Origin: Patescibacteria group bacterium
Lineage (GTDB): Bacteria; Patescibacteriota; Patescibacteriia; SG8-24; DYFX01
Assembly: GCA_038062835.1 (NCBI GenBank)
Contig: JBBTWH010000001.1
Span: 42,982-106,981 of the forward strand
Reading direction: 5' to 3'
Length of the DNA: 64,000 nt
The position numbers and the translations under genes were made by a program. Positions 1 through 64,000 of this stretch are shown here, piece after piece. A model generated the notes under the pieces. The model ran no database searches and was not told the origin of the DNA. It was given only the letters and a program-made list of their open reading frames with translations. Numbering within the stretch: the stretch's first letter is position 1; each line of letters begins with the position of its first letter.

Positions 1-357
1 TCGTCGGAGTGGTACAACCGCATCATCGACACCGCGGACGTAGAGGCCGACTGGGATTGGACCCGGCCGCTCCGTCGCAAGGACAAGATCAAGAGCCGTA
101 CTATCGTCATCGGGCTGAACGGCGCCGCCGATCCCGAGAACGATCCGCCCGTCCCAGGCGAGGGCAGCTGCGTGCTGTTCCATCTCGAACGCAAAGGCCG
201 TCCGACCGTAGGCTGCACTTCGCTCGCCGAATCCCGCCTCGACTCGCTCGTCGCGTGGCTCGTCCCGAAGTCGAAGCCGGTCTACATCCTGATGACGCGC
301 GCGCAGTACGAGGAGCTTGCGTCGCTCGATGACGCGGACCTGCCCGAGCTTCCGTAA
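1..357 (+). CDS. 3' end of hypothetical protein (partial, runs off window start)
   Basis: Frame 1 is open from nt 1 to a TAA at 355-357, and an intrinsic terminator hairpin follows. Confidence 0.4.
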   Translation, partial: SSEWYNRIIDTADVEADWDWTRPLRRKDKIKSRTIVIGLNGAADPENDPPVPGEGSCVLFHLERKGRPTVGCTSLAESRLDSLVAWLVPKSKPVYILMTRAQYEELASLDDADLPELP

Positions 358-364
358 ACGAAAC

Positions 365-394
365 GACCCCGACGTAACGTCGGGGCCGTTTTTT
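365..394 (+). terminator. rho-independent terminator (ccccgacg-taac-cgtcgggg + T6)
   Basis: A GC-rich inverted repeat followed by TTTTTT is seen in the sequence. Confidence 0.5.
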
Positions 395-431
395 CACTCG
401 CCACGTCGGACGCACCGCGTCCTTTACGTGG

Positions 432-1109
432 TTACTTCTTTTTCTTGGCGGCGGCCTTCTTGGCCGGAGCCTTGGAGGCTTTCGCGGGCTTCTCGGCGAC
501 CACGGCCTTTTCGGCCTTCGGAGCGGCGGCCTTCTCGGCCTTCACCGGTTCCGCGGCGGACGTCTTCGCCGGAGCGGAGAGGTTCATCGCCTTGATGATC
601 ATGTCGAGCTTCGCGTTGATGGCGGCGAACTGCTCCTTGGAGCGGTCCTCGGCCGGGGCCGCGCGCTTGAACTCCTTATAGTCCGTCGCGCCGGCTTTCT
701 CGTTGCCGAAGCAGGCACGGCAGTACACCGGCTTGCTGCCGTTCGGCTTGAACGGCACTTCGCAGCCGTTTCCGCACGAGGCGCACGTCGCCTTGAAGAG
801 CTGCTTCTCCTCGCGATCGAACCCGCGGTCATCGCGGCGCGGCGCGGAGTCGCGGTCGAAGCGCATCGGCGCGGACGACGTATCTCCGTCCTTCTTGAAG
901 CACTCGCGGCAGTAGATCGGCCGGCTGCCGTTCGGCTTGAACGGCACTTCGCAGCCGTTTCCGCAGGTGGCGCAGGTGGCCTGATGCATCTGCGGGCGGT
1001 CGAACCCGCGGTCGTCGCGGCGATTGAAGCTTCCGCCTCCGCCGAACTTGCGGTCATTGCCGCCCTTCCATCCGCCCCCCTGGGGTCGGGTACCATTAGA
1101 CTTGTACAT
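432..1109 (-). CDS. tandem-duplicated zinc-ribbon protein with Gly/Arg-rich N-terminus and Lys/Ala-rich histone-H1-like C-terminal tail
   Basis: ATG is preceded by AAGGAGG. Two roughly 45-aa repeats each carry a CxxC-(17)-CxxC element (CATCGNGCEVPFKPNGSRPIYCRECF). The C-terminus reads AEKAAAPKAEK...KKAAAKKKK. Confidence 0.7.
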   Translation of the reverse strand: MYKSNGTRPQGGGWKGGNDRKFGGGGSFNRRDDRGFDRPQMHQATCATCGNGCEVPFKPNGSRPIYCRECFKKDGDTSSAPMRFDRDSAPRRDDRGFDREEKQLFKATCASCGNGCEVPFKPNGSKPVYCRACFGNEKAGATDYKEFKRAAPAEDRSKEQFAAINAKLDMIIKAMNLSAPAKTSAAEPVKAEKAAAPKAEKAVVAEKPAKASKAPAKKAAAKKKK

Positions 1110-1147
1110 TTTTTCCTTTATTTTGCCTCCTTATTGAAGACATCGCA

Positions 1148-1192
1148 GTATAGCCCAAATCCGGGAAAAATGCAAGGGGGCTATGGTAGAAT
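1148..1192. promoter_or_regulatory. divergent promoter region, with TATACT (-10) for the minus-strand gene and TGgTAGAAT extended -10 for the plus-strand gene
   Basis: The minus strand reads ggGCTATACTgcg and the plus strand reads ctaTGgTAGAATcg. Both lie upstream of SD-bearing starts. Confidence 0.35.
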
Positions 1193-1215
1193 CGGGACAG
1201 ACGCCCTTTCCAAGG

Positions 1216-1569
1216 AGGAACGCCATGGATGAGCCTCAGACGCCCATCACCCTGACCGATGCGGCGGCCGCGAAACTCATCGAGTTCCGCGACGCGGATG
1301 AGAAGACGCGCGGCAAGCCGCTCCGCCTCGCCGTCCAAGGCGGCGGGTGCGCCGGCTTCAACCAGGTGCTCTACTTCGACGATCCAAAGCCGGACATCGA
1401 CCAGGTCTTCGACATCAAGGGCCTCACCGTCCTCGTCGATTCGATGAGCCTGATGTACCTCGCGGGCACCGAGCTCGACTACGTCGACGGCCTGAACGGC
1501 ACTGGCTTCACGTTCAACAACCCGAACGTGAAGTCCACCTGCGGTTGCGGCAGCTCCTTCTCGCCATAG
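1216..1569 (+). CDS. HesB/IscA-family iron-sulfur cluster insertion protein (ErpA/SufA-like)
   Basis: GGAGG lies 7 nt upstream. The protein ends in CGCGSSF, with a conserved Cys in the LAVQGGGCAGF motif. It is about 117 aa. Confidence 0.8.
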   Translation, partial: RNAMDEPQTPITLTDAAAAKLIEFRDADEKTRGKPLRLAVQGGGCAGFNQVLYFDDPKPDIDQVFDIKGLTVLVDSMSLMYLAGTELDYVDGLNGTGFTFNNPNVKSTCGCGSSFSP

Positions 1570-1571
1570 CG

Positions 1572-1602
1572 AAACCGCCACCTTACCAGTGGCGGTCTTT
1601 TC
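1572..1602 (+). terminator. intrinsic terminator after the IscA-like gene
   Basis: accgccac-cttacca-gtggcggt followed by CTTTTC. Confidence 0.5.
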
Positions 1603-1610
1603 ATCTGCCG

Positions 1611-1646
1611 AAAAAGTATCAGATACCTTAGTATCTGATACTTTCG
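1611..1646. terminator. 14-bp perfect hairpin (aaagtatcagatac/gtatctgatacttt), bidirectional terminator between convergent genes
   Basis: Perfect inverted repeat with A-run and T-run flanks, between the erpA-like stop and the minus-strand gene stop. Confidence 0.45.
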
Positions 1647-1650
1647 TTTG

Positions 1651-2553
1651 TCATCGCTTTGCGCCCTTGCAGTCGGGGCAGTCCACCTCGCGCTTCGCCT
1701 TGTAGGTCTCCTCCTTCTTGCCGTGGCACATGCAGCAGGCGAACTGGCCGTTCTTGACGGCGTCGTTCGCCTCTCCCCAATCCCGTCCGGCTCCGATCTT
1801 CTTCGTTCCGCTGCCGCCGCAGAAATCGCACGGCGGCCAACCTTCGAGTTCTTGCTCGCTCTGCGGAGGATTGGGCATCGACATCTTCCCCGTGCCGCCG
1901 CAGTGATGGCAGGGGTCCGTCCCGCTGCCCTTGCAGTGCGTGCATTTGACGGTCGCCTCGTATTCCTGCTCGATCTTGCCGCTGCCGCCGCAGCGCGCGC
2001 ACGGCTTCTTTTCCTCCGCCTTCGTCCCGCCGCCGCAGCGGCCGCACTTCCCGCTCTTCTTTTCCCGCATCCGTTTCACCCACTCCCAAAGGCCGAGGAG
2101 GGCGAGCATCGTGCCGATGGTCCAGGCGGCTGTTTCGAGTATCGGCTGAAGCGAGTCCGGGGCGTATTCGGACGTCTCTTCAAGGAATTCCTGGGCGTTC
2201 TCGAGGGGGAACTCTTCCGGTTCCGCCGCCGCGCTCGCGTCAGGCATCGGGATGTTCGGCGTCGGCGGAGCCGAGGGTGCCGGGAAGGCCGACTGCTCGG
2301 ACGGCGCAGTCGCCGTGGACGTTTCCGGCTCCGCGGCCGTATCCGACGGTTCAGTCGCGCTGATGGCGGCCGGAGTCTCTGCGTTTTCCCTGCCGCAGCC
2401 CCAGTGGTCGCCGCCGGTCGGGATGCACATCACGCCGTACCCCGTCGGACATTCGAGCGCCGGCTTGGCCTGTTCGTCGCAATTAACGGCGGCGAAAGCC
2501 GTCCCCGGGAGGAGCGCGAGCGCGAAGGAAATCGAGACGAGGAATCTCTTCAT
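1651..2553 (-). CDS. membrane-anchored DnaJ-type (CxxCxGxG x6) zinc-finger protein without J domain
   Basis: Signal peptide MKRFLVSISFALALLPGTAFA, a Cys-rich ectodomain, a TM helix (WTIGTMLALLGLWEWV), then six CxxCxGxG repeats. TGaTATAAT lies 13 nt upstream of the ATG. Alternative start at 2565. Confidence 0.6.
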   Translation of the reverse strand: MKRFLVSISFALALLPGTAFAAVNCDEQAKPALECPTGYGVMCIPTGGDHWGCGRENAETPAAISATEPSDTAAEPETSTATAPSEQSAFPAPSAPPTPNIPMPDASAAAEPEEFPLENAQEFLEETSEYAPDSLQPILETAAWTIGTMLALLGLWEWVKRMREKKSGKCGRCGGGTKAEEKKPCARCGGSGKIEQEYEATVKCTHCKGSGTDPCHHCGGTGKMSMPNPPQSEQELEGWPPCDFCGGSGTKKIGAGRDWGEANDAVKNGQFACCMCHGKKEETYKAKREVDCPDCKGAKR

Positions 2554-2628
2554 ATCAGAGGTCATTATATCAATATCAGCCGTTTCTGCTATACTGGAGG
2601 TGTTTAACTATATAGCGATACGCGAGGT

Positions 2629-2781
2629 ATGGAGAACCAGCCCGTGACCGTAAAGACGAGGACGAGCATCTCGACCAGGACGAAAGTCATCGTGGCCCTG
2701 GCGCTCATCACCGGGGCGGTCATCGCCTACGCCGTAGTGGTGGCGCGCGTTCCAGGCCGATCGATATCGATTCCGGCGTAG
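2629..2781 (+). CDS. small single-TM protein, 'MENQP' paralog 1 (50 aa)
   Basis: MENQPVTVKTRTSISTRTKVIVALALITGAVIAYAVVVARVPGRSISIPA. This is one of three paralogous mini-ORFs with conserved upstream sequence (TGcTATACTGGAGGTG). Confidence 0.5.
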   Translation: MENQPVTVKTRTSISTRTKVIVALALITGAVIAYAVVVARVPGRSISIPA

Positions 2782-2832
2782 GACTGCCTTAGACGGGACT
2801 GTAAGTATCTAACCGAAGAATCACCGCAAGGT

Positions 2833-2997
2833 ATGGAGAACCAGCCCGTGGTCACGAAGACGAAAACGCGCGTCGCGACGCGAACGAAAGTCATCGTCGC
2901 TTTGGCGCTGCTCGCCGCGGCCGTCGTCGCCTACGCCGTCGCCAGCACGGTGAGCCTGAAAGCGCGACGCCCAGGAGATTGGAGCGTCCGCGGCTGA
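2833..2997 (+). CDS. small single-TM protein, 'MENQP' paralog 2 (54 aa)
   Basis: MENQPVVTKTKTRVATRTKVIVALALLAAAVVAYAVASTVSLKARRPGDWSVRG. The N-terminal 35 aa are conserved with paralogs 1 and 3. Confidence 0.5.
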   Translation: MENQPVVTKTKTRVATRTKVIVALALLAAAVVAYAVASTVSLKARRPGDWSVRG

Positions 2998-3056
2998 CGT
3001 CCGCGCTCCAAGAACGGAAAACCCGCCGGTGCTCGGCGGGTTTTCTTCGTTAGACT

Positions 3057-3383
3057 TCAGCCGCGCATCGCCAGGACGACGAAGAGCAGGACCGTGAAGG
3101 CCGCGAGCTGGCCGATGGTGCAGACGACCATCATGACGCCCTCGCGCTTCTTGCCGTCGATATAGAGCATGAGCGGCTTGCCGAAGATGAGCATGCACAT
3201 CGTCGCGGCGGACGTCACGAGCAGCAAAAGGAATCCGACGGGGGCGAGGGCGCTATCCGGCTTACCGTCCCCATCGCCGAAGATCCTCTCGATGTTCTGC
3301 ATGACCGTCCCCACGGCCGCGACATAGAGGATTGCGCCGGCGGAATAGGGCAGGCTTCGCTTGAAGGTCTTCATGTCGAGCAT
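3057..3383 (-). CDS. small integral membrane protein (3 predicted TM segments)
   Basis: 108-aa ORF with hydrophobic segments, lying between the MENQP paralogs. Confidence 0.45.
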   Translation of the reverse strand: MLDMKTFKRSLPYSAGAILYVAAVGTVMQNIERIFGDGDGKPDSALAPVGFLLLLVTSAATMCMLIFGKPLMLYIDGKKREGVMMVVCTIGQLAAFTVLLFVVLAMRG

Positions 3384-3413
3384 AGGTCTCGGTTATCGGT
3401 GAATCATGAGGGA

Positions 3414-3731
3414 CTATTTCTTCCGCTTTCCCGATCGCCTGGCGAGCACTCCTCTCACTGAAGGACTGATCGCCTTGTCCGCGCGATGGATGCAGCCGAT
3501 CCAGCAGCAAGGCCGGCGCTTCCCCTCCTTGAGCTGATCGACCATCCGCTCGATATGTTCCTTCCTCGTCTCGTCTTTCTTGACGAAGGTGACCCAGCAG
3601 ATCCACTCGTTACGTGCGAGTGGCGTCAGATCCTCCCAGACTCCCGCCGCCGCCCTATCGGAGACGAGAGCCTTTAGCATGTCCGAAGGCATCGTATGCG
3701 CGGAGCCGCTGGAGATCGTCTTTTTGGGCAT
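3414..3731 (-). CDS. YdeI/OmdA-family protein (bacteriocin-protection family)
   Basis: The C-terminal motif NEWICWVTFVKKDETRKEHIERMVDQLKEGKR matches the OmdA-domain consensus. Confidence 0.55.
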   Translation of the reverse strand: MPKKTISSGSAHTMPSDMLKALVSDRAAAGVWEDLTPLARNEWICWVTFVKKDETRKEHIERMVDQLKEGKRRPCCWIGCIHRADKAISPSVRGVLARRSGKRKK

Positions 3732-3830
3732 AAGTCGAATTTACATCACGGAAAGCGAGATGCGCAAAGTATACCAATTTCAACCTATTACGCTATACTG
3801 AAGGTGGCTAATCAAAGAATCATCGTCAGC

Positions 3831-3989
3831 ATGGAGAATCAGCCCTTCGCGGTAAAAACGAAGACGCGCATCTCGACCAAGACGAAGGTCGTCGTCGCCC
3901 TGGCGCTCATCACCGGGGCCGTCATCGCCTACGCCGTCGCGGTCGAGATCAAGGCGCGGCGACCCGGAGATTGGTCCATCAGCTCCTGA
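3831..3989 (+). CDS. small single-TM protein, 'MENQP' paralog 3 (52 aa)
   Basis: MENQPFAVKTKTRISTKTKVVVALALITGAVIAYAVAVEIKARRPGDWSISS. cgCTATACTGAAGGTG lies 31 nt upstream. Confidence 0.5.
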   Translation: MENQPFAVKTKTRISTKTKVVVALALITGAVIAYAVAVEIKARRPGDWSISS

Positions 3990-4023
3990 ACAGACCGTGC
4001 AGATACCGCGACGTATTCATCAC

Positions 4024-4071
4024 AAAAGCCAGCCATGGGAATGGCTGGCTTTTGATCAGACGCGTGGGTCG
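4024..4071 (+). repeat. repeated terminator-like element copy 1 (aaagccagcc-loop-ggctggcttttga + ACGCGTGGGTCG)
   Basis: A hairpin plus T-run, then a conserved 12-mer. A second copy lies at 6113-6160. Confidence 0.5.
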
Positions 4072-4167
4072 TCAGGTTTGACGGATCGACCGCTCCGATG
4101 TATCTTCTAGCCGCAGTCGGAACTATACGCACGACGGTCGGGGTACGTCCCCCGGTAAGGAGGATAC

Positions 4168-4515
4168 ATGAATCCTTGGGATAACCCGGAAAACTTTTTT
4201 CAGGGGGAATACCTTGGGCTTAAGCGCCGGTACTACGAGGGGCTCAACCTGCGGTTCGAGACGCCGCCGCCGGATGATCGCATGGAATACGGAGTCCGGT
4301 ACGTCATCGAGATCGGCTCTCGATTGCCGGTCGTGAAACCGGTGAATGGAATCGTCTACGCGGAATTCGTCCCTGTCCGATTCCGTGTCCGATTACATGG
4401 AACGTGTCCGAATGAATGGGTCGATGACTGTTATCATAAGGAGGGTCATCCTGAAACAGTCGGAGAATCAACCATCGACTTCCCGGTCAAGATGTTGCCG
4501 CCGCAGAAACGATGA
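4168..4515 (+). CDS. hypothetical protein (115 aa)
   Basis: AAGGAGGA lies 4 nt upstream of the ATG. Confidence 0.5.
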   Translation: MNPWDNPENFFQGEYLGLKRRYYEGLNLRFETPPPDDRMEYGVRYVIEIGSRLPVVKPVNGIVYAEFVPVRFRVRLHGTCPNEWVDDCYHKEGHPETVGESTIDFPVKMLPPQKR

Positions 4516-4547
4516 ATCCGCGCCCGCACCGCCACAAGGAGCAAAAC

Positions 4548-4826
4548 ATGGCAACGGATGGACCAACGCCCCCTGACTGCGACCAAGACATCTACGAGAA
4601 CGGTGAACATGTATTCACCACTGACACCATCCCACCGAACGCAATGGATGGTTGGGTGAAGAAGGTCGCCAAGCTCTCCGGTCAGCGCGTCGATTGGCAC
4701 TTCGTCGGAGGGCGCGCTGTGGTCCGCGCCCTCGGTGATATCACCAAGATCAAGAAGGCGATCGCGAAGCTCATGCCAGAGCACGACCGTCTGCACCTCG
4801 ATGCTTGCCGAAAAATACGGCCTTGA
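4548..4826 (+). CDS. hypothetical protein (92 aa)
   Basis: AAGGAG lies 7 nt upstream of ATG 4548. It overlaps the end of the upstream gene, so the two look translationally coupled. Confidence 0.4.
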   Translation: MATDGPTPPDCDQDIYENGEHVFTTDTIPPNAMDGWVKKVAKLSGQRVDWHFVGGRAVVRALGDITKIKKAIAKLMPEHDRLHLDACRKIRP

Positions 4827-4872
4827 GTCATAGAGTGTTGCCTCGCAACAACTCCTCGCGCACCCGCACGGT

Positions 4873-4918
4873 AAAGAGCACGCTCGCTCATGCCGTTCTG
4901 GTGCGCTCTTTGTTTTCG
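4873..4918 (+). terminator. intrinsic terminator (aaagagcacgc...ggtgcgctcttt + GTTTTCG)
   Basis: Inverted repeat followed by a T-run after the 4826 stop. Confidence 0.4.
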
Positions 4919-5107
4919 TCCGACCTGCTGCCATCCCTTAGTTCGGTACCTGGCACCTGTGGTAAGGACCAGGCGCGGTTCCAGGGAAAACACGATGCTG
5001 TGAATCGGTACCTGGTACCAAAGGGACAGGTATCCGCCGGTGCCGCCATCCTCATGGAGAAGGCGTTCCTCGCGCTGCTCGCGCGCACCGTGACTTCAGA
5101 CCGCACA

Positions 5108-5129
5108 CCGGCGACTTCGCCGGTTTTTT
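5108..5129 (+). terminator. intrinsic terminator (ccggcga-ctt-cgccgg + T6)
   Basis: Perfect 7-bp stem followed by TTTTTT. Confidence 0.5.
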
Positions 5130-5186
5130 CGATCGGACGTTCACGTCGCTTTTACGAAGGCGGCACATGAAGTATGATGATCGTCA

Positions 5187-5630
5187 ATGACGACTCACGC
5201 CATGAAACGCCAACGCCTAGTCTGGACGGATGATAAGAACACCGGGGTCCCTGAGATCGACGGACAGCACGAATCTTTTTATGGGATCGCCAACGCGCTC
5301 TCAGACTTCGCCGAACATCCGGTCATCGACAAGAACGGAGTCCGGCAGGCTTGGGAGAAACTGGTCGATCATATCTATAAACATTTCGAGGAGGAAGAGG
5401 GCCTGCTCAAGCGCCGAGGCTACCCGAAACTGAAGGAGCACCTCGCCGAGCACGACAAGTACAGGGAGCAGATCAAGAAGTTTTTCTTCAGGCTCCACAA
5501 CAGCACGACGAACCTGGACTCTCGCCAGCAAGCGGAGGCGATCGCAGATTTCGCGAACGAGTGGGCCGTGAAGCACACGCTCGCAGCGAAACAAGAGGCA
5601 ATCATCTTTCTCAAGAAGGATCGACAGTAG
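5187..5630 (+). CDS. hemerythrin-like metal-binding domain protein
   Basis: Has W..D....G...IDxQH and H..HFxxEE plus downstream His motifs typical of bacteriohemerythrin. Alternative start at ATG 5202. Confidence 0.65.
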   Translation: MTTHAMKRQRLVWTDDKNTGVPEIDGQHESFYGIANALSDFAEHPVIDKNGVRQAWEKLVDHIYKHFEEEEGLLKRRGYPKLKEHLAEHDKYREQIKKFFFRLHNSTTNLDSRQQAEAIADFANEWAVKHTLAAKQEAIIFLKKDRQ

Positions 5631-5640
5631 TGGTTCCGAT

Positions 5641-6099
5641 ATGGCACACCCCCAGACGACTCCACCCTTCGAGTTCTCAAAGATCAGCGAGAACGTATTT
5701 ATCGGCACAAATGCGTGCTGCCGTCTGCACTTCGACGAGACCCTGACCGCGCAGGGCGTCACTGCGGACATCTCGCTCGAAGGAGAGGCCATCGATCATC
5801 CGCAGGGCGTACGCACGTTCGTCTGGCTGCCAACGCCGGACCACGCCCCGCCATCGTATGAAAACGTCCTCGTAGGCATCGCGGCTCTCAAGCAGATGCT
5901 GAAGAATGGACAGAAGGTCTATATCCACTGCAAGAACGGCCATGGTCGCGCCCCCACCTTGTATGCCGCGTACCTCATCCTTGAGGGCAGCCTGTCACCA
6001 GAGGCAGCGGTTCAAGCCATCAAGAAACGCCGTTCGGTCATCCATCTCGAAGACGGTCAAACAGCGTTCCTTCAACGACTGTCTGCGCACAAAGCGTAG
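5641..6099 (+). CDS. dual-specificity (Tyr/Ser/Thr) protein phosphatase
   Basis: Carries the HCKNGHGRAP active-site signature (HCxxGxxR). It starts 11 nt after the hemerythrin stop. Confidence 0.7.
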   Translation: MAHPQTTPPFEFSKISENVFIGTNACCRLHFDETLTAQGVTADISLEGEAIDHPQGVRTFVWLPTPDHAPPSYENVLVGIAALKQMLKNGQKVYIHCKNGHGRAPTLYAAYLILEGSLSPEAAVQAIKKRRSVIHLEDGQTAFLQRLSAHKA

Positions 6100-6112
6100 C
6101 GTTATGAGACTT

Positions 6113-6160
6113 AAAAGCCAGCCAATTTCTTGGCTGGCTTTTGACCAAGCACGTGGGTCG
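6113..6160 (+). repeat. repeated terminator-like element copy 2
   Basis: aaaagccagcc-aatttctt-ggctggcttttga + ccaagCACGTGGGTCG, homologous to 4024-4071. Confidence 0.5.
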
Positions 6161-6278
6161 CCCCACACGCTTGCTCATGGCTCCGCGTCGTGGAGGACGT
6201 GAGAACTGCTATTATGCTGCACCCTGGACTGGTGTCTATCCCAGCCATGCGCTGACGGCCCCGGCTGGTGACACGACA

Positions 6279-6986
6279 TTAGACGATCTTTCGAAGCTCG
6301 TTCTTAAAATCCTCAACTGTCCACTCCATCATCTTTTTACCGTTTTCTTTAGTTATTACCCACCTGGGGTGATTATCGGCAATGCCGTCCGCACTAAAAT
6401 CTTTGAGGTGGTTGGTGCCGAATGGATTCTCAACGAAGAATTTCGGATAGTCATCAGGCGGGACGTCTGCCAACGACTCGTGTGAAGCGAGCATCATGGA
6501 AATCTCCACGTTACCGGCATGCGCATCGGTCGGTCCACCGATCATCCGACGCATTTTCTCTTCAGTCTCATCTGATCCTATCGGGAGGTGGACGATACGA
6601 ACATCGCCGAACACAGATGCATGGTCGACAACAAAGGCATCGAGCAGCGCAAGATTCCCTCCATGGAATGAGGCAAATGCGATTGTCTTGGCGTATGGCT
6701 TTAGGGAGTTGCAGATGTCGCTTAAGACACGGTTCATCGTTTCTGCGGTTACCCAAACTGTCCCCGGAAAACCCTCATGCTCCTCTGAGCAGGTAATGCG
6801 GAGTGTCGGCAAGAAAATAACCTCTGGGTACGCGGCCTCAGCCTCCTCCATGATAGCGTCGGCAAGATACGAATCTGCTCCTAACGCAAGAAACGGTCCG
6901 TGTTGCTCCGTAGCCCCCATAGGAACAACGAATGCGTACTTTTTATTGAGATCCAGGTTTGTGGTCCGTAAGCGTTCGAGAAACAT
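6279..6986 (-). CDS. creatininase-family amidohydrolase (creatinine amidohydrolase / mycofactocin MftE-like)
   Basis: Has the GATEQHGPFL motif, with His/Asp/Glu metal ligands. The gene is about 50% GC, well below its roughly 68% GC neighbors. Confidence 0.7.
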   Translation of the reverse strand: MFLERLRTTNLDLNKKYAFVVPMGATEQHGPFLALGADSYLADAIMEEAEAAYPEVIFLPTLRITCSEEHEGFPGTVWVTAETMNRVLSDICNSLKPYAKTIAFASFHGGNLALLDAFVVDHASVFGDVRIVHLPIGSDETEEKMRRMIGGPTDAHAGNVEISMMLASHESLADVPPDDYPKFFVENPFGTNHLKDFSADGIADNHPRWVITKENGKKMMEWTVEDFKNELRKIV

Positions 6987-7030
6987 ATGGTGACAGTCTA
7001 TCAGTTCCCCTTCCCACCTGGGTATAGCAA

Positions 7031-7058
7031 AAATACCCAGAATTTACTGGGTATCTTT
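7031..7058 (-). terminator. terminator after tRNA-Asn (acccag-taaatt-ctgggt + ATTTTTGC on minus strand)
   Basis: A hairpin plus U-run sits immediately 3' of the tRNA CCA end. Confidence 0.45.
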
Positions 7059-7101
7059 GCTGGCTCCGAGGCTGGGATTCGAACCCAGGACCAATGGATT
7101 A

Positions 7102-7647
7102 CAGTGCTGGCGACTGGACTATGTCATCCCCCTTTCGGGGGTCGGGGGCTTCCGCCGAAGCGCGTGCTTCGGAGTACTCTCTTGCGAGATAGTCTCTACA
7201 CCCTCCCCACTCCGCTCTTGCGAGCTTCGCGGGGCTCGGCTCGGCGTTGGTCGGACCGACGTTCGCCGAATTCACCCGATTTTTTCACCTCCGGCATCGC
7301 CGGAGCGTGCTGCCTGATGGACTTCGGCATGACAGTTCGCGCAGAGCAAGGCGCACTTATCGAGCTCGGATCGAATCCGTGCCCATGAGCGCGTCGTGCC
7401 GTCCGCGGAAATACTGAAGTCCTTATGTGCCGGTTCAAGATGATGGAACGTCAGCGCAGCTTCGCATGAAGCGTAACCACAACGTTCGCACGCACCTCCT
7501 TTGTAGGTGAGCGCCATCCGCTTGAGCATCTTTCGTCGCCGATCGACGTGATATTTGCTCTTGCATCTGACGCCGCAGAACCGGCGCCCTGCACCCGCCT
7601 GTCGAAGGCATGTCTTCCATGCGCATCGTCCGGCGGGACCAGCTTTG
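7102..7647 (-). mobile_element. group I intron with intron-encoded HNH endonuclease
   Basis: The 5' exon ends in U and the intron ends in G (omega G). A P1 helix forms between exon GGACUGU and intron GCUGGUCC. A P7 candidate pairs GACUAU with AUAGUC, and the 3' strand AUAGUCC lies 17 nt from the 3' splice site. Confidence 0.6.
7272..7529 (-). CDS. HNH homing endonuclease (intron-encoded, 85 aa)
   Basis: MLKRMALTYKGGACERCG...HHLEPAHKDFSISADGTTRSW...LLCANCHAEVH, an HNH motif with a CxxC/CxxC zinc site. The longer track ORF (to 7781) would read through the tRNA exon, so an internal start is used. Confidence 0.6.
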   Translation of the reverse strand: MLKRMALTYKGGACERCGYASCEAALTFHHLEPAHKDFSISADGTTRSWARIRSELDKCALLCANCHAEVHQAARSGDAGGEKIG

Positions 7648-7721
7648 ACAGTCCACTGCTCTACCGCTGAGCTACCTCGGAACGAACGAATTCCTGTCAG
7701 GGCGGTTTCCTGAACGGGCAT

Positions 7722-7750
7722 ACTATACACAGGCTCAAAAGTTTCATCAA
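7722..7750 (-). promoter_or_regulatory. putative sigma70 promoter for tRNA-Asn (TTGATG-17-TATAGT)
   Basis: On the minus strand it reads TTGATGaaacttttgagcctgtgTATAGT, about 35 nt upstream of the tRNA 5' end. Confidence 0.35.
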
Positions 7751-7845
7751 GGGGCGCGAACAGTATAGGTAAATATGCCATCCTTCACGCAAGACCCTAG
7801 GGAAACCCGCATTTAAGGCGTATACTGCCCGAAAGAACCCTTCCT

Positions 7846-8832
7846 ATGCCCCAGCGGACCCGCAAACCCCTCGCCGACCTCCACAACCACTTGGGCGCTT
7901 CGGTGCGGCCGTCGATCCTCTGGTCGATCGCCCACCGCCAGGGCATCAAGCTCCCGACCAAGAGCTACTGGGAGTTCGAGGAGATGATCACGATGCGCGG
8001 AAAGGAACGGAACCGGAACCTGAGCGAGATGCATGACCGTTTCTTCCGCTGGACGGAGCTCATCCAGTCCTCGCCCGAGGCCATCGAGGAGTCGGTCAAG
8101 GCCGTCATCGACGGCGCGTATCGCCGGGGCAACATCACGCTCCACGAACTGCGCTTCAATCCGATGAAGCGCAACCGCGGCGGCGAGCGCGACCTCGATA
8201 ACATCATCATGTCGGCGGTCTGGGGCATGGACAAGGCCCTGCTCGAGTATCCGCAGGTGAAGGCCGGCCTCATCCTCATCATGGACCGCTCGTTCCCGCC
8301 GGAGCAGAACATGATCCTCGTCGAGAAGGCCATCAAGTACGCCGGGCGCGGCGTGGTCGGCGTCGACATGGCTGGACCGAACCATCCGAAGTTCTCGATG
8401 CGCAAGCACCTGCCGCACTTCAAGAAAGCCCGGTCTGCCGGACTCGGCGTCACCGTACACACCGGCGAAGAACGCCAACTCGACGAGATGCGCTTCGTCG
8501 TCGAGGAAGTCCGGCCGGACCGCATCGGCCACGGCATCCAGTGCGTGCGTTCCGCCCCGCTGATGCGCCGCGTCGCCGAGCTCGGCATCACCCTCGAGAT
8601 CTGCCCGACCTCGAACCTGAAGAACAGCATCCTGCCTGGCATCAAGGCCCTGAAAGATACCTTCGCGGCCCTCATCAAACACGACGTGCCGTTCGTGCTG
8701 TGCACCGATGGGCCGGAGATGTATCAGACCCACCTTCACCAGGAACAGGAGTTCCTGATCGAGCGCGGCATCCTGACGGAGGCCCAGGTCGAGGCGGCCC
8801 GCAAGCATGCTTTCAAAGTCAGTTTCGTGTGA
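7846..8832 (+). CDS. add: adenosine/AMP deaminase-family metallo-hydrolase
   Basis: Has the LHNHLGAS (HxHL), HTGE, RIGHG, ICPTSN and TDGPE motifs. TATACT lies 19 nt upstream. Confidence 0.8.
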   Translation: MPQRTRKPLADLHNHLGASVRPSILWSIAHRQGIKLPTKSYWEFEEMITMRGKERNRNLSEMHDRFFRWTELIQSSPEAIEESVKAVIDGAYRRGNITLHELRFNPMKRNRGGERDLDNIIMSAVWGMDKALLEYPQVKAGLILIMDRSFPPEQNMILVEKAIKYAGRGVVGVDMAGPNHPKFSMRKHLPHFKKARSAGLGVTVHTGEERQLDEMRFVVEEVRPDRIGHGIQCVRSAPLMRRVAELGITLEICPTSNLKNSILPGIKALKDTFAALIKHDVPFVLCTDGPEMYQTHLHQEQEFLIERGILTEAQVEAARKHAFKVSFV

Positions 8833-8846
8833 TAAAATCAAGGCAT

Positions 8847-10598
8847 ATGCGCATCCCCCTCAAACCCGCCGCCCTTGCCGCCATCCTGAGCCTGATGTCG
8901 GCCGCCCTGCCGGCCGCGGCCGCTCCGGGCGACCTCGTCTCGATCGCCCTCCGCGACTTCAATCATGACGGCCGCATCGACCGTGCCGTCGTCGCCGTCG
9001 CCAACCCGAGCGGCTCGTCCTGGAGCCTCCAGGACGCCTCGGGTTTCGTCGTCGCGTACGACGGCGCCGCGCTCGCGATCTCCAAGGTCGCCGTGACCTC
9101 GCCGTCGTCCGACCCCGCCCTCGTCGAGATCGTCCTCGACGCCGCGAACCTGCCGCTCACGACGTCGGCCGCGAAGTTCGAGGTCTCCTACGCCGGCGCC
9201 GGACTCGCGGCGTTCGCCCCGGACGACGCCTCCGCCGCCGTGACGGAAAAGGACGAAGCCTCCCCGATCCTCATCGCCTCGAACCCGGCCGCGGGCTCCA
9301 TCGACGTCTACCGCAGCGCGAACATCACGCTCACGTTCAGCGAAGACGTCGACCCCGCTAGCCTCGTCCCGGCCTCCGCCCGAAACCCCGGAGCCTGGTC
9401 GTTCAGCTCCGCGGCCGCCGTCGTGACCGTCGGCCACTTCCCCTACGCGAACAACGCCGACGAAAGCTTCGGCATCGCCGCCAAGGATCTCGCCGGCAAC
9501 GCCCTCGTCGCCGGTCCGTATCCGAATCCCTTCGCCTTCCGCACCACCGACGACACCACGCCCTCCACACGCGCCGACAACGTCTTCGCGCTGACCGTCC
9601 CGGGCGCCTTCGCCGCCCTCCCGGCCGCCGGCCCTGCCCACCTCGCCTGGTACACCAACCTGGCGGATATCGCCTCCGTCCGCCTTTCCTACTCGACCGA
9701 CGCCGGCGCTTCCTACGCTCCGATCGCGACCGCGCCTGTCACGCAGGGCGTCCATGTCTGGTATCCGCCGCAGATCTCCTCGGCCTTCCAGCTGCGGGCC
9801 GAGGGCCTGAACGCCGCCGGGGTCCCGGTCGCATCATCGTTCGTGGCGCCGGTCTCGACCGTCGGCGCTTGGGCGCCCGAACCCGTGACGACGGCGCCGA
9901 GCGGCGCGCCTGATACGGCCGCCCCGGCCCTGACCGCCCCGGCCGTCATCGACCGATTCGACGCGACGGCCAGGAGCGCCAAGATGACCTGGACCACCGA
10001 CGAGCCCTCGCGGTTCGAGGTGAGCTACGGCTCCGAACTGAATTTCTCCGGCCGCGCCGAAAGCGCCGCCCTCACGACGTCCCACGAGATCACGCTGACG
10101 GGCCTCACGCCCGGCGCCTTGCATCAGGCGCGCATCACCTCGTTCGACGCCAAAGGCAACGCCGCCGTCTCGCGCGACTACTGGTTCGTCTTCCTGCGCG
10201 AAGGCGACCTTATCAAGGGAGAGGGCCCGGCCGTGTACTGGTACAAGGCCGGCAAGCGCTCCGCTTTCCCCCACCTCGACGTCTACCGCTCCTGGTTCGG
10301 CGAAGACTTCTCCAAGATCGTCCGCGTCTACGACACCCAGCTCGGCACCATCCCGTTGGGCGGGAACGTGAAGATGAAGGAAGGCGTCTACCTCATCAAG
10401 ATCCAGAGTGACCCCAAGACATACGCGGTCGAGCCGAATGGCGTCCTCCGCTGGGTGCAGACCGAGGAGCACGCAAGACAGCTTTACGGAGCCGCCTGGG
10501 CCAAGCGCGTCCGCGACGTCGACGTCAGCCTGTTCACGGACTACGCCATCGGCGCAGCGCTCGTTTCCGGAGAACGCCCGGCTGGCTACGCGAACTGA
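8847..10598 (+). CDS. secreted Ig-like/fibronectin-like repeat protein with conserved C-terminal ~110-aa module
   Basis: Signal peptide MRIPLKPAALAAILSLMSAALPAAAAP, then Ala/Pro-rich beta-rich repeats. The C-terminus is homologous to the C-terminus of the 52932-54863 protein (IPLGGN...KIQSDPKTY...ARQLYG). Confidence 0.6.
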   Translation: MRIPLKPAALAAILSLMSAALPAAAAPGDLVSIALRDFNHDGRIDRAVVAVANPSGSSWSLQDASGFVVAYDGAALAISKVAVTSPSSDPALVEIVLDAANLPLTTSAAKFEVSYAGAGLAAFAPDDASAAVTEKDEASPILIASNPAAGSIDVYRSANITLTFSEDVDPASLVPASARNPGAWSFSSAAAVVTVGHFPYANNADESFGIAAKDLAGNALVAGPYPNPFAFRTTDDTTPSTRADNVFALTVPGAFAALPAAGPAHLAWYTNLADIASVRLSYSTDAGASYAPIATAPVTQGVHVWYPPQISSAFQLRAEGLNAAGVPVASSFVAPVSTVGAWAPEPVTTAPSGAPDTAAPALTAPAVIDRFDATARSAKMTWTTDEPSRFEVSYGSELNFSGRAESAALTTSHEITLTGLTPGALHQARITSFDAKGNAAVSRDYWFVFLREGDLIKGEGPAVYWYKAGKRSAFPHLDVYRSWFGEDFSKIVRVYDTQLGTIPLGGNVKMKEGVYLIKIQSDPKTYAVEPNGVLRWVQTEEHARQLYGAAWAKRVRDVDVSLFTDYAIGAALVSGERPAGYAN

Positions 10599-10612
10599 AC
10601 GATGAGACGAAA

Positions 10613-10644
10613 AGACCCCCGGCGTACGCCGGGGGTTTCGCGTT
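10613..10644. terminator. bidirectional intrinsic terminator (cccccggcg-tac-gccggggg)
   Basis: Perfect 9-bp stem flanked by an A-run and T-run, between convergent genes. Confidence 0.5.
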
Positions 10645-11224
10645 ACAGATGCGTGCGCAGGACCAGGATCTGGATCCCGAGGACGCAGAAGTTGTAGGCG
10701 GCATGGACGCAGACGTTCGAGGCGTATGCCCACGCCTTGCTCTTGGTGCCGTCGGAGCGCCGGATGGTCCGGAACCAGAGTCGGCCAAGCAGCAGTCCCA
10801 GGGAGCCCTGGATGAAGATGCTGAAGTAGCCGCCGCCGTGCAGGAGGCCGAACCCGAGGAACGAGCCGGCCAGGAGTACGAAGATGTGCTTGATGCCGCC
10901 GGTCGCGTCGTCCGTGCAGAGCTCGCAGAGCCCGGCGCGGAAAGTCTCTTCCATGAGAGGCGCCATGACGCAACTGCCAAGGAGCGCCCAGAGGAAGCTC
11001 TCGCCGAGGGAGGCGTCCGCGAAGAGGGACTTGAGCGGATACGGCAGGAGCTCGTCACGCAGTCTCGGCAGGACGTCGATACCGACGGCGCCGGTCTTGA
11101 TGGCATACAGGTTCATGACCAGCAGGACGAGGGTCACCCAGAGCCAGACCAGCATGAACGTCACGCCGATCTCTCCGAGACGGTTGCGGTTGGCCCGTAC
11201 CCAGGCCTTCATGTTCCCGAGCAT
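10643..11224 (-). CDS. CPBP-family (CAAX/Abi-like) intramembrane metalloprotease
   Basis: Has the EETFRAG (EExxxR), FLGFGLLHG (FxxxH) and HAAYN motifs, with multiple TM segments. ATG 11224 has a GGAGG 7 nt upstream. The track ORF extends to GTG 11269. Confidence 0.7.
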   Translation of the reverse strand: MLGNMKAWVRANRNRLGEIGVTFMLVWLWVTLVLLVMNLYAIKTGAVGIDVLPRLRDELLPYPLKSLFADASLGESFLWALLGSCVMAPLMEETFRAGLCELCTDDATGGIKHIFVLLAGSFLGFGLLHGGGYFSIFIQGSLGLLLGRLWFRTIRRSDGTKSKAWAYASNVCVHAAYNFCVLGIQILVLRTHL

Positions 11225-11457
11225 GGCGTACCTCCGTTGTTGGAAAGACCGGGATTGATCTGAATCCACCTTACCAAAAGGGCCAGCCTTGGCGACTGGC
11301 CCCTGTGGATAACTACGTCGCTACCGGCCACGCTCCCGCTTAGACACGCTCCGCGGTCTTCGCTCACGCATGGCCGTCGCTCCTCCTTCGCGGCTGGGCA
11401 GGCCCAGCCTTGATGGCGGTTCATGGTGTTCCGCGCCGTCGCGCGGAACGATTTCCT

Positions 11458-12705
<1,248 letters not shown>

Positions 12706-12789
12706 AGCATTCGTGGAATCGCAAAAAAATATCGTCCTGGCGGATTCCGGATATCGTTCGGCGATTCCAGGATGGTCGGCCAGGGTCGG

Positions 12790-14559
12790 TCAATTGTGCG
12801 AACGTTTGGCGACGTCTTCGAGGCGTTCGGCGATTTTCGTCGCCGTCGCGCGGTCTCCGCGCTGTTCTGCCTCGGCGAGTGCGCCCACGAGCTCCTTTTC
12901 CATCTTCTTGATCGCGGCTTTTTCGAGTTCGCGCGCGCAGATGGCGGCCTCTTCCGACAGCCGTTCCGGGGTCCATTCGGATTCCGCCATGTCGCGATCC
13001 TTCAAAAGGAGGATCGGTTCGATGGGCGGCAGACCGGGGGCGTCTTTCAGGGCCTGAAGCGACGGGGCTTTGCCGTCCTCACTATACTGCGCCTTCAGGA
13101 ATTTGGCCAGGTTGCGCATCGGACCCTCCGGGAACCGGTCATCCAGGGCTCCGATATGGGCCGTGAAGAGCTCGGATTCGCTCAGCATGAGACAGAACAA
13201 CCGGGCGGAAAGGCGTTCCTCCCGGGTCTCGATCTTCGGAGCGGGGGCCGTGGGGCCGCTGGGAGCCGGAGCCTGCTTCTTGGCGGCCGCCAAGGCTTCC
13301 CGAAGGCCGTCATCGGTCAGCAGCAGCTTCTGGGCGGTCTCGTGGATCCAGTGATCGCGCAGGACCGGGTCATCGAGCAGCTCGAAGACCGTCTTGAGCG
13401 ATTGGATGGCCTTGCGCTTGCCGTAGGCGTCATGAGGCTTCACGGAAGCGATGGCCTGTTCGATGGAATATTCGATCATGTCGCGCGCGCCGGAGATGGC
13501 CTTCACCCACAGCTGCGGATCCTTGCGGATGACCTCGTCCGGATCCTTGAAGCCGGGCGGCAGGATGACGACCATCACCTGCAGGCCGTTCTTCCAGGCG
13601 TGCGGCAGGGCGCGCGCGGCGGCGTTCTGTCCGGCGATGTCGGCGTCGAAGGCGAGCGCGATGCGCGTGCAGTAGCGCTTCAGGATGTCGATCTGGTCGG
13701 TCGAGAAGGCCGTGCCGGAGACCGCCACGACGTTCTTCACGCCGGCCTCGTGCGAGGAGACGGCGTCCATGTTGCCTTCGACCAGCACGGCGAAGTCCGC
13801 CTTCTTGATCTGGCCCTTGGCGCGGTCGAGCGCGTAGACCAGGCGGCGCTTCTTGTAGACGATGGTCTCCGGCGTGTTCACGTACTTGCCGGTCTTCTCG
13901 GCTTCGGGGCTGTCCGGCAGGATGCGGCCGGTGAAGCCGACGACCGTGCCCTTCTCGTCGCGCAGGGGGATCATGATGCGGTCGCGGAAGCGGTCGTAGT
14001 GGCTGCGGTTCTTGTCGCTCGGGATGGCGAGGCCGGCCGCCATGATGTCGTCGACGGAGTGCCCCTTGCCCCGCAGCGCCTTCACGGCGGAATCCCAGGT
14101 GGCGGGCGCGTAGCCGATGCGGAACTCGGCGATCGTTTCGGGCTTGACGCCGCGCTTCGTCAGGTACGCCTGCGCGCGCGTGCCGGCCGCGTGCTTATAG
14201 GCGGCTTCGTAGTACCGCGAGGCGTCCTCCAGCACGGCGAGCGCGGCGGCGCGTTCGGAGTCGGCTTTCGGATCGAACTCCGGCAGGGTCACGCCCGCGC
14301 GGCGCGCCAGCTCCTTGATGGCGTCGCGGAAGTCCACGTTCTCCATCTTCTGGTAGAACGTAAAGACATCGCCGCCTTCGGAACAGCCGAAGCAGTGCCA
14401 GAACTGCTTGTCGCGATGCGCGTAAAAACTGGGGGTCTTCTCCCCGTGGAAGGGGCAGAGCCCCTTCATCGACTGGCCGCCGGCCGGAGTAAGCCTGACG
14501 TACTCCCCGACCACCTCGACCAGGTCCAATTTCTGCTTGATTTCCTCGGCCGTGGTCAT
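12790..14559 (-). CDS. dnaG: DNA primase DnaG
   Basis: Has the CPFHGEKTPSF zinc ribbon, a Toprim domain (EGNMD...DxD) and a C-terminal helicase-binding domain. AAGGAGG lies upstream. Confidence 0.9.
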   Translation of the reverse strand: MTTAEEIKQKLDLVEVVGEYVRLTPAGGQSMKGLCPFHGEKTPSFYAHRDKQFWHCFGCSEGGDVFTFYQKMENVDFRDAIKELARRAGVTLPEFDPKADSERAAALAVLEDASRYYEAAYKHAAGTRAQAYLTKRGVKPETIAEFRIGYAPATWDSAVKALRGKGHSVDDIMAAGLAIPSDKNRSHYDRFRDRIMIPLRDEKGTVVGFTGRILPDSPEAEKTGKYVNTPETIVYKKRRLVYALDRAKGQIKKADFAVLVEGNMDAVSSHEAGVKNVVAVSGTAFSTDQIDILKRYCTRIALAFDADIAGQNAAARALPHAWKNGLQVMVVILPPGFKDPDEVIRKDPQLWVKAISGARDMIEYSIEQAIASVKPHDAYGKRKAIQSLKTVFELLDDPVLRDHWIHETAQKLLLTDDGLREALAAAKKQAPAPSGPTAPAPKIETREERLSARLFCLMLSESELFTAHIGALDDRFPEGPMRNLAKFLKAQYSEDGKAPSLQALKDAPGLPPIEPILLLKDRDMAESEWTPERLSEEAAICARELEKAAIKKMEKELVGALAEAEQRGDRATATKIAERLEDVAKRSHN

Positions 14560-14593
14560 ACTTCTACCTCCTTCTTAGCATATCCCCAGCATC

Positions 14594-14623
14594 TTGCCCA
14601 AAGCGGGGGTTTCGTGTAGTCTG
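14594..14623 (+). promoter_or_regulatory. putative promoter for tRNA-Ser (TTGCCC-18-TAGTCT)
   Basis: A -35-like and -10-like pair about 20 nt upstream of the tRNA. Confidence 0.3.
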
Positions 14624-14643
14624 CTCCCGTAGGCCACGCCCAC

Positions 14644-14731
14644 GGAGGGGTCGCATAGTGGTCGAGTGCGCTCGCTTGGAAAGCGAGTATACCGCAAGGT
14701 ATCGGGAGTTCGAATCTCCCCTCCTCCGCCA
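14644..14731 (+). tRNA. tRNA-Ser(GGA), type II with long variable arm
   Basis: Acceptor GGAGGGG/CTCCTCC, anticodon arm CTCGC-TTGGAAA-GCGAG, T-arm GGGAG-TTCGAAT-CTCCC, discriminator G and an encoded CCA. Confidence 0.9.
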
Positions 14732-14736
14732 AAAAA

Positions 14737-14762
14737 GCCTGGACAACGTCCGGGCTTTTTTG
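14737..14762 (+). terminator. intrinsic terminator after tRNA-Ser
   Basis: gcctggac-aac-gtccgggc followed by TTTTTT. Confidence 0.5.
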
Positions 14763-14789
14763 TATCCTGCGCGGAGAAGGAGTCCTTTC

Positions 14790-15038
14790 ATGAGCGAACG
14801 AAGCGCGTCCGGCGCGAACGCGCCGCCCGGACAGGAATGGCAGATCGGCAAGACGGCCGCCACGATCAAGTTCGTCCTCGAGGCCGAGGTCGAGATGTAT
14901 CGGCGGCCGGACATGACCAACGGCGAAGGCTACACGCTCCTCATGCTCGTCGAACGCCTCAAGAGCGGCGTGGAATCCCTCATCGACTTCGAGACCGTCG
15001 ACGACTGGCTCGAGCGGCTCCGCGACCACTACCCGTGA
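14790..15038 (+). CDS. hypothetical protein (82 aa)
   Basis: GAAGGAG lies 8 nt upstream of ATG 14790. A stop-embedded hairpin terminator follows (15031-15056). Confidence 0.5.
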   Translation: MSERSASGANAPPGQEWQIGKTAATIKFVLEAEVEMYRRPDMTNGEGYTLLMLVERLKSGVESLIDFETVDDWLERLRDHYP

Positions 15039-15071
15039 CGGGTAGTCTTTTTTTCGGACGAAAAACATCCG

Positions 15072-15320
15072 TCAGCATGAACGGATGTAGACGAAGCGCG
15101 GGCCCTTGTAGCCGTGTTCCGGACGGTCGACGACTTCCGTGAAGTCCCGGACCGTGCGATAGCAGAGCTTGTAGGGTTCGTAGTCCTGCCGGTACACGAC
15201 GAGGGGAGGATTGGGCAGTTCGCCCTCCGCGGGGTTCGTGGCGTCTTCCGCGACGCCGTAGACGGCGTACGTCTTCCCTTTGAAGTGGCGGTAAATGCCG
15301 GAAGGGATCTGTTCAGCCAT
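15072..15320 (-). CDS. DUF1653-family protein
   Basis: GIYRHFKGKTYAVYGVAEDATNPAE...LVVYRQ matches the DUF1653 core. ATG 15320 has an AAGGAG 9 nt upstream. Confidence 0.55.
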   Translation of the reverse strand: MAEQIPSGIYRHFKGKTYAVYGVAEDATNPAEGELPNPPLVVYRQDYEPYKLCYRTVRDFTEVVDRPEHGYKGPRFVYIRSC

Positions 15321-16083
15321 TCGATACGCTCCTTGGCGATTGTCGGACACGACGCAGTATGACGAAAAGTCCGACGCCGAACAAGAGCATCGATCCGTAT
15401 TGTCCCGGCGTCAGTCCGGCATAGCGGATGTCGACTGTCCTCAGGAAATCCAGACCGAAACGGGCGGGGGCGTAGGCCATCAGCAGCCAGGCGAGGTAGA
15501 AACCGTCCGGCCGCGTCGTCCGCCGCAGGGCCAGATACGCGCCGAACAGCGCGAAGTCGAGGACGCCCAGCAGCAATCCCAGGTCGTACCGCGGCGCGTC
15601 CGGATAGTTCACGGCCAGCCAGTTCCCCGCGCCGTGCGCCAGCGTTCCCGGATGGTCGTGGATCAGGAAGCAGCCGATACGTCCGCAGCCGAGACCGAGC
15701 GTGGCGGCCGGTGTCAGGACGTCAGCCGTCTTCAGGAACGGCAATCCGAGCGCGCGGCCTTTCCATAGGAAGGCGCCGAAGGCGCCGAAGAACCCGCCGA
15801 AGGAGGAGAATCCGCCTTTCCAGATGCGCACGATGTCGAGAGGGTGCGCCACGTACCAGGCCGGTTCATAAAAAGCCGCGTGAAAGACGCGCGCGCCGAC
15901 GAACGCCAGGAACACCGTCCAGAACGCCAGCGACTCTGTCTTGGCGACATCGAGGCCTTTGCGCCGGGCTTCGCGGAGCGCGAAGAGCGTTCCGGCGACG
16001 ACGCCGACGGCGGCGAAAAGGCCCCAGACCTGCAAGGTCAGCGGCCCGAGCGCGAACGTCTTCCATTCGAGATACGGGATCAC
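15313..16083 (-). CDS. lgt: prolipoprotein diacylglyceryl transferase
   Basis: Has the RIWKGGFSSFGG motif and the GRIGCFLIHDHPG Lgt signature, with multiple TM segments. GTG start. Confidence 0.85.
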   Translation of the reverse strand: MIPYLEWKTFALGPLTLQVWGLFAAVGVVAGTLFALREARRKGLDVAKTESLAFWTVFLAFVGARVFHAAFYEPAWYVAHPLDIVRIWKGGFSSFGGFFGAFGAFLWKGRALGLPFLKTADVLTPAATLGLGCGRIGCFLIHDHPGTLAHGAGNWLAVNYPDAPRYDLGLLLGVLDFALFGAYLALRRTTRPDGFYLAWLLMAYAPARFGLDFLRTVDIRYAGLTPGQYGSMLLFGVGLFVILRRVRQSPRSVSNG

Positions 16084-16538
16084 AGCACGTTCAGCAGCCG
16101 AAGGGCGCTCTTGAAATCACCGATGGCTTTGCGCGCGAACGATGGGTCCAGGTAGTAGCTCGACTCGTGGGCAAGCTGGTTGCGCAAGCGGTGCGCGTTC
16201 CAGACGTCGCGGATCTTCGGGAACTTGTAGGCGGCGAACTTGAGCCGCTCGCCGAGCGTCGCGCCGGGAATCGCCATGGCCTTGAGCGCGTGGTCGAGGA
16301 GCTTGTCCGCTTCCATGACCGCCATCTTGAGGTTCATCTCGCCGCCGGCGGAGGACATGCGCTCGATCTCGTCCCAGCGCGCCTTGATGGCGCCGCGGTC
16401 CATGCCCTGGAGCTTCGGCGCGAACAGGCGGCGGAAGAAGCGGCCGATCCCGCGCAGCAGCAAGAACGCCATCGCCAAGCCGATGACGACGGCGACGATC
16501 TTCCCGACGGAGGCGACGTCGAACGAGACGGTCAGCAT
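16080..16538 (-). CDS. hypothetical N-terminally membrane-anchored protein
   Basis: An N-terminal TM segment followed by a helical cytoplasmic domain. Overlaps the lgt start. Confidence 0.5.
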   Translation of the reverse strand: MLTVSFDVASVGKIVAVVIGLAMAFLLLRGIGRFFRRLFAPKLQGMDRGAIKARWDEIERMSSAGGEMNLKMAVMEADKLLDHALKAMAIPGATLGERLKFAAYKFPKIRDVWNAHRLRNQLAHESSYYLDPSFARKAIGDFKSALRLLNVL

Positions 16539-16547
16539 GACGGTCCG

Positions 16548-17141
16548 CTATGATTTCGATTTGCGCGTCCAATGGACGCGGGCGGGCAGGTCGTCGCTCG
16601 ACCAGGAAACGCGAAGCTTGCCGCCCTTGTGCGACGAGTCCACGGCCTTGCCGAGGATGACAGCGAGCTGGTTCTCGGTCGTGGTCACCACGACGCGCTC
16701 GCCGCGGTCGTCGATGGCGACGATGCGGTCTTCCGGATCGCGCTTCTGGGCGCGCTTGGCAGCGTTGCGGACGGTCGCGAGAATCTCGGCCTTCTCCTTC
16801 TTGTCGATCAGGCCGTCGAGCGTCAGTTCACCTTCGAAGAGGGCCGACTTCGCGTCGGCGGGACCATGGGCGGCGTAGCGGCATTCCTCGCACAGGACGT
16901 CCTTCGCGGGTTTCGAGGCCTTACGTTTGGCCTTGAGCGCGGCGGCCAGGTTCGGGGCGGTGTGCCAATGGCCGTCGTACCAGACGGCTTCGCAGCGCGC
17001 GCACAGCTTCATTCCGGACGTCTTGCGCTTCTCCTTGTCCCACCAGTCCGTACGGGCCCCGGCCACGAAGGTCTTGGTGGCGCTCATCTTGGCCTTACGG
17101 GCGGGCGCGAAAGTCTTCTTGGAAATCTTTTTCTTCGGCAT
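16548..17141 (-). CDS. hypothetical basic protein with CxxC...CxxC zinc ribbon
   Basis: Lys-rich N-terminus, with CARCE...CEEC. Confidence 0.45.
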   Translation of the reverse strand: MPKKKISKKTFAPARKAKMSATKTFVAGARTDWWDKEKRKTSGMKLCARCEAVWYDGHWHTAPNLAAALKAKRKASKPAKDVLCEECRYAAHGPADAKSALFEGELTLDGLIDKKEKAEILATVRNAAKRAQKRDPEDRIVAIDDRGERVVVTTTENQLAVILGKAVDSSHKGGKLRVSWSSDDLPARVHWTRKSKS

Positions 17142-17181
17142 ATGCCGACAGTATAGCAGAAGACGCCCCGTTTGAGGCGTC

Positions 17182-18639
17182 TTAGAGCATCGGCCGCTTC
17201 CCGTGCCAGTCGGTCGCGTCCTGATAGCGTTTGGCGGCTTCGAGGACCAGCGCGTCGTCGAACTGCCGGCCGATGAGCTGCAGGCCGACGGGCAGGTCTC
17301 GGACGAAACCGCACGGGACGGAGACGGCCGGAGCGCCGACGACGTTGACCGTGACGGTGTAGATGTCCGTCAGGTACATGGCGATCGGGTCGTCGAACTT
17401 CTCGCCCAGGTCCCAGGCGACCGAAGGGGAGGTCGGCGAAAGCAGGAGGTCGACCTCCAGCATGAGCGCGTCGAACTCGGATTTCATCTTGGCGCGCACT
17501 TTCTGCGCCTGGAGATAGTACGCCTCGTAATAGCCGGCCGAAAGCGCGTGGGCGCCGAGCATGATGCGTCGGCGCACTTCGCGGCCGAAGCCCTGTCCGC
17601 GGGTCTCGAAATACGTCTCCTTCAGGCTCGGCGACGGCACGGAAAGGCCGAAGCGCATGCCGTCGTAGCGCGAAAGGTTCGCGCTGACCTCGCAGGGCAT
17701 GAGGACGTAGTAGACGGCCAAGCCGTGGTTCGCGGAGGGCAGGCTCACCTCGACGAGCTCCGCGCCGAGCTCCTCGAGCTTCTTGGCCGCTTCCAGCACG
17801 CGCTCGCGCACGCCTTCGTCCATGCCGTCGGCGAAAAACTCCTTCGGCATGCCGACGCGCAGGCCCTTCAGGCCTTCAGCCGGCAGCTTCGCCGCGGCGT
17901 AGCGCTCGCGAGAAGCACTGGTGGAGTCGAGCGGGTCCTCGCCTTCGATCGCCTCCAGGATCATTCCGGCGTCCTCCGCCGTGCGGGCGAAGGGGCCGAT
18001 CTGATCGAGCGACGAGGCCATCGAAAGCAGGCCGTAGCGCGAGACGCGGCCGTAGGTGGGTTTGAAGCCAGTCACGCCGCACATGGCGGCGGGCTGGCGG
18101 ATGGAGCCGCCGGTATCGGAACCGAGCGCGCCGAGGCACATGCCCGCGGCGAGCGCGGCGGCCGAACCGCCCGACGACCCGCCTGGAATCTTGGTGAGGC
18201 TCCAGGGATTGCGCGTGGGACCGAAGGCCGACGTCTCCGTCGATGAACCCATCGCGAACTCGTCGAGGTTGGCCTTGCCGAGGATGACGGCGCCCGCGGC
18301 CTTCAGCTTGGCGACGGCGGTGGCGTCGAAGGGCGATTCATAGTCGCTGAGGATCTTCGAACCGGCCGTGGTGTGGCTCCCCCTCATCTGCATGTTGTCC
18401 TTCACCATGAGCGGAATGCCGTCGAGCGGACCGATGGCCGCCCCGGACGCGCGGCGCGCGTCGGAGGCCTTCGCGGCTTCTCGCGCGGACGCTTCGAGGA
18501 GCTCAAGGACGGCGTGGACCTGGCCGTCCACCTCGCGGATGCGCTCCAAACAGGCCTCGGTGAGGTCCAAGCTGGTGAATTCCTTGCCGCGCAAGCCGTC
18601 GGCCGCCTGGCGGATGGTGAGCTGATGCAGTGCCGCCAT
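17182..18639 (-). CDS. gatA: Glu/Asp-tRNA(Gln/Asn) amidotransferase subunit A
   Basis: Has the amidase signature GGSSGGSAAALAAG and the Ser-cisSer-Lys triad context. Confidence 0.9.
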   Translation of the reverse strand: MAALHQLTIRQAADGLRGKEFTSLDLTEACLERIREVDGQVHAVLELLEASAREAAKASDARRASGAAIGPLDGIPLMVKDNMQMRGSHTTAGSKILSDYESPFDATAVAKLKAAGAVILGKANLDEFAMGSSTETSAFGPTRNPWSLTKIPGGSSGGSAAALAAGMCLGALGSDTGGSIRQPAAMCGVTGFKPTYGRVSRYGLLSMASSLDQIGPFARTAEDAGMILEAIEGEDPLDSTSASRERYAAAKLPAEGLKGLRVGMPKEFFADGMDEGVRERVLEAAKKLEELGAELVEVSLPSANHGLAVYYVLMPCEVSANLSRYDGMRFGLSVPSPSLKETYFETRGQGFGREVRRRIMLGAHALSAGYYEAYYLQAQKVRAKMKSEFDALMLEVDLLLSPTSPSVAWDLGEKFDDPIAMYLTDIYTVTVNVVGAPAVSVPCGFVRDLPVGLQLIGRQFDDALVLEAAKRYQDATDWHGKRPML

Positions 18640-18641
18640 AG

Positions 18642-18935
18642 CTACTTGAAGACGGCCTTCACCTTGATGAGGTCGCCCTCGCGCTCCGGCGCTTCGGCCA
18701 GCAAGGCTTCGCGCGTCGCGCCATCCGTCGGCATCACCTTGTCGGCACGCAGGACGTTGCTGACTCCGCTGATGTGCGCCGCGGGTTCGATGCCCTTCAC
18801 GTCGACGCTCGAAAGCTGGCCGACGTACTCCAAGACCGACGACATCTGGTCGCGGAACTTCTCGATCTCGTCGTCGGCGATCTTGATGTGCGCCAGCTCC
18901 GAGATCTTCAGGATTTCTTCGCGGGAAAGACTCAT
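18642..18935 (-). CDS. gatC: Glu/Asp-tRNA amidotransferase subunit C
   Basis: 97 aa, MSLSREEILKISELAHI..., immediately upstream of gatA. The track ORF uses a TTG at 18959. Confidence 0.75.
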   Translation of the reverse strand: MSLSREEILKISELAHIKIADDEIEKFRDQMSSVLEYVGQLSSVDVKGIEPAAHISGVSNVLRADKVMPTDGATREALLAEAPEREGDLIKVKAVFK

Positions 18936-18939
18936 AGTT

Positions 18940-21018
18940 TCAGGGCTTGAGCATAGCAAGGAACTCCTTCTCGCTCAAGACGGTCGTACCGAGCTTCCGG
19001 GCCTTCTCGGCTTTCGAGCCCGGTTCATCCCCGACCACCACATAGGACGTCTCTTGTCCGACGGATGACGAGACGCGTCCTCCCCGTTCGAGGATCTTAT
19101 CCTTGGCCTCGTCGCGGGAGAGCGACGCGAGCGTCCCCGTCAGCACGAAGACCTTATCCTTGAACGGCTGCGCCGCGGCGCGCCTTGGCCTCTCGATCTC
19201 GACGCCGACTTCGAGCAAGCGCTCGACCTCCCGCGCGCGCCGGGCATCACGGAAGAACGCGTGGACGCTCTCGGCCACGACGTCGCCGATGCCGCGCGCT
19301 GATTTCAGCTCCGGCAGCGGGGCGTCGCGCAGCCTCTCAAGGCTTCTGAATTCACGCGCGAGCTCGACGGCCGTCTCCTCGCCGACATGCCGGATGCCGA
19401 GCGCGAGGATGAAGCGCGCCAGCGTGACCGTTCTGGATGACCCGATCGCTTCGACGAGATTCTTGGCGGAGAGTTCGCCGAAGCCTTCCAGCGATTCGAG
19501 GTCGCCCGGAGCCAGATCGAAGAAGTCCGCTGGCTGCGAGACGAGGCCTTCGGCCATCAGCTGTTCGACGATCTTCCCGCCCAGCCCGTCGATATCGAAG
19601 GCGCGCTTCGAGACGAACAGCAGGAGGCGTCCCAGGTCTTTCGCCGGGCACTCCCGGTTCACGCAGGTGATGGCGACCTCGCCCTCGCGGCGGACGACGC
19701 CTTCGCCGCACGAAGGGCACGTCTTCGGCGCGACGATCTTCTTCTCCTTTCCGCTCCGCAGCTTCGGCAGGGCTTCGACGATCTTCGGGATGACGTCGCC
19801 GGCCTTCTCCAGCACGACGGTGTCGCCGATCCGGACGCCGAGGCGCTCGATCTCATCCATGTTATGCAGGGTCGCGTGGCGTACGGTCGTGCCGGCCACG
19901 AAGACGGGATCCATGACGGCGACCGGCGTGATGGCACCGGTACGGCCGACCTGCCAGCGAACCTCTCGGATGAGCGTCGTGACGGACTCGGCCGGGAACT
20001 TGAACGCGATCATGCCGCGCGGCGCCTTGCCCACGACGCCGAGACGCTCGTACAGCGCGTTGTCGTCCACGCCGACGACAAGGCCGTCGATCCAGTAGTC
20101 GAGTGATTCGCGCTTCTTCGCGACGTTCTCGTAAAGCGCGAAGACGGCCTTCGCGTCCTCGCAGCGGAGGTTCCACGGGTTCGCCTTGAACCCCATGAGC
20201 TTCGCCAGTTCGTGGCCCTGCTCGTGCGTCTTCAAGCCTTCATGCGTGACGAGATCATACGCCTGGAAGGCCAGCTTGCGCGCCGCGGCGATCTTCGGGT
20301 CGAGCTGCCGGATCGAACCGGCCGCGCCGTTGCGCGGGTTCACGATCGGCGGCTCCCCTTTCTTCTTCAAAGCGGCGTTCAGGGATTCGAAGACCTTCTT
20401 CGGCATGTAGACCTCGCCGCGGACTTCCGTACGCGCGGAAAGGAGGCAGGTGACGATCTTCTTCAGCCCGGCTTCGTCCAATCCTCCGCCGAATTTTTTC
20501 AGGAAGCTCCTGAGTTCGGCGTCGGACGGGCGCCGGAGCGCGAGCGGCACCGATTCGATGGTCCGCAGGTTCATCGTGACGTCCTCCCCGACCTTGCCGT
20601 CGCCGCGCGTCGAACCGCGCTTGAAAAAGCCGCCTTCGTATTCCAAAGAGACGGCCAAGCCATCCATCTTCATCTCGGCGTACAGGTCGCTCTTGAAACC
20701 GGGAACGCGGCGCCGCAGCCTTTCGATCCACTCATCGAACTCCTCGCGGCTGAAGACGTCCTCAAGCGACAGCATCGGCCGTCCGTGCGGAACCTTGCCG
20801 AACGTATCGAGCGGCTTTCCGGCTACGCGCTGGGTCGGCGAGTCGGGCGTGACGAGTTCGGGATGCGCCTGCTCGATCTTCCAGAGCTCGTGCTTCAGGG
20901 AATCCAAAGCGCCCTCGGAGACGGGGCTCTCGTCGAGGACGTGCGCGCGATAGCGATAGTCGTCGATGAGCGCGCGCAGCTTCTTGGCGCGTTCCCCGAC
21001 GGTCTTCTTGTCCGTCAT
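18940..21018 (-). CDS. ligA: NAD-dependent DNA ligase LigA
   Basis: Has the KxDG adenylation motif (KMDGLAVSL), an OB fold, a Zn finger (CPSCGEGVVREGEVAITCVNRECPAK), HhH and a C-terminal BRCT domain. The track ORF extends to 21057. Confidence 0.9.
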   Translation of the reverse strand: MTDKKTVGERAKKLRALIDDYRYRAHVLDESPVSEGALDSLKHELWKIEQAHPELVTPDSPTQRVAGKPLDTFGKVPHGRPMLSLEDVFSREEFDEWIERLRRRVPGFKSDLYAEMKMDGLAVSLEYEGGFFKRGSTRGDGKVGEDVTMNLRTIESVPLALRRPSDAELRSFLKKFGGGLDEAGLKKIVTCLLSARTEVRGEVYMPKKVFESLNAALKKKGEPPIVNPRNGAAGSIRQLDPKIAAARKLAFQAYDLVTHEGLKTHEQGHELAKLMGFKANPWNLRCEDAKAVFALYENVAKKRESLDYWIDGLVVGVDDNALYERLGVVGKAPRGMIAFKFPAESVTTLIREVRWQVGRTGAITPVAVMDPVFVAGTTVRHATLHNMDEIERLGVRIGDTVVLEKAGDVIPKIVEALPKLRSGKEKKIVAPKTCPSCGEGVVRREGEVAITCVNRECPAKDLGRLLLFVSKRAFDIDGLGGKIVEQLMAEGLVSQPADFFDLAPGDLESLEGFGELSAKNLVEAIGSSRTVTLARFILALGIRHVGEETAVELAREFRSLERLRDAPLPELKSARGIGDVVAESVHAFFRDARRAREVERLLEVGVEIERPRRAAAQPFKDKVFVLTGTLASLSRDEAKDKILERGGRVSSSVGQETSYVVVGDEPGSKAEKARKLGTTVLSEKEFLAMLKP

Positions 21019-21866
21019 AGGCAGGGCGCTCCGGAAACGCCTTTGAGGAGCGAACATTGGCTGAAGATCACGAAATCGAAGGCGCCCGAAAGCGGCTGAA
21101 GGCGCGGGAGACGGAGCTCCATGGCCTGCCGCGCCGCGCCGTACGTGCCGACCGACTCGACGGCCAGGCGCGACGGGATCGGCACCTGCACGCCGCCGGC
21201 GTCATCGGAACTATACGCCGTGATGGCCAGGTTGAAAATATCGCAGTTCTTCGCGCGCAGTCGCACGCGATATGCCTTCGAGGCCATGAAATCGTCATCG
21301 ATGACCTGGGGCGTGACCCGCAGGAAGGTCAGCGCCGGCGAATCGCCGTGGAACGCGACGTTCGGATCGAATCCGCCCGCCGCCGCCGGGTCCCAGCCGG
21401 TCGCCAACACCTCCAAGCCGGAGGTTCCGCCGCAGACGTCGTCCCAGGCGAAGGTCAGGGACTCCGTGCCGGCGGGGCTCGCGGGCGTCTCCGGATCCCA
21501 CAGCACGACTTCATACGAACGGTCTTCGGGGATGGAGGCGAAAATCGTCGTCTCGGTCGATTCCAGGGCGCGGCTCCAGCGCGCGCCGTTGCCGAGCGGA
21601 ACGCCGGAATCGGTCACCGACGAGTCATGGTTCGGACTCGCGTTCAGCGCGGCGGAACCGGCGCCGACGCGGCGGAGCTGGTAGAGGGTCTGTTCGGCGC
21701 CGGACTCCGCCGCCGCGAAGGCGATGACGGCGTCGTCGATGACGCGAGCCTGCCGCAAGTTCAGCACCGAGATGGTGCCGAGCGAGGCGCCCACGATCAA
21801 GACGCCGCTCATCACGAGGAGCGACATGAGCAGGACGTTCCCTTCGCGGCGAGCGTCAGCGTACAT
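21015..21866 (-). CDS. PilX-like type IV pilus minor pilin/assembly protein
   Basis: N-terminal hydrophobic segment (GNVLLMSLLVMSGVLIVGASLG), PilX_N-like. It is the last gene of the pilus operon. Confidence 0.5.
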   Translation of the reverse strand: MYADARREGNVLLMSLLVMSGVLIVGASLGTISVLNLRQARVIDDAVIAFAAAESGAEQTLYQLRRVGAGSAALNASPNHDSSVTDSGVPLGNGARWSRALESTETTIFASIPEDRSYEVVLWDPETPASPAGTESLTFAWDDVCGGTSGLEVLATGWDPAAAGGFDPNVAFHGDSPALTFLRVTPQVIDDDFMASKAYRVRLRAKNCDIFNLAITAYSSDDAGGVQVPIPSRLAVESVGTYGAARQAMELRLPRLQPLSGAFDFVIFSQCSLLKGVSGAPCL

Positions 21867-22443
21867 ATGAGCGCGCGGCTATGGTCGTCTGGGCGTTCAG
21901 CGTGACGATGTCCTCCGGCCTGCGGCCCTGCGTCCGTACCTTCAACGCCAGGGTCACGGTCGGCTGGGCGTCGGCCTTATAGAGTCCGCTGTCCTCGTCG
22001 ATCGAGAACGGGTCGGCCTGCGGGGTGATGAAAAAGGCGAGGTTCTCGAGGAGGATGCCGGAGGACGTGACGCTCTGCGCGACGCCGTCGACGCGCACGG
22101 CCAGACAACCGGCGACTCCCGCCGGACAGATCGACGGATTCGTCTCCTTGTAGAACTCGAGGCGGGAGCCGGAGGCGCTGCGGATGATGAGGTTCAGGGA
22201 CGGAGCCTGGATGCCGCCGGCGGCCTCGTACGTCTCGTAGTCGATGGACCCGGCACGGACCTCGCGCACGATGCTCTCGAGCGTGAAGCGCAGGTCGGCC
22301 TGCGCCGCCGTGATAGCCAGCACGCGGCGCTGCGCCTGGTTCGAGAGCAGGAAGATGGACGACGTCAAAGCCACCGTCAGGCTGAAGATGCCCATGACGA
22401 CCAGAAGCTCCATCAGGGTGATGCCGCGCGGCGCCGTCTTCAT
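21856..22443 (-). CDS. type IV minor pilin/pseudopilin (PilW-like)
   Basis: Prepilin signal RG|ITLMELLVVMGIFS, with Glu at +5. Confidence 0.6.
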   Translation of the reverse strand: MKTAPRGITLMELLVVMGIFSLTVALTSSIFLLSNQAQRRVLAITAAQADLRFTLESIVREVRAGSIDYETYEAAGGIQAPSLNLIIRSASGSRLEFYKETNPSICPAGVAGCLAVRVDGVAQSVTSSGILLENLAFFITPQADPFSIDEDSGLYKADAQPTVTLALKVRTQGRRPEDIVTLNAQTTIAARSYVR

Positions 22444-22450
22444 AGAGGTT

Positions 22451-23074
22451 TCATCTCCAGTCATAAAGGCGTTCCTCGACGGCCAGCGTCTGCTGCTGTC
22501 CTCCCGCGCCGCGCCAACGGACGGTCGAATAGACCGCCAGGCCCGCCAGCGTCTCGGAACCGAGGCAGGTCGCGGAACTTCCGACGATGCGCTCGACGCC
22601 GGTGCCATCGTCGCGGCAGACGTGTTGGAGCGTCAGGAGGCGCGAGTACGGACTCGCGGCCCCGCCGGTCGGCGGAGTGTCGGCCTGCCGATAGACGCCG
22701 TCGCTCATCAGGTAGACGGCCGCGTTCGCCGCCCCCATCGACGTGGGCTCGAACGAAAGCGTCCAGCTCCCGTTCTCCGTATCAAGCATCGGTCGTGCCG
22801 TCTTGTTGCCGGCACCATCGACCAGTCCGACCTGGAAGCTGCGCCCCATGAGCCAGTTGGTGTCGCGAGCCGCACGTACGACTTCCAAGCCTTCGCGCGC
22901 GAGGTTGGCGGCGATGACCTGCATGCCTCCGACGCGCGTCGCCGTGATGGAGGATTGGATGAGCGCCAGCGAACTCGAAATCGCGGTGATGATCACGGTA
23001 ATCGCCACCATCGCCTCGATGAAGGACTGTCCGCGCCGTGCGCCGTGCGGTGAACGGACGTGCCGCTCAATCAT
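22451..23074 (-). CDS. type IV minor pilin (PilV-like)
   Basis: Prepilin signal RRG|QSFIEAMVAITVI. Confidence 0.6.
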   Translation of the reverse strand: MIERHVRSPHGARRGQSFIEAMVAITVIITAISSSLALIQSSITATRVGGMQVIAANLAREGLEVVRAARDTNWLMGRSFQVGLVDGAGNKTARPMLDTENGSWTLSFEPTSMGAANAAVYLMSDGVYRQADTPPTGGAASPYSRLLTLQHVCRDDGTGVERIVGSSATCLGSETLAGLAVYSTVRWRGAGGQQQTLAVEERLYDWR

Positions 23075-23708
23075 GCTCGATTTTTCCGGAAAGGCGGTAG
23101 ATGGTGACATGGCGGGTCATGTTTCCGAATTGATGGCCGAGCGTCAGCGAAACCGTGGTCGGGCCGGAGTCCGAACCGTTGACGTACAGCTTCCCGAACG
23201 GCGGCGCGTAGACGATATCGAGCGGGTCACCGGAGGGGCTGCCCTGGAAACGCGCCGCCGCAGTCGAAACGTACGGCGCCGCCGCGTACTCCTCGCCCGC
23301 GTCGTACCGCTGGTCGTCGTCGGTGTCGTAGAAGAGAACGTACTCGCTGCTCGCGAGCGTCGAGAAACGGATGCCGTAGCCCGCCGGGACTCGCTTCTGG
23401 CATGATCCTCCGGAGCACGTGACTGCCGGCTGCTTCGGTTCGCACGCGTCGAGATCTTCCGCCCCGCCGCTGCAGACCGCCGCCAACCGGCCGGTCAATG
23501 ACGACGTCTGCACGGCCCGGAGCTGACCGACAAGGATGTCCGCCGCGAGACGCACTTCGGCCGCCTGCTGGCCGCCGCGGAAGTTCGCCATCATCATCCC
23601 CGTCAGCACGCCGATGATGGAAATCGAGACGAGCAGTTCGACCAGCGTGAACCCCCCTGCGCCGACGGCTCGGGGGGCAGGTCCCTTAGAGCGAGAGGAG
23701 CGAAGCAT
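23067..23708 (-). CDS. type IV minor pilin (prepilin-type N-terminal cleavage/methylation domain)
   Basis: GG|FTLVELLVSISIIGVL, the classic GFTLxE motif. Confidence 0.65.
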   Translation of the reverse strand: MLRSSRSKGPAPRAVGAGGFTLVELLVSISIIGVLTGMMMANFRGGQQAAEVRLAADILVGQLRAVQTSSLTGRLAAVCSGGAEDLDACEPKQPAVTCSGGSCQKRVPAGYGIRFSTLASSEYVLFYDTDDDQRYDAGEEYAAAPYVSTAAARFQGSPSGDPLDIVYAPPFGKLYVNGSDSGPTTVSLTLGHQFGNMTRHVTIYRLSGKIEHD

Positions 23709-24456
23709 ACCAGGCCATGATGGACTGGCCGAAGAACAGGGCCAGGAGCGTGCCGACGCTGAGGAAGGTCCCGAACGCCATTTGGCCGCTCCAACGCGCC
23801 TTGCCGGCGGCCAGGAGCCCGAGCGCCGCGACGGCCCCGATGACGTATGACGCGAACAGCGCCAGGATGACGCCGGGGAATCCAAGCATCGCGCCCATCA
23901 TGCCGCCGATGCGGATATCGCCGCCGCCTATCCAGCGTCCGCGCGAGATGACGTACTGGAAAAGGAAGAAGCCCGCCCCCGCGGCGGCGGCCAGGAACAG
24001 ATCGAGCGCGTCGGCCCCCGCCGCCAAGTTGAACAGGAACGCGATGGCGATCATCGGCAGCGTCACCGAATCGAAGACGACCATGTCGCGCAGATCGATG
24101 ACGAAGACGACCGTCAGCGCGGCGATGAAGATCCAATCGCGCAACACGAGCAGGGCGCCGCCGCCCAGTACGCCGGCGTCGCCGCCGCGCAGCCAGAAGG
24201 CGCTCAAGAAGAGAAGCGCCGTCGACAGCTCGACCATCGGATACTGCCAGGATATCGGCTTGCTGCAGGAACGGCAGCGGCCGCGGAGCGCCAGGAAACT
24301 GAAAAGCGGCACGAGCTCGCTCGGGCGCAGGACCGCGTGGCAGTCCGGGCAGCGCGATCGGCTCCGCCAGCCCGTCTCGCCGGACCGCAGCCTTCCGATG
24401 ACGACGTTCAGGAAGCTGCCGATCGCGAGACCGATGAATAAGGCTACGAAGGTCAT
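23686..24456 (-). CDS. pilD: prepilin peptidase (A24 family)
   Basis: Has the GSFLNVVI motif, a CxxC...CxxC zinc site, Asp active sites and eight TM segments. Confidence 0.85.
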   Translation of the reverse strand: MTFVALFIGLAIGSFLNVVIGRLRSGETGWRSRSRCPDCHAVLRPSELVPLFSFLALRGRCRSCSKPISWQYPMVELSTALLFLSAFWLRGGDAGVLGGGALLVLRDWIFIAALTVVFVIDLRDMVVFDSVTLPMIAIAFLFNLAAGADALDLFLAAAAGAGFFLFQYVISRGRWIGGGDIRIGGMMGAMLGFPGVILALFASYVIGAVAALGLLAAGKARWSGQMAFGTFLSVGTLLALFFGQSIMAWYASLLSL

Positions 24457-24459
24457 GCG

Positions 24460-24987
24460 TCAGGGACAAGTTCCGTTCCGAAGCGACGACTGGTCTACCA
24501 TCACCGCTCCGGCTGCCAGTTCGATTTGCGGCAAGCCGCGCTCCAGTGAGGATTGGACGCAATAGCCGAGGCACGGCGCCGTCGTGCAGGTCGAAATGAT
24601 GCCGTTCGTGCTGCGGTACGCATAGGCGGCGCCGTTCGGGGTCGGATTCGCCGGTACGAGGCCCATGTAGACCCTGCCAAGGTCGCAGTTCCCGACGCCC
24701 TGATCCGCGGCGAACGATGCGACGGCGCCCTTCGCGCACAAGACGTCGGTCGTACCGGCGCCGAGCGTCAGAGGAGAAGCCACGACCGGATAACCTGAAC
24801 CCGGCTCGAACGACAGCTCGAGCGCTTTTTGGATCTGCTTCAGGTCAGTCACCCGCTTCTCGTCACGCGCCTTCGCGCGCGCGCCGCCGACTGCGGCGAT
24901 GGTGATAGTGGCCGTGAGGCCGATGATGGCGATGACGATGAGGAGTTCTATGAGCGTGAATCCCCGAAAGCGCTGATGGATCGGCAT
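24460..24987 (-). CDS. type IV pilin (PilA-like paralog 1)
   Basis: RG|FTLIELLIVIAIIG, with a C-terminal Cys pair. Confidence 0.8.
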   Translation of the reverse strand: MPIHQRFRGFTLIELLIVIAIIGLTATITIAAVGGARAKARDEKRVTDLKQIQKALELSFEPGSGYPVVASPLTLGAGTTDVLCAKGAVASFAADQGVGNCDLGRVYMGLVPANPTPNGAAYAYRSTNGIISTCTTAPCLGYCVQSSLERGLPQIELAAGAVMVDQSSLRNGTCP

Positions 24988-25021
24988 GCTTCGCAGTCTA
25001 TGAACAATGCCTACATTATAA

Positions 25022-25054
25022 CACGAAAAGCCCGTCCATGATGGACGGGCTTTC
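25022..25054 (-). terminator. intrinsic terminator after the upstream pilin gene (aaagcccgtccat-c-atggacgggcttt + TCGTGT)
   Basis: A strong hairpin sits immediately downstream of the pilA paralog 2 stop. This is typical of major-pilin attenuation. Confidence 0.5.
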
Positions 25055-25071
25055 CCCGAGTCGACCGAGGC

Positions 25072-25554
25072 TTAGCAGCCCGGGGTCGCATCGTCGGCCT
25101 GAATGCCGTTCTGGTTGGCGCAGTTGGCGCCGGCGCCGAGCTGGCCGGTGGCTCCTTCCAGGCTGAAGGTGATCCAGTACGTGCCCGAGCCGGTGGCGCT
25201 GTTGTAGGTGTACGGCAGGCCGGCGGGGGTCGGGTTCGAGGGGACGAGACCCATGTAGATCGTCGTGCAGTTCGACGTGTCGCCCTGGAACACGGCTCCG
25301 CTGTTGTTGCAGAGGACGTCATCCGCAGCGCCGCCGAGGACGGTGGACGTCTCAGTCGGGTAGTTGTTCGACTCTGAGAACGCGAGCTCGAGGGCGGTCT
25401 GGATCTGGCGGATGTCCGAGACGCGCTTGGCGTCGCGGGAACGCTGGCGGGCGCTGTTAAGGGCGACGACGGCCAGGGTGGAGAGCAGACCGATGATGGC
25501 GATGACCACCAGCAGTTCGATAAGGGTGAAACCCTTGGACTGTGAGCGCTTCAT
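25072..25554 (-). CDS. pilA: type IV pilin (PilA-like paralog 2, probable major pilin)
   Basis: KG|FTLIELLVVIAIIGLLSTLAV. It has its own terminator and an AT-rich upstream region. Confidence 0.8.
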   Translation of the reverse strand: MKRSQSKGFTLIELLVVIAIIGLLSTLAVVALNSARQRSRDAKRVSDIRQIQTALELAFSESNNYPTETSTVLGGAADDVLCNNSGAVFQGDTSNCTTIYMGLVPSNPTPAGLPYTYNSATGSGTYWITFSLEGATGQLGAGANCANQNGIQADDATPGC

Positions 25555-25679
25555 ACCGTTGGAACGAAAGTTTCTAAATGACTAATTAGCATGGGTTCAA
25601 TCGCCTCGTGTCGGCACACGGATATGATGGACTCTTTTCAGAGATTCTTCAAAGCTGATTATCCACAGTCTACCATCTT

Positions 25680-26072
25680 TCAGCGCCTGACGCACGTGAT
25701 GCCGCCTGCTGGACGGACTTCGCACGCGCCTCCCGGCAGGGTGCCGACGCGCCCCTCGAGCGTGAAGCGCAGTACGTAGGAACGGCATGTCTCTGAGGCA
25801 TCCGGCGCGCAGCCTGCCGGTTCCGCCCGGTATTCGAACGCTTCCGCGAGTCCCGCGTCGTCGGCCGGCAGATCCGCGGCGGCGCCGGGGTACGAAGCCG
25901 TCATCGCACGGTATGTCTCGACGGCCGCCTGCGCCTGCCGCGCCGCGGAGACGACCGCGCCGTCGCGCTCGCGGCGCCGTGCGTCGAGGACGCCGAGCAG
26001 CATCGGGACTCCGAGAAGCAGGATGACTCCGGCAGCCACCAGGATTTCCGCGAGCGTCATGCCTTTGCGCAT
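25680..26072 (-). CDS. pseudopilin / minor pilin
   Basis: KG|MTLAEILVAAGVILLL prepilin-like N-terminus. Confidence 0.5.
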   Translation of the reverse strand: MRKGMTLAEILVAAGVILLLGVPMLLGVLDARRRERDGAVVSAARQAQAAVETYRAMTASYPGAAADLPADDAGLAEAFEYRAEPAGCAPDASETCRSYVLRFTLEGRVGTLPGGACEVRPAGGITCVRR

Positions 26073-26077
26073 ATGGT

Positions 26078-27286
26078 TCACATCTGTTGAGCGAGGCTGT
26101 ACATCGGAAGGATGATGGCCATCACGAGCGCGCCGACGGCGACGCCCATCACGATCATGATGATAGGCTCGATGGCGGTAGAGAGCGTCGAGACGGCGGC
26201 GTTCACCTCGCGCGTGTAGAAATCGGTCAGTCGGGAAAGCACCTGCTGCAATTTTCCGGTTTCCTCCCCGATCGAGATCATCTGGGTGACCATGTCCGGG
26301 AATTCCTTGCGGCCCTTCAGCGAGCCGGCCATGGTGTTGCCCGCCGAGACTTCCTGGACCGTCAGGACGAGGCCTTCGCGATAGGTCTCGTTGCCGACCA
26401 CGCCGGCGACGACCTTGAGGCTCGTAACCAGGTCGACGCCGCCTTCGATGAGCGTCGAGAGGCTGTGCGTGATGCGCGTGATATAGATCTTGCGGAAAAG
26501 CGCGCCGAATACCGGGATACGGAGCAGGACCCCGTCGAGGAATCGCTTGCCTCCGGGCGTACGATAGGCAGTCCTCACTCCGACGACGGCACCGAGCGCG
26601 CCGCCGACGATGACGTACCAGTATTTCACGAAGAAATCGCTCACGTTCACCAGGATCCTGGTGGCGAGCGGCAGATCGGCGCCGCTCTCGCGCAGGACTG
26701 CCGTCAGCTTCGGCACCACGAAAATCATCATCACGGTTCCTACGATGAAGAGCATGATGACGACGATGATCGGATACGTCATGGCGCCCTTCACGCGGCG
26801 ACGCAGATCGAGATCCTTTTCCTGCTGGTCGGCCAGATAGTGCAGGACCTCGTCGAGCTTGCCTGAAGTCTCGCCCGAACGGAGCATGTTCACGTAGAAC
26901 GACCCGAAGACGTGGGGGTATTTGGCGAACGCGTCGGAGAGCCTGACTCCGCCTTCGACCTCGTTGGCGATATCAAGGACGATGCCATGGAGCTTCGGAC
27001 TCACGGTCTGCCGCGCGGCGGTGCGCAGCGACCGCACGATGGAGATCGAAGCGCCGACCATCACCGAAAGCTGGCGCGAGAAGATGACGATGTCCTCGAC
27101 CTTGACCCGCTGGAGGAACGTGAATCTGAGGTTGCCGATCGAGGTCGCCTCGCGCTCATCGACGCCCATGACCTGATAACCGCGCTCACGAAGCACGTCG
27201 CCGGCCTGTCCGGCGTCGGCCGCTTCCACAGCGCCTTCAAGATCGCGGCCCCGGGAGTCCTTGACCTTGTAGCTGAAGATCGGCAT
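26078..27286 (-). CDS. pilC: type IV pilus inner-membrane platform protein (GspF family)
   Basis: Two T2SSF domains and three TM segments. Confidence 0.9.
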   Translation of the reverse strand: MPIFSYKVKDSRGRDLEGAVEAADAGQAGDVLRERGYQVMGVDEREATSIGNLRFTFLQRVKVEDIVIFSRQLSVMVGASISIVRSLRTAARQTVSPKLHGIVLDIANEVEGGVRLSDAFAKYPHVFGSFYVNMLRSGETSGKLDEVLHYLADQQEKDLDLRRRVKGAMTYPIIVVIMLFIVGTVMMIFVVPKLTAVLRESGADLPLATRILVNVSDFFVKYWYVIVGGALGAVVGVRTAYRTPGGKRFLDGVLLRIPVFGALFRKIYITRITHSLSTLIEGGVDLVTSLKVVAGVVGNETYREGLVLTVQEVSAGNTMAGSLKGRKEFPDMVTQMISIGEETGKLQQVLSRLTDFYTREVNAAVSTLSTAIEPIIMIVMGVAVGALVMAIILPMYSLAQQM

Positions 27287-27345
27287 GGGGAGGTCTGAGC
27301 GTTGAGGTTTGAGGTCTGACGTTAACCCTCAGACCTCAAACCTTA

Positions 27346-27744
27346 TTACTTCAGGTTGAGGATCTTCTTCACTTTCTTGACCGCTTCTCCGGGGACGAAG
27401 TGCGCCTTGATGAGGTAATCGACCGCGCCTTCCTTGAGGCAGCGCTCGACGTCTTCCTTCTGGCCGAGGTTCGTGAGCATCACGACGGGAATCTGCATCA
27501 GTTTCGGATCGAGCTTGAGGCGGTGCAGCATCTCGAAACCGTCCATTTTCGGCATGAGGATGTCGAGCAGGATGATATGGGGCGAGTGCTTCTCGGCCAG
27601 CTTCAAGCCCTGCTCGCCGTCGGCGCCGTGCAGGACGGTGAAACCTTCCAATTCAAATTTCGTGGCGTAGACGCTCGCCAGGAAGGAGTCGTCTTCGACC
27701 AGCAGTATCTTGACCTCGCTCAGGTTCGTCGGCATATGCATCAT
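27346..27744 (-). CDS. single-domain response regulator (CheY-like receiver, PilH-like)
   Basis: Has KILLVEDD, the phospho-acceptor Asp (ILLDILMP) and a conserved Lys. Confidence 0.8.
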   Translation of the reverse strand: MMHMPTNLSEVKILLVEDDSFLASVYATKFELEGFTVLHGADGEQGLKLAEKHSPHIILLDILMPKMDGFEMLHRLKLDPKLMQIPVVMLTNLGQKEDVERCLKEGAVDYLIKAHFVPGEAVKKVKKILNLK

Positions 27745-29495
27745 TCTCTCGCGAGACGGAGCACTTCGTCAACCGTCGTGGCGCCTTCGATGACCTTGAG
27801 CATCGCGTCCTGGCGCATGGTGATCCAGCCCTGCCTCCTCACTTCCTCCCTGACCTTATCGACAGGAAAGCCCTCGTTCATCATCTTCTGGATTTCCGCG
27901 TTGACGCTGATGAGCTCGGCGATGACCGTGCGGCCGGCGTAGCCCGTGTCGCTGCAGCGCAGGCAGCCCTTGCCCTTCTTGAACGGCAGCGGTCCTTCAA
28001 GCGTGAAGCCTTTCGGCAAGTATTCAGCGGGGACGTCCTTGAGGGCGTCGCGGACCATCAGGGCCGCGTTCTCCGGGACTTCCGCGTCCGTCTTGCAGTG
28101 CTCGCAGATCTTGCGGGCCAAGCGCTGGGCGATGATGAGATTGAGCGTCGCCGAAAGGAGGAACGGCTCGACGCCGAGATCGGTCAGGCGCGGGATGACG
28201 CCGATGGCGTCGTTGGTATGGATGGTGGTCAGGATCAGGTGGCCGGTAAGAGCCGCATGGACGCCGAGTTCGCCGGTCTCCTGGTCGCGGATCTCGCCGA
28301 CCATGATGACGTTCGGGTCCTGGCGCAGAAGGGCGCGCAAGCCGTTGGCGAAGGTGAACTTGATCTCCGGCTTGATCTGCGACTGGTTGATGCCGGGCAG
28401 GAAGTATTCGACGGGGTCCTCGAGCGTCGAGATGTTGACGCCCTCGTCGTTGATCATGCCGAGCATGGTGAGAAGCGTCGTCGACTTTCCCGAACCGGTC
28501 GGACCGGTGATCAGGATCATGCCGTGCGGTTTCTTGATCTCGGACTGCACGGCGTCGCGATACTTCTTGCGGAACCCAAGGCCTTCGAGCGTCGGCACGC
28601 CGGTGGAAGTGTCAAGCACGCGCATGACGACTTTCTCGTTGTCGACGACGGGGAGCGTCGAGATGCGGAAGTCGATGTTCTTGCCGTTGATGACCTGGGT
28701 GATGCGGCCGTCCTGAGGGACGCGCGTCTCGTCGAGCTTCAGGTTCGCCAGGACCTTCACGCGCGAAACGACCGCCGAGTGCAGGTAGGCCGGCAGGGTC
28801 AGCAGGGTGCGGAGCACGCCGTCGATACGGTAGCGCACGCGCGTCTCCTTGCCCTTCGGTTCGATGTGAATGTCGGAAGCCTTGGATTCCACCGCGTAGC
28901 GCATCACCACCGAGACGATGCGCGATACCGGCGCGCCCTTGATGACTTCCTCGATCTTGGATTCCTCGCCTTTCAGGTCCTCATCCTCCGCCTCTTCCTG
29001 CTCCTGCTCGGCCGTCACCAGGGCTTCGCCGACCTCCTTCTTGAACGCGCCGTATTGCTTGATGATGGCGATGGCCGCGTTCTGGGTGGTCACGGATGGC
29101 ACGGCCGTCATGTTGCGCTCGGCCATCAGGAACCCGACGGCTTCGGCGGCGGCGGAGTTGAGCGGGTCGACGTATGCGACCTTCAGCGTCGTCCCCTGCT
29201 GTTCGTAGGAGATCACCTGGTACGTTTCGGCGACCGTCTTCGGGATGATGTTAAGCGTGTCCTGATCGATCTGGCGGCCGGCCAGGTCCACGAACTCAAG
29301 ACCGAGGCCCTCGGCTTTCGCGCGCGCGAGGTCCTCTTCCTGCACCAGGCGCCGCTCCAATAGGACGCGTTCGAGCGCCTCGGCGTCCTGTCCGGCGAAC
29401 TCCGTAGCCAGCGCCACGAAGGTCTCCTTGCTGAGTTTTCCTTGACCCGCCAGCAGTTCGAGAAGGCCGGCAGCGGTCTTGAGGGCGACGGCCAT
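27741..29495 (-). CDS. pilB: type IV pilus assembly ATPase (GspE family)
   Basis: Has an N-terminal GSPII_E domain, Walker A (GPTGSGKST), Asp and His boxes, and a tetracysteine. Confidence 0.9.
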   Translation of the reverse strand: MAVALKTAAGLLELLAGQGKLSKETFVALATEFAGQDAEALERVLLERRLVQEEDLARAKAEGLGLEFVDLAGRQIDQDTLNIIPKTVAETYQVISYEQQGTTLKVAYVDPLNSAAAEAVGFLMAERNMTAVPSVTTQNAAIAIIKQYGAFKKEVGEALVTAEQEQEEAEDEDLKGEESKIEEVIKGAPVSRIVSVVMRYAVESKASDIHIEPKGKETRVRYRIDGVLRTLLTLPAYLHSAVVSRVKVLANLKLDETRVPQDGRITQVINGKNIDFRISTLPVVDNEKVVMRVLDTSTGVPTLEGLGFRKKYRDAVQSEIKKPHGMILITGPTGSGKSTTLLTMLGMINDEGVNISTLEDPVEYFLPGINQSQIKPEIKFTFANGLRALLRQDPNVIMVGEIRDQETGELGVHAALTGHLILTTIHTNDAIGVIPRLTDLGVEPFLLSATLNLIIAQRLARKICEHCKTDAEVPENAALMVRDALKDVPAEYLPKGFTLEGPLPFKKGKGCLRCSDTGYAGRTVIAELISVNAEIQKMMNEGFPVDKVREEVRRQGWITMRQDAMLKVIEGATTVDEVLRLARE

Positions 29496-29503
29496 GAGTA
29501 TCG

Positions 29504-29755
29504 TCAGTATGGTTCAAAAGGATTGTCGCGTCCCGTGCGCCCTGGGACGAGCGGGAGCTCGACCGGCAAGCGTAGCCGCGCATATTCCGGATGTTCCATG
29601 ACGGCCCTGGGGATGGAGGCGTCGACCGCCTTGGGCTGGTACGGAACCACGGTCAGTTTTTCCGGCGAAAAGACGAAAATGCCGAGCACGATGACGATGG
29701 CCGCCACGATGCCGCCGAGCAGGATCATCTGTTTCTGGCTTTTCTTCAGGTTCAT
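29504..29755 (-). CDS. small membrane-anchored pilus-operon protein
   Basis: 83 aa with a single N-terminal TM segment. It lies between pilO and pilB and overlaps the pilO stop. Confidence 0.45.
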   Translation of the reverse strand: MNLKKSQKQMILLGGIVAAIVIVLGIFVFSPEKLTVVPYQPKAVDASIPRAVMEHPEYARLRLPVELPLVPGRTGRDNPFEPY

Positions 29756-30339
29756 AGGCGTGCCGTCGGTTTGCCCGCAGTCCAGACGTAGGCGCGGATC
29801 GTCAGGCCGTAGCTCGCGCCCAGCGGATTGATGCTGGCGCTGCGGACGTCGAACAATCGGAGGTTGGATTCGAGGCCTTCGAGGAACAGCTTGAAGCGCT
29901 GATAGTTGCCGTGCTGGAGCGAGACGGCGATATTAAGCGCCCCGAGCCCTTGCACCCCCGGCAGACCCGTCATGTCGCCGGCGGCGAAGTTGATGGACGT
30001 AAGCTGAAGGTCGCTGGAGCGCGCGGCGGCCTCGAATATCGCCAAGAGACCCGGCGTGTCCTCCTCTGTCGGTATCATCGCGCGGATGCGTTCGACGTCC
30101 TCGGCGTCATACGAGTCGTACGCCGCCTTCAGCTCGTCCAGCTTCTTGAGATACGCCTCCTTAGCGAGACGCTCTTCCTGCAGCCGCATCGTGCGATCCG
30201 CTTGTCGGATACGCGCGAATTCCGGACGGAAGACGAACAGGAAACCGAGGCCAAGGAGGACGGCGACGAGCGCTGAGCCGGCCGGCAGGAGATTCTTGCC
30301 GATCCAGACGAGCGCCTTGCTTTGAGAAAATGAAGCCAT
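29752..30339 (-). CDS. pilO: PilO-like pilus assembly protein
   Basis: N-terminal TM segment, a coiled coil and a periplasmic domain. Sits between pilN and pilB. Confidence 0.6.
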   Translation of the reverse strand: MASFSQSKALVWIGKNLLPAGSALVAVLLGLGFLFVFRPEFARIRQADRTMRLQEERLAKEAYLKKLDELKAAYDSYDAEDVERIRAMIPTEEDTPGLLAIFEAAARSSDLQLTSINFAAGDMTGLPGVQGLGALNIAVSLQHGNYQRFKLFLEGLESNLRLFDVRSASINPLGASYGLTIRAYVWTAGKPTARL

Positions 30340-30340
30340 A

Positions 30341-31282
30341 TCAAGGCGCAGTTTCAGACGCGGCCGCTTCCGCCTTGAAATCGAAGATGGCGGGATCGAC
30401 CGTCAGCGTCATCGACGTGCGCGCGCCCTTCAGGAGGTCGTTCTCCGCGAAATCAGCGGAGGCCGTTCCGGCCGTGACCTTCCGCACGCGGGGGTCTTCG
30501 CGGAAGGCGATGATCTGCTTGGCCAGGGTCGTGTAATCGCTGGCGCGCACCTCGAAGCTTAGCGTGCCCGTATCGGCGCCGGCCAAGCTTCCGAACTGTA
30601 CGTTGGGAAGCGCGCGCTCTTCCATGAGCTTCAGGACCTGCGTCCAATGTTCGTGGTTCTCGAGCACGACGGCGGCGGTCTTGACGAGTCCCTGGAAATC
30701 GCGCACGGGCACGAGCGCGGATTCGCGGGCGGAAATCTGCGCGTCCATGTCGCGGACCGAGAGCTCGGCCTGCGCGTCGCGCTTCTCGACGACGGAGCGG
30801 TAGTACGCCAGGCCGCCATAGATCAGGCCGTCGAGCACGATGCCGAGCAGTCCGATCAGCGCGAAGGTCCTGAGCCGGCGGCGCAGGGCGACCTCGGACA
30901 TGCCGGCGCCGCCGCCCGAGGTGATGAGGCTGACGCGCAGCGTGTCGCTCCCCTTCTCTTCCTGAGGTTTAGGAGAAGGCGGCAGAGGCGATTTCGGAGG
31001 TGGCGTCGCGGCTGGCTTCGGCGGCGGGGGGAGCGGGGGCGTGGGCGGCTTCGGAGCCGCCGGTTTCGGCGGGAGCGCAGGGACCTTCTGGCTCAAGAGA
31101 GACGCTGCGGGGGCAGCGGCAAGCTTCGGCGGCGGAGCGGGGGCGGCGACTTTCGGTTCCGGGACGTCCGGGAGAGGCTCCGGTACGTGCAACGCCAACT
31201 CATCGGCGAGCGGCTTCGCGCCGCCCGCGGACTTTTCATCCTTGCGGGCGCCCGGCTCCGATAGGAAGTTGATGTCGCTCAT
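30341..31282 (-). CDS. pilN: PilN-like pilus assembly protein with Pro-rich N-terminal region
   Basis: Pro/Ala/Lys-rich low-complexity region, then a TM segment and a PilN-like domain. Immediately downstream of pilM. Confidence 0.6.
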   Translation of the reverse strand: MSDINFLSEPGARKDEKSAGGAKPLADELALHVPEPLPDVPEPKVAAPAPPPKLAAAPAASLLSQKVPALPPKPAAPKPPTPPLPPPPKPAATPPPKSPLPPSPKPQEEKGSDTLRVSLITSGGGAGMSEVALRRRLRTFALIGLLGIVLDGLIYGGLAYYRSVVEKRDAQAELSVRDMDAQISARESALVPVRDFQGLVKTAAVVLENHEHWTQVLKLMEERALPNVQFGSLAGADTGTLSFEVRASDYTTLAKQIIAFREDPRVRKVTAGTASADFAENDLLKGARTSMTLTVDPAIFDFKAEAAASETAP

Positions 31283-31291
31283 AGCGTCGCG

Positions 31292-32350
31292 CTAATCGAT
31301 GTCGCGCATGGCGAGCCCGACGGACACGCCGAACCGCGATCCGATCTGGTTGAGGACGGGACGCAGGGCCTCCGGATAGACCACGCGCGCCCAGGGATCT
31401 CCGACGTAGACGCGGAGGCTCATCGCTTTCGCGAGATAGTCGGCGAGCTGCGGCAGGAGCGCTCCGCCGCCGGTCAGGATGATCTTGTCGAGACGCTTGT
31501 CCTGGTTGGTCTTCTGGCCGAGGAACAGGTTCGTGGAATACGTGAGCTCCGTCAGGATCGGCGCGAAAACCTTCTCGAAGAGCTTGGGGAAACCGGCGTT
31601 ATACATCGACGCCATGGAAGCCGCGTCGATCTTCATGCTCTCGGCCTGGTCCACCGGCACGCCGAGGGCGGCGGACATCTCCTTGGTGACCGTCAGTCCT
31701 CCGAGCGAGACGGAGCGGCTGACGAACGGGATGCCGTGTTCGACGATCATGATGTTGGTGCGGAGCGTGCCGATGTCCAGGACCAGCGTCGGCGACTTGT
31801 CGCGCCCGATGAGAGAACGGATCATCGCCAGGGCCTCCGTCTCGAGGCTCGTCAGCTCGAGCCCGGCCGCGTTGAAGATGTCGGAATACTTCTTGATGAG
31901 GGACTTGGCGGCGCCCGTCAGCAGGATCTGGACGTATTTATCGTCAGGGCTCTGAGGGCCGACGGTGACCGGCTTCCAATCGACGGTCATCTCCTCGATC
32001 GGAAGCGGGATGAGCTTCTTGGCCTGCCACATGACCGCCTGCTCGAGATCCTCGCGCTTGGCGGTCTTCTGCACGCTGATGATGGAGCTGAATACCGAAG
32101 AAATCGGAAGGGCCGAGACGGCCTTGCGGCTGGTCGTCTTGGCCTTCTTGAGCATCTTTTTAAGGAGGTCGGCGGTGCCGGCAGCGTCGTCGATGTAGTT
32201 GCGCGTCATCTCGTCTACAGGACGGTCGACGAACGCGTAGGTCATGAGGCGCGCACGCCCCTTCTCGTTCAAGAGCTCGACGAGCTTCACGCCGCCGCCG
32301 CCGAAATCGATTCCGAGATAGCTGGGTCTTGATTGGCCGAACAATGCCAT
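31292..32350 (-). CDS. pilM: type IV pilus assembly protein PilM (actin-like ATPase fold)
   Basis: Has YLGIDFGGGGVKLVEL. GAGGAGG SD lies upstream. Confidence 0.85.
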   Translation of the reverse strand: MALFGQSRPSYLGIDFGGGGVKLVELLNEKGRARLMTYAFVDRPVDEMTRNYIDDAAGTADLLKKMLKKAKTTSRKAVSALPISSVFSSIISVQKTAKREDLEQAVMWQAKKLIPLPIEEMTVDWKPVTVGPQSPDDKYVQILLTGAAKSLIKKYSDIFNAAGLELTSLETEALAMIRSLIGRDKSPTLVLDIGTLRTNIMIVEHGIPFVSRSVSLGGLTVTKEMSAALGVPVDQAESMKIDAASMASMYNAGFPKLFEKVFAPILTELTYSTNLFLGQKTNQDKRLDKIILTGGGALLPQLADYLAKAMSLRVYVGDPWARVVYPEALRPVLNQIGSRFGVSVGLAMRDID

Positions 32351-32378
32351 ATCCTCCTCAGTGAATAGGTTCCTTCTC

Positions 32379-32393
32379 AGTATACCACACCGG
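32379..32393 (-). promoter_or_regulatory. extended -10 promoter TGgTATACT for the pilM operon
   Basis: On the minus strand it reads gtgTGGTATACTgagaagg, 35 nt upstream of ATG with an SD between. Confidence 0.4.
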
Positions 32394-32433
32394 CCTAAAC
32401 CCGCCTTACCGCGTCGTTCGCGAACGACGCGGC

Positions 32434-35400
32434 TTATCGCCCGGCGGTCGAACGGAAGCCTGGGAGCGAGCGGGTGGCGTCCGAAAGGCCCGGCGGGGGG
32501 TTCAGGATGACGCGGGCATCGAAGATGACGCGCTCGGAGCCTGAGGTGCGCGAGGCGTATTCCCGCTTGAACTCGAACTTCTTGGCGACGAACACGCCGG
32601 TGGCCTCGAACGGCGTCGTGCCGCCTCCGGTGTCGATCGTCTCCTCCGCGAAGAACGCGCCGACGGAACGATTGACCGTGGGGCCGACGTAGACATTGCC
32701 GCCGCCGGCGCCGTCTCTGAGCACGATCCAGCCGATCGAGGCCAGGTTCTTCAGGTCGCTCTCGTTGCGGTCCTGGTAGGTCAGGTCGCCGTCGATGACG
32801 AGGTCGCCTTTCACGATCACGAGGCCGTTGGCTCGCGCCGCTCCGGACGAGTTCTTGAACTCGATCGGCGCGCCGATCGTCAGCCCGGACGGGAAGTAAT
32901 AGATCTTGCCGTCGAGCCGGTCAGGCAACGAGCCTGGCTGCAGCAGCGCGCCGTACTTGCCGTTCAGGATGCCGTTCACGTCGATCGCGCCGAAGGAACC
33001 GACGTAGTTCTTCTCCGGCTTGGGAATCTCGTAGACGGTGGATCCTGACAATGCGCAGCCGAGCTCGCTCGTGAAGTTGGTGATGAGGCCGCCCGACTGC
33101 AGACAGTAGGTGGCGTTGTAGATGGGCGGCGCCTCCCCCGCCTGGATCTCGCCGCCGGAATAGACCTGTCCGGAAACGGTCTCGACGAACGGTTTCACGA
33201 GCGCCTTGCATTCGTTCGAGAGGCAGTCCGCGTTCGAGAAGCAGCAGCTGCCCTCGTCCGGAGCGCCTGCGCCGCAGGCGCCCCAGTCGAGACTGCAGAC
33301 GCCGATGGCGGAAGTGACCGGCGGCGAGCAGTCCGCATCGACGGCGCAGTTCACGGTGCACATCGGCTGGTCGACGATCACGCACAGGTCATCGCCCGCG
33401 CAGTCCGTATCCGCGGAACAGACGCCGCCGGGGGTGAGGTCGTCAGGAGATTCGCCGCAGTACTTGTATTTGCAGCGTCCGACGAGCCCGGCTTCGCAGG
33501 AATCTCCGATGCCGTTGGCGTTCTCGTCGCGCTGATTGGGATTATGGAAGTTGATGCAGTTGTCGCAGGCGCGCGGGAACGGCGCCCCGAAATACGTCGG
33601 CGTCGGCGGCGAGGCGTAGCCCGTCGGGGTGAAGCGTCCCTCGGGCGTCCCATCGACATCGACGTCGGCGTCCGCGCACGCGCCGGTGCCGACGTCGGCG
33701 TTCTCGCACTTCAGGAACGACTGCGCGTTGGAACGCACGATGTCGCCGCTCGAGTCGGTCGCCTCGACGAAAATCCAATAGCGGCCAGCCGCCAGGGCTG
33801 CCGGCACCGCGTAGACGCCCTGGCATGTCAGGGTCGTGCCGAGCGCGGTCGGGATCATCGTGGCCGTGCCTGCGATGCCGCCGACCCAATCCTGGTCGTA
33901 GACGTAGACGCGGCAGGTCGCGACGACCGGGAAGGTGCTGAGCGTGTCGGTGCGGAACTTGGTCGTCAGGCTGACGTCCTCGGTCCCGCGGTAGGTGAGG
34001 ACGGTCGAGCCGTTGACGTCCGTGCCGAGCACGAGGTTCTCGTCGACCGACGGGACGACGTTGACGTCGATCGTCTGCGTCGAAGTCGCGCTCACGTTGG
34101 CGGCGCCGTCGAGCGCCGCGGCGGCGATGTCGTACGCGGCGTTGTCGTTGGCGAACGGTCCGACCGTCGCGACGCAGTTGCCGTCCGGCGAGGTATAGCC
34201 CGCGCCTTCGAGATCGAACTCGCAACGGCAGATGCCGGACGGGTCGGCGTTCGGCGTCGCCTGGAGGCGGACGGTGGCGCCGACGGGCACGCTGACCTTG
34301 CCCGCCACGATGCCCTCGACCTCGACCGCCGGAGCCGGCAGGGTCGGGGCAGAATGTTCAAAGACCTGCACCGACGGCGTCGCCTCGCCGAACTCGACGG
34401 AGCCGGAGCGGTTCGCGACGGTCGAGATCTTGTAGTCCTCAGGGCCGAGCGGTACGGCCGAAGAGCTTGCGCAGCTCAGCGTCACGTCGAATCCGGCGAC
34501 CGTCTCTCCGTATTTCTCCGTGATGACGCCCACGCCGGAAGAAGGGCTGGCGTACTGCAGTTGCGAAGCGCCCGCGCCGGAAAGCGAACAGTTGCCGGCG
34601 CCGGCGTCGAACGGGAATGCGTTGGCGGCCACGGCACCGTCGCCGATGACGATGGTGAGCGAGGTGTAGCTGCCCGAGCCGGTGAAGCGGATGCGGTAGG
34701 CGGAACTCGCGTAGATACGGTCGTCATGGGCATAAAGCGTGTTGCCGCCGGAGACGATCGGCGCGAGCGCGGTCGTATGCGGCACGTCGGGACAGCTCGC
34801 CGCCAGGGTCCAGCCGCCGGCGCCCGGACGCTGCTTGCACTGGACGCCGTCCTGACAAGCCGCGTCGAAGCAATCGGCGCCGGCGTCCGAATCGTTGTTC
34901 GCTCCGTCGTGACAGGTGACCGCGCCGGACTCCGCGCCGCAGAAATAGGGGCTGGACGCGACGGAGCCTACGGTCGGCCCGTGCCGCTGGGCCGGAGCCG
35001 TGCAGCCGACGTCGGCGCAGTCTATCTGGCCGTCGCCGTCGTTATCGATGCCGTCGCCGCAATAGTCCGCGTCGTTCTCGGAGGCGGAGCAGATGGCGAC
35101 GTCGGTGGCGAGCGTCGCGTACTGGGATCCGCAGGCGGACGTCGTGCAGCCCGAGCGTCCGATCTTGCGGTTCGCGCGGCATTCTGCGTCCGCGCAGTCG
35201 ATCACGGTATCGAGATCGTCGTCCACGGCGTCGCTGCATGAAAGGAACGTGTAGTCCTCCTGGCCGGGACTTGGTCCGCACTGGCCGAAAACGTTCCGGC
35301 AGTCTGGATCGAACTCGTCGATCAGCGCGTTGCCGTCGTTGTCGATGCCGTCGTCGCAGAGATTGAAATAGAAGGCGGGCAGGACCGTGCCGTCGCCGAG

Positions 35401-36633
35401 AGGGCTGGGCGGCAGATACGCCTCGAAGCTCGCGCAGGAACTGGCGCCGAAGGAAGCGCCGAGACAGTCGATGTCGGCGCAGTCGACGTCCTCGTCGAGG
35501 TCGTCGTCGAGTCCGTCGAAGCACTGCGCCGGCGCATCGACGAACGTGCCTGAACCGATATCCCAGCGCATGCGCTCGTCGACCGTGCAATTCCCCTGGC
35601 CTTCGCAATCGTAATCGCGGCAGTCGATGCCTGTGCCTGCGCTCGTATCGACGGCGGAGCCGTAGTCCTGATCGCGGTCGTTGTCGATGTCGTCGACGCA
35701 GGATATCTCGACGGCGGCGCAATCCTGGAAGCCGCTCTTCCAGCAGCCGGTGCCTGGATCGTCGTCGGCGCAGTCGAGCTCGCCGTTGCCGTCGTTGTCG
35801 AACGCGTCGGCGCAGTTCGCGTGCGCGGCGCCGGCGTTCTCGGAACCGCAGAACTTCGTGCCTGCGAGGTTGCCTGGGCGGCCGTTGCAGAGCGGGTCGG
35901 CGCAGTCGAGCTCGCCGTTGCCGTCGTTGTCGAGGCCGTCGTTGCAGGTCTGCTCCGGAGACTCGCAGACCTGCGTCGGGCTGATGCTTTCACCCGTGCA
36001 ATCCGAATCGGCGCAGTCCAGGCGATAGTCCAGGTCGTTGTCGACGCCGTCGTAGCACTGCCGGTGCGACGGCCCGAATAGCGCGGAGAGCGAGGCGCCC
36101 TCGTCGCGGTTCGAGGGAGAAGACGCGTCGAGGTACACGCTGAACGGACCGACGATCTGCGTCGCTCCGTATTGCGAGAGCTCAAGCGTGATGGAAATCG
36201 TGCCCGGTACCGGCGAGACGTAGCGGAGGTCCTGCGTGAAATCATACGTCACGCCGGCCGCGCTGGAACCAGACGATCGTTCGATGATGGTCTTGGGGAT
36301 GTTGACGGCCTGGTCGGGCGGCAGGCTGGCGACAGGGCTCGGATTCTTCAGCGAAGCGTTGCCGGAAAAGGCCTTGTCGACGGTGATCTTGAAGCGCACA
36401 GGGTCGGCGTCCGCGGAGTACGGACCGCTCGTGAAACGGACCTTGAGGCTGGCGTCGCCCTCCTCATGGTTCTGCGTCCAGGCGTATGCGACGACCTGAC
36501 CGCCGACCGAGACGTTCCCCGCGCATACGTTTCCCGCGCATGAAGGATTCATGACCGCCTGGGCCGGCAGGAACTCGCGCCAGAACAGTCCGGCGGCGAC
36601 GGCGAGCGCGATGATCCAAAAACGGGTCTTCAT
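32434..36633 (-). CDS. giant (1399 aa) secreted Cys/Asp-rich repeat protein, putative Ca2+-binding adhesin
   Basis: Signal peptide, then about 8 copies of C.DG.DND.(N)G..DC.D motifs resembling thrombospondin-type-3/dockerin Ca-binding loops. The N-terminal region is beta-rich and the C-terminal region is rich in Gly, Asn and Tyr. Confidence 0.7.
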   Translation of the reverse strand: MKTRFWIIALAVAAGLFWREFLPAQAVMNPSCAGNVCAGNVSVGGQVVAYAWTQNHEEGDASLKVRFTSGPYSADADPVRFKITVDKAFSGNASLKNPSPVASLPPDQAVNIPKTIIERSSGSSAAGVTYDFTQDLRYVSPVPGTISITLELSQYGATQIVGPFSVYLDASSPSNRDEGASLSALFGPSHRQCYDGVDNDLDYRLDCADSDCTGESISPTQVCESPEQTCNDGLDNDGNGELDCADPLCNGRPGNLAGTKFCGSENAGAAHANCADAFDNDGNGELDCADDDPGTGCWKSGFQDCAAVEISCVDDIDNDRDQDYGSAVDTSAGTGIDCRDYDCEGQGNCTVDERMRWDIGSGTFVDAPAQCFDGLDDDLDEDVDCADIDCLGASFGASSCASFEAYLPPSPLGDGTVLPAFYFNLCDDGIDNDGNALIDEFDPDCRNVFGQCGPSPGQEDYTFLSCSDAVDDDLDTVIDCADAECRANRKIGRSGCTTSACGSQYATLATDVAICSASENDADYCGDGIDNDGDGQIDCADVGCTAPAQRHGPTVGSVASSPYFCGAESGAVTCHDGANNDSDAGADCFDAACQDGVQCKQRPGAGGWTLAASCPDVPHTTALAPIVSGGNTLYAHDDRIYASSAYRIRFTGSGSYTSLTIVIGDGAVAANAFPFDAGAGNCSLSGAGASQLQYASPSSGVGVITEKYGETVAGFDVTLSCASSSAVPLGPEDYKISTVANRSGSVEFGEATPSVQVFEHSAPTLPAPAVEVEGIVAGKVSVPVGATVRLQATPNADPSGICRCEFDLEGAGYTSPDGNCVATVGPFANDNAAYDIAAAALDGAANVSATSTQTIDVNVVPSVDENLVLGTDVNGSTVLTYRGTEDVSLTTKFRTDTLSTFPVVATCRVYVYDQDWVGGIAGTATMIPTALGTTLTCQGVYAVPAALAAGRYWIFVEATDSSGDIVRSNAQSFLKCENADVGTGACADADVDVDGTPEGRFTPTGYASPPTPTYFGAPFPRACDNCINFHNPNQRDENANGIGDSCEAGLVGRCKYKYCGESPDDLTPGGVCSADTDCAGDDLCVIVDQPMCTVNCAVDADCSPPVTSAIGVCSLDWGACGAGAPDEGSCCFSNADCLSNECKALVKPFVETVSGQVYSGGEIQAGEAPPIYNATYCLQSGGLITNFTSELGCALSGSTVYEIPKPEKNYVGSFGAIDVNGILNGKYGALLQPGSLPDRLDGKIYYFPSGLTIGAPIEFKNSSGAARANGLVIVKGDLVIDGDLTYQDRNESDLKNLASIGWIVLRDGAGGGNVYVGPTVNRSVGAFFAEETIDTGGGTTPFEATGVFVAKKFEFKREYASRTSGSERVIFDARVILNPPPGLSDATRSLPGFRSTAGR

Positions 36634-38051
36634 GGGCGAGGAGGCTGAGGCGAGGACGCGGGCGGGTGCGTGATGCAGAGATACGTGATGCCGCGGCAGT
36701 TACGGTCCGGTACGGTCGCAGGAGTGCCCCCGGCGCAGTCGCGCTGGAGGTTGGCGTCGTCGTCGACGCCGTCGTAGCAGCGGATCTCTACGGGAATGCC
36801 GCGCGCCCTCAGCAGGGTGAAAGCGAGGTCGCCCTCGGTGTCGCACTGCGCGACGTTCGCGTCCGGGTCGGTGTTCTCGAAATAAGCCCTCGACGGATCG
36901 GTGTCGGCGTTGCCGTCCAGGCAGTATTTCGCGCGCACGGAGTCGACTGAATTCGCGCCCGCGGCGCCGGCGAACGTCCACGTCGAAGGATGGACCGCGA
37001 CGTTGCGCGAGACGGCCTTCACCTCCGGCGGCGTCGCCTGGATCTCGCAGCCGAACGGCGGATCAGGCAACTGCGAGCTGAACGACCAGAGAACCGGGTT
37101 TCCCGAGCCGTCCACGACGGCATCGCCGCCAGTCATGGCGTATGAGATCGAATACGTCGGGACCAGCGCCTGACGCGTCGTGACGGTATGCAAAAGTTCG
37201 CGATGCGTCCCGTTTGACATCTGGAAGACGCAGCGGATGATCGCGCCTGCCGGCGCGGAGAATCCGTTGAAGACGACGGGAATGTCGGTCAGCGCCGACG
37301 TGCTGGGCGCCGGCGAGTAGACGCCTTCGATAGGATCGATGTCGTCGGTCCAGCCGGTGTCGACGAACGTGCTTCGAGCGCCCCAAGCCCCGGGCGCCGC
37401 GCAGGAGGAGAACGGCGTACCGCAGCCGAACTTGATCCAGCCTGAACCGCTGGCGTCGCCGTTGCCGTTCCAGGCGTAGCCGTTGAACTCGCCGGCGGGC
37501 TGAGTGGCGTCCTCGTCGTACTCGACGGCGTAGTCGGAGCTCGGGCAGGAATGCGGCGATGCGGTGTTCGTGCCGACATCGGTGCAGTTGAGGGAAATCC
37601 AGCCGCGGTAGTTCGCGCCGTCCGTCATGCTGATGACGTAAGCCCAGCCGTGGATCTCCTGGTCGGTGGTGTCGTAATACGCGCACGGGACGAATCCGGG
37701 GCAATAATGGTCCGCCGCGCTGACCGGACTCGAAGGCGTACCGCCAGGAGGCGCCCCGGCCGCGCCGTCGCATGTCGCGCCGAAACAGATCCAGCCCGCA
37801 GTGGTCGACCAGGCCCAGCCCGAAAGGTTGTTGTCGTCATCGAAATCAAGGCCGTAATCCCCTCCTGCGCCGACGCATCCGGTGCCGGGATTGTTGCAGT
37901 CCATCGAGATCCAGCCGAGCGAACCGGACCACGCCCAGCCGCTGACGTTATGGACGGCGGCCTCCGCGGAGCGCGGGATGAGCAGTAATACGAAGACGCC
38001 CACGCCGAAAACGAGGGAGGTCAGTCTGGCGGAAAGCCCGGACGTTCCCAT
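36630..38051 (-). CDS. secreted 'GWAWS...GWIxxxC' repeat protein
   Basis: Signal peptide plus TM. Four repeats follow: NVSGWAWSGSLGWISMDC, NLSGWAWSTTAGWICFGATC, GWAYVISMTDGANYRGWISLNC and NGYAWNGNG..GWIKFGC. The C-terminus has a CYDGVDDDANLQRDC motif like the giant protein. There is a 4-nt overlap with the downstream giant gene. Confidence 0.6.
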   Translation of the reverse strand: MGTSGLSARLTSLVFGVGVFVLLLIPRSAEAAVHNVSGWAWSGSLGWISMDCNNPGTGCVGAGGDYGLDFDDDNNLSGWAWSTTAGWICFGATCDGAAGAPPGGTPSSPVSAADHYCPGFVPCAYYDTTDQEIHGWAYVISMTDGANYRGWISLNCTDVGTNTASPHSCPSSDYAVEYDEDATQPAGEFNGYAWNGNGDASGSGWIKFGCGTPFSSCAAPGAWGARSTFVDTGWTDDIDPIEGVYSPAPSTSALTDIPVVFNGFSAPAGAIIRCVFQMSNGTHRELLHTVTTRQALVPTYSISYAMTGGDAVVDGSGNPVLWSFSSQLPDPPFGCEIQATPPEVKAVSRNVAVHPSTWTFAGAAGANSVDSVRAKYCLDGNADTDPSRAYFENTDPDANVAQCDTEGDLAFTLLRARGIPVEIRCYDGVDDDANLQRDCAGGTPATVPDRNCRGITYLCITHPPASSPQPPRP

Positions 38052-38071
38052 ACGGCCTTATTCTACAGGAA

Positions 38072-38100
38072 TTGACGCTCCCTCGCACGGCCCTCACAAT
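38072..38100 (+). promoter_or_regulatory. sigma70-like promoter for pepF (TTGACG-17-CACAAT)
   Basis: aaTTGACGctccctcgcacggccctCACAATgggg, about 35 nt upstream of ATG 38135. Confidence 0.4.
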
Positions 38101-38134
38101 GGGGACATCTGCCTTAATCGAGTAGCGCCGTATC

Positions 38135-39949
38135 ATGCCTTCCAAGACCGAAAAAACCGGGGCCGAAAACGTCCGCTGGGACCTCTCGTTCCTCTATAAA
38201 GGGATCGATGACCCGAGGCTCACGACCGACCTCGACGAGGTCGTGAAGCACTGCCGTTCGTTCAACAAGCGCTTCCGCGGCAAGCTCGGGACCGACCTGG
38301 GCGACGCTCTGCGCGCCTACGCCGACATCTCGGCCCAGAGCATGAAGATCGGCGTCTACCTCTTCCTCTCGAAGAGCGTCGACCTCTCGAACGCGAAGTT
38401 GAACGCCAAGCGCGCCGAGGTCGACCGCGTCATGAACGACGCCTCGGGGGAGCACCTGACGTTCTTCACGCTCGAGCTCGTCGACATTCCGGAGGCCGAC
38501 ATCGCGCGCCAGGCCAAGTCCGACGCCTTCGTCGCGAAGCACCGCCCCTGGATCGATCACGCGCGCCTCTTCAAGCCGCATCTGCTCAGCGAGCAGGTCG
38601 AGGGCGCGCTCACCAAGCGCGAGAGCTTCGGTCCCGGCGCCTGGAGCGACTTCTTCGACGAGGTCGAGGCCGACCTGAGCTTCAAGCTCGGGAACGACAA
38701 GATGACGCTGACGGAGATCCTGCACGTCGTGAACGACGACGCGAGCGCCGTGCGTCGCGCCAGGACCCTCAAGGTCCTGAACGACGGCCTGGGCGGACCC
38801 TTCGCCAAGTACGCCGCGCAGACGCTCTGGCAGACGGCCGGCGGCAACGACCTGGAAAACAAGGAGCGGGGCTACAAGCACCCGATGCAGGGCCGCAACA
38901 TGGGTAACCGCATCCCGGACAAGGTCGTCGAGGCCTTGCACGAAGCGGTCACCGATGTCGCCGGACCCTTGGCCCGCCGCTGGTACCGCTTGAAAGCCAA
39001 GCTTTTGGGCCTCAAACGCCTCCGGTGGAGCGATCGCAATGCGCATCTGCCTTTCGAGGACAAGAGCCTCGTGCCGTTCGACGTCGCCCAGCGCGAGATC
39101 GTCCTTCCGGCCTACCGGAGCTTCAGCCCGACGCTCGCCAAGCTCATCGAAGAGATGGTGAAGGAGCGGCGCATCGACGCGCCGGCCGGGCCGAACCGCG
39201 AGAGCGGCGCCTACTGCTACTCGATCGTGCTCCCCGACGGCAAACCGATCTCGTTCAACTTCCTGAACTACAAAGGATCGAAGCGCGACGTGATGACGAT
39301 CGCGCACGAGGAAGGCCACGCCGTCCATGGCCTCCTGGCCGGAGAGTCGCAGGGCGTCCTCCAGCAGCACGCGCCGATGGCCTACGCCGAGACGGCCAGC
39401 GTCTTCGGCGAGATGACGACCTTCGAGTTCCTCCGCGCCCGCATGCCGAAGGACGACCCGAAGGCCTCGCTGGCGCTGGTCGCCGGCAAGATCGACGATA
39501 TGCTGAACACCGTCGTGCGGCAGATAAGCTTCTCGAACTTCGAGCGCGCGCTCCATGGCGCGGGCAAGAAGCTGGCGGCCTCGGACCTCGACGCGCTCTG
39601 GATGGAGGCCACGCGCAAGATGTACGGCAAGGACGGCGATGTCTTCGACTACGCCGACATGTCGCACCTCTGGGCGTACATCTCGCACTTCCACCGGCCG
39701 TTCTACGTCTACAGCTACGCATTCGGCGAACTGCTGACGCAGAGCCTCTACGCCAAGCGGGAGGCCTACGGCAAGAAGTTCGAGCCGTTGTACCTCGACC
39801 TCCTGCGCGCCGGCTCCACCAAGGACGCCGTCGGCCTGCTCAAGCCCTTCGGGCTCGATCCGACCGACCCGACGTTCTTCGCGGATGGCGTCACGGGCAG
39901 CCTCGGCAAGCTCGTGGCCGAGGCGGAAAAGCTGGCGAAGAAAATCTAG
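38135..39949 (+). CDS. pepF: oligoendopeptidase F (M3B family)
   Basis: Has the HEEGHAVHG zinc-binding motif plus a downstream Glu. Confidence 0.9.
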   Translation: MPSKTEKTGAENVRWDLSFLYKGIDDPRLTTDLDEVVKHCRSFNKRFRGKLGTDLGDALRAYADISAQSMKIGVYLFLSKSVDLSNAKLNAKRAEVDRVMNDASGEHLTFFTLELVDIPEADIARQAKSDAFVAKHRPWIDHARLFKPHLLSEQVEGALTKRESFGPGAWSDFFDEVEADLSFKLGNDKMTLTEILHVVNDDASAVRRARTLKVLNDGLGGPFAKYAAQTLWQTAGGNDLENKERGYKHPMQGRNMGNRIPDKVVEALHEAVTDVAGPLARRWYRLKAKLLGLKRLRWSDRNAHLPFEDKSLVPFDVAQREIVLPAYRSFSPTLAKLIEEMVKERRIDAPAGPNRESGAYCYSIVLPDGKPISFNFLNYKGSKRDVMTIAHEEGHAVHGLLAGESQGVLQQHAPMAYAETASVFGEMTTFEFLRARMPKDDPKASLALVAGKIDDMLNTVVRQISFSNFERALHGAGKKLAASDLDALWMEATRKMYGKDGDVFDYADMSHLWAYISHFHRPFYVYSYAFGELLTQSLYAKREAYGKKFEPLYLDLLRAGSTKDAVGLLKPFGLDPTDPTFFADGVTGSLGKLVAEAEKLAKKI

Positions 39950-39954
39950 GACGA

Positions 39955-39990
39955 AAAATCCCGACGGCCTCCGTCGGGATTTTCATTTTG
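39955..39990 (+). terminator. intrinsic terminator after pepF (tcccgacgg-cctc-cgtcggga + TTTTCATTTT)
   Basis: Perfect 9-bp stem followed by a T-run. Confidence 0.55.
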
Positions 39991-40116
39991 CATATACCAC
40001 CCCGGCGAAGGATGGAGCCCACGCGCTTCGTCATCAGATACAAACTCACCTGATGAAAAAGTATCAGATGAAAATCCTTCTTGAAATCAAGGGAGGGGCA
40101 GGCGCGTGTTTGACGT

Positions 40117-40410
40117 TCAGACGTGGCCGAACATCCACTCGCGGGTGTCCGGGTCGCCGAATTTCTCGTCGTACTGCCTGGCCATCTCTTCGCTCGTGAG
40201 CTTGGCGGCGCCGGCGGCGTAGATTTCGACGGCCAGTTTCTGCCAGGCGACCGCATCGGCTTCGCCGAGCTTGGCCATGGCCGCGTCCAAGCGGCCGAAG
40301 AACGCCTCCATGTTTCCTTCCGCCAACGCCGCTTTCGCTTCTTCGAAGGCCAGATCCTGCTCGTTCCGTTCGGTCCGTTCGATCGGGGCTTCGGGCATGC
40401 GTTCAGACAT
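40117..40410 (-). CDS. hypothetical acidic protein (97 aa)
   Basis: ORF with conserved-looking helical composition. It ends in FGHV. Confidence 0.4.
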   Translation of the reverse strand: MSERMPEAPIERTERNEQDLAFEEAKAALAEGNMEAFFGRLDAAMAKLGEADAVAWQKLAVEIYAAGAAKLTSEEMARQYDEKFGDPDTREWMFGHV

Positions 40411-40421
40411 GGGGGGCGGTC

Positions 40422-40841
40422 CTATTTCTTAAGATGCCGGTCGAGCGCCTTGTTGACCTGCGCGTCGGCTTCCGTGTTGTACTCGCGACGGACGTGCTTG
40501 AAGGTGACTTTCTTGAAGGCGATGCGCTCGTTGTGGATCAGCATGTAGATCGAGGCGAGCCCGGCGTCCTTCACCTTGTACTCCCCCGTCAGCTGTTTCA
40601 CCGCGAGTTCGGAGTCCATGCGCATCTCGAGCGTCTCCGCGCCGAGTTCGCGCGCCTTGCGGATGGCGGCGAGGATGCCCTTGTACTCGGCTTGGTTGTT
40701 GGTGGTGATGCCGACGTATTCGCCGTGCCCCGCGATCGATTCGCCGTCGGGCGTCTTGATGACGTAGCCGTACGCCGAAGGACCGGGGTTCCCGCGGGAA
40801 CCGCCGTCGCTATACGAAATCAGGTGCTTGTGGACGGCCAT
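40422..40841 (-). CDS. rnhA: ribonuclease HI
   Basis: Has SDGGSRGNPGPSAYG, TNNQAEY and a D/E catalytic tetrad with C-terminal D..N..AD. TATACT lies 15 nt upstream. Confidence 0.8.
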   Translation of the reverse strand: MAVHKHLISYSDGGSRGNPGPSAYGYVIKTPDGESIAGHGEYVGITTNNQAEYKGILAAIRKARELGAETLEMRMDSELAVKQLTGEYKVKDAGLASIYMLIHNERIAFKKVTFKHVRREYNTEADAQVNKALDRHLKK

Positions 40842-40915
40842 AAATACAGGGGGAAGTATAACATAAGGCCTACTCCTCCGTGGCCTTACCCCCCCCAGCC
40901 TACCCTTTCAAATCT

Positions 40916-40943
40916 CCAATAACGCACGGCCGTGCGTTATTGG
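40916..40943. promoter_or_regulatory. 28-bp perfect loop-less palindrome CCAATAACGCACGG|CCGTGCGTTATTGG, operator-like
   Basis: Perfect 14-bp inverted repeat between the recJ terminator and the rnhA promoter. Confidence 0.35.
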
Positions 40944-40977
40944 AGAAAAGAAAGCCCCTCTTTGGAAGAGAGGGGCT
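40942..40977 (-). terminator. intrinsic terminator after recJ
   Basis: agcccctct-cttccaa-agaggggct followed by TTCTTTTCTCC on the minus strand. Confidence 0.5.
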
Positions 40978-40992
40978 GGAGTGAGTGGGGAT

Positions 40993-42789
40993 TTAGGACT
41001 GGATCTCCGAAGTCCGAATATCGACGACCCTCCCTTGCGGCTCGACGCGGCCTTGCCATTCGTTGAGATCGAGCTCGACGACGGCGTCGATTGGACCGCC
41101 GATCGGGAGATCGACCAGCCTCGGACCGAACCCGAAGCCGATGAGCTTCAGGCGTCCGCCTTTGTCGTCGACGACGGTCAGCTGGAGGTGCTTACCCTCT
41201 GCGCCGACTTGCCGCGACGAGGCGACGCGTCCTCCGCGCAGGAGGAAGCGCGGACGAGGGTTGCCCTCGCCGTGCGGTTCGAGCGCCTTCAGTTCCCTGA
41301 TGAGCCCGACGGAGACCTCGTGCACCGCCGCCTCTTCCTCGATCTCGATCGAGGGCGTGAGGTCGGCGGAACCGAGCGTGGCGTCGGCGTGAGCGACGAA
41401 GGCCCTCTTGAAGGCCTCGAAGTTCTCGTCGCCGACGATGGTCATCCCGCAGGCGGCCGGGTGGCCGCCGAACTTCTGGATATGTTCGGAACACGCGCGC
41501 AGGGCACCCGTGACGTCGAAGCCTGGGATGCTACGGCCGGAACCGACGTATCTCGCAGCGGAAGGAACTCCCCCTGCCCCCTCTTGCTCCAAGAGGGGGG
41601 AAAGTCGAGTCTGACGTCCTAGGGCGATGACGGGGCGGTAGTGCTCGTCGACGAGCTTGGAGGCGACCAGGCCGCACAGCGCGGCCGGCCAGCCCTGTCC
41701 CGCCACGACGATAGCGCTCTGCGTCGCTTGCGCGGCGCCCATCACGAAGGCCTCTTCCATGATGTTTGCGGTCGCTTTCTGGCGGTCCGTGTTGTGGCCG
41801 TGCAGGACTTCGGCGCGGACTTCCGCGTCCTCCGACGTTTCCGCCGTCAGCAGCCCGAAGGCGGCATCGGCGTGCTCCATGCGTCCGGCCGCGTTGATGC
41901 GGGGCGCGATGCGGAAGCCGATGGACATGGCATCGAGAACCTCGTCGTCGCGGCGCACGCCGTCGATGAGGGTCTTGAGGCCGAGGCGTTTCGTCTTGTT
42001 GAGGACCACGAGCCCGTAGTGCACGAGCGCGCGGTTCTCGCCGACGAGCTTGCCCATGTCGGCGACGGTGGAGATGGAGACCATATCGAGCAGCCACTTC
42101 TCGTGGCCCTCGGGGAGATGCGCTTCTTTCCAGAGCGCCTGGCAGAGCTTGAAGGCCACGCCGCCGCCCGTGAGGTGGCGGAACGGATACGTCTCGCCTT
42201 CGCGCAGCGGATGCAGGATGGCGTAGGCGGGCGGAAGCTCGGGCGGCAGGGTGTGGTGATCGGTGACGATGACGTCGATGCCGAGCGAGACCGCCAGCGT
42301 GATTTCCTTGCCGCTCGAGATGCCGCAGTCGCAGGTGATGATGACCTTGGTTCCCTCCGCGGCCATCTTCTCGATCGACGGGGAGTTCATGCCGTAGCCG
42401 TCCTTCTCGCGATGCGGCAGGTACACCGACACGTCGGCGCCGATGGCCTTGAGCGTCGAGTGGAGCACGACCGAACCGGAGACGCCGTCGGCGTCATAGT
42501 CGCCGTGGACGACGATCTTCTCGCCGGTCTTCGCTGCCTTCATCAGACGGTCGACGGCCTTGCGCATATCAAGGAACAGGAACGGATCGTGGACATCACG
42601 ATCCCAGGAAGGATGCAAGAACCCGTCGGCCTCGGCGGCCGTGCGGATGCCTCTTCTCCACAGGAGCGCGGCGATGAGCCGCGAATGTCCCGCCAGCGCC
42701 GTGAAGGCTTCCTGCGGGACCGCTTCGGCCATCTTCCAGCGTTTTTGACCCATGGGCCTATTAGTACCCGTAGAAGGCCGTGGAGACAA
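40993..42789 (-). CDS. recJ: single-stranded-DNA-specific exonuclease RecJ
   Basis: Has the DHH motifs (HGDYDADGVSG, DHH) and the DHHA1 domain. Confidence 0.9.
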   Translation of the reverse strand: MSPRPSTGTNRPMGQKRWKMAEAVPQEAFTALAGHSRLIAALLWRRGIRTAAEADGFLHPSWDRDVHDPFLFLDMRKAVDRLMKAAKTGEKIVVHGDYDADGVSGSVVLHSTLKAIGADVSVYLPHREKDGYGMNSPSIEKMAAEGTKVIITCDCGISSGKEITLAVSLGIDVIVTDHHTLPPELPPAYAILHPLREGETYPFRHLTGGGVAFKLCQALWKEAHLPEGHEKWLLDMVSISTVADMGKLVGENRALVHYGLVVLNKTKRLGLKTLIDGVRRDDEVLDAMSIGFRIAPRINAAGRMEHADAAFGLLTAETSEDAEVRAEVLHGHNTDRQKATANIMEEAFVMGAAQATQSAIVVAGQGWPAALCGLVASKLVDEHYRPVIALGRQTRLSPLLEQEGAGGVPSAARYVGSGRSIPGFDVTGALRACSEHIQKFGGHPAACGMTIVGDENFEAFKRAFVAHADATLGSADLTPSIEIEEEAAVHEVSVGLIRELKALEPHGEGNPRPRFLLRGGRVASSRQVGAEGKHLQLTVVDDKGGRLKLIGFGFGPRLVDLPIGGPIDAVVELDLNEWQGRVEPQGRVVDIRTSEIQS

Positions 42790-42889
42790 GCATGCTGGTC
42801 AGGACGAGCAGGCAGAGCAACGCCCAGCCCTTCTTGACCCAGTCGCGCCGACGCCACTTTTTCTTCTTGATGATCTTGTCGTCATTCAT
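42761..42889 (-). CDS. possible small membrane protein (42 aa, MNDDKIIKKKKWRRRDWVKKGWALLCLLVLTSMLVSTAFYGY)
   Basis: ATG-initiated mini-ORF filling the gap between lepA and recJ. It has a basic N-terminus and a C-terminal TM segment, and is not in the track because it is under 60 aa. Confidence 0.3.
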   Translation of the reverse strand: MNDDKIIKKKKWRRRDWVKKGWALLCLLVLTSMLVSTAFYGY

Positions 42890-42893
42890 ATGA

Positions 42894-44744
42894 TCATTTC
42901 CCTTCGTCACGTCGTTTCAGGACCGCGATGAACGCCTCGGGCGGGATGTCGACGCCGCCGGCCGCGAGACCCATCATCTTCTTCTTGCCCTTCTTCTGCT
43001 TCTCGAGGAGCTTCTTCTTGCGCGTCACGTCGCCGCCGTAGAGGTAGCCGGTGACGTCCTTGCTGAACGGCTTGATGCGCTCGGAGGCCACGATCTTGCC
43101 GCCGATGGCGGCCTGGATCTTGATCTCGAACTGCGTCCGCTCGATCTCCTCCTTCAGGATCTCGCAGACGCGCCGACCGATGCGCGTGGCGTCGTCCTCG
43201 TAGACCATCATCGAGAGCGCCTCGACGGGGTCTTCCGCCACCAGGATGGACATCTTCACGACCTCGGCCGGGCGATATTCGGTGAACTCGTAGTTCATCG
43301 AGGCGTAACCGGAAGACACGCTCTTCAATTTATCATAAAAGTCGACCAGGATGGCCGAGAGCGGCATCTCGAAATGCATGATGACGCGCGCGCCGACCAC
43401 GTCGTCGACGGCGGCGGCCGACTCGACGCCCGTCAGGTATTCCATCGTCTTGTAGATGCCGCGCTTGTCGACGACCATGCCCATCACGCCGCCGATGTAC
43501 TGCTTAGGCGTGACGATGTCGAGCTTGACCCACGGCTCGTGGATGCGGTCGACCTTGCTCATGTCGGGAAGTTCCGACGGCGACTTGATCATGATCGAGC
43601 CGCCGTGCTTGAGGTCGACCTGGTAGGCGACGCTCGGGACCGTGACGATGAGATCGAGATTATATTCGCGCGTCAGGCGCTCCTGCAGGATTTCGAGATG
43701 TAGCAATCCGAGCAATCCACAGCGGAAGCCGAAGCCGAGCGCCGAGGATTGTTCGGGCTCGAAGGCGAGCGAGGCGTCGGAGAGTTTCAGCTTCAAAAGC
43801 CCTTCGCGCAGGCGGTTGAATTCGTCGCCCTCCTTCGGGAAGACGCCAGCGAAGACCATCGGCTTGATCTCCTTATAACCTGGCAGAGGCTGGAGGCCGC
43901 GCGCTTTCCAATCCGAGACGGTGATGGTGTCGCCAACGCGGCAGGCGGAGATGTCCTTGTGTCCCGTCACGATGTAACCGATCTCGCCGGCGGAGAGCGC
44001 GGCGGACTGCATCAGCTTGGGACGGAACCAGCCGACTTCCAAGACTTCGTTCTGCGCGAGCGTGGCGGTGAGCTGGGCCTGGACGCCGCGCTTCACGGAG
44101 CCTTCGACGATGCGCACGAAGGCGACGACGCCTTTGTATTCGTCGTAGATGGAATCGAAGATGAGCGCGCGGAGCGGCTTCTCGTTCTCGATCTTGGGAG
44201 GAGGCACGCGCGCGATGACGGCGTCGACGATTTCCTGGATGCCCTGTCCCGTCTTGCCGGAGGCCAGGATGATCTCCTCGCGCCTGCAACCGAGGAGCTG
44301 CATGAATTCCGCGGCGGTCTTCTCGACGTCGGCCGCGGGCATGTCGATCTTGTTGATGACCGGGATGATCTCGAGACCCTGCTCGATGGCGAGGTAGAGG
44401 TTGCCGATGGTCTGCGCCTGGACGCCCTGCGTGGCGTCGACGAGCAGGATGGCGCCTTCGACGGCGGCCAGCGAACGCGAAACCTCGTAGGTGAAGTCCA
44501 CGTGTCCCGGCGTGTCGATGAGGTTCAGGATGTAGTCCTTGTCCCCTGCCTTGTAGTCCATGCGGACCGGCTGGAGCTTGATGGTGATGCCGCGCTCGCG
44601 CTCGAGGTCCATCGTGTCGAGCAGCTGGGCCTTCATCTCGCGCTTTTCGACGGTGCCGGTGAATTCCAAGAAGCGGTCGGCCAGGGTGGATTTCCCGTGG
44701 TCGATGTGCGCGATGATGCAGAAATTGCGGATCTCGGCGGGCAT
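42894..44744 (-). CDS. lepA: elongation factor 4 (LepA)
   Basis: Has IRNFCIIAHIDHGKSTLADR G1, the G2-G5 motifs and the LepA C-terminal domain. Confidence 0.95.
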   Translation of the reverse strand: MPAEIRNFCIIAHIDHGKSTLADRFLEFTGTVEKREMKAQLLDTMDLERERGITIKLQPVRMDYKAGDKDYILNLIDTPGHVDFTYEVSRSLAAVEGAILLVDATQGVQAQTIGNLYLAIEQGLEIIPVINKIDMPAADVEKTAAEFMQLLGCRREEIILASGKTGQGIQEIVDAVIARVPPPKIENEKPLRALIFDSIYDEYKGVVAFVRIVEGSVKRGVQAQLTATLAQNEVLEVGWFRPKLMQSAALSAGEIGYIVTGHKDISACRVGDTITVSDWKARGLQPLPGYKEIKPMVFAGVFPKEGDEFNRLREGLLKLKLSDASLAFEPEQSSALGFGFRCGLLGLLHLEILQERLTREYNLDLIVTVPSVAYQVDLKHGGSIMIKSPSELPDMSKVDRIHEPWVKLDIVTPKQYIGGVMGMVVDKRGIYKTMEYLTGVESAAAVDDVVGARVIMHFEMPLSAILVDFYDKLKSVSSGYASMNYEFTEYRPAEVVKMSILVAEDPVEALSMMVYEDDATRIGRRVCEILKEEIERTQFEIKIQAAIGGKIVASERIKPFSKDVTGYLYGGDVTRKKKLLEKQKKGKKKMMGLAAGGVDIPPEAFIAVLKRRDEGK

Positions 44745-44797
44745 GTCGCGTCTACGCTATCAAAAAACCCCGACCGTTTCAAGGGTCGGGGGGTCGG

Positions 44798-45397
44798 TCA
44801 CATATGAGCGACCAGGAAACGACGAAGGGCGTACGGTTTGATCGGGACCAGATCGAAGCACCAGGAGTGCGCACCATGGAAGGCCCAGGGCGCGAACCAC
44901 ACGTGGCTCTGGTCGCGCCACGGCGATCCGAGCGCGACGATCGGGTAGAAGTGGATGAGATCCCGATACCGGTCTGAGAACGCCTCCATCTCGTGGAGAG
45001 TCACCGGGCGGTAGCGATAACGCGCCAACCGCTCGGTCGCGTCCGTCAGCGAGACCGGCCGCTTGAAGTCGACGAACTTGAGGCCGAGCGTGGCCGAGAC
45101 GAGGCCGGGCTGGCAAGGGAAGTACTTCGCCTTCAGGAAGCAGGCGACATGTTCGACGCGTCGTTCCTTGGTGATGCGCGCGAACAGGTCCTCGATCGGC
45201 ACGGCGTAGTCGACCGTCACGGTCCAATCGCGATCCTCCGGCACGGGCCGGTCTTCGTCCTCGTCTTCGATGGCGCACTGGATGCGCTCCATCGTCGCAT
45301 CGAACGGGAGCGTCCCTTCTTCGAGCCGTCGTTCCAGGTCCTTCAGCCTCTTGTGCAACTTCCGATACTGTTCGTCGGTGACACCTTTACGCGTCAT
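44798..45397 (-). CDS. hypothetical protein (about 199 aa)
   Basis: ATG 45397 has AAGGAGG 6 nt upstream and a TTGACG-17-CATACT promoter (about 45427-45455). The track ORF extends to 45685. Confidence 0.5.
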   Translation of the reverse strand: MTRKGVTDEQYRKLHKRLKDLERRLEEGTLPFDATMERIQCAIEDEDEDRPVPEDRDWTVTVDYAVPIEDLFARITKERRVEHVACFLKAKYFPCQPGLVSATLGLKFVDFKRPVSLTDATERLARYRYRPVTLHEMEAFSDRYRDLIHFYPIVALGSPWRDQSHVWFAPWAFHGAHSWCFDLVPIKPYALRRFLVAHM

Positions 45398-45461
45398 GAC
45401 AAACCTCCTTGGTGCGGGAAATTCCGCGCGCGAAGTATGCAGTCGTATGGATGGCGCGTCA

Positions 45462-45499
45462 AGCGGAAAAGAAAGCCGCCCCTGCGAGGAGGGGCGGAC
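45462..45499 (-). terminator. intrinsic terminator (ccgcccct-cctcgc-aggggcgg + CTTTCTTTTCC)
   Basis: Strong hairpin plus U-run on the minus strand, ending the structured RNA region downstream of murJ. Confidence 0.55.
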
Positions 45500-45513
45500 T
45501 AAGATAACAAAGC

Positions 45514-45834
45514 GGTTGGTTTCCTTTAGCCCCAGGATGCTGACGGCACGAGGCCATTTGTGTACCCGACTGCTGGAGCCGCTGCGGTGGTCACGTCCTC
45601 GCGGACTTCTTCCACCGGTCGCCTGTCGCTGCGACCTTGGCGGTCCCTTAACCCCCGACGGCGCAATGCGCGACCGCTTCTGCACGCCGCCGGTTTTGGG
45701 CTAGCTCCCCGTCCTCCGACGGGTGTCGGAGGAGCTCCGCCCGGCTTACGCCGGTTCTGCTTAGAGGCGACTTATCATCCCGAAGGAAATGCGCCCCGAA
45801 AGGGAATCCCGATTTGGTTTCTTGGAACCCAACC
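45514..45834 (-). ncRNA. candidate structured ncRNA (about 320 nt) closed by an 11-bp terminal helix; possible divergent RNase P RNA
   Basis: The ends GGUUGGGUUCC and GGAAACCAACC pair 10 of 11. Internally there is a P4-like pairing, GAUAAGUCGCCUC with CGACAGGCGACCGG, resembling GGAAAGUCCGGGC with CGACAGAACCCGGC of bacterial RNase P. A GGGGUUAAGGGACC stretch resembles AGGGUGAAAGGGUG. The region is intergenic and followed by a terminator. Confidence 0.4.
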
Positions 45835-45846
45835 GTTCCCAGCGTA

Positions 45847-47523
45847 TCACAGGTCCTGCGTGTCCGAAACCGCCAAGGGCTTCTCGAACTTCAAGAAGCG
45901 TCGATGCATGGCGCCGGCGATCGCCATCAGCTCTTCCGACTTCAGCAGATAGAGGACGAGCACATACGCCACGATGCCCAACAGGCTGGCGACGGACGCT
46001 TCCTTGAGCACCGAGAGGCTGCCGCGTGTGTCGAGAGTGACCATCCGCGGTTGGACGACCTGCCAGGCGACCCACGCGCACGCCGCCGCGCCGAGGAAGA
46101 ATTTCCCGAAGGCGCGCAGGATGCCGGCGCCGCCGATGCGGCCGAATTTTTTTCTGAGGACGAAGGCGAGGACGATCACCTGCAAGGCCGACGCGACCGA
46201 GAAGGCGGCGGCGAGCGCCAGGACGCGGACGTCATCCACGCCGAAGAGGCCGAGCCAGAGCCAGACGGTGGCCGCGCCCGGACCCGTCGAGAGCCAGGCC
46301 TTGCACGCGAGCGTCACGGCGATGTTGACCGCCATGGCGGCGAACGAGACCAGGACCGGGATGAAGGTGTTCTTGAGGGCGTAGAAAGCGCGGGCCAGGA
46401 GCGGCGCGAGGCCCTGGAACGCGAGCGAGACCGCGAAGACACCGAGCGAGGCGGCCGCGAGGCGCGTGTCGTTCCAGTCGAGCCCGCGCGCGCCGATCAG
46501 CACGCGGACGATGTGCACGCGGAGCACGACGGCCATAGCCGAGAGCGGGATCAGGAAGAACAGGATCTGCCGGAAGGTGGCGGCGAAGATGTCGCGGAAG
46601 CCGTCGCGATCGCCGCGGGCAGAAGCCTCCGAGAGCGCCGGGAAGGCCGCGATCGAGAACGGGATGGCGAAGGCGCCGAGCGGCACCGCCGAGATGTTCA
46701 TCGCCAGGTTGAAGAGAGCCGGGGCGCCGACGCCGAAGGTCGTGCCGATGGCCGTGCCGATGAACTGGCTGATCTGCGAGATGTCGACGCCGAGGACGCG
46801 CGGCAGGAAGAGCCGCCCGACCTCGCGCACGCCCTCGTGCTTCGCGTCGAGCGCGAAACGCAGCCGCCAGCCGAGCGCCATGGCCGGCGGGACCTGCACC
46901 AGGAGGTGCAGCACGGTGCCGATGATGGCGCCATACGCCACGCCCATGACACCGAACGGCTTCGAGAGGAAGACGATGCCGAAGATGATGGCGGCGTTGT
47001 AGATCGGCGGCGCGAAGGCCACCGCCAGGAAACGCCGGTTGGAGTTCAGGACGCTGGAGAAGACCGCCGAGAGCGCCAGGACGAACGGCGAGAGCATCAT
47101 CACCCGCGTCAGCATGATCGTCAGCTGGAGCTTCTCGCCGGTGAACCCGGGAGCGATGTGCGGCACCAGCCAGTGCGCGCCGAGCGAGAGCGCCAGGCTC
47201 AAGACGCCCATCACCACGGCCACGATCGAAAGGATGCGGTCCGTCATCCGCCAGGCTTCTTCGCGCCGGCCCTTCGCCAGGTATTCGGTGAAGACCGGGA
47301 TGAAGGCCGCCGCGAAGACGCCCAGGATGAGGAGCGCGAACAGGAAGTTCGGCACCTGGAACGAGGCGTAATAGGCGTCGAGCTCGTCGCCCACGCCGAA
47401 ACGCCCGACCAGCATGCGGTCGCGGAACAACCCGAGGATGCGCGACAGGATCGAACTGACGCCGATCAGGAGCGCGGCGCCGGCGATGGTCTTGGATTCC
47501 TGGTTGAAGAGCTTGGAGATCAT
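45847..47523 (-). CDS. murJ: lipid II flippase MurJ (MviN)
   Basis: MISKLFNQ...GVSSILSRILGLFRDRMLVGRFG, with 14 TM segments. The track ORF extends to 47616. Confidence 0.85.
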   Translation of the reverse strand: MISKLFNQESKTIAGAALLIGVSSILSRILGLFRDRMLVGRFGVGDELDAYYASFQVPNFLFALLILGVFAAAFIPVFTEYLAKGRREEAWRMTDRILSIVAVVMGVLSLALSLGAHWLVPHIAPGFTGEKLQLTIMLTRVMMLSPFVLALSAVFSSVLNSNRRFLAVAFAPPIYNAAIIFGIVFLSKPFGVMGVAYGAIIGTVLHLLVQVPPAMALGWRLRFALDAKHEGVREVGRLFLPRVLGVDISQISQFIGTAIGTTFGVGAPALFNLAMNISAVPLGAFAIPFSIAAFPALSEASARGDRDGFRDIFAATFRQILFFLIPLSAMAVVLRVHIVRVLIGARGLDWNDTRLAAASLGVFAVSLAFQGLAPLLARAFYALKNTFIPVLVSFAAMAVNIAVTLACKAWLSTGPGAATVWLWLGLFGVDDVRVLALAAAFSVASALQVIVLAFVLRKKFGRIGGAGILRAFGKFFLGAAACAWVAWQVVQPRMVTLDTRGSLSVLKEASVASLLGIVAYVLVLYLLKSEELMAIAGAMHRRFLKFEKPLAVSDTQDL

Positions 47524-48629
47524 TTCAGCTTGAGGAGCTTGGCCGCCTGCCGCGCGATGGAGCCCTCCTCGTCGGTCGGTACCACCAGGTGCTTCAGCTT
47601 GAACGGCGCGAACCATCTCATGATCAGCACACGCATCTTGTCCGAGCGCTCGCCGATGCCGGCGGTGAAGACGACCGCGTCGCAGCCGCCCATGACGGCC
47701 ATGAACTGGCCGACGTAGCGCACGACGTCGTAGACGAACATCTCAAGCGCGAGCTTGGAACGCTTGTCCCCTCTCGAAGCGCCCTCCATCACGTCGCGCA
47801 TGTCCTTATGGCCGGAGATGCCGAGCGTGCCGGACTTCTTGTTCATCAGCTCATCGACCTGGTCCGGGGTCATCTTCAGTTCGCGGATGAGCCAGATGGG
47901 GATCTCCGAGTCGATGTCGCCGCAGCGCGTGGACATGGTGAGGCCTTCGAGCGGCGTGAAGCCCATCGAGGTGTCGACGGCCTTGCCGCCCTTCACCGCG
48001 GAGATGGAAGCGCCGCTGCCGAGATGGCAGGTGACGAGCTTCAGCTTGGAAAGAGGCTTCTTGAGTTTCTTGGCGGCTTCGGCCGCGACATATTCGTGCG
48101 AGATGCCATGGAAGCCGTACTTGCGCACGCCGTGCTTCTCGTAGAGCTCGTACGGCAGCGCGTACATGTAGGCGTAGTCCGGGATCTTCGTGTAGAAAGC
48201 CGTGTCGAAGACGGCGACGTTCGGCACGCTCGGCATCAGCTTCATGACGGCCTCGATACCCATCACGTTCGGCGGATTATGGAGCGGCGCGAGCTTGTAG
48301 TATTCCTTCAGCTGGGCGATGACCTTCGCGTCGATCTTCGTCGGCACCGTGAGCGCCGTGCCGCCGTGGACGACGCGGTGCCCGAACGCCTTCACTTTCT
48401 TCACGTCGAGACCGGCCTTCGCCAAGGCGGCGAAGGTCTTGGAAAGCGCGTCGGCGTGGTCGGGCACGGAAGCGAACGTCTCCCTGATCTCCTCGCCGCC
48501 GTTCTTGAACTTCAGGAACGGCTTGTCGAGGCCGATGCGTTCGACGATGCCCGAAGCCAGCGTCTTCATCTTGAGGTCGAAGACCTTGAACTTGAACGAG
48601 GAGGAGCCGGAGTTGATGACGAAGATCAT
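47520..48629 (-). CDS. ackA: acetate (propionate) kinase
   Basis: MIFVINSGSSSFKFKVF, with GHRVVHGG, CHLGSGASI and EGSIARQ motifs. Confidence 0.9.
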   Translation of the reverse strand: MIFVINSGSSSFKFKVFDLKMKTLASGIVERIGLDKPFLKFKNGGEEIRETFASVPDHADALSKTFAALAKAGLDVKKVKAFGHRVVHGGTALTVPTKIDAKVIAQLKEYYKLAPLHNPPNVMGIEAVMKLMPSVPNVAVFDTAFYTKIPDYAYMYALPYELYEKHGVRKYGFHGISHEYVAAEAAKKLKKPLSKLKLVTCHLGSGASISAVKGGKAVDTSMGFTPLEGLTMSTRCGDIDSEIPIWLIRELKMTPDQVDELMNKKSGTLGISGHKDMRDVMEGASRGDKRSKLALEMFVYDVVRYVGQFMAVMGGCDAVVFTAGIGERSDKMRVLIMRWFAPFKLKHLVVPTDEEGSIARQAAKLLKLK

Positions 48630-49213
48630 GGCAGTTCAGCTATGGCGTCTGATGATTTACCCATCGGTCCGTGGCCGGGGACGATCCAGGCGGAGAGGCC
48701 GATGATCCTGCGGCGGCTGGCTTCGAGCGCGTCCTTGTCGCGGACGACCTTGAGGCGCGGGTCGGAGGGGCTGCGCACCCAGAGATCGCCCGCCATCGCC
48801 ACGACGCCTTCGGGCGCGTTCACGACGACCGCGCAATCGTGGTCGCTGTGGCCGCCGAGCTTCAGCACGTAGACGTCGTCGGTGATCGGCAGCGCCTCTT
48901 CCGGCCAATACGCGTGGATGGAGCCCTTCCAGCGCGATCCGGCGCCGACGTATTCGGCGTTCGGGAAGAGATGCAAGAGACCGGTGTGGTCAGGATGGAA
49001 ATGCGTGAGCACCACGACGTCCACCTTCAAGGGATCGACGTCGGCGGCTTCGAGCGCGGCGAGATAGGCCTCTTCCTCGCCGGCGTTGGCGACGTCGACG
49101 ACGATGCGGCGGCTGCCGTCCTCGATATACGTCGAGGTGCAGGTCACGTCGAAACGGGTGCCGCGCTCGATCCAGCGCCACCAGCCTTCGCGAATGACGC
49201 GGACGGAAGCCAT
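48626..49213 (-). CDS. MBL-fold metallo-hydrolase
   Basis: Has THFHPDHTG (HxHxDH) and downstream His/Asp ligands. The ATG at 49213 is 3 nt after the pduL stop. Confidence 0.7.
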   Translation of the reverse strand: MASVRVIREGWWRWIERGTRFDVTCTSTYIEDGSRRIVVDVANAGEEEAYLAALEAADVDPLKVDVVVLTHFHPDHTGLLHLFPNAEYVGAGSRWKGSIHAYWPEEALPITDDVYVLKLGGHSDHDCAVVVNAPEGVVAMAGDLWVRSPSDPRLKVVRDKDALEASRRRIIGLSAWIVPGHGPMGKSSDAIAELP

Positions 49214-49215
49214 AT

Positions 49216-49869
49216 CTACTTCTGCGTCCAGTGCGCTTCGCCTTTCTGCACCGCGATGATCTCCCCCGTCGCCCCTTGCGCGGAGAGCGAAGCGGCGTTG
49301 GCTTCGTCGGTGTCGAGATGGATGTTCATGCGGAAGCTCGGATGCACGCGCACCGCCACGTTGTGGACGGTGATCGGCGTCTCGCCCGGCACGCGGACCG
49401 AGATCAGGTCGCCGTTCTTCAGGCCGAGCGTCTCCGCCTCCTTGTCGGAGCAATGCAAATGCCGCTCGTCGTTGATGACGCCTTCGGCAAGCTCGACGGA
49501 ACCTTTCGGACCGACCAGCTCGCACGCGGCGGTCCCGGCGAGGTCGCCGGAGATGCGCACTGGCGTCATGATGCCCAAGCGATAGCCGTCGGAGAACGCC
49601 AGTTCGACCTGTGACTGCTTGCGGCACGGTCCGAGCACGCGCGCCTCGAACTGCCCCTTCGTCCCTTTGACGACGACTTTTTCCTCATACGCGTATTGCC
49701 CCGTCTGCGAGAGCTCCTTCAGGACCTTCATCTGGTAGCCGGAGCCGAAAAGGACGTCCTGGTGCTCCCGGGAAAGATGGACGTGGCGGGCGGAATATTC
49801 GATGCGCACCGAGACGCCGACGGCCGGATGCCCGGCGACGGAATCGAGCGGCAGGGGTTCATTCGTCAT
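49216..49869 (-). CDS. pduL: phosphate acyltransferase PduL-family (phosphotransacetylase/propanoyltransferase)
   Basis: Two PduL repeats, with the ARHVHLS motif. Pairs with ackA. Confidence 0.75.
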   Translation of the reverse strand: MTNEPLPLDSVAGHPAVGVSVRIEYSARHVHLSREHQDVLFGSGYQMKVLKELSQTGQYAYEEKVVVKGTKGQFEARVLGPCRKQSQVELAFSDGYRLGIMTPVRISGDLAGTAACELVGPKGSVELAEGVINDERHLHCSDKEAETLGLKNGDLISVRVPGETPITVHNVAVRVHPSFRMNIHLDTDEANAASLSAQGATGEIIAVQKGEAHWTQK

Positions 49870-50335
49870 AATGCTTCACGATGGGCGTTTCGTCGTAACG
49901 GAGGAAGAAGCGTACCACGCGGGCGATGAGCGTCTTCTCCTTGGTGATGCCGAACTTCTTGAGACGCGAGGCCGGCGCGCGGAAGGTCGTCACGGCCCAT
50001 TCGATCAGGCGCGCGTTCGACTTCACGACCATGCCGAGGATGCCGGTCTTCCACTTCGGCGCCGACAACCGCTTGTTCACGATCTTGATGGCGGAATCGG
50101 GACAGACGCGCTCGCAGGTCTCGCAGCCGATGCACTTGTCGAGGTCGATGACGATGGCCGGCTCGCCGAGCATGCCGAGCTTCTTGGTGTCCCAGCTGAT
50201 GGCGTTCACGGGGCACTTCATCACGCACTCGCCGCAGGATTTGCAAAGCCCGGTGAACCGCGTGACGCGGACCTTGGCGTTCTCCTCGGTGTGCGGTTCG
50301 AGGCGCTTGAGCTCTTCGGGCGTGTTGCGGTCCAT
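49859..50335 (-). CDS. porD: 2-oxoacid:ferredoxin oxidoreductase delta subunit (2x[4Fe-4S] ferredoxin)
   Basis: Has two clusters, CKSCGECVMKCP and CIGCETCERVCP. Confidence 0.75.
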   Translation of the reverse strand: MDRNTPEELKRLEPHTEENAKVRVTRFTGLCKSCGECVMKCPVNAISWDTKKLGMLGEPAIVIDLDKCIGCETCERVCPDSAIKIVNKRLSAPKWKTGILGMVVKSNARLIEWAVTTFRAPASRLKKFGITKEKTLIARVVRFFLRYDETPIVKHYDE

Positions 50336-50336
50336 A

Positions 50337-50888
50337 TCAGGCGTGGGAATAGCCGATGTCGAAGGCCTTCTCGTTCAGTTCCTTGAGCGCAGGGTCCACC
50401 TCGTACTTGGACTTGAACTGCTTCTCGATGCCAGCCAGGAAGCTGTCGCGGTCGAGCCCGGGAATCGTCTTCACCATCGCGCCCATCATGATCATGTTGA
50501 AGACGCGCGGCTTCTTCAGCTCCTCTTTGGCGATGCGGCCGGCGTCGATCTGCCTCGGATTCCAGCGCGTGATCTGCGCGACGTCCTTCACCAGGAAGCT
50601 GTTCACGATAATCTTCGTGTCGTCCTTGAGGTAGTTGAAGATACGCGGCACAGCGCGCTGGGAGAGCGCGACCCATAGGTCCGCCTTGGCGAACTTCGGA
50701 TACGCGAGATCCGTGTCGCTGATTTGCGCCCAGGCTTCGGTCACGCCGCCGCGCTTCTCGGTCGAGAAGTACGGCACGTAGACCGCCTTCTTCCCCTGAA
50801 GGAAGGCGGTGTAGGCGATGATCTTGGCGATGGACTGCACGCCCTGCCCCCCCTCGCCGCTGATGATGATCTTGTACGGCTGGCTCAT
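50337..50888 (-). CDS. porG: 2-oxoacid:ferredoxin oxidoreductase gamma subunit
   Basis: IIISGEGGQGV motif, POR_gamma domain. Confidence 0.8.
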   Translation of the reverse strand: MSQPYKIIISGEGGQGVQSIAKIIAYTAFLQGKKAVYVPYFSTEKRGGVTEAWAQISDTDLAYPKFAKADLWVALSQRAVPRIFNYLKDDTKIIVNSFLVKDVAQITRWNPRQIDAGRIAKEELKKPRVFNMIMMGAMVKTIPGLDRDSFLAGIEKQFKSKYEVDPALKELNEKAFDIGYSHA

Positions 50889-50889
50889 A

Positions 50890-51621
50890 TCAGAAATATC
50901 CCAGCTTGAACGCCTTCGCGAGCTTCCCTTCGAGGATCTCGAAGGTCTTGTCGGGATGCTCGACGGTGCCCCAGTTCAGCGTGCAGGGCGAAAGCACTTC
51001 GAGGAAGGCGAAGCCCTTGCCGTCGATGACGTGCCGGAGGCCTTCCTTCATCAGGTCGCGGAGCGCGAGCTGCCGCGTGGTGATGCCGCGCGCGATCCAG
51101 GCGCTCGGGTTCACGTGGCGGATGAGGTCGGGACCTTTGATGAAATGATCGTCCGCGCCGTACGGCGTGGTGGCCGTCTTCATGCCGGGGAGCGTCGTGG
51201 GCGCTTCCTGTCCGCCCGTCATCCCGTAGACGGCGTTGTTCACGACGATGACGAGGACGTCCTCATCGCGGATGGCGGCGCTCAGGAGTCCGCCCATTCC
51301 TATGGCGTAGGCGCCGCCGTCGCCGACGTACGCGACCGCGACGGCGTCGGGGTTGCCGCGCTTGAGTCCGCACATCGTCGGGACGGTGCGGCCGTGATGC
51401 GTCTCGATGGTGTCGATGTTGAAATAATCGTAGGCCAGGAGCGAACAGCCGATGTCGACGCCGAAGGCCACGCGCCGCTGGATGCCGAGATCGTCGATGG
51501 CGAAACCGAAGGCCTTGAGGACCTCGGGATGTCCGCAGCCGGGACAGAAAAGATGCGGCTTCGATTCAAGCCGTACGCACTTGGGATAGGCGAGATGAAT
51601 GCTGGGGGCATTCATAAGCAA
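50890..51621 (-). CDS. porB: 2-oxoacid:ferredoxin oxidoreductase beta subunit (TPP-binding)
   Basis: CPGCGH, GDGG and a TPP-binding fold. Confidence 0.85.
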   Translation of the reverse strand: MLMNAPSIHLAYPKCVRLESKPHLFCPGCGHPEVLKAFGFAIDDLGIQRRVAFGVDIGCSLLAYDYFNIDTIETHHGRTVPTMCGLKRGNPDAVAVAYVGDGGAYAIGMGGLLSAAIRDEDVLVIVVNNAVYGMTGGQEAPTTLPGMKTATTPYGADDHFIKGPDLIRHVNPSAWIARGITTRQLALRDLMKEGLRHVIDGKGFAFLEVLSPCTLNWGTVEHPDKTFEILEGKLAKAFKLGYF

Positions 51622-51745
51622 AAAGCCAAAAGTTCAAAGCAAGAAGCTGGAAGCCAAAGGTCAAAATTCAAAAGCCCGAGCTTTTTTCTTGCAGCTTCTG
51701 ACTTCCCGCTTTTGGCCTTTGACTTTTGGCTTTTTGCTTTCATAT
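51622..51745. repeat. AT-rich about 120-nt imperfect long hairpin between porA and porB (encodes K-rich mini-ORF MKAKSQKSKAKSGKSEAARKK... on minus strand)
   Basis: Left arm gcaaaaagccaaaagttcaaag... and right arm ...ctttgacttttggctttttgc. Local GC is far below its surroundings. Confidence 0.45.
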
Positions 51746-52864
51746 TCAGGCGTTCTTGATGAGTTCCACGATCTCCTCGGGATAGATGCCGATGGAGGGG
51801 CGGAAGTGTTCGATCATCTTCGGGCCGGGCATGTCGTACAAACCGTCGCGCACGATGCGGGCGAGCTGGTTGATGGCGGACTCGGCGAGAATGATGGTGT
51901 CGGCGCCCTTCGCCGCTTCGAGCAGGGCCTTCCGCGGGAACGGATTGATGGTGATGGGACGGAAGAGGCGCGCCTTGCCGCCGGTGGCGTCGATGGCGGC
52001 CTTGGCGGCCTGCGAGACGATGCCGTGCGCGACGACGAGCACCTTGGCGTTCGGGTCGCCGTACGACTCGTGCTCCTCGATGTCCGGCGCCATCTTGTCC
52101 CAAGCGGCCTTGATCTCCATGTTCACCTGGAGCGTCTCCTCTTCGAGGTTCAGGCAGTTGCGGTAACAGGAATATTCCACGCCGTCCTGGACGCGGATGT
52201 GCACTTCGGGTTTCGGCACGACTTCGTTGATGGGCCGATCGCGCTTTTCTTCGAGCAAGTAGCGTTCCGTCGGCACCGTCTCGATGCCGCGCGAAGCGGG
52301 ATCGTACAGCTCGACCTCGCCCATCATCTTGGCCTGGTAGCCGTCGGAAAGCAGGAAGGTCGGGAAACGATATTTCCAGGCGATGTTGAAGACCTTGATG
52401 CCGTAGTCGTAGAGCTCCTGCAGGGTCGCCGTCGAATAGACGATGCGGTAGCCGTTGCCGTTGCCGCCGTAGGCGGTGAGGTTCACTTCGGATTGCGAAT
52501 AGATGACGGTGGAGGTGGACGGGCCGCCGCGCATGTTGATGTAGGCGACGGTCGGCGTGCGCATCGCCTCCGCCATCGAGAAAGCGTCCTGCATCAGGAT
52601 GTTGCCGGGACCGGCGGTGACGGTGAAGGAGCGGCGCCCGGCCAAGGTGGAGCCGAGCAGCATGAACGACGCGCCGATCTCATCCTCGGCCTGTACGAAC
52701 ACCATGTCGTCCTTCTTCCCCTGCTCCGAACCGGCCTCCTTCGCCCACCAAAGCAAAATCTCCGACCCTGGCGTGATCGGATACCCATACATGGCCGTCG
52801 CCCCGGCAGCGCGCGCCGCCCGAGCCAGGACCTCGTTGCCCATCATGAACTGTTTTTCGGGCAT
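51746..52864 (-). CDS. porA: 2-oxoacid (pyruvate/2-ketoisovalerate):ferredoxin oxidoreductase alpha subunit
   Basis: MPEKQFMMGNEVLARAARAAGATAMYGYPITPGSEI, POR_N domain. The -10 TGcTATACT lies 6 nt before ATG. Confidence 0.85.
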   Translation of the reverse strand: MPEKQFMMGNEVLARAARAAGATAMYGYPITPGSEILLWWAKEAGSEQGKKDDMVFVQAEDEIGASFMLLGSTLAGRRSFTVTAGPGNILMQDAFSMAEAMRTPTVAYINMRGGPSTSTVIYSQSEVNLTAYGGNGNGYRIVYSTATLQELYDYGIKVFNIAWKYRFPTFLLSDGYQAKMMGEVELYDPASRGIETVPTERYLLEEKRDRPINEVVPKPEVHIRVQDGVEYSCYRNCLNLEEETLQVNMEIKAAWDKMAPDIEEHESYGDPNAKVLVVAHGIVSQAAKAAIDATGGKARLFRPITINPFPRKALLEAAKGADTIILAESAINQLARIVRDGLYDMPGPKMIEHFRPSIGIYPEEIVELIKNA

Positions 52865-52881
52865 GCCCGCAGTATAGCAAA
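52799..52881 (-). repeat. 83-bp direct repeat copy A (porA promoter + codons 1-22)
   Basis: Matches 54798-54880 at 80 of 83 positions. Confidence 0.85.
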
Positions 52882-52900
52882 CAAGGCCCCGAAGGGCCTT
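52877..52900 (-). terminator. hairpin (aaggccc-cgaa-gggcctt) after beta-helix gene / before porA promoter
   Basis: Perfect 7-bp stem. Confidence 0.4.
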
Positions 52901-52931
52901 GTGGGGACTGTGGAGACATTTGACGGCCGCA

Positions 52932-54863
52932 TCATCCAGACAACGGGGTACCGACCGTGTAATTCACCCAGAAAGCGTCAGAGACGTCGTCGATCATGCG
53001 ATTCCATCCGTCGCCGTACAGCTGACGCGCCGCCGCCTCCGACGGCACCAAGCGGAGGATGCCCGCGCGCGAAACCACGTAGACTTTAGGGTCGCTCTGG
53101 ACCTTGATCATGCGAGCGCCTGGCCGGTAGGTGATGTTGCCGCCAAGGGGGATGCCCGCCAGCGTCGCGTCAGAAACAGTCGCGATGCCGTTGAAGTCGG
53201 CGTACCAGGTGAAATAGGCCCTGTCGTTCACGAAGACGTAGCGTTTACCGTCGGCGCCGCAGTAATAGACCGCCGGCAACGTTCCCCTGACGCGCGATCC
53301 GGAGACGCAGGGCGGCGAGGAAGCGGTGGTGAGGCGCTTGTCCGTATTGATGTCCCACGTCGAAGCCATCGCGACCATCGCCGTGTAGTCGCCCGCCACG
53401 GTCGGATCGGTCGCCGGCGGAATGGATCTTCCCGAACCATCGGGGTCATAGCCGTTACGCGCTTCGTCGCCGTCCTTGAATCCATCGCCGTCCGTGTCAG
53501 GATTCGACGGGTTCGTATTGAAATGCCCGGTCTCCTCGGCATCGGAAAGCCCGTCGCCGTCGGTATCCGCCGGCAACAGTGCGGATGGTGGCGCGGGTGT
53601 GGGTGTGGGTGTGGGTGTGGGTGTGGGTGTGGGTGTGGAACCCGGCGCCGTGCAGGCCAGCGGCGCATGGGCCTTGGCAGACTGACAGATGTTGCCGCCG
53701 CCGTCGACGACCATGCTTTGGGGACCGAAGAGGAGCCCGTTTCCCGTAACGCCGAAATCGTTGGCAGTAAAGACGTTGTTCGAAAGGATAAAATCGCCGG
53801 AGCCGATATCGTGGCCGTCCTGTGGGATGTTCGCCACGGCGACGCTCGAGAAATCGAACTCGGCGTTGAAATCGGCGGGACTCGCGGCATTCAATACGCG
53901 ATTGCCGCGGAACGTGTTATCCGTGAAATAGACCTTGCTTTCCGACGGCTTGAAACGGTACGCCCGGAAGAAATAGAACATCCGCGCCGAACCGCCCTCG
54001 ACCGTATTATCGGAGACGGTGTTCGATTTCCAGCTGTTGAAGTACCAGCCGCCGATGCCGCAGACCAGCGAGCGGTGGATCCGATTGCGGTCGAAGATCG
54101 TCCGTTCAATGAGGCCTACCGTCTCGATCCCGCAATCGTAGTTTCCCGCGGTATCGTTATCCCGGACCACGTCATCGCTCTCGTCGATCAGCACGATGCC
54201 GTCATCGAGCCCGAGATGATCCGCAGGCGCGTCCCTGCCAGTCAGGGTATTGGCCGTAATCGCGTTCCGGCGGCCGTTCGAGACGCTGATGAGCGCGGGA
54301 ACGTCGAACGTGGCCGTCCGCATCGAGAGCGTGTTGCGCTCGATCTTGCTGTCAGACGAGCCGTTGAAGGTGAGCGCCGCCGCCATGGTGTTGTCGTGGA
54401 CATCGATGAACGATGAGTCATTGATGCTCGCGTCGATGTACGCATCGGACGAAGATGTCGTCAGGGTATTGCCGGTGATCTCGCCGCGCGTGCCTCGGAC
54501 GACGTAGAGGAAGGAGCGGTGCTGAGCGCCATCATCCTTGGTATTGAACCTGCAATTCTTGAGCGTGAAATCGCTGACGTCGGTGAACTCGAACGCCCGG
54601 TAGAAGTCGTTGATCGTGTTGTTCTGGCAATCGATGACGACATCGTGCGTGTCGTGGATGCTGAAACACGGCGTTCCGACGTTCGTCGACAAGGTCTGTT
54701 CGAGGACGTATGTGCCGCTTGCAGTGATTTCCCGGCAACTGGAAAGCACCATCGGGGCATCCGCCGCCGCCGTGAAGGGAACGAGCAGCATCAGGACCGC
54801 CCCGGCAGCGCGCGCCGCCCGAGCCAGGACCTCGTTGCCCATCATGAACTGCTTTTCGGCCAT
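52932..54863 (-). CDS. secreted right-handed parallel beta-helix repeat protein with TSP3-like Asp-rich repeats, (PT)7 linker and conserved C-terminal module
   Basis: The N-terminal 22 aa are copied from PorA and continue into an h-region and AxA site (AVLMLLVPFTAAADA). Has NTxT beta-helix repeats, DTDGDGLSD...DTDGDGFKDGDE and PTPTPTPTPTPTPT. The C-terminus is homologous to the C-terminus of 8847-10598. Confidence 0.65.
   Translation of the reverse strand: MAEKQFMMGNEVLARAARAAGAVLMLLVPFTAAADAPMVLSSCREITASGTYVLEQTLSTNVGTPCFSIHDTHDVVIDCQNNTINDFYRAFEFTDVSDFTLKNCRFNTKDDGAQHRSFLYVVRGTRGEITGNTLTTSSSDAYIDASINDSSFIDVHDNTMAAALTFNGSSDSKIERNTLSMRTATFDVPALISVSNGRRNAITANTLTGRDAPADHLGLDDGIVLIDESDDVVRDNDTAGNYDCGIETVGLIERTIFDRNRIHRSLVCGIGGWYFNSWKSNTVSDNTVEGGSARMFYFFRAYRFKPSESKVYFTDNTFRGNRVLNAASPADFNAEFDFSSVAVANIPQDGHDIGSGDFILSNNVFTANDFGVTGNGLLFGPQSMVVDGGGNICQSAKAHAPLACTAPGSTPTPTPTPTPTPTPAPPSALLPADTDGDGLSDAEETGHFNTNPSNPDTDGDGFKDGDEARNGYDPDGSGRSIPPATDPTVAGDYTAMVAMASTWDINTDKRLTTASSPPCVSGSRVRGTLPAVYYCGADGKRYVFVNDRAYFTWYADFNGIATVSDATLAGIPLGGNITYRPGARMIKVQSDPKVYVVSRAGILRLVPSEAAARQLYGDGWNRMIDDVSDAFWVNYTVGTPLSG
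53595..53638. repeat. (GGGTGT)7 hexanucleotide microsatellite encoding the (PT)7 linker
   Basis: Seven perfect tandem copies inside the CDS. Confidence 0.85.
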
Positions 54864-54880
54864 GCCCGCAGTATATCAAA
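54798..54880 (-). repeat. 83-bp direct repeat copy B (promoter TGaTATACT + start + 22 codons of beta-helix protein)
   Basis: See 52799-52881. Confidence 0.85.
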
Positions 54881-55073
54881 AAAGAGGGGCGGCGGCGTCA
54901 TCGGTCGCGAGCTGGCGCCGGGAAGAGGTATGTCGCTGTTGGAACGGACGCTGCGCTCGCGACCGCTGCCGCCGCCTTGGTGGGGACAAGAACCACACTG
55001 ATTCGAGGCTTGACATTTCGCCTCCGAGGTGGTAGACCGGCGCGGTACGCAACCCGTGAAAGGAGTTCATTCG

Positions 55074-55961
55074 ATGCGCAAAGGTCTCATGATCGCCGGT
55101 ATCGCCGTCTTCGTCCTCGTCTGCGGCAGTTTCCTAACTTGGTGCGGCTTCGCCCGCAACCCGGAATCGCCGGCCGGCTACGTCGGCTACTGCACGCAGG
55201 GCTCGATGTTCGGCAAGGCCGAGTTCTACGGCATGCAGAAGGGTCCGACCTCCCCCGGCCGGACCTGGATGCTCGAGTGCGTGAATATCAGCATCACGCC
55301 GTACACCTTCACCGAGACGTTCACCGCCGAGGATTCGGTGCTCTCGAGCGACCAGCTCAAGCTCTCGGTGAACATGCACGTCACCTTCAAGATCGACGAG
55401 GCCAAGGTGCGCGCCTTCGTCGAGGAGTACAGCACCCTCCACGAAGGCGCGAAGGACCCGAACAAGGTCGTCCAGGTCGCCTACGACAACTACCTGAAGC
55501 CAAAGATGCGGGCGTTCGTCCGCAGCGAGATCCAGGAGCGCGTGTGGGGACAAGCCGTCAAGGAGATGCTGTTGATCGGCACCAGCGTCCAGGATGACCT
55601 CGTGGCGTCCACCAAGGACACGCCCTTCGTGGTGATGAGCGTCGTCATCGACAGCATCCAGCCGCCCAAAGAGGTGGCCGACGCGGTCTCGATGAAGCTG
55701 GCCACCGATCAGATCCTGGCCCGCAAGGACGCCGAGGTCGAGATTGCCAAGAAGGACGCCGCCAAGCGCGAGGAGGAAGCCCGCGGCATCGCCAAAGCCA
55801 TGGAGATCATCAACGGCAAGCTGTCGCCGATGTACCTCCAGCACGAGGCCATCGAAGCGCAGAAGATGATGGTCGGTTCGCCGAACCACACCACCATCTA
55901 CATCCCGGTCGGCACGAACGGCGTGCCTCTGACAGGCACCTTCGACGCCTCCGGCAAGTGA
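55074..55961 (+). CDS. SPFH/band-7 (stomatin/prohibitin/HflC-like) membrane protein
   Basis: N-terminal TM segment, an SPFH domain and a coiled coil (EVEIAKKDAAKREEEARGIAKA). AAAGGAG SD lies upstream. Confidence 0.75.
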   Translation: MRKGLMIAGIAVFVLVCGSFLTWCGFARNPESPAGYVGYCTQGSMFGKAEFYGMQKGPTSPGRTWMLECVNISITPYTFTETFTAEDSVLSSDQLKLSVNMHVTFKIDEAKVRAFVEEYSTLHEGAKDPNKVVQVAYDNYLKPKMRAFVRSEIQERVWGQAVKEMLLIGTSVQDDLVASTKDTPFVVMSVVIDSIQPPKEVADAVSMKLATDQILARKDAEVEIAKKDAAKREEEARGIAKAMEIINGKLSPMYLQHEAIEAQKMMVGSPNHTTIYIPVGTNGVPLTGTFDASGK

Positions 55962-56057
55962 CCCCTCCGTGAGGGGTCTTTTTCTTTACTCCAACGCCCA
56001 AGGAGATTTTTTAGGCGTATACAAATACACGATATCCTCGGTACCGATGTACGTATC

Positions 56058-56615
56058 TCATTCGCTCGGTTTGCAGTTCTTGAAATCAACGGTCACCTCG
56101 AAACTCTTTCCAGACGGCGCGGACTGGGCATTTTCCAGCTGACACTCCGCGCGCAGCGACCCGGACCAATACTCCTGCCCACGGTCTCTTGAGACCCTTC
56201 TTCCGGAAAACAGGTTGATGCTCAGGTATGCGCCCAAAGGATAACCATTCTCGATATTCGAAACAGGAAATGTGCATGGACGTCCGTAAAAACGGCCGCC
56301 GGTAGGCGGTTGATAGTACTCAACCATCGGCCTAAGCGCGATGCTGACCAGATTCCTCTTCTCGATATCCCGCGCGAACCCGACACCCTCATTGTCCTTG
56401 GTATAGAATTGCGGACCGAAAACCGTGCCGAGGCATGAGGTGATCGGTGCGCTGGAAATCGTCTCGCCGTTTTCCTTGATGACAAGCTGCCCGTGCACTT
56501 CCGTCGGCAAAAAGTACGACTGGTTCGTTCCCCGCATGACGTAAAACACCGCGACACCAACGAGCATGAGCGCTAGTGCGAGATGTTTCAGGGTGTCACG
56601 CGTGATACGGGGCAT
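56058..56615 (-). CDS. hypothetical N-terminally anchored protein (185 aa)
   Basis: N-terminal TM segment, with Cys residues in the C-terminal domain. Confidence 0.45.
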   Translation of the reverse strand: MPRITRDTLKHLALALMLVGVAVFYVMRGTNQSYFLPTEVHGQLVIKENGETISSAPITSCLGTVFGPQFYTKDNEGVGFARDIEKRNLVSIALRPMVEYYQPPTGGRFYGRPCTFPVSNIENGYPLGAYLSINLFSGRRVSRDRGQEYWSGSLRAECQLENAQSAPSGKSFEVTVDFKNCKPSE

Positions 56616-56624
56616 ATACAGGTA

Positions 56625-56966
56625 TCATTCTAACGCCCAAGGACTCTTTTTGGGAGTGTACAGGTACACGATCTCCTCCCCCTCCACGACGATCTCGATT
56701 TTTTCCAAATTGGCTCCCTCCGGCGCCGCCGTGTCGGGGACGGCTTGGCCCGTCGTGCATTCGTAGCGGGCGCCGTGCCAGTCGCATTCGAAATGCTCGC
56801 CGACGCAGCGGAGCTTGCCGCCCATGTGCATGCACCAGTCGACGTAGCCACGCAAAGAATCTCCGGTGTTGACGATAATCAAATCGCGCCCCATGGCGCG
56901 GTAGCTTTTGGCGCGGCCGACGGGGACGTCGGAAACTTTACCAAGGGTGATCCTTTGCGTCGTCAT
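56625..56966 (-). CDS. Rieske [2Fe-2S] domain protein
   Basis: CMHMGGKL(x)...CDWHGARY, the CxH-CxxH Rieske ligands. Confidence 0.7.
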   Translation of the reverse strand: MTTQRITLGKVSDVPVGRAKSYRAMGRDLIIVNTGDSLRGYVDWCMHMGGKLRCVGEHFECDWHGARYECTTGQAVPDTAAPEGANLEKIEIVVEGEEIVYLYTPKKSPWALE

Positions 56967-57669
56967 GATGCTTGCGGTGTCCGAAGGTGTAATTGAAGCC
57001 GTCGTGGCGGATGGGGCCGCGCGCGAGGATGTGGAGTTCGGCCAGGAGGAACTTGGCGTAGATCGGGAAGCGGCCGTCGCGGTCGAAGCGGCGGACGGAG
57101 ACGCGGATGCGCGAACCCGTCATGACGCGGAACTTGCCGATCTTACCGGCACGTTCGACGTAGTCGTGATCCTCGGCGAGCGTGATGGATTCGTCGAAGC
57201 CGCCGATGGCCTCGTGCAGCGCCTTGGTCGCGAAGATGCAGAAGCCCGGCGCGTGCGCCATCAGGAACTGCGTGGCCATCATGTGAGCGTTGAAGACGTT
57301 GTGCGTGACGGAGTCGAGCAGGTTGCCGCCGAGCGGCTTGATCATGCAGGTCGCGGCATCGAGCTTGCGGCGCGCGAACTGCGCGACCTTGTGATCGAGC
57401 CAGTCGGTCTCCGGCAGGACGACGTCGGCGTCCAGGAACAAAAGAAGGTCGCCTTGCGCGGCGCGGGCGCCCAGGTTCCTTCCGGGACCGGGCATGCCGC
57501 CGTCGACGACCTTCGCTCCGAACCGCGCCGCGATCTCTCGCGTGCGGTCGGTGGATTTGGCGTCCGCCACGATGATCTCATACCCCTCAAAGCGCTGGCT
57601 CCGGATGGAAGCCAGCAGGCGCGGGAGGTAGTCCTCCTCATTATAGGTAGGGATGATGATGCTGAGCAT
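56938..57669 (-). CDS. family-2 glycosyltransferase
   Basis: MLSIIIPTYNEEDYLPRLL..., DAD and DxD (FLDADV), a GT-A fold. Confidence 0.8.
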   Translation of the reverse strand: MLSIIIPTYNEEDYLPRLLASIRSQRFEGYEIIVADAKSTDRTREIAARFGAKVVDGGMPGPGRNLGARAAQGDLLLFLDADVVLPETDWLDHKVAQFARRKLDAATCMIKPLGGNLLDSVTHNVFNAHMMATQFLMAHAPGFCIFATKALHEAIGGFDESITLAEDHDYVERAGKIGKFRVMTGSRIRVSVRRFDRDGRFPIYAKFLLAELHILARGPIRHDGFNYTFGHRKHHDDAKDHPW

Positions 57670-57736
57670 AACGGGGTTTCAGACCGTTTTCACGGGCTAA
57701 AACCCTATCGAGAGACACGATACCACGCCGGAGGGC

Positions 57737-58891
57737 TTACTGGAAGAGGCGGGGGTTCACCCGGACGATCTTGTCGTCGCCATCCCTCGGCGCCCCGCGT
57801 CCGTCCATGTTCGAGGTCGTGAAGTACAGCAGCTTGTCCGGGCCGATCGCGACCGCGCGGATGCGGCCGAACTCCTTCTCGAAGTGCGAGATGACGGTGA
57901 CCGGACTCTCGTCGATCTTGGCCTGATAGAGCGCTTCGCCGCGCAGGCCGCCGAAGAAGAGGCTGTCGGCGTGGAACGCCATGCCTCCGGGCGCCCAGGT
58001 GTCAGTCGCTCCGGAATGTACGACCGGCTTGCGCATGCCGTCGGCTTCCCTGTCGCCCTCGATGGAGGGCCAGCCGTAGTTCTGCCCTGGCTCGATGACG
58101 TTCAGCTCGTCAAGGCCGGACTTCACGCCGGAGCGTCCGTGCTCGACAGCCCATAGCCGGCCTTGGCCGTCCCAGGCGAGGCCTTGCGGATTGCGGTGGC
58201 CGTACGACCAGACCGCCGTGCCGAACGGATTGTCGCTCGGGATCGTCCCGTCGTCGTTCAGGCGAAGGATCTTGCCCGCCAGCGAATTCAGGTCTTGCGC
58301 GAGCGCGCCCTGCGTGGCGTCGCCGGTCGTGACGTAAAGCTTTCCGTCGCGTCCGAATGCGAGCTCTCCCCCGTCGTGATAGATGGCGCCCGGGATGTTC
58401 TGGAGGATCGTCGTGCGTTCGACGAGCGAAGCGGCTTCAAGACGATACCGATCGACGCGGTTCCTGGCGGCGCCCGAGGCCGTGACGGTCCGATACAGGT
58501 AGACAAACCCGTTCTCTTCGAACTTCGGATGGACGGCCACTCCCAGCAGTCCGCCCTCGCCGCCGTCGCGCACGTCGTCGATGCCGTAAATTTCCGCCGC
58601 CCTGCCATCGGGAGCGACGCGCTTGAGCCGCCCCGGACGCTCCGTCACGAGCATGCCGCCGTCCGGCAGGAAGGCGATCTCCCACGGGATCTCAAGGCCG
58701 CTCGCGACCACCTTGAAGTCGGCTTCCTGCATATCCTGGCGCAGCACGCCCTCGGCGACGATGCTCGGGCCTTCCGGCAGCATCGATTCGACGGTGTATA
58801 GGACGCGGCCGCGGTAGGCGTAGAATCCAAATGCCGCGACCGCGACAGCCACGCAGGCGAGAATCGACCTGATTCCTTTAGGGAACTTCAT
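57737..58891 (-). CDS. PQQ-dependent/soluble sugar (glucose-sorbosone) dehydrogenase-family beta-propeller protein, membrane anchored
   Basis: Has GGLLGVAVHP, YGHRNPQGLAWD and GWP motifs. TGaTATACT lies 7 nt before ATG 58891. Alternative start at 58918. Confidence 0.65.
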   Translation of the reverse strand: MKFPKGIRSILACVAVAVAAFGFYAYRGRVLYTVESMLPEGPSIVAEGVLRQDMQEADFKVVASGLEIPWEIAFLPDGGMLVTERPGRLKRVAPDGRAAEIYGIDDVRDGGEGGLLGVAVHPKFEENGFVYLYRTVTASGAARNRVDRYRLEAASLVERTTILQNIPGAIYHDGGELAFGRDGKLYVTTGDATQGALAQDLNSLAGKILRLNDDGTIPSDNPFGTAVWSYGHRNPQGLAWDGQGRLWAVEHGRSGVKSGLDELNVIEPGQNYGWPSIEGDREADGMRKPVVHSGATDTWAPGGMAFHADSLFFGGLRGEALYQAKIDESPVTVISHFEKEFGRIRAVAIGPDKLLYFTTSNMDGRGAPRDGDDKIVRVNPRLFQ

Positions 58892-58967
58892 GGCCTTCAG
58901 TATATCACGGGTCGACATGCGGGAGATTCGCCAATAATAAAAATCCCCCGTGGTGCGAGGGATACGC

Positions 58968-59732
58968 CTACTTGGAAGGCGGCGGGATGCTGATCGTGAC
59001 GCGTTCGAGCTGCGAAGTGCCGTCACCGACCGCGACGGGACCTTGGCCTGGAAAGGACGTGAGGTAGCCGATATTGGCGCCATCGAGGAACTTCCGGATG
59101 GTGTCGATGCGGATGGCCACGCGGACGACGATCTGCCGGCCGTCGTTCGGACCGGTCGGGATCAGCGCCCTCATCAGGCCGATGAGCTTGCCGTTGCGGG
59201 CGAGAAAGATGCCGGAACCGGACGTGCCGGGGACGCCGTCGAGTTCTATGAGCAGGGCGTCCTCGTCCCCTTCAAGTAGGTCGTAGTCGACCGTCTTGAC
59301 GGCGCCCTTGGAGCCGAGCTCCCCGAGGTCGTACGGGAACCCGATGTTGTAGACGTCGTCGAGCAGGTGTACCTCGGAGAGATCGGCCAGGACGACCGCG
59401 CGCGTGAAGCGGCGTTCGACCTTGATGACCGCGAGGTCGTGCACCTCGTCCCAGCCGACCACCTTGGCGGGGTACGCCACGGCGGCGGCGTCGCCCTCGG
59501 CGATGTTGATGATCAGCTCGCGCCGACCATCGCCCGCCACATGGTGGCACGTCAGGAGCAGGCCGTTCTCGGCGTCGATGACGACGGCGGAACCGTGGCC
59601 CATCGGCAGGATATCGACGCGGTGCGTCGCCTCCTCGTTGTCGTCGATCTTCGGCGTTTCCGGGCCCCTCGTGCGCGACGCGCACGCGGCCAGGAACACG
59701 CACCCCACGATCGTCATTTTCGTTCCGCGCAT
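58968..59732 (-). CDS. trypsin-like serine protease (S1 family, no PDZ), probable lipoprotein
   Basis: Has the catalytic triad, with His in LLTCHHVAG, Asp in DLAVIK and Ser in GTSGSGIF. The N-terminal signal has a Cys (VFLAAC). The track ORF extends to 59777. Confidence 0.65.
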   Translation of the reverse strand: MRGTKMTIVGCVFLAACASRTRGPETPKIDDNEEATHRVDILPMGHGSAVVIDAENGLLLTCHHVAGDGRRELIINIAEGDAAAVAYPAKVVGWDEVHDLAVIKVERRFTRAVVLADLSEVHLLDDVYNIGFPYDLGELGSKGAVKTVDYDLLEGDEDALLIELDGVPGTSGSGIFLARNGKLIGLMRALIPTGPNDGRQIVVRVAIRIDTIRKFLDGANIGYLTSFPGQGPVAVGDGTSQLERVTISIPPPSK

Positions 59733-59842
59733 CGCATCCTCCTGTTTGGTTCGTCGACAAAGATCTCCTGGAAACACTCTATCACAGGCGAATGAACGGG
59801 CAACTCCGGCACATCCACAGTTTCTGATATACTGTCTGCGAT

Positions 59843-61015
59843 ATGCGCTACGCCTTCGCCGCCATCCTCATCGCCTTCAGCCTCGCGGCCGCGCCGGTCC
59901 AGGCCAAGGCTCCCGCCGATTTCTTCAAGTCCATCCCCCACGACTTCGCGACGGGAGCGAGGTTCTACTTCGAGACGGTCGGCGGCTGGCTATCGGACCT
60001 GTTCGACCTGCTCGGCCTATCCGGCAAGCTGACCTACGTGACCGAAGGCGGAGATTGCGTGCAGGCCACGCGCTGCTCCCTCGGACTGGTCTGCGTGAAC
60101 GACTGCGAGGGCGGCGACTGCGACGTCTACGCCAAACGCTGCCTGAAAGGACCCGATCGCGTCGACGTCCTTGGCGAGTATTCCACGTGCGGCGAGAGCG
60201 GGGAGATCTGTTCCGACGGCACGTTTTGCGCGCGCGTCTGCCCCAGAGGGGCGGACTGCGGCGGCGTCACGCATCGCTGCATGCGCCCCATCGAACTCGA
60301 CGAGGCCTGCGCGCCCGCCGCCGATTGCCGCGCGGCGTGCGCGAAATACCCGTTCGCTCCCATCGGCCCATCCGCGTACGTCGCGAGGTGCGGCGGCGGA
60401 TCATGCGCCTGCGAGCCTGTCGTGATCGCGCCCGAGGCTGAGCGCGTCGAATGCCCGCCCGGGCTGGAAACGGAAATCGCCTGTCCGGCAGGCACCCACC
60501 CCGCCTGCACGCCCGCCGCCTGCCCGTCCGGCATCTGCCAGCCGTATCTGACGTGCCTCTCCGACCCCGCCTACGGCGGCATCTGTCTCGACGCCTCCGA
60601 GTGCGCGGATTCGGAGTGCGCGGAAGGCGCGTCCCCGTTCTGTGACGGTTCAGACCGACGCTGCAAGTGCCGCTCCTCCGAAATCAAGACCATCGCCTGC
60701 GCTTCCCCTTCCGATTGTGAAGCCTCGCTTGCCTGCGGCGCGAACGAAGTCCACGCCTGCGTCGAAGGCGCCTGCGCCTGCGCCCCGGCAGGAGTCGTCA
60801 CGTCCTGCTCGTCCGCCTCCGAATGCTCTTCCGACTGCCCCGAAGGATATGGACCGGCCTGCGTCGAAGGCGCCTGCGCCTGCCAGCGCGTCACTGAGAA
60901 CGTGCCGGTCGCCTGCCAGGACGTCGACCAATGCGGCGGCGTCTCCTGCCCCGCCGGCTTCGACAAGGCCTGCATCGACGCGAAGTGCGCCTGCACCCGC
61001 ACGGTCCAGCAGTAA
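59843..61015 (+). CDS. secreted cysteine-rich repeat protein (about 60 Cys; repeated C.EGACAC units)
   Basis: Signal peptide MRYAFAAILIAFSLAAAPVQA. Repeats include CVEGACACAPAG and CVEGACACQRV. Confidence 0.6.
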   Translation: MRYAFAAILIAFSLAAAPVQAKAPADFFKSIPHDFATGARFYFETVGGWLSDLFDLLGLSGKLTYVTEGGDCVQATRCSLGLVCVNDCEGGDCDVYAKRCLKGPDRVDVLGEYSTCGESGEICSDGTFCARVCPRGADCGGVTHRCMRPIELDEACAPAADCRAACAKYPFAPIGPSAYVARCGGGSCACEPVVIAPEAERVECPPGLETEIACPAGTHPACTPAACPSGICQPYLTCLSDPAYGGICLDASECADSECAEGASPFCDGSDRRCKCRSSEIKTIACASPSDCEASLACGANEVHACVEGACACAPAGVVTSCSSASECSSDCPEGYGPACVEGACACQRVTENVPVACQDVDQCGGVSCPAGFDKACIDAKCACTRTVQQ

Positions 61016-61058
61016 TAAGGTTGACGGAACCCCCGAAAAAGGCTAGCCTTGGCCGGAC

Positions 61059-62375
61059 ATGAAGTACGGACAAGCGCTCACGATGAAGGTCGATGGATTC
61101 GACGAACGCGGCCGCGGCATCGGGAAGACCGATGCGAAAGCGACGGCCGCGTATTTCGTCATTCCCGGCGAGACCGTCGAGGGTATCTTCGTCGGCCGCA
61201 AGCAGGGCACGGCGCGCCTCGGCGATGCCGTCGTCACCCAGGCCTCGCCGGACCGCGTGAAGCCCGAATGTCCGCACGCCGGCTCATGCGGCGGCTGCGC
61301 CTGGCAGCATGTCGCGTATGAGCGCCAGCTCAAGGAGAAGATCGCGATGATCGACGTGGCCTTCAAGGCCGCCGGCGTACCGCTCTCCGTCGGCCGCGCC
61401 ATCCCGGCTGGCGAACTCTTCCATCACCGCAACCGGATGGATTACGTCTTCGGCCCGAAGGGCGAGCTCGGACTCAAGGAACCAGGCCGCTGGGACAAGC
61501 ATCTCGATCTCGCCACCTGCTTAATGCTTTCCGCCGACGGCTTCGAGGTCGTGAGGCGCGTGAAGGCATGGGTGAAGACCACATCGCACATGCCGTGGGA
61601 CAACCGCTGCCATCAAGGCTTCCTGCGCTACCTCGTGGTGCGCGAAGGCAAGTTCAGCGGCGAGAGGCTCGCCACGCTCGTGACATCGGCAGGCGAGCTC
61701 GAGAACGAGGAGGGGCTGATGGAAGCGCTCGATCCGCTCTGTACCTCGATCGTGCACGGCGTGAACCACACGATCACCGACATCTCGACCGCCGCGACGC
61801 TCCGTCCGCTGAAGGGCGAGGCGCTCCTCCGCGAGAAGATCGGCGGCGTGAGCTACCGCATCCATCCCAACGCCTTCTTCCAGACCAACAGCCGCATGGC
61901 CGAGGTCCTGCTCCAGGAAGTGAAGGCCTTCGTGAAGTCCGGCACGCATGCGAAGCTCCTCGACCTGTATTGCGGCGGCGGATTCTTCTCCCTCGGCCTC
62001 GCCGGGGACGTCGAGTCCGCGCTGGGCGTGGAGCTCGACGCGCCCGCCATCGAGCAGGCTAAGATGACCGCCGACGAGAACGGCATCAAGAACGTCCGCT
62101 TCCTCGCCGAAGCCGCCGAGAAGCTTTCCTGGGAGACCGAGGCGCCGGACGTCGTCATCGTCGATCCGCCGAGGAGCGGACTCCACCCCGCCGTGCGCCG
62201 CACGCTGATGGAGCGACGGCCTGAACGCATCGTCTACGTCTCCTGCAACTTCCGCACGCTGGCGACCGATCTCAAGGACTTGTTGCGCGCCTACAAGGCC
62301 GAACCTGCCGTCGCCGTCGACCTCTTCCCGCATACGCCGCATATCGAAACTCTGGTACACTTGACCCGCATATGA
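61059..62375 (+). CDS. rlmD: 23S rRNA (uracil-C5)-methyltransferase RlmD/RumA family
   Basis: TRAM domain, an Fe-S Cys cluster (CPHAGSCGGCAWQH), the FFQTN, DLYCGGG and DPPRSG SAM-MTase motifs, and a catalytic Cys. Confidence 0.85.
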   Translation: MKYGQALTMKVDGFDERGRGIGKTDAKATAAYFVIPGETVEGIFVGRKQGTARLGDAVVTQASPDRVKPECPHAGSCGGCAWQHVAYERQLKEKIAMIDVAFKAAGVPLSVGRAIPAGELFHHRNRMDYVFGPKGELGLKEPGRWDKHLDLATCLMLSADGFEVVRRVKAWVKTTSHMPWDNRCHQGFLRYLVVREGKFSGERLATLVTSAGELENEEGLMEALDPLCTSIVHGVNHTITDISTAATLRPLKGEALLREKIGGVSYRIHPNAFFQTNSRMAEVLLQEVKAFVKSGTHAKLLDLYCGGGFFSLGLAGDVESALGVELDAPAIEQAKMTADENGIKNVRFLAEAAEKLSWETEAPDVVIVDPPRSGLHPAVRRTLMERRPERIVYVSCNFRTLATDLKDLLRAYKAEPAVAVDLFPHTPHIETLVHLTRI

Positions 62376-63262
62376 AAGTCGGATTCGTCGCCCTCGTCGG
62401 GCGCTCCAACACCGGAAAATCCACCCTGCTGAACGCGCTGGTCGGCACGAAGGTCGCCATCACCACGCCGAAGCCGCAGACCACCCGCCAGGCCATCCAG
62501 GGCGTGCTTCACGGCGCCGAGGGCCAGATCATCTTCGTCGACACGCCAGGCATCTTCCGCAAGCGCCGTGACGCCGTCACCAACCGCATGAACGCGGCCG
62601 CCAAGGGCGCGCTCGAGGACGTCGACCTGGTGCTCTACGTCGTCGATCCGACCCGCGCCATCGGAGAAGAGGAGGAGGACATCCTGAAACTCATCGCCGA
62701 CGTGAAGTCGCGGAAGCTCCTCGTCATCAACAAGATCGACGAGCCGCGTCCGCGCTATCTCGAGGACTATCGCGCCCTCGCGCCGGACTTCGACGGAAAG
62801 GTCGAGGTATCCGCGCTCAAGCTCACGCACCTGAAGTCGCTCCTCAAGGAGATTTACGCGCGCCTGCCGGAAGGCGAGCCGGTCTACCCCGAGCACCAGA
62901 TCACCAACATCGACAACAAGACCTGGTACGGCGAGCTGATCCGCGAGAAGGTCTTCATGGCGCTCTACCAGGAAGTCCCCTACACGATCGCCGTCGAGGT
63001 CGACGAGATCGAGATGCGACCGTCGAAAGGCGGCCGCGTAAAGCCTGACGGCCACGCGGCAGGCAATGAGATCCTCTACATCAAGGCGCGCATCCTGACC
63101 GACTCCGACCAGCACAAGCGCATGATCATCGGCGCCGGCGGCATGATGATCCGCAAGATCGGCATGAACGTCCGCAAGGAGCTCGAGCATATCCAGGGCA
63201 AGAAAGCCTTCCTGGACCTCGAAGTCGTCACGGATCCCCATTGGCCCGAGCGGATGCAGTAA
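62372..63262 (+). CDS. era: GTPase Era
   Basis: Has GRSNTGKSTLLNAL G1, DTPG, NKID and a C-terminal KH domain. Overlaps rlmD by 4 nt. Confidence 0.9.
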   Translation: MKVGFVALVGRSNTGKSTLLNALVGTKVAITTPKPQTTRQAIQGVLHGAEGQIIFVDTPGIFRKRRDAVTNRMNAAAKGALEDVDLVLYVVDPTRAIGEEEEDILKLIADVKSRKLLVINKIDEPRPRYLEDYRALAPDFDGKVEVSALKLTHLKSLLKEIYARLPEGEPVYPEHQITNIDNKTWYGELIREKVFMALYQEVPYTIAVEVDEIEMRPSKGGRVKPDGHAAGNEILYIKARILTDSDQHKRMIIGAGGMMIRKIGMNVRKELEHIQGKKAFLDLEVVTDPHWPERMQ

Positions 63263-63327
63263 GCTCATCCATCAATCGTCTGGCAAACCGACGCGGATCG
63301 GTGCCTGGCACCTAGGTGCCACGAAAG

Positions 63328-63359
63328 ATGCCCGGCGCCTTTTCGGGCGCCGGGCATCA
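63328..63359. terminator. bidirectional intrinsic terminator (gatgcccggcgcc-ttttc-gggcgccgggcatc)
   Basis: Perfect 13-bp stem between convergent genes. Confidence 0.55.
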
Positions 63360-63401
63360 ACCGGACAAAGGACTAAGTGTCCAAGTGCACGAGCTATAGG
63401 C

Positions 63402-64000
63402 CTAAGTAACCGAGGACTGCTTGCGGGGAACGAACACGAACGAATCGTCCGGATGCCACCCACCGCCGGGCCTCCCGCTAATCGCGTCCAGCCACGACCC
63501 GCCGCCGCTGCGCCCCACGAAGAACACGCTCGGGCCGACGTAGCGGTCCGCCAATGGTTCCATCGCCACGATGACATCATCGTTCATAACTTGCTCCTTC
63601 ATCGATAGGCGTAGTGCCGGACCGGCCTCGGCAGGAGCGTGGTCGAGGCCGAGTTCCTTGGCCCTTTTCAGGATTTCGTCATAGCGCGTGTAGGCGGTGA
63701 AGCCAAGCGCCTCGACCGTAAGGCGGATGAGTTCGGTTTCCTGTTTTTCCTTCGAGGTCGACGTCTTGCGAAGGATGTCCTTCGCCCGATCCGTGATCTC
63801 GAAGCTTTCCATGGCGAGTTCCGCCTCATATTCCTCCGGCGTCTTGCCGCCGAGTTCGAGCTTGAAGCGCTCGATGCGGCCTTCGGGAAAGGAGGTGTAG
63901 AGGTGTTCCAGATGCGAGAGCGCGTCAAAGACGCCGGGGAAGAGGGGTCCGACGTAGGCTTTGGTGGAGGATGTGATTTCGTCCTGGTTCCAGGCGATCT
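63402..64000 (-). CDS. hypothetical protein, partial (N-terminus beyond window end)
   Basis: The frame stays open upstream of M63812 to the window edge (…IAWNQDEITSSTKAYVGPLFPGVFDALSHLEH…AMESFEITD…). Confidence 0.45.
   Translation of the reverse strand, partial: IAWNQDEITSSTKAYVGPLFPGVFDALSHLEHLYTSFPEGRIERFKLELGGKTPEEYEAELAMESFEITDRAKDILRKTSTSKEKQETELIRLTVEALGFTAYTRYDEILKRAKELGLDHAPAEAGPALRLSMKEQVMNDDVIVAMEPLADRYVGPSVFFVGRSGGGSWLDAISGRPGGGWHPDDSFVFVPRKQSSVT

Follow-up and report, generated by a model that had tools for sequence, protein, structure and literature searches.

Pili are the best candidate organelles with which the ultra-small, host-dependent CPR bacteria could locate partner cells or DNA, hold on to them and feed on them, and to our knowledge CPR pili have been studied experimentally in Saccharibacteria only. 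We asked what kind of pilus is encoded by a gene cluster on a Patescibacteria MAG contig from Hainich groundwater filtrate, of which a stretch of 64,000 nucleotides (the window) was analyzed. Our reading, which we hold with a probability of roughly four in five, is that of a type IVa-like pilus cluster of groundwater Patescibacteria, suited to a cell envelope that lacks an outer membrane and working as proposed below.

Gene order and conservation of the cluster

ORF calling revealed a complete-looking type IV pilus (T4P) gene cluster at 21015–32350 on the minus strand, which carries all features described here. The order is pilM, a pilN-like gene, pilO, a gene for an 83-aa membrane protein, pilB, a CheY-like receiver, pilC and a small pilin, followed by two pilA genes (160 and 175 aa), pilD, three minor pilins, a PilX-like protein and ligA. 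Most of these genes are joined by overlapping stop and start codons. A previous reading of this DNA, made from the sequence alone, had listed the same genes, and ORF and domain searches recovered every one of them in the order and on the strand given there. Its end point at ligA also held, with the ATG of ligA overlapping the TGA of the preceding gene, which encodes a 283-aa protein, as ATGA. The extent it proposed, 21015–32400, contains the pilus genes but is too short for the conserved block, which continues upstream to 38051 and adds two secreted-protein genes that had been missed.

The nearest loci come from Patescibacteria, Uhrbacteria and Ca. Paceibacter MAGs, all of them Patescibacteria, which places the host in this group. 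Some 40 Patescibacteria loci, most of them Uhrbacteria-like, have this entire gene order, with PilB identities of 47–90%, and the single-locus layout (PilB, PilC, PilM(NO), PilD and several pilins, without PilQ) recurs in L001–L043 of our comparison set. CPR pilus loci without a secretin have already been published for Saccharibacteria and Microgenomates (PMC7143001, PMC11623550). The locus is therefore not new in kind and is largely ordinary for Patescibacteria, apart from a few conserved, uncharacterized extra genes: the receiver between pilB and pilC, the 83-aa protein with its GxxNPF motif and a secreted beta-solenoid family, none of which is described in the literature searched. What the comparison adds is a fixed pilus operon common to a large group of environmental CPR, in which a CheY-like regulator is built in and two conserved partners are uncharacterized. 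These are testable candidates for how such cells control and aim their pili with neither a chemosensory system nor an outer membrane.

Motor, alignment complex and pilins

The extension ATPase gene pilB (27741–29495) matches Pfam T2SSE (1.3e-123) and MshEN, and the motifs of the protein are all present, with Walker A at residue 331, the Asp box at 396, the His box at 417 and a CEHC/CLRC tetracysteine motif. Its best PDB match is Geobacter PilB (1.7e-120), with PilT reaching just 1e-35, and GspE also scores lower than PilB. The protein is closest to the type IVa PilB of Geobacter, Thermus and Myxococcus and not to ComGA. The platform protein PilC (26078–27286) has two T2SSF domains (9e-62) and four predicted TM segments. 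The prepilin peptidase and N-methyltransferase gene pilD (23686–24456) matches A24_N_bact (1.2e-29) and Peptidase_A24 (3.6e-13), with the CPDC/CRSC and GGGD motifs intact. In the mechanism that we propose, PilB would dock on the PilC platform as a hexamer and drive the insertion of pilins into the fiber.

The alignment complex begins with pilM (31292–32350), encoding its actin-like ATPase, which matches Pfam PilM_2 over the full length at 1.1e-43. Pfam PilO matches pilO (29752–30339) at 7.7e-4, below the cut-off, and also 23 of 25 orthologues; the orthologue profile finds Myxococcus xanthus PilO in the PDB at 1.1e-9. The pilN assignment (30341–31282) is marginal and was suggested by gene position, an N-terminal DINFL motif and a topology of a Pro-rich linker, one TM segment and a periplasmic domain. 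The PilN-like protein searched alone against Pfam gave no match, Pfam PilN matches 2 of 26 orthologues, and the top PDB match of the orthologue profile is M. xanthus PilN at an E-value of 0.026. The PilM-PilN-PilO subcomplex is present on these matches, with PilN as its marginal member. Between pilO and pilB lies the gene for the 83-aa protein (29504–29755), an uncharacterized conserved component with a single TM segment and an invariant C-terminal G-x-x-N-P-F motif, which gave no match in Pfam or in the PDB profile search; a small ORF with this motif occupies the same place in 31 of 39 loci. PilM would bind the cytoplasmic N-terminus of the PilN-like protein, and the complex in the membrane would comprise PilN, PilO and probably the 83-aa protein.

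Six proteins carry the class III signal motif (G↓xxxxE), with matches to N_methyl or TIGR02532, and PilD would cleave and probably N-methylate these prepilins at G↓(F/M/I/Q)xxxE. The 160-aa PilA (25072–25554; N_methyl 4.7e-9; signal MKRSQSKG↓FTLIE) is the likely major pilin and probably the main subunit. Its best PDB matches are the N-termini of Geobacter pilin and PilA, and its gene has its own 125-nt AT-rich leader and its own terminator. The paralogue of 175 aa (24460–24987; N_methyl 9e-8; G↓FTLIE), 45% identical to it, may serve as an alternative subunit. Between the two genes lies an intrinsic terminator hairpin (25025–25055) with a 14-bp stem of −29.2 kcal/mol (z = −4.76; not one of 200 shuffled sequences was as stable) and a U-rich tail, UUUUCGUGUU, followed by a TATAAT (−10) box at 25015–25020. 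This strong hairpin follows the 160-aa pilA, the first of the pair, in agreement with the earlier proposal that one pilA has its own terminator. The small pilin-like protein of 133 aa (25680–26081), which overlaps the pilC stop codon by 4 nt, has the signal MRKG↓MTLAE and weak N_methyl and IV_pilin matches, and is detectable in the close clade L001–L008 only.

For minor pilins 1–3, the coordinates given are those from the likely real start codons. Minor pilin 1 (23067–23711; GAGG↓FTLVE; N_methyl 2.7e-5) has a GspH/FimU-like N-terminus and matches NCBIfam GspH at 5e-7 over its N-terminal part only. The PilV-like minor pilin 2 (22451–23074) has the class III motif RRG↓QSFIE and matches type_IV_pilV of NCBIfam at 4.8e-4, and minor pilin 3 (21856–22443) has the class III motif MKTAPRG↓ITLME and an N_methyl match of 4.5e-4. 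The 283-aa protein in the PilX/GspK position (21015–21866) has a TM segment at residues 11–29 and neither Glu5 nor a G↓xxxxE motif; GspK is likewise not known to have Glu5. It matches PilX_N at 0.54, and at 0.0097 in one orthologue. Its AF2 model (pLDDT 61) consists of a 57-residue helix and a beta-sandwich head, for which the best fold matches are jelly-roll P-domains. The four putative minor-pilin genes are in the core position and order, and their GspH, PilV and PilX_N matches are all below cut-off. The assignments of PilN, PilV, PilW and PilX are accordingly weak, combining low scores with gene position. These four downstream proteins, in a GspH/I/J/K-like order, would prime assembly and finish at the tip.

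The receiver and the upstream secreted proteins

The stand-alone CheY-like receiver domain (27346–27744) starts in a 4-nt overlap of the ATGA type with the pilB stop codon, matches Response_reg at 9e-24 and matches receivers in the PDB down to 3e-20. Of 39 loci, 37 have it between pilB and pilC, and its orthologues in most Uhrbacteria-like loci are 50–68% identical, versus about 45% for PilC. The DD pair, Asp61, Thr90 and Lys112 are kept in the orthologue alignment except in L005 (CP129476, a related complete genome). The phospho-Asp region is lost from the L005 receiver, so not every lineage can depend on phosphorylation. In four more distant relatives (L035, L036, L043 and L089) a PilT gene directly follows the receiver, before pilC. 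Pfam searches for a cognate histidine kinase were negative for the HisKA, HATPase and CheA families, both in the window and in flanks of about 8–9 kb.

The receiver, translationally coupled to pilB, probably switches or tunes the motor. Its targets would be PilB and/or PilC, bound in a phosphorylation-dependent manner, plus PilT where it is present. [quoted passage not shown] The receiver resembles PilG/PilH of the P. aeruginosa Chp system and PixG/PixH of Synechocystis Tax1 in being an intact phospho-acceptor domain genetically tied to a T4P motor. In contrast to these, it is a bare receiver without a PATAN domain, its gene embedded in the core operon with pilB and pilC on either side, and no CheA-like kinase, MCP or other chemosensory gene was found near this locus in the window and flanks. 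Stand-alone receivers of Synechocystis have been reported not to bind the motor (PMC11181946).

The two upstream genes encode secreted proteins whose roles are probably accessory. The distal one (36630–38051), which is linked to the pilus locus, encodes a 473-aa protein with a Sec-type N-terminal signal, GWAW...GWI repeats and no Pfam match. Its first ~200 aa are homologous, at 31–39% identity, to the N-terminus of a ~650-aa protein, which in the Uhrbacteria-like loci is the single protein directly upstream of pilM. The proximal one (32434–36633) encodes a 1399-aa protein with 68 Cys, CxDGxDNDxDxxxDCxDxxC repeats and a C-terminal beta-solenoid, likewise without a Pfam match. In 32 of 36 loci, and in three further distant contigs, the C-terminal ~300 aa of this protein are conserved next to pilM on its upstream side, and the beta-solenoid family comprises 1,710 clusters at 50% identity. 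The AF2 model of a 310-aa C-terminal segment is confident at about residues 130–260 and falls to ~60–75 up to residue 300, and the best fold match is the Thermus ComZ beta-solenoid (probability 0.96, E-value 6e-3, TM-score 0.22). The intergenic region before pilM (32351–32433) contains a palindrome with an 11-bp stem (−24.8 kcal/mol, z = −2.0), an extended −10-like element, TGGTATACT, and a GAGGAGG ribosome-binding site, and may act as a promoter.

The three extras raise the possibility that Uhrbacteria-like Patescibacteria, including this genome, have a distinct T4P subtype with three additional functional components, which we put forward only tentatively and with the odds against it. In such a subtype, the receiver in the motor operon would act as a switch for PilB on the PilC platform, and likewise for PilT in loci that have it, and the GxxNPF mini-protein would replace PilP in a secretin-less alignment complex. 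The secreted family, always just upstream of pilM, would dock a ComZ-like beta-solenoid on the pilus or its tip as a host-adhesion or DNA-receptor module, in a role like that of PilY1 or ComZ.

Relation to known systems and proposed function of the pilus

The cluster resembles the type IVa machines of M. xanthus, P. aeruginosa and Thermus thermophilus in having a PilB with an MshEN-type N-domain and the tetracysteine, Asp and His boxes, PilC, PilD, PilM-N-O, class III pilins and four putative minor pilins in the FimU-PilV-PilW-PilX order. It differs from them in having no PilQ, PilP, TsaP, PilF/PilW, PilT or PilY1 in the locus, and in its extras, namely the embedded receiver, the GxxNPF mini-protein and the upstream secreted beta-solenoid protein. 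Pfam detected no secretin, PilP, PilT or histidine kinase among the ORFs of the window or in the ~8–9 kb flanks, nor any family of the diderm set (PilQ, PilP, TsaP, pilotin) in the window ORFs scanned, and a tblastn search of the 64 kb with PilB revealed no further ATPase of the PilB/PilT type. The sequence-only reading, which had reported the locus as free of secretin, PilP and PilT and as a secretin-less operon of the monoderm or CPR type, agrees with these scans, with the Patescibacteria relatives and with the published CPR precedent (PMC7143001, PMC11623550). The absence of PilQ is expected for CPR (PMC7143001), and the pilus would need no secretin. The description of the operon as complete in that reading applies to the assembly machinery but not to retraction, for which the locus has no ATPase although distant relatives hold PilT between the receiver and pilC.

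Among the published systems, the closest parallel is found in Patescibacteria too, in the T4P-1 and T4P-2 loci of Saccharibacteria (TM7x, Nanosynbacter lyticus; PMC11623550). They share with our cluster the single locus with PilB, PilC, PilM/N/O, PilD and at least five pilins but no secretin, paralogous major pilins, and a 'PilX' as the large terminal minor pilin, which has no canonical PilD signal and whose head is a beta-sandwich or jelly roll. However, locus one of TM7x contains PilT, its pilins cannot be aligned with ours beyond the N-terminus, and no receiver is described there for the interval from pilB to pilC. In the Saccharibacteria locus L055, this interval has no receiver-like match either, and one is found upstream, on the other strand. 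Assembly without a secretin through a single membrane and wall is also a feature of the T4P of Clostridium perfringens and of ComG pili, and a c-di-GMP/MshEN-type PilB of Clostridium is among the reports cited in PMC11656802.

ComG systems have no PilMNO, and their motor is ComGA/ComGB. A ComG-type pilus was rejected for our cluster, given the presence of PilM and PilO and an ATPase closest to type IVa PilB, and the NCBIfam models of ComG match the pilins at the N-terminal helix only, below their cut-offs. The term competence-pilus-like, as used in the sequence-only reading, is not appropriate in the ComG sense.

In other CPR, pili without a secretin act in twitching and in binding to the host (PMC11623550, PMC7143001). 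By analogy, our pilus is most likely used for attaching to surfaces or host cells, and possibly also for taking up DNA; both functions are plausible. We consider it unlikely that it is a dedicated DNA-uptake pilus rather than one for adhesion or motility, with the fiber and tip proteins capturing extracellular DNA for a nucleotide-auxotrophic cell. Such uptake has been proposed for CPR pili (PMC7143001, PMC8672522), the beta-solenoid of the upstream protein best matches ComZ, a DNA-receptor pilin at the tip in Thermus, and the cluster is fused with ligA in one transcription unit. However, the ComZ match is weak by its E-value and TM-score, beta-solenoids readily match one another, comEA, comEC and dprA were not found in the window or flanks, and the PilMNO/PilB machinery is type IVa-like and not ComG-like. 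DNA uptake and adhesion or motility are not mutually exclusive functions.

Somewhat better placed, though still less likely than not, is a non-retractile and purely adhesive pilus in a lineage that has lost PilT altogether, with the receiver gating assembly only. Neither the locus nor the ~80 kb around it (the window plus ~8–9 kb past each end) contains PilT, its position between the receiver and pilC in distant relatives suggests loss or relocation, and locus two of TM7x also has no retraction ATPase (PMC11623550). Yet those ~80 kb compare with 1.17 Mb for the sole complete related genome, and PilT, which was abundant in a search of our own, is reported to be widely conserved across Patescibacteria phyla (PMC11623550). 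We give hardly any credence to a pseudopilus that pushes proteins through the wall as in type II secretion instead of forming a surface fiber. Genes for large secreted proteins adjoin the cluster and the best NCBIfam matches of the pilins are the N-termini of GspG and GspH, but these matches are below cut-off and confined to the shared N-terminal helix. GspC, GspD, GspL and GspM were not found in the window, whereas PilM and PilO are present, PilB outscores GspE as a match for the ATPase, and pili have been observed on CPR cells (PMC11623550).

Gene content and organization of the pilus cluster

The window has a G+C content of ~64% by base composition, and ORF calls placed a tightly packed string of minus-strand genes at 21015-32350. 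Domain searches identified within it PilM (Pfam PilM_2, 1e-43), PilB (Pfam T2SSE, 1e-123, plus MshEN), a stand-alone receiver (Pfam Response_reg, 9e-24), PilC with two Pfam T2SSF domains, two canonical pilins of 160 and 175 aa (Pfam N_methyl), and PilD (A24_N_bact and Peptidase_A24), with ligA directly after the last pilus gene. The Walker A motif, Asp box, His box and tetracysteine motif were all found in PilB. As a single sequence, PilO scored below the Pfam cut-off, but a profile of 25 orthologues retrieved M. xanthus PilO at 1e-9, and 23 of these orthologues matched Pfam PilO. The gene between pilM and pilO had no match in Pfam on its own; it encodes an N-terminal DINFL motif and one TM segment, its position fits PilN, and the top PDB match of its orthologue profile was M. 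xanthus PilN, although weakly (E 0.026).

The class III signal G|(F/M/I/Q)xxxE is present in six proteins: the 133-aa pilin-like protein encoded after pilC, both PilA paralogues, and three minor pilins, for which realistic starts give 23067-23711, 22451-23074 and 21856-22443 on the minus strand. The four downstream pilin-like genes are ordered as FimU/GspH, PilV/GspI, PilW/GspJ and PilX/GspK, an order with which the weak matches of this set to GspH, PilV and PilX_N agree. The last of the four (21015-21866, minus strand) encodes a 283-aa protein with an N-terminal TM helix in which Glu5 is absent. Its AF2 model, of medium confidence (pLDDT 61), predicts a 57-residue N-terminal helix and a beta-sandwich head whose best fold matches are jelly-roll P-domains. 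The protein thereby resembles TM7x PilX1, for which a beta-jelly-roll head and the lack of a PilD signal were described (PMC11623550). The gene content and order proposed in the sequence-only reading, a pilus operon complete for assembly and ending at ligA, are borne out by the Pfam, NCBIfam and PDB matches, the six class III signals and the position of ligA.

Most genes of the cluster overlap by 4 nt or stand a few nucleotides apart. The same reading had given one pilA its own terminator, and direct reading and folding confirmed a hairpin between the pilA genes with a 14-bp stem (-29 kcal/mol, z = -4.8), followed by a U-rich tail and then a TATAAT box. Our promoter and terminator calls rest on direct reading and folding rather than on a consensus scan, which was discarded because shuffled sequence gave at least as many hits and the pilA terminator went undetected. 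At the other end, the last pilus gene and ligA share an ATGA in which stop and start codons overlap (21015-21018, minus strand); gatC and gatA come after ligA, downstream to 17182. Given this overlap and the conserved adjacency of the pilus genes, ligA and gatC, with ligA after the 283-aa gene in 24 of 25 loci, the minor pilins and the housekeeping genes ligA, gatC and gatA appear to be co-transcribed.

Relatives, class of the system and absent components

The 283-aa protein matches NCBI 'hypothetical protein AAB554_00365 [Patescibacteria group bacterium]' at 100% identity, and PilB is present on Hainich groundwater contigs from well H41 (0.1 and 0.2 um fractions). Scanning one genome for each GTDB species yielded 80 loci. 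The nearest are in two MAGs with 89-90% PilB identity, one of them named Ca. Paceibacter sp.; the next clade (76-80%) includes the complete 1.17-Mb genome CP129476, and many Uhrbacteria-like MAGs follow at 47-58%. Many TPA-assembled MAGs carrying the locus (L001, L006-L011 and others) are titled 'uncultured Gammaproteobacteria bacterium', a title that seems to be a placeholder or a labelling error of the public databases; their content and relatives are patescibacterial. When all window proteins were compared with these loci by tblastn, the whole block was found to recur: the secreted protein, pilM-N-O, the small protein, pilB, the receiver, pilC, one to four copies of pilA, pilD, three minor pilins, the 283-aa protein, ligA and gatC. 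Conservation joins intact catalytic motifs, class III signals and operon coupling as an observed property of the cluster.

Among solved structures, PilB is nearest to the type IVa PilB/PilF proteins of Geobacter, Thermus and Myxococcus (1e-113 to 1e-120), with GspE at ~1e-100 and PilT at only 1e-35. Readings as a type II secretion system or a ComG competence pilus were rejected: matches to Gsp and ComG models are confined to the shared pilin N-terminus and fall below the cut-offs, and PilM and PilO are present. Together with the type IVa-like PilB, these two proteins make this a type IVa-like machine. Secretin-less type IV pilus loci are already well documented in CPR bacteria, and the present locus belongs to this known kind: in a complete Microgenomates genome, one locus encodes pilins, PilD, PilB, PilT, PilC and PilM and lacks pilQ (PMC7143001), Hainich Patescibacteria are enriched in PilC, PilM and PilO (PMC8672522), and two pili have been studied experimentally in Saccharibacteria (PMC11623550). 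For this reason the earlier interpretation as a secretin-less CPR-type pilus is correct; its label 'competence-pilus-like', in the ComG sense, does not agree with the type IVa-like PilB and the presence of PilM and PilO.

The absence of pilQ, pilP and pilT from the locus likewise held when examined by tblastn and Pfam. No second PilB/PilT-type ATPase was found in the 64-kb window by tblastn with PilB, and Pfam revealed no secretin, PilP, PilT or histidine kinase among the remaining window ORFs, which are housekeeping genes (sigma-70, DnaG, Lgt, GatCA, RecJ, LepA, MurJ, acetate kinase, Pta, POR and Era). The same absences apply to ~8-9 kb beyond each window end on the source contigs. A weak receiver-like tblastn match at 61452-61565 lies inside a tRNA (uracil-5) methyltransferase gene and is not a response regulator.

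Retraction of the pilus would depend on a PilT encoded elsewhere. When a profile was built from five PilT proteins of CPR bacteria, it retrieved 7,880 PilT-like clusters, and among the 120 matches listed none was linked to this MAG (AAB554) or to CP129476. In three of 39 loci, the gene after the receiver encodes a PilT-like ATPase of 344-357 aa, which gives the order pilB-REC-pilT-pilC (L035, 12234-13268; L036, 12175-13248; L043, 12042-13115); the unrelated contig L089 has this arrangement too (8499-9584). This position of pilT in more distant Patescibacteria suggests that the gene was lost or relocated in the window's clade and in the Uhrbacteria-like genomes.

Three conserved additions to the locus

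Locus comparison brought out three conserved extras: the receiver, an 83-aa protein and an upstream secreted family. In the literature searched, we found no description of a receiver embedded between pilB and pilC, of the 83-aa family or of the secreted family.

Of the 39 loci with a PilB identity of 45% or more, 37 have the receiver gene inserted between pilB and pilC; the more distant L025, L039, L041 and L090 lack it, and the order there is pilB-pilT-pilC or pilB-pilC. Its orthologues are 50-68% identical in most Uhrbacteria-like loci, PilC being less conserved (~45%), and their alignment shows that the DD pocket, phospho-Asp, Thr and Lys are retained except in the CP129476 lineage (L005/L082, 4347-4718). 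There the phospho-Asp region is deleted (LLGA-----EH) and Pfam Response_reg no longer matches; the gene is nevertheless retained, and its product may act as a pseudo-receiver. No kinase was found by Pfam near the receiver, in the window or in the ~8-9 kb flanks. [quoted passage not shown]

The 83-aa single-TM protein, encoded between pilO and pilB (29504-29755, minus strand), carries a G-x-x-N-P-F motif that is invariant in the alignment of its orthologues (A6), and it occurs in 31 of 39 Patescibacteria pilus loci. PilP carries an R(D/S)PF motif, which prompted a comparison of the 83-aa protein with a truncated PilP. This idea found no support, as both Pfam (E up to 10) and the orthologue profile against PDB returned TM-helix noise only; a PilP-like role would be a guess from position.

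Directly upstream of pilM, the secreted protein is split in the window's clade over two minus-strand genes, encoding 1399 aa with 68 Cys and DND-type repeats (32434-36633) and 473 aa with GWAW/GWI repeats (36630-38051). In Uhrbacteria-like loci, one ~650-aa protein holds both the N-terminal GWAW-repeat module and a C-terminal domain of ~300 aa that ends in NPPPG(L/F)xD...LP. The gene immediately preceding pilM encodes this domain in 32 of 36 loci and also in three distant contigs (L088-L090); in loci L009-L078 the secreted protein gene lies ~600-2,300 bp upstream of pilM. Neither Pfam nor NCBIfam matched the 1399-aa and 473-aa proteins or the Uhrbacteria homologues. At an E cut-off of 1e-3, the domain is found in 1,710 clusters (50% identity), always at the C-terminus, and it is predicted by AF2 to be beta-rich, confidently so over ~130 residues. 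Among PDB folds it comes closest to the beta-solenoid of ComZ, a competence pilin of Thermus (prob 0.96, E 6e-3), with the ice-binding beta-helices of DUF3494 next. The ComZ match of the predicted fold is weak, yet the genomic linkage of the domain to pilM is strong.

In the mechanism we propose, PilD would process the six prepilins, and PilB acting on PilC would polymerize PilA with the minor-pilin set as a primer. PilM, PilN, PilO and the 83-aa mini-protein would align the machine in a single membrane, the receiver would modulate motor engagement, and the pilus may serve attachment and possibly DNA capture. A tentative reading, to which we assign a probability of roughly 0.3, takes the cluster for a CPR pilus subtype of its own, equipped with a CheY-like switch in the operon and a secreted partner similar to ComZ or PilY1.

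The window encodes two more large proteins that are putatively surface-located, one at 52932-54863 (minus strand) with a right-handed beta-helix, NosD and bacterial TSP3 repeats and one at 8541-10598 (plus strand) with a Big_5 Ig-like domain. In the Kerfeldbacteria contig DOSP01000096 (L088), at least four tandem ~530-aa paralogues (5130-11378) follow pilM and a 178-aa gene in the usual place of pilO and pilB. Three of them match a treble-clef zinc finger (zf_Tbcl), and a zf_Tbcl_2 protein is also encoded in the window at 432-1109.

What the first reader, a model, noticed from the sequence alone, without database searches (positions are those of the whole stretch)
32434..38051. Giant Ca-binding-repeat adhesin and GWAWS-repeat protein co-transcribed upstream of the pilus operon
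A 1399-aa secreted protein carries about 8 C.DG.DND.DG..DC.D units (thrombospondin-type-3/dockerin-like Ca loops framed by disulfides) and Ig-like beta regions. It is preceded by, and overlaps by 4 nt, a secreted protein built from four divergent 'SGWAWS…GWISxxC' repeats, a motif I cannot place in a known family. That second protein ends with the same Cys/Asp motif. Their position directly 5' of pilM suggests a pilus-associated tip or host-attachment adhesin system, comparable to PilY1/PilC but unrelated in sequence.
Basis: partly seen in the sequence, partly recalled or inferred. Interest (0 to 1): 0.7.

Follow-up and report, generated by a model that had tools for sequence, protein, structure and literature searches.

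The report
Split pilus-operon surface protein, Patescibacteria
These two overlapping genes encode the two halves of an unannotated secreted protein that sits directly in front of the type IV pilus assembly genes in many ultrasmall (CPR/Patescibacteria) bacteria, and it is probably a non-pilin pilus accessory or adhesin complex carrying a calcium-stiffened stalk.

Summary
Two secreted proteins of 473 aa and 1399 aa overlap by ATGA and lie 83 nt upstream of pilM in a Patescibacteria MAG. The large protein (A) has 9 acidic double-disulfide units (NCBIfam NF033662). These units match the crystallised Ca-binding C-rich domain of teneurin-4. A also has one thrombospondin type-3-like unit. The small protein (B) has four G[WY]A[WY]…GWI repeats that form a Trp-rich beta domain with no Pfam family.

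In 80 species-level genomes:
- the two modules form one 460–720 aa protein in 55 and a split pair in 19;
- pilM follows directly in 71 of 77 informative loci.

The link to type IV pili and the functional unity of A and B are therefore strongly supported. Location at the pilus tip, adhesin function and co-transcription with pilM remain inferred. I class this as a new variant of the PilY1/ComZ kind of pilus accessory protein, with moderate to high interest.

The parts
38052..38134 (.). Divergent intergenic region between the M3 oligopeptidase gene (+ strand) and gene B (- strand). It holds a TAGAAT -10-like hexamer about 10 nt upstream of B's ATG, so this is the presumed start of the minus-strand cluster.
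   Evidence: The promoter is inferred only.
36630..38051 (-). Gene B, 473 aa (NCBI AAB554_00445, 'hypothetical protein'), a secreted protein. Layout: signal peptide, Trp-rich four-repeat beta domain, Ig-like sandwich, then a poorly predicted C-terminal region with one acidic disulfide unit.
37959..38051 (-). B residues 1-31: Sec-type signal peptide (…PRSAEA|AVHN).
   Evidence: helix 4-24. Read by eye.
37377..37958 (-). B residues 32-225: four G[WY]A[WY]…GW[IL]…(D)Y(G/A)V repeats, each about 3 strands. The domain has 11 Trp, 10 Cys and pI 4.05. It is predicted as a compact antiparallel beta meander or barrel. No Pfam or NCBIfam family matches.
36987..37304 (-). B residues ~250-355: predicted Ig/CBM-like beta sandwich (pLDDT 85-95).
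36732..36779 (-). B residues 425-440: a single acidic disulfide unit (CYDGVDDDANLQRDCA).
36630..36633 (-). ATGA stop/start overlap of B and A, implying translational coupling. The same overlap is conserved in 14 of 18 split loci of other species.
32434..36633 (-). Gene A, 1399 aa (NCBI AAB554_00440, 'hypothetical protein'), a secreted and very acidic protein (pI 4.06, 68 Cys).
36556..36633 (-). A residues 1-26: Sec-type signal peptide (…LPAQA|VMNP). The equivalent N-terminus is conserved in the split-form homologs.
36064..36555 (-). A residues 27-190: N-terminal domain of unknown fold, found only in the split-form homologs.
34855..36057 (-). A residues 193-593: nine acidic double-disulfide repeats (NF033662). 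They are homologous in motif to the Ca-binding C-rich domain of teneurins.
33694..34833 (-). A residues 601-980: middle region, presumed beta-rich or Ig-like but not verified.
   Evidence: Big_13, E 0.049 only
33493..33567 (-). A residues 1023-1047: one thrombospondin type-3-like unit (CDNCINFHNPNQRDENANGIGDSCE).
   Evidence: COMP 3fby, E 5.9e-5
33199..33492 (-). A residues 1048-1145: Cys-rich linker.
32437..33198 (-). A residues 1146-1399: conserved C-terminal domain (CTD), predicted to be a triangular beta-solenoid. Invariant sequence elements are NAT(Y/F)C, NLAS.GW, YDGR/FDAR and NPPPG. This is the pilus-linked module.
32455..32466 (-). A residues 1390-1393: LPGF, the conserved C-terminal LPx[FW] tail motif.
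32408..32433 (-). GC-rich 11-bp hairpin immediately after A's stop, with no T tract. It could be an attenuator or an mRNA-stabilising element.
   Evidence: z -2.0 for the 90-nt region
32379..32387 (-). TGgTATACT extended -10-like element upstream of pilM, a possible internal promoter.
   Evidence: read by eye; the simple scan did not report it
23686..32350 (-). Downstream pilus cluster:
- pilM 31292-32350
- pilN-like 30341-31282
- pilO 29752-30339
- small ORF 29504-29755
- pilB 27741-29495
- CheY-like response regulator 27346-27744
- pilC 26078-27286
- pilins 25072-25554 and 24460-24987
- prepilin peptidase 23686-24456
No secretin is present.

Best explanation
What it is. A and B are the two halves of a single accessory protein of the type IV pilus operon, conserved across several Patescibacteria lineages. 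In most species it is one secreted 460-720 aa protein: signal peptide, Trp-rich 'GWAWS' beta-repeat domain, variable linker, C-terminal beta-solenoid.

What happened in this lineage. The linker grew large. It now holds an Ig-like sandwich, nine Ca-binding teneurin-C-rich-type units, a TSP3-like unit and Cys knots. The gene was then split into two translationally coupled genes, each with its own signal peptide.

Proposed mechanism (inferred):
1. Both polypeptides are exported by Sec and reassemble outside the membrane into one complex.
2. The conserved beta-solenoid tail associates with the pilus, most likely with the minor-pilin priming or tip complex. PilY1/PilC do this through their C-terminal domains, and ComZ presents a comparable solenoid at the tip.
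3. The Ca2+- and disulfide-rigidified acidic stalk projects the Trp-rich beta domain outward as the ligand-binding head. A glycan or cell-surface ligand is favoured over DNA.

The complex would thus be the non-pilin cap or adhesin of the pilus that these episymbiotic cells use for contact.
For: Shown:
- Homologs of A and B are adjacent in other MAGs. The order LepA-RecJ-RNaseH-B-A-PilM-N-O-small-PilB-RR-PilC-pilins-PilD is kept at 31-35% identity.
- P0050 and P0061 fuse B's repeat domain to A's last ~260 aa (BLASTP E 7e-43 and 2e-30). They occupy the same slot before pilM.
- In 80 species-representative loci the two modules are fused in 55 and split in 19. pilM starts less than 400 nt downstream in 71 of 77 informative loci.
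- The ATGA overlap is conserved in 14 of 18 split loci.
- GWAWS domains also occur on proteins with prepilin N-termini (P0210, P0269, P0279). The module can therefore be carried by a pilin, and presumably displayed on a pilus.
- The Ca-binding inference rests on a crystal structure: 7PLP matches at E 1.7e-4, and 7-8 of 9 ligand positions are kept per unit.
- Sec-type rather than prepilin signal peptides parallel PilY1.

Inferred: pilus or tip association, reassembly of A with B, and the nature of the ligand.
Against: - The gene sits at the head of the pilMNO-pilB-pilC machinery block, not beside the minor pilins, where tip adhesins such as PilY1 and ComZ are usually encoded.
- The two conserved modules evolve more slowly (median 35-36% identity) than PilN and PilO (26-29%). 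That pattern is more typical of a machine part than of a host-specific adhesin.
- Similarity to ComZ is no better than similarity to ice-binding proteins. It shows a shared fold, not homology, and there is no sequence-level PDB match.
- Neither protein has a pilin domain or a membrane or wall anchor, so attachment to the filament is unproven.
- The GWAWS domain is common in non-T4P contexts.
- No expression or localisation data exist.
Confidence: 0.45

Rival explanations
1. Static envelope component of the pilus machine. The barrel-solenoid protein would be an extracytoplasmic collar or conduit, or an alignment part, guiding the filament through the wall or S-layer of these secretin-less cells. 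It would be a functional stand-in for PilP/PilQ/TsaP rather than something carried on the filament.
For: - It is the first gene of the pilM-N-O-x-pilB-pilC machinery block in 71 of 77 loci, with one copy per operon.
- No secretin gene is present in the cluster.
- Its conservation lies between that of PilM/PilC and PilN/PilO.
Against: - There is no membrane anchor, lipobox, peptidoglycan-binding domain or recognisable oligomerisation (ring) domain.
- Length varies three-fold through insertion of adhesin-type modules (Ig, Ca repeats, LamG in relatives), which is unusual for a fixed machine part.
- The solenoid's nearest pilus-related structural neighbour is a filament-borne protein.
Confidence: 0.2
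2. Co-regulated exoprotein or cargo. A and B would be a surface adhesin or secreted protein merely encoded beside the pilus genes, or exported across the wall with the help of the pilus/T2SS-like apparatus. It would not be physically part of the pilus.
For: - A GC hairpin follows A's stop and a -10-like element precedes pilM, suggesting a partly separate transcription unit.
- GWAWS-domain paralogs with PKD or LamG modules are free-standing surface proteins away from T4P genes.
- Beta-solenoid plus Ca-repeat architectures are typical of autonomous adhesins.
Against: - Adjacency to pilM is retained down to ~32% identity while other neighbours change. Examples are the M3 peptidase inserted here and extra genes in L059, L062 and L075.
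- The CTD was found only in this slot among 80 loci.
- Simple co-regulation rarely preserves such strict gene order.
Confidence: 0.15
3. Competence-pilus DNA receptor. As proposed for ComZ, the solenoid (with the beta domain) would bind extracellular DNA at the pilus tip for uptake, serving nucleotide scavenging in these auxotrophic cells.
For: - The operon is embedded among DNA-processing genes in many species: RecJ and RNase H upstream, LigA downstream.
- Slow evolution of the conserved modules would fit an invariant ligand.
Against: - The repeat domain has pI 4.05 with only 2 Lys+Arg in 194 aa. The CTD has pI ~5.2 and A overall 4.06, so electrostatics are unfavourable for DNA.
- The ComZ match is at fold level only and equals the match to ice-binding proteins.
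- The DNA-contacting lysines of ComZ lie between its pilin and solenoid domains, and the pilin domain is absent here.
Confidence: 0.1
4. Generic S-layer or cell-wall protein with no functional relation to pili; the adjacency would be accidental.
For: Both are large, acidic, Cys-rich secreted proteins without any enzyme domain.
Against: - pilM is adjacent in 71 of 77 loci across divergent species.
- The fusion/fission pattern is tied to that slot.
- No SLH, LPXTG or other wall-anchor families were detected.
Confidence: 0.03

Closest known systems
PilY1 / PilC (non-pilin tip-associated adhesins of type IVa pili in Pseudomonas, Myxococcus, Neisseria)
   Same: Large, Sec-exported, non-pilin protein encoded in a T4P locus. 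A conserved C-terminal domain is combined with a variable adhesive region, and calcium binding is part of the design. The proposed role, capping or priming the pilus and mediating contact, is the same.
   Different: No sequence or fold relation: the C-terminal domain here is a beta-solenoid, not a seven-bladed propeller. The gene lies before pilM, not with the minor pilins. Both termini are conserved and the middle varies. In this lineage the protein is split into two polypeptides.
ComZ of Thermus thermophilus (PDB 6QVI; PMC6561018)
   Different: In ComZ the solenoid is inserted into a GspK-like pilin fold with an N-terminal hydrophobic helix. A and B have no pilin domain. There is no detectable sequence similarity. 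The match is no stronger than to ice-binding proteins. ComZ's acidic/basic make-up and its DNA-binding site are not mirrored here.
Ice-binding protein / DUF3494 beta-solenoids (PDB 6BG8, 3WP9, 7BWX, 5UYT)
   Different: The Pfam DUF3494 model does not match. The genomic context is different, and nothing suggests ice binding.
Teneurin C-rich Ca-binding domain (PDB 7PLP; PMC9058538) and thrombospondin type-3 repeats (COMP, 3FBY); NCBIfam NF033662
   Same: The nine units in A share the motif E-x-x-C-x-D-x-x-D-N-D-G-D-G-x-x-D-C-x-D-x-D-C with the teneurin domain, which coordinates three Ca2+. In each unit, 7-8 of 9 ligand positions and 2-3 of 3 aligned Cys are kept. One separate unit matches the TSP3 consensus.
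   Different: In A the units form a tandem array of nine in a bacterial pilus-locus protein, whereas teneurins have a single copy. Ca binding has not been measured here.
Tapirins of Caldicellulosiruptor (PDB 6N2B, 6N2C, 4WA0)
   Same: Non-pilin beta-helix adhesins encoded next to a T4P locus in a cell without an outer membrane. This analogy comes from my own knowledge of the tapirin literature; the fold hit is.
Modular type IV pilins (for example Streptococcus sanguinis PilB/PilC; Saccharibacteria PilX1/PilX2, PMC11623550)
   Same: Adhesive modules are displayed by T4P. GWAWS domains are themselves found grafted onto prepilin N-termini in other Patescibacteria proteins (P0210, P0269, P0279).
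   Different: A and B lack the pilin moiety. They would have to join the filament non-covalently.

Membership tests
NCBIfam NF033662 acidic double-disulfide repeat-containing protein | HMM score above the curated cutoff (41 bits), with several repeat copies | tested here: met
   A scores 142.3 bits, E 2.5e-42, with 7 matched stretches. My own HMM finds 9 units. B scores 15.5 bits, below the cutoff, so B is not a member by itself.
Teneurin C-rich Ca-binding domain (7PLP) | Sequence match to the crystallised domain, and conservation of its Ca-coordinating acidic residues and cysteines | tested here: met
   The profile of the A family hits 7plp_A at E 1.7e-4 and teneurin-2 at E 5e-3. Per unit, 7-8 of 9 ligand positions and 2-3 of 3 aligned Cys are kept. 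Only the first 3 of the domain's 6 Cys fall within the aligned stretch.
Teneurin C-rich Ca-binding domain (7PLP) | Actual binding of Ca2+ | not testable with these tools
   Requires ITC, DSF or crystallography.
Thrombospondin type-3 repeat (Pfam PF02412 TSP_3) | Pfam HMM above the gathering score | tested here: not met
   No Pfam hit on the whole protein at E<=0.01 or on the segments at E<=1. The family profile does align A ~1018-1050 to the six type-3 repeats of COMP (whole-sequence E 5.9e-5, single stretches 0.25-70). This is a resemblance in one unit only.
Dockerin (Pfam PF00404) | Pfam HMM match | tested here: not met
   No hit in A or B. Only remote relatives carry PF00404 (P0126; the neighbouring gene in L006).
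PilY1 / PilC tip adhesins | C-terminal PilY1/PilC beta-propeller domain (Pfam Neisseria_PilC) | tested here: not met
   No Pfam hit. The predicted C-terminal fold is a beta-solenoid.
PilY1 / PilC tip adhesins | Non-pilin, Sec-exported, encoded in a T4P locus | tested here: met
   Signal peptides are of Sec type and there is no N_methyl motif. pilM is adjacent in 71 of 77 loci.
PilY1 / PilC tip adhesins | Physical association with minor pilins at the pilus tip | not testable with these tools
   No multimer prediction or experiment was available.
ComZ-type competence tip pilin | Beta-solenoid of the ice-binding-protein fold | tested here: met
ComZ-type competence tip pilin | Pilin/pseudopilin (GspK-like) domain with an N-terminal hydrophobic helix | tested here: not met
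   No N_methyl or pilin domain. The mature proteins begin directly with other domains.
ComZ-type competence tip pilin | Sequence homology | tested here: not met
   The CTD profile against all PDB sequences gives nothing below E 5.
Ice-binding protein DUF3494 (Pfam PF11999) | Pfam HMM match | tested here: not met
   No hit on the CTD at E<=1. Similarity is at fold level only.
S-layer / wall-anchored proteins (SLH, LPXTG, LysM etc.) | Recognisable anchor domain or sorting signal | tested here: not met
   No such Pfam or NCBIfam hit. The C-terminus has no hydrophobic or charged tail.
Patescibacteria 'repeat domain + solenoid' pre-pilM protein (family defined here) | N-terminal GWAWS beta-repeat domain plus C-terminal NAT(Y/F)C…NPPPG…LPx[FW] solenoid, encoded immediately 5' of pilM | tested here: met
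   The window pair has all three features, divided over two genes. 74 of 80 related loci show both modules (55 fused, 19 split), and 71 of 77 have pilM adjacent.

The most novel reading that the evidence does not exclude
The repeat-domain/solenoid protein is an obligatory, lineage-specific extracellular part of the Patescibacteria pilus. It would act either as the priming cap that replaces PilY1-type proteins or as the missing wall/S-layer-crossing element of a secretin-less machine. It would be built from a Trp-rich beta-repeat fold with no solved counterpart. The shared C-terminal LPx[WF] tail, found on both solenoid-type and PKD-type GWAWS proteins, would be a CPR-specific address tag that docks such proteins to the pilus, to the envelope or to each other.
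Probability: 0.15. Interest if true: 0.85.

Novelty: new variant of a known kind. Interest (0 to 1): 0.62.

Why it matters
Type IV pili are among the few conserved surface machines of CPR/Patescibacteria. They are thought to mediate host attachment, motility and DNA scavenging, yet what the pili carry and how they cross the envelope is largely unknown outside Saccharibacteria.

This work identifies an unannotated gene. Every source calls it 'hypothetical protein', it has no Pfam family, and I found no paper on it. The gene occupies a fixed slot in front of pilM in at least 80 species of Paceibacteria- and ABY1-type lineages. It gives a concrete candidate for the pilus cap, adhesin or outer machine part.

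The work also shows that the window's striking 'giant Ca-repeat adhesin' is a split and expanded version of that compact protein. Finally, it ties the repeat to a crystallised Ca-binding domain. All of these points can be tested directly.

Tried and rejected
- Pfam on whole proteins and on eight segments at E<=1 gave nothing usable, apart from Big_13 at E 0.049.
- NCBIfam matched only the acidic repeat.
- The 526-aa ORF upstream of B was checked and rejected as a spurious antisense ORF of the M3 peptidase gene.
- The third homology search, using the CTD alone, returned only 6 fragments and was uninformative.
A 6-sequence alignment worked.
- The AFDB50 fold library was not available.
- Foldseek against the PDB found no match at E<=1e-3 for B. 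The B family profile against PDB sequences found nothing.
- The CTD profile against PDB sequences found nothing, so ComZ/IBP similarity is at fold level only.
- DNA-receptor idea: the charge analysis does not favour it.
- Idea that all GWAWS proteins are pilus-linked: rejected. The PKD-type paralogs P0062 and P0059 sit beside RuvA, and no prepilin motif is seen in the P0062 (L087) neighbours that could be read; the P0059 (L088) neighbours were not read.
- No second T2SSE ATPase (PilT) is present in the 64 kb window.
- Literature searches for CPR pilus accessory genes, for DUF3494 with pili, and for the motif strings found no description of this family.
- Limit of the genome scan: it starts from the CTD. 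It shows that the CTD implies pilM next door. It does not show what fraction of Patescibacteria pilus operons carry the gene; the Saccharibacteria loci described in PMC11623550 list no such gene.

Full report
**Source and layout**

The window comes from a Patescibacteria (CPR) metagenome-assembled genome. The two proteins are identical to NCBI entries AAB554_00445 (473 aa, here B) and AAB554_00440 (1399 aa, here A), both named 'hypothetical protein'.

The minus strand reads, in order:
- LepA 42894-44744, RecJ 40993-42789, RNase H 40422-40841;
- B 36630-38051, then A 32434-36633;
- PilM 31292-32350, a PilN-sized protein 30341-31282, PilO 29752-30339, an 83-aa ORF;
- PilB 27741-29495, a CheY-like response regulator 27346-27744, PilC 26078-27286;
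- two pilins, prepilin peptidase 23686-24456, further pilin-like genes, LigA.

No secretin is present. A 526-aa ORF just upstream of B is a spurious antisense ORF. The real gene there is an M3 oligopeptidase on the + strand at 38135-39949. B is therefore the first gene of the minus-strand cluster.

**Checking the observation**

- The coordinates and lengths are exact.
- B's TGA and A's ATG overlap as ATGA.
- Both proteins start with Sec-type signal peptides with AxA sites. Neither has a prepilin motif.
- The strict Cys/Asp motif occurs six times in A and never in 2000 shuffles. A small HMM finds nine units in A, one of them interrupted by an insertion, and one unit in B at 425-440.
- NCBIfam NF033662, 'acidic double-disulfide repeat', matches A at 142 bits with seven stretches. 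B scores below the cutoff.
- G[WY]A[WY] occurs four times in B, against at most once in shuffles.
- pilM begins 83 nt after A's stop.

Two details were not confirmed. Ig-like domains in A have only a marginal Big_13 hit. Co-transcription with pilM is open, because the 83-nt spacer holds an 11-bp GC hairpin directly after the stop, without a T tract, followed by a TGgTATACT extended -10-like element and a strong GAGGAGG ribosome-binding site.

**What the Cys/Asp repeat is**

A profile of 24 full-length homologs of A was searched against all PDB sequences. It matches:
- the teneurin-4 C-rich domain (7PLP, E 1.7e-4; '[23 protein letters not shown]' against A's 'EQTCNDGLDNDGNGELDCADPLC');
- teneurin-2 (E 5e-3);
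- the type-3 repeats of COMP (E 5.9e-5), through a separate unit at A residues ~1018-1050.

The 1.5 Å structure of the teneurin domain shows three fully coordinated Ca2+ ions. They are held by eight acidic residues and one Asn. Two sites are coordinated as in thrombospondin type-3 repeats and one as in LDL-receptor A modules (PMC9058538). In each unit of A, 7-8 of those nine ligand positions carry D, E or N, and 2-3 of the three aligned cysteines are kept.

Binding itself has not been measured. The region has pI 4.05.

**What B is**

Forty-three homologs (orthologs) share 48-100% identity with B, and more distant relatives share about 30%. AlphaFold2 on a 45-sequence alignment gave mean pLDDT 75.6 and pTM 0.73.

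Residues 32-225 form a beta meander. Each of the four repeats contributes about three strands: GWAWS, GWIxF, then a (D)Y(G/A)V strand. Residues ~256-353 form a confident Ig/CBM-like sandwich. The last ~110 residues are poorly predicted.

- Foldseek finds nothing at E<=1e-3.
- A sequence profile finds nothing in the PDB.
- Pfam has no model for it.

An exhaustive phmmer search of 1.84 billion representatives finds 1218 proteins at E<=1e-3. This is a large, unnamed extracellular module. Among the best 150:
- 45 also carry A's C-terminal domain;
- others carry PKD, Ig_Rha78A_N, LamG or fn3 modules;
- three start with prepilin-type N-termini (MKGFTLIE…, MRGFTLVE…, and one with an N_methyl hit), so they are modular pilins bearing this domain.

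Two PKD-type paralogs are not encoded near pilus genes. The repeat domain is thus a general surface module, not a pilus marker.

**The key finding: a conserved core that is usually one protein**

Among the B hits, P0050 (663 aa) and P0061 (636 aa) join B's repeat domain to a C-terminal segment homologous to A residues ~1140-1399 (BLASTP E 7e-43 and 2e-30). Shared motifs are NAT(Y/F)C, NLAS.GW, YDGR and NPPPG. These single genes sit in the same slot, between RecJ/RNase H and PilM.

Distant full-length homologs of A (31-35% identity) keep the two-gene form in the same synteny.

I then scanned one genome per species (GTDB representatives) with the C-terminal domain (CTD). There were 104 relatives, and the best 80 loci were kept. 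As far as the titles tell, all are Patescibacteria: Paceibacter, Uhrbacteria, Kuenenbacteria, Falkowbacteria, Parcubacteria. Many records carry a generic 'uncultured Gammaproteobacteria' title that their gene content contradicts.

tblastn with the window's proteins gave these results:
- the repeat domain and the CTD lie in one ORF of 460-720 aa in 55 loci;
- they lie in a split pair (a B-like gene plus a 1300-1560 aa A-like gene) in 19 loci;
- of the 77 loci with at least 400 nt of downstream sequence, pilM starts within 400 nt in 71, lies 1-5 kb away in 4, and was not found in 2.

In 14 of the 18 split loci that could be examined, the two genes overlap by ATGA as here. In the others they lie 0-11 nt apart. 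Every A-like protein starts with its own signal-peptide-like N-terminus.

P0050 is an intermediate form. Its four acidic repeats and a Cys-rich stretch lie between the two conserved modules. This suggests the split form arose by expansion of the linker followed by fission. That order of events is an inference.

**The C-terminal domain**

ComZ is a competence-associated pilin. Its large triangular beta-solenoid is inserted in a GspK-like pilin fold. It binds the minor pilin PilA2 and DNA, and is argued to sit at the pilus tip (PMC6561018).

The similarity here is at fold level only. The CTD profile finds nothing in PDB sequences, Pfam DUF3494 does not match, and A has no pilin moiety.

**Mechanism**

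Two conclusions are well supported. First, A and B function together, given the fusions, the conserved coupling and the conserved adjacency. Second, the conserved protein belongs to the type IV pilus system, given its fixed position before pilM across species that share only ~35% identity in this protein while other neighbours change.

How it works is inferred. I favour a non-pilin, pilus-borne cap or adhesin complex (confidence 0.45). In this model the solenoid tail docks on the minor-pilin tip complex, as PilY1/PilC do through their C-terminal domains and as ComZ presents a solenoid at the tip. The Ca2+- and disulfide-stiffened acidic array forms a stalk. The Trp-rich domain, a module also found grafted onto true pilins, is the binding head. 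A glycan or cell-surface ligand seems more likely than DNA because the head has pI 4.05 with two basic residues in 194.

The main rival is a static envelope part of a secretin-less machine (0.2). Two points favour it. The gene heads the pilMNO-pilB-pilC block rather than lying with the pilins. Its conserved modules (median 35-36% identity) also evolve more slowly than PilN and PilO (26-29%).

The other readings are weaker: a merely co-regulated or pilus-exported surface protein (0.15), a ComZ-like DNA receptor (0.1) and an unrelated S-layer protein (0.03).

**Comparison with known systems and novelty**

Functionally the closest kinds are PilY1/PilC, ComZ, tapirins and modular pilins. Membership in each fails on a defining feature: no propeller, no pilin domain, no sequence homology.

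The repeat array is a member of NF033662 and a homolog of the teneurin C-rich Ca-binding domain.

I found no paper describing this pre-pilM gene, the GWAWS domain or the solenoid in Patescibacteria. The detailed study of Saccharibacteria pili lists no such gene and attributes adhesion to pilin-borne modules (PMC11623550).

I therefore rate it a new variant of a known kind (non-pilin pilus accessory protein), not a categorically new system.

**Limits**

- The genome scan shows that the CTD implies pilM next door. It does not show how many Patescibacteria pilus operons carry the gene.
- Related species are not independent observations.
- Both structure models are of moderate overall confidence.
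- The signal peptides were judged by eye.
- There are no expression, localisation or binding data.

Noticed in passing
window 32455-32466 (A residues 1390-1393, LPGF); proteins P0190-P0332: A short C-terminal tail motif [LFIV]P.[WF], often LPxW(K/R)E(V/I)xP, lies within the last 22 residues of 51 of the 150 best GWAWS-domain proteins. It occurs on both solenoid-type and PKD/LamG-type members. No hydrophobic segment follows it, so it is not a sortase-type signal. It may be a shared docking or sorting tag.
   Followed up: partly
proteins P0210, P0269, P0279: GWAWS repeat domains occur on proteins with prepilin-type N-termini (MKGFTLIE…, MRGFTLVE…, and an N_methyl hit). These are modular type IV pilins carrying the same module as B.
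   Followed up: partly
window 32351-32433: An 11-bp GC hairpin lies right after A's stop, without a T tract. It is followed by a TGgTATACT extended -10-like element and a GAGGAGG ribosome-binding site before pilM. This suggests attenuation or a separate promoter between the A/B pair and pilM. Conservation in related loci was not checked.
   Followed up: partly
window 38114-39694 (-) versus 38135-39949 (+): A 526-aa minus-strand ORF is an Arg/Val-rich antisense artefact of a real M3 oligopeptidase F gene on the + strand. That gene is inserted between RNase H and B. It is absent from that slot in the distant relatives L001-L006.
   Followed up: yes
window 18940-21057, 40422-44744; loci L001-L086: The pilus cluster is embedded among DNA-metabolism genes in many species: LepA-RecJ-RNase H upstream, and in this window NAD-dependent DNA ligase downstream. 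This could hint at a DNA-uptake role for this pilus, or it could simply be conserved ancestral gene order.
   Followed up: partly
window 27346-27744 (-): A stand-alone CheY-like response regulator (132 aa) lies between pilB and pilC and overlaps pilB's end by 4 nt. The same gene sits in that position in distant relatives (L001-L004, L006).
   Followed up: partly
window 29504-29755 (-); L001 16489-16785; L002 17252-17521: A conserved small ORF (83-108 aa, no Pfam family) always follows pilO and precedes pilB. It may be another uncharacterised machine component.
   Followed up: no
whole window: G+C is 55-68% across the window (about 63% on average). From my own knowledge this is unusually high for Patescibacteria. 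It produces many long spurious ORFs on the opposite strand.
   Followed up: no
loci L008, L011, L012, L014, L015, L018 and others: Many GenBank records titled 'uncultured Gammaproteobacteria bacterium' carry this Patescibacteria-type locus with 70-90% identity to the window's genes. The organism names look like generic mislabels from a bulk MAG submission.
   Followed up: no
L006 3478-6864: In one lineage, a further 1128-aa protein with dockerin-type repeats precedes the fused repeat-domain/solenoid gene, and the operon also has a second T2SSE (PilT-like) ATPase. The region in front of pilM seems to be a hotspot for Ca-repeat surface proteins.
   Followed up: no

Follow-up and report, generated by a model that had tools for sequence, protein, structure and literature searches.

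A probable stand-alone structured RNA gene between murJ and lepA in a high-GC lineage of Patescibacteria

Introduction

Patescibacteria are ultra-small, mostly uncultured symbionts, and their RNA biology is poorly charted. Few bacterial RNAs are both large and intricately folded around a conserved unpaired core, and earlier examples proved to be ribozymes, riboswitches or RNA particles that self-assemble. To our knowledge, no such large structured RNA has been described as specific to the Patescibacteria. The locus considered here raises the question of what occupies the spacer between murJ and lepA in the window, by which is meant the whole 64-kb stretch of DNA that was analysed. A sequence-only reading of the window had proposed a divergent RNase P RNA or, failing that, a long structured non-coding RNA of no recognised class and more than a mere 5′ UTR. 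Divergent RNase P RNAs have been described in the CPR, which includes the Patescibacteria (Lui et al. 2021, PMC8172020); in 10 of the 35 circular CPR genomes the RF00010 threshold had to be lowered, and these divergent RNAs are still detectable with that model once it is (PMC8172020). Since RNase P RNAs of the CPR are known for such divergence, with scores under the Rfam thresholds, the RNase P idea deserved a real test.

Genomic context

The RNA element comprises 321 nt on the minus strand (window positions 45514-45834), in the murJ-lepA spacer. Every feature position given by the sequence-only reading is found in the sequence, including the three motifs that it quoted. The upstream gene had been named as murJ, and the Pfam match agrees (MurJ, E = 2e-76); downstream of the RNA are an ORF of 199 aa (44798-45397, minus strand) and then lepA. 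The body of the RNA is delimited by a terminal helix, P1, with a 5′ strand GGUUGGGUUCC (45824-45834) that starts at 45834 and a partner GGAAACCAACC (45514-45524) that ends at 45514. As had been proposed, 10 of its 11 positions pair, with a single G.A mismatch.

The 199-aa orphan protein is 66% identical to the protein encoded after the RNA in one other locus, L019, a conservation that marks it as a genuine protein. A search of 5.8 billion proteins yields only five homologues, and Pfam, NCBIfam, PADLOC and PHROGs give no match. It was considered as an obligate partner of the RNA and rejected, given that it adjoins the RNA in only two of the eight loci that carry it (the window and L019) and lacks a family match; a partnership of some kind is possible but unproven. 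An origin from a mobile element or phage was also considered and set aside; genes for an integrase, a reverse transcriptase, TnpB or IscB do not adjoin the RNA in any locus.

Transcription signals

An extended -10 element (TGnTAnnnT; TGATACGCT, 45841-45849, minus strand) precedes the opening CGG of P1 by 6 nt, and its TGA is the murJ stop codon. The element recurs with the same spacing in all eight copies of the RNA, reading TGATACGCT, TGATACGAT, TGATAGAAT, TGCTACGCT or TGTTATAAG/TAAGTT and always lying 6 nt before CGG, and in most of them the TGA doubles as the murJ stop codon. TGnTAnnnT is missing in relatives without the RNA. In L024 it is retained at the fixed distance though a 55-aa ORF parts murJ from the RNA, and in L006 a full TTGACA plus TATAAG promoter is present 3′ of the murJ stop.

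At the other end is an intrinsic terminator (CCGCCCCU-CCUCGC-AGGGGCGG, then CUUUCUUUUC; 45466-45497, minus strand), detected in a sequence scan. The strong terminator claimed earlier is thus substantiated, with a stem spanning 45497-45476 that has eight pairs, seven of them G-C, and is followed by CTTTCTTTTC. A terminator follows the RNA in every copy; its stem differs in sequence in L022, L024 and L019, and L021 has an additional hairpin between RNA and terminator. Outside the RNA, a sigma-70-type promoter for the next gene (TTGACG-17-CATACT, 45462-45434, minus strand) is found once by the scan, versus 0.0 expected in shuffles, in line with the earlier claim. A similar promoter occupies the same place in L019, and directly 5′ of lepA the same TTGAAA-type promoter is found both with and without the RNA. 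An independent transcription unit, with a promoter-like element 5′ and an intrinsic terminator 3′, is supported by these signals, and the transcription start and 3′ end used here are those that they predict.

Occurrence in related genomes

The comparison is based on 25 fetched loci: six from a scan of GTDB genomes with MurJ, 15 contigs encoding MurJ homologues (found via a protein search and contig look-ups) and four from a pattern scan of metagenomes, of which one (L020) is the same contig as L006. The murJ relatives in GTDB are high-GC Patescibacteria MAGs, some of them obviously mis-binned under other names.

Homologous copies of the RNA were found in seven loci (L017, L007, L021, L022, L019, L024 and L006; nhmmer E from 1e-60 to 1e-100), making eight with the window. 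Pairwise identity among copies is 66-89%, and 109 alignment columns are invariant. Every copy is situated in the murJ-lepA spacer on the same strand, and all except the L024 copy, with its intervening 55-aa ORF, are immediately 3′ of murJ.

The syntenic site is without the RNA in the near relatives L009, L012, L018 and L023, the L018 murJ being 81% identical to that of the window. L004 has a decayed 3′ fragment alone, just upstream of lepA (nhmmer E = 0.008), and in at least eight loci the site is taken by other genes. Across the clade the spacer contains nothing, a 374-aa orphan ORF, a HicB-like pair, a 1737-aa protein, an NYN nuclease matching the candidate defence family HEC-09, or other orphan ORFs. 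The spacer between murJ and lepA is a hotspot whose cargo changes from relative to relative, and the patchy presence of the RNA at this site suggests an accessory gene and not an essential one.

The best reading of the distribution is a narrow one, with eight copies in one high-GC Patescibacteria clade. The strict 3′-domain pattern recovered only four loci from the metagenome collection, one duplicating L006, and this collection lacks some JGI samples (the L017 contig was not returned), so that absence there proves little. The collections were scanned with strict exact patterns, which leaves room for a wider family and for a described relative that escaped notice. Two patterns run against viral contigs gave no matches, one of them covering L006-type sequences only, and phage blastn in distant mode gave zero matches to the RNA.

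Secondary structure

Folded as a single sequence, the window RNA reaches -165.8 kcal/mol with z = -1.4, which is not significant by itself, and the case for a non-chance RNA therefore rests on comparison. MAFFT followed by RNAalifold on the raw sequences misaligned the variable hairpins and gave conflicting structures. Because automatic alignment misplaced these hairpins, an alignment of the eight sequences (A5) was built by hand, with the sequences split at invariant anchors; it de-gaps exactly to the real sequences and leaves out the unalignable 95-nt interior of the 5′ domain of L006.

The A5 consensus has 104 pairs in 14 helices, with 97.5% of cells paired. Changes on both sides are seen at 37 of the 104 pairs, compared with 18.2 +/- 2.8 in shuffles, none of which (0 of 500) reaches the observed value, although these statistics are inflated by the fitting of the alignment to the structure by hand and come from eight sequences of which several are closely related. 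When partners are slid by 1-3 columns, only 2-4 both-sides pairs remain and pairing drops to 38-50%. Enforcing the consensus pairs costs 2-6 kcal/mol above the minimum free energy in all eight copies. In P2c, P6a, P7 and P8a the sequence differs between lineages and the pairing is kept, and P2, P3 and P8, in which there is no variation, are suggested by complementarity alone. About 34 unpaired nucleotides in junctions and loops are invariant, and there are two conserved GNRA tetraloops. The helices appear to be maintained by compensatory changes, as in a conserved secondary structure, and the predicted fold is compact. Covariation had been put forward as a check on the earlier reading; compensatory changes are indeed found, at the 37 pairs of the hand alignment, but the P4 helix which that reading had proposed is not among them.

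The closing helix P1 has both-sides changes, with U-A replaced by C-G in L024, C-G by G-C in L006, and the G.A mismatch by U-A or G-C. It is followed by the single-stranded junction J1/2 (AAGAAACCAAAUCGG; 45809-45823, this and all following positions being on the minus strand), in which AAGAAAYCAA is invariant or nearly so in all eight copies. In the 5′ domain (45704-45808; helices 2-5), P2 (UUCCCU/GGGGAG) surrounds three hairpins. P2a (GGGGCG...CGCCUC, 45764-45797) has a G-C to C-G change in L019; P2b (CCGGC-GUAA-GCCGG, with a GNRA loop, 45741-45754) has four of eight pairs changed on both sides, and P2c (UCCUCCGAC-ACCC-GUCGGAGGA, 45712-45733) seven of ten. The number of hairpins in this domain varies, with four in L024 and L006. 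A local hairpin, GGGAUUCCC, was considered as an alternative to P2 and rejected; L024 and L006 read GAGAUUCCC there.

The 3′ domain would be enclosed by P3, a predicted long-range helix between the 5′ strand UAGCCC (45698-45703) and its partner GGGCUA (45527-45532). Its core, AGCC/GGCU, is invariant in all eight copies and shows no covariation, and the helix is proposed from complementarity only. Within the domain, the P5 hairpin (45655-45693) has a 9-bp stem (CCGGCGGCG/CGCCGUCGG) with three pairs changed on both sides and an apical loop (GAAGCGGUCGCG) in which AAG and GUCG are invariant. In the following junction, J5/6 (GGGUUAAG, 45647-45654), GGU is conserved and what comes after it varies (UAUU, UAUC, AA or CAUU). 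Next is a three-way junction of P6, P6a and P7 (45575-45646; helices 9-12). P6 (GGA-CCGC/GCGG-C-UCC), the P6a hairpin (GGUCGC-AGCGACAG-GCGACC, 45617-45636) and P7 (GGUGG/CCACC plus an inner GNRA hairpin, GUCC-GCGA-GGAC, 45586-45616) each have four sequence variants among the copies. The P7 arm is wholly missing in L006, a loss which shows that the RNA is modular. Finally, the junction AGCAGUC leads into P8 (GGGUA/CAUCC) and P8a (AUGGC-CUCGU-GCCGU), together at 45535-45574 (helices 13-14); CAGUC and GGGU/CAUCC are invariant, and six of seven P8a pairs are changed on both sides.

The loops of P5 and P6a are complementary (..YYGUCGY.. and RCGACRR), and covariation makes the P6a loop GCGACAG (45623-45629) a candidate kissing partner of the P5 loop CGGUCGC (45668-45674). 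Five copies have GUCGC/GCGAC and three (L017, L007 and L021) have GUCGU/ACGAC. The three U-A copies are in different murJ lineages; L022, with a murJ 94% identical to the L017 one, carries the C-G type, and so the switch recurred or was moved by recombination. The contact may be intramolecular or intermolecular, and the data fit either arrangement.

Comparison with RNase P RNA

The element resembles bacterial RNase P RNA (RF00010 type A, RF00011 type B) in length, in a terminal helix that joins the 5′ and 3′ ends, and in a multi-domain architecture with GNRA hairpins. Even the topology is loosely similar, with a 5′ hairpin domain and a long-range helix (AGCC/GGCU) around three sub-domains. The RNase P hallmarks include an A-rich J3/4, a P4 with a bulged U, an ACAGAA before the 3′ strand and a P7-P10 cruciform, and none of these is seen in the consensus; conserved CR-I/CR-V and a covarying P4 are likewise missing. 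The Rfam scan finds no rnpB elsewhere in the 64-kb window, which would favour an RNase P RNA here, as would the need for lowered RF00010 thresholds in the CPR (PMC8172020), a lineage in which RNase P RNA is hard to detect. However, none of the RNase P models of any type (RF00010, RF00011, archaeal, nuclear, minimal) matches at E <= 10, either in window positions 45350-45950 or in the most divergent copy (L006, 4700-5045), a cutoff that in these scans corresponds to about 10-12 bits, Lui et al. having gone down to 5 bits (PMC8172020).

The two strands that had been read as P4 are each better explained as part of a local hairpin that covaries. The supposed 5′ strand, GAUAAGUCGCCUC, consists of the P2a internal loop (GAUAAGU) and the 3′ strand of that hairpin (CGCCUC), and the supposed 3′ strand, CGACAGGCGACCGG, of the P6a loop (CGACAG) and its 3′ strand (GCGACC). 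P2a changes from GGGGCG/CGCCUC in the window to GGGCCG/CGGCCU in L019, and P6a from GGUCGC/GCGACC to GAUCGC/GCGAUC or UGCCGC/GCGGCA. GUCGCC/GGCGAC can form in the window sequence, but when the proposed P4 strands are paired together 88% of cells pair, a value equalled in 232 of 500 shuffles, and there is one both-sides change. Their complementarity arises because GUCGC occurs three times in the molecule and GCGAC twice. In L006 the 5′ strand has no counterpart.

The motif that had been likened to CR-II, GGGGUUAAGGGACC, of which J5/6 forms a part, does not fare better. It is specific to the window, with GGGGUUAUUGGACC, GGGGUUAUCGGACG, GGGGUAAGGACC or GGGGUCAUUGGACC in the homologues, and its GGAC is the 5′ strand of helix P6. 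Conserved CR-II/CR-III junction sequences (AGGGUGAAAGGGUG-like) were not found across the copies. The patchy presence at the locus, with no RNA at the site in L009, L012, L018 and L023 and a decayed remnant in L004, also fits an accessory gene and not an essential one. That the element is an RNase P RNA, trimming the 5′ leaders of tRNAs and too divergent for the standard models, is therefore very improbable, and the RNase P reading is abandoned on the combined weight of the models, P4, the variable motif and the distribution. The fallback offered alongside it, a long structured non-coding RNA that belongs to no recognised class and is not simply a 5′ UTR, is by comparison strongly supported.

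Comparison with other RNAs and coding potential

At the gathering threshold, no family in Rfam 15 (4227 families) matches the element in the window and 20 related loci, and the only such match across the whole 64-kb window is a tRNA-Ser, also the sole ARAGORN output for the window (at 14644). At E <= 10, positions 45350-45950 give three chance matches, with no SRP, tmRNA or 6S RNA among them, and a window-wide search at E <= 1 added nothing relevant. The chance matches in these permissive searches are EAV_LTH, NsiR4 (on the terminator), RAGATH-32, CRISPR-DR33 and PhotoRC-I, and each scores far under its threshold. The Infernal check against Rfam that had been suggested for the RNase P, SRP and tmRNA models thus came back negative for both the window copy and L006. 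A literature search found no description of a murJ-lepA RNA.

The element is similar to tmRNA, SRP RNA and 6S RNA, housekeeping RNAs that tend to be overlooked in reduced genomes, in being a probable stable RNA gene of comparable length with its own promoter and terminator, but no model for these matches at E <= 10 in the window copy or in L006, and ARAGORN likewise reports no tmRNA. A tRNA-like end, a tag reading frame and the SRP domain IV motif were not seen in the RNA.

Lysine and cobalamin riboswitches also have multi-helix junctions, a kissing loop, a closing P1 and a terminator immediately 3′. Unlike them, the murJ-lepA RNA has no Rfam match, no credible antiterminator and a promoter between the terminator and the next gene, and it is nearly twice the size of their aptamers.

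A closer parallel in kind is provided by OLE, ROOL, GOLLD, the raiA motif and HEARO, which are stand-alone, intricate non-coding RNAs with conserved unpaired nucleotides and loop-loop contacts. The models for these five give no match at E <= 10 (window copy and L006) or at E <= 1 (window-wide), and the phylum and gene neighbourhood differ. OLE, ROOL and GOLLD are larger than the murJ-lepA RNA, which is known from eight sequences in one narrow clade. ROOL, GOLLD and OLE are described in Kretsch et al. 2025 (PMC12286853) as forming homo-oligomers via loop-loop contacts, and by analogy with the RNAs in that account the kissing loop here could likewise form homo-oligomers.

A protein-coding reading was also considered and rejected, with no reading frame conserved on either strand. 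The antisense strand has long open frames, but these vary from copy to copy, and the peptides are R/P/A-rich with patchy similarity.

Interpretation

The locus is best explained, with fairly good confidence, as a stand-alone gene whose product, a non-coding RNA of about 320 nt, is highly structured and belongs to a family not described before. The family is rated as new in that no Rfam family, no description found in the literature and no phage sequence accounts for the RNA. Transcription would begin from the extended -10 element that overlaps the murJ stop codon and end at the intrinsic terminator, which would act unconditionally. The transcript would fold with P1 at its ends, several hairpins in a variable 5′ domain, and a conserved 3′ domain composed of P5, the P6/P6a/P7 junction and P8, and the complementary, covarying P5 and P6a loops would contact each other. 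Such an RNA probably acts in trans, presumably as a pre-organised scaffold that may bind a protein or small molecule, catalyse a reaction, or self-assemble by loop-loop contact.

Two readings that tie the RNA to a neighbouring gene were weighed against this. A cis-regulatory leader, in effect a very large riboswitch or attenuator that gates read-through into lepA or the 199-aa gene, would suit an RNA that always precedes lepA, in the same orientation, and has a terminator at its end, and a complex fold with conserved junctions is typical of ligand-binding RNAs. Typical aptamers are, however, far smaller than 320 nt, and lepA and the 199-aa gene are each served by a promoter of their own that lies 3′ of the terminator, the lepA promoter being the same in relatives without the RNA. 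In six of eight copies the P3 3′ strand, as GGGCUAA, can pair with UUAGCCC/UUAGUCC just 5′ of the terminator; this pairing reaches only about 2 nt into the terminator arm and does not covary, which makes it implausible as an antiterminator, and the arrangement that defines a terminating riboswitch, an antiterminator excluding the terminator within the 5′ UTR of the regulated gene, was not found. The extra hairpin between RNA and terminator in L021 also argues against gating, which we consider unlikely. Alternatively, the element could be the structured 3′ UTR of murJ, or the source of an sRNA released from that UTR by processing, and influence the stability of the murJ mRNA. The stretch from murJ to the RNA lacks a terminator, so that any read-through transcript must include the RNA, and in seven of eight loci it immediately follows murJ. 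Against this are the fixed spacing of TGnTAnnnT even where the 55-aa ORF intervenes (L024), the complete promoter (TTGACA plus TATAAG) that follows the murJ stop in L006 and the many near relatives in which murJ does without the RNA, and a role confined to murJ is likewise judged improbable.

The remaining reading, that this is chance intergenic DNA rich in GC, or what is left of a decaying gene, and without a function at the RNA level, could draw on the single-sequence z of only -1.4 and on the location in a variable hotspot. It is at odds with the 37 both-sides pairs, the covarying kissing loop, and 109 invariant columns at 66-89% identity, as well as with a promoter and terminator that are conserved where a reading frame is not. 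Covariation appears to have effectively refuted it already, and what chance is left to it is minimal.

The RNA, at about 320 nt, is small enough for chemical probing and cryo-EM, and the covarying kissing loop offers a ready mutational test. For a structured RNA the size of RNase P RNA in a reduced genome, motif resemblance alone is insufficient for an rnpB annotation. With eight copies known from one clade, the general importance of the RNA is limited for now. On balance we lean towards viewing it as the founding member of a new class of compact RNA in a high-GC Patescibacteria lineage, with a conserved core and loop contact that would serve catalysis, ligand sensing or RNA-only self-assembly, and which may work with the 199-aa protein.

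Variable cargo in the murJ-lepA spacer

The spacer between murJ and lepA, taken from the murJ stop codon to the lepA promoter and compared across 25 murJ-region loci of related genomes (L001-L025), is a hotspot of variable cargo in this high-GC Patescibacteria clade. At its shortest, in L009 (4678-4718), L012, L018 and L023, the spacer is about 40 nt long and carries no cargo. In six loci (L001-L005 and L010, with the L010 spacer at 4678-5939), it houses an orphan ORF of 374 amino acids. Single loci contain a HicB-like pair (L008, spacer at 4678-5380), an NYN nuclease with a match to the PADLOC candidate family HEC-09 (L014, spacer at 4666-6059), a 146-aa ORF on the minus strand (L016) and a 1737-aa protein (L025, spacer from 1758 onward). 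The structured RNA gene is another of these alternative cargoes.

Several contigs of the clade (L003, L004, and the further contigs P0003 and P0086) were deposited under unrelated names, including uncultured Gammaproteobacteria, Candidatus Baltobacteraceae and Candidatus Methylomirabilis, which is probably due to mis-binning caused by a GC content unusually high for Patescibacteria.

The murJ gene and its upstream neighbors

The mechanically called murJ ORF of the window (45847-47616, minus strand) encodes 589 amino acids. Nearly all close MurJ homologues are shorter, at 556-558 amino acids, and cover 94-95% of this ORF. Translation probably starts some 31-33 codons after the first ATG. Directly upstream of murJ in L008 (1550-2975), the precomputed gene table lists bAvd-like and reverse transcriptase genes (Pfam bAvd and RVT_1). 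Such a pair is typical of diversity-generating retroelements.

Repeats within the RNA

The motif GUCGC is found three times in the RNA (window 45764-45771, 45668-45672 and 45631-45635), and GCGAC twice (45625-45629 and 45618-45622). These repeats permit alternative pairings, and they account for the apparent RNase P-like P4 of the sequence-only reading.

The 199-aa orphan protein

In two different murJ lineages, the next gene after the RNA has a promoter of its own and encodes an orphan protein of 199 aa (window 44798-45397 and L019 689-1288, both on the minus strand; 66% identity). Only five homologues were detected in a collection of 5.8 billion proteins, and there was no match in Pfam, NCBIfam, PADLOC or PHROGs. 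The protein may act as a partner of the RNA or be cargo that has no connection with it.

Possible loss and gain of the RNA gene

A degenerate remnant of the RNA's 3' part survives in L004 (3042-3111), downstream of the 374-aa ORF and directly upstream of lepA. It comprises the 3'-domain helix P8, its inner hairpin P8a and a strand resembling the 3' side of the terminal helix P1, the 5' partner of which is absent. This remnant suggests that the RNA was formerly present in the L004 lineage and was later lost.

The L021 copy (560-884, minus strand) shares 86% identity with the window copy and has exactly the same P8a hairpin. It alone has an extra hairpin (GUCCCCC...GGGGGAU) between P1 and the terminator, in a stretch of about 50 nt following the RNA 3' end. 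The adjacent murJ (896-2572, minus strand) is 65-79% identical to the window gene over most 150-nt windows and 86% identical in the first, and its identity to the window clade increases only in the final 60-100 nt. It is far more similar to the murJ genes of L010, L012 and L023, loci that all lack the RNA. These comparisons hint that L021 gained its RNA gene through recombination.
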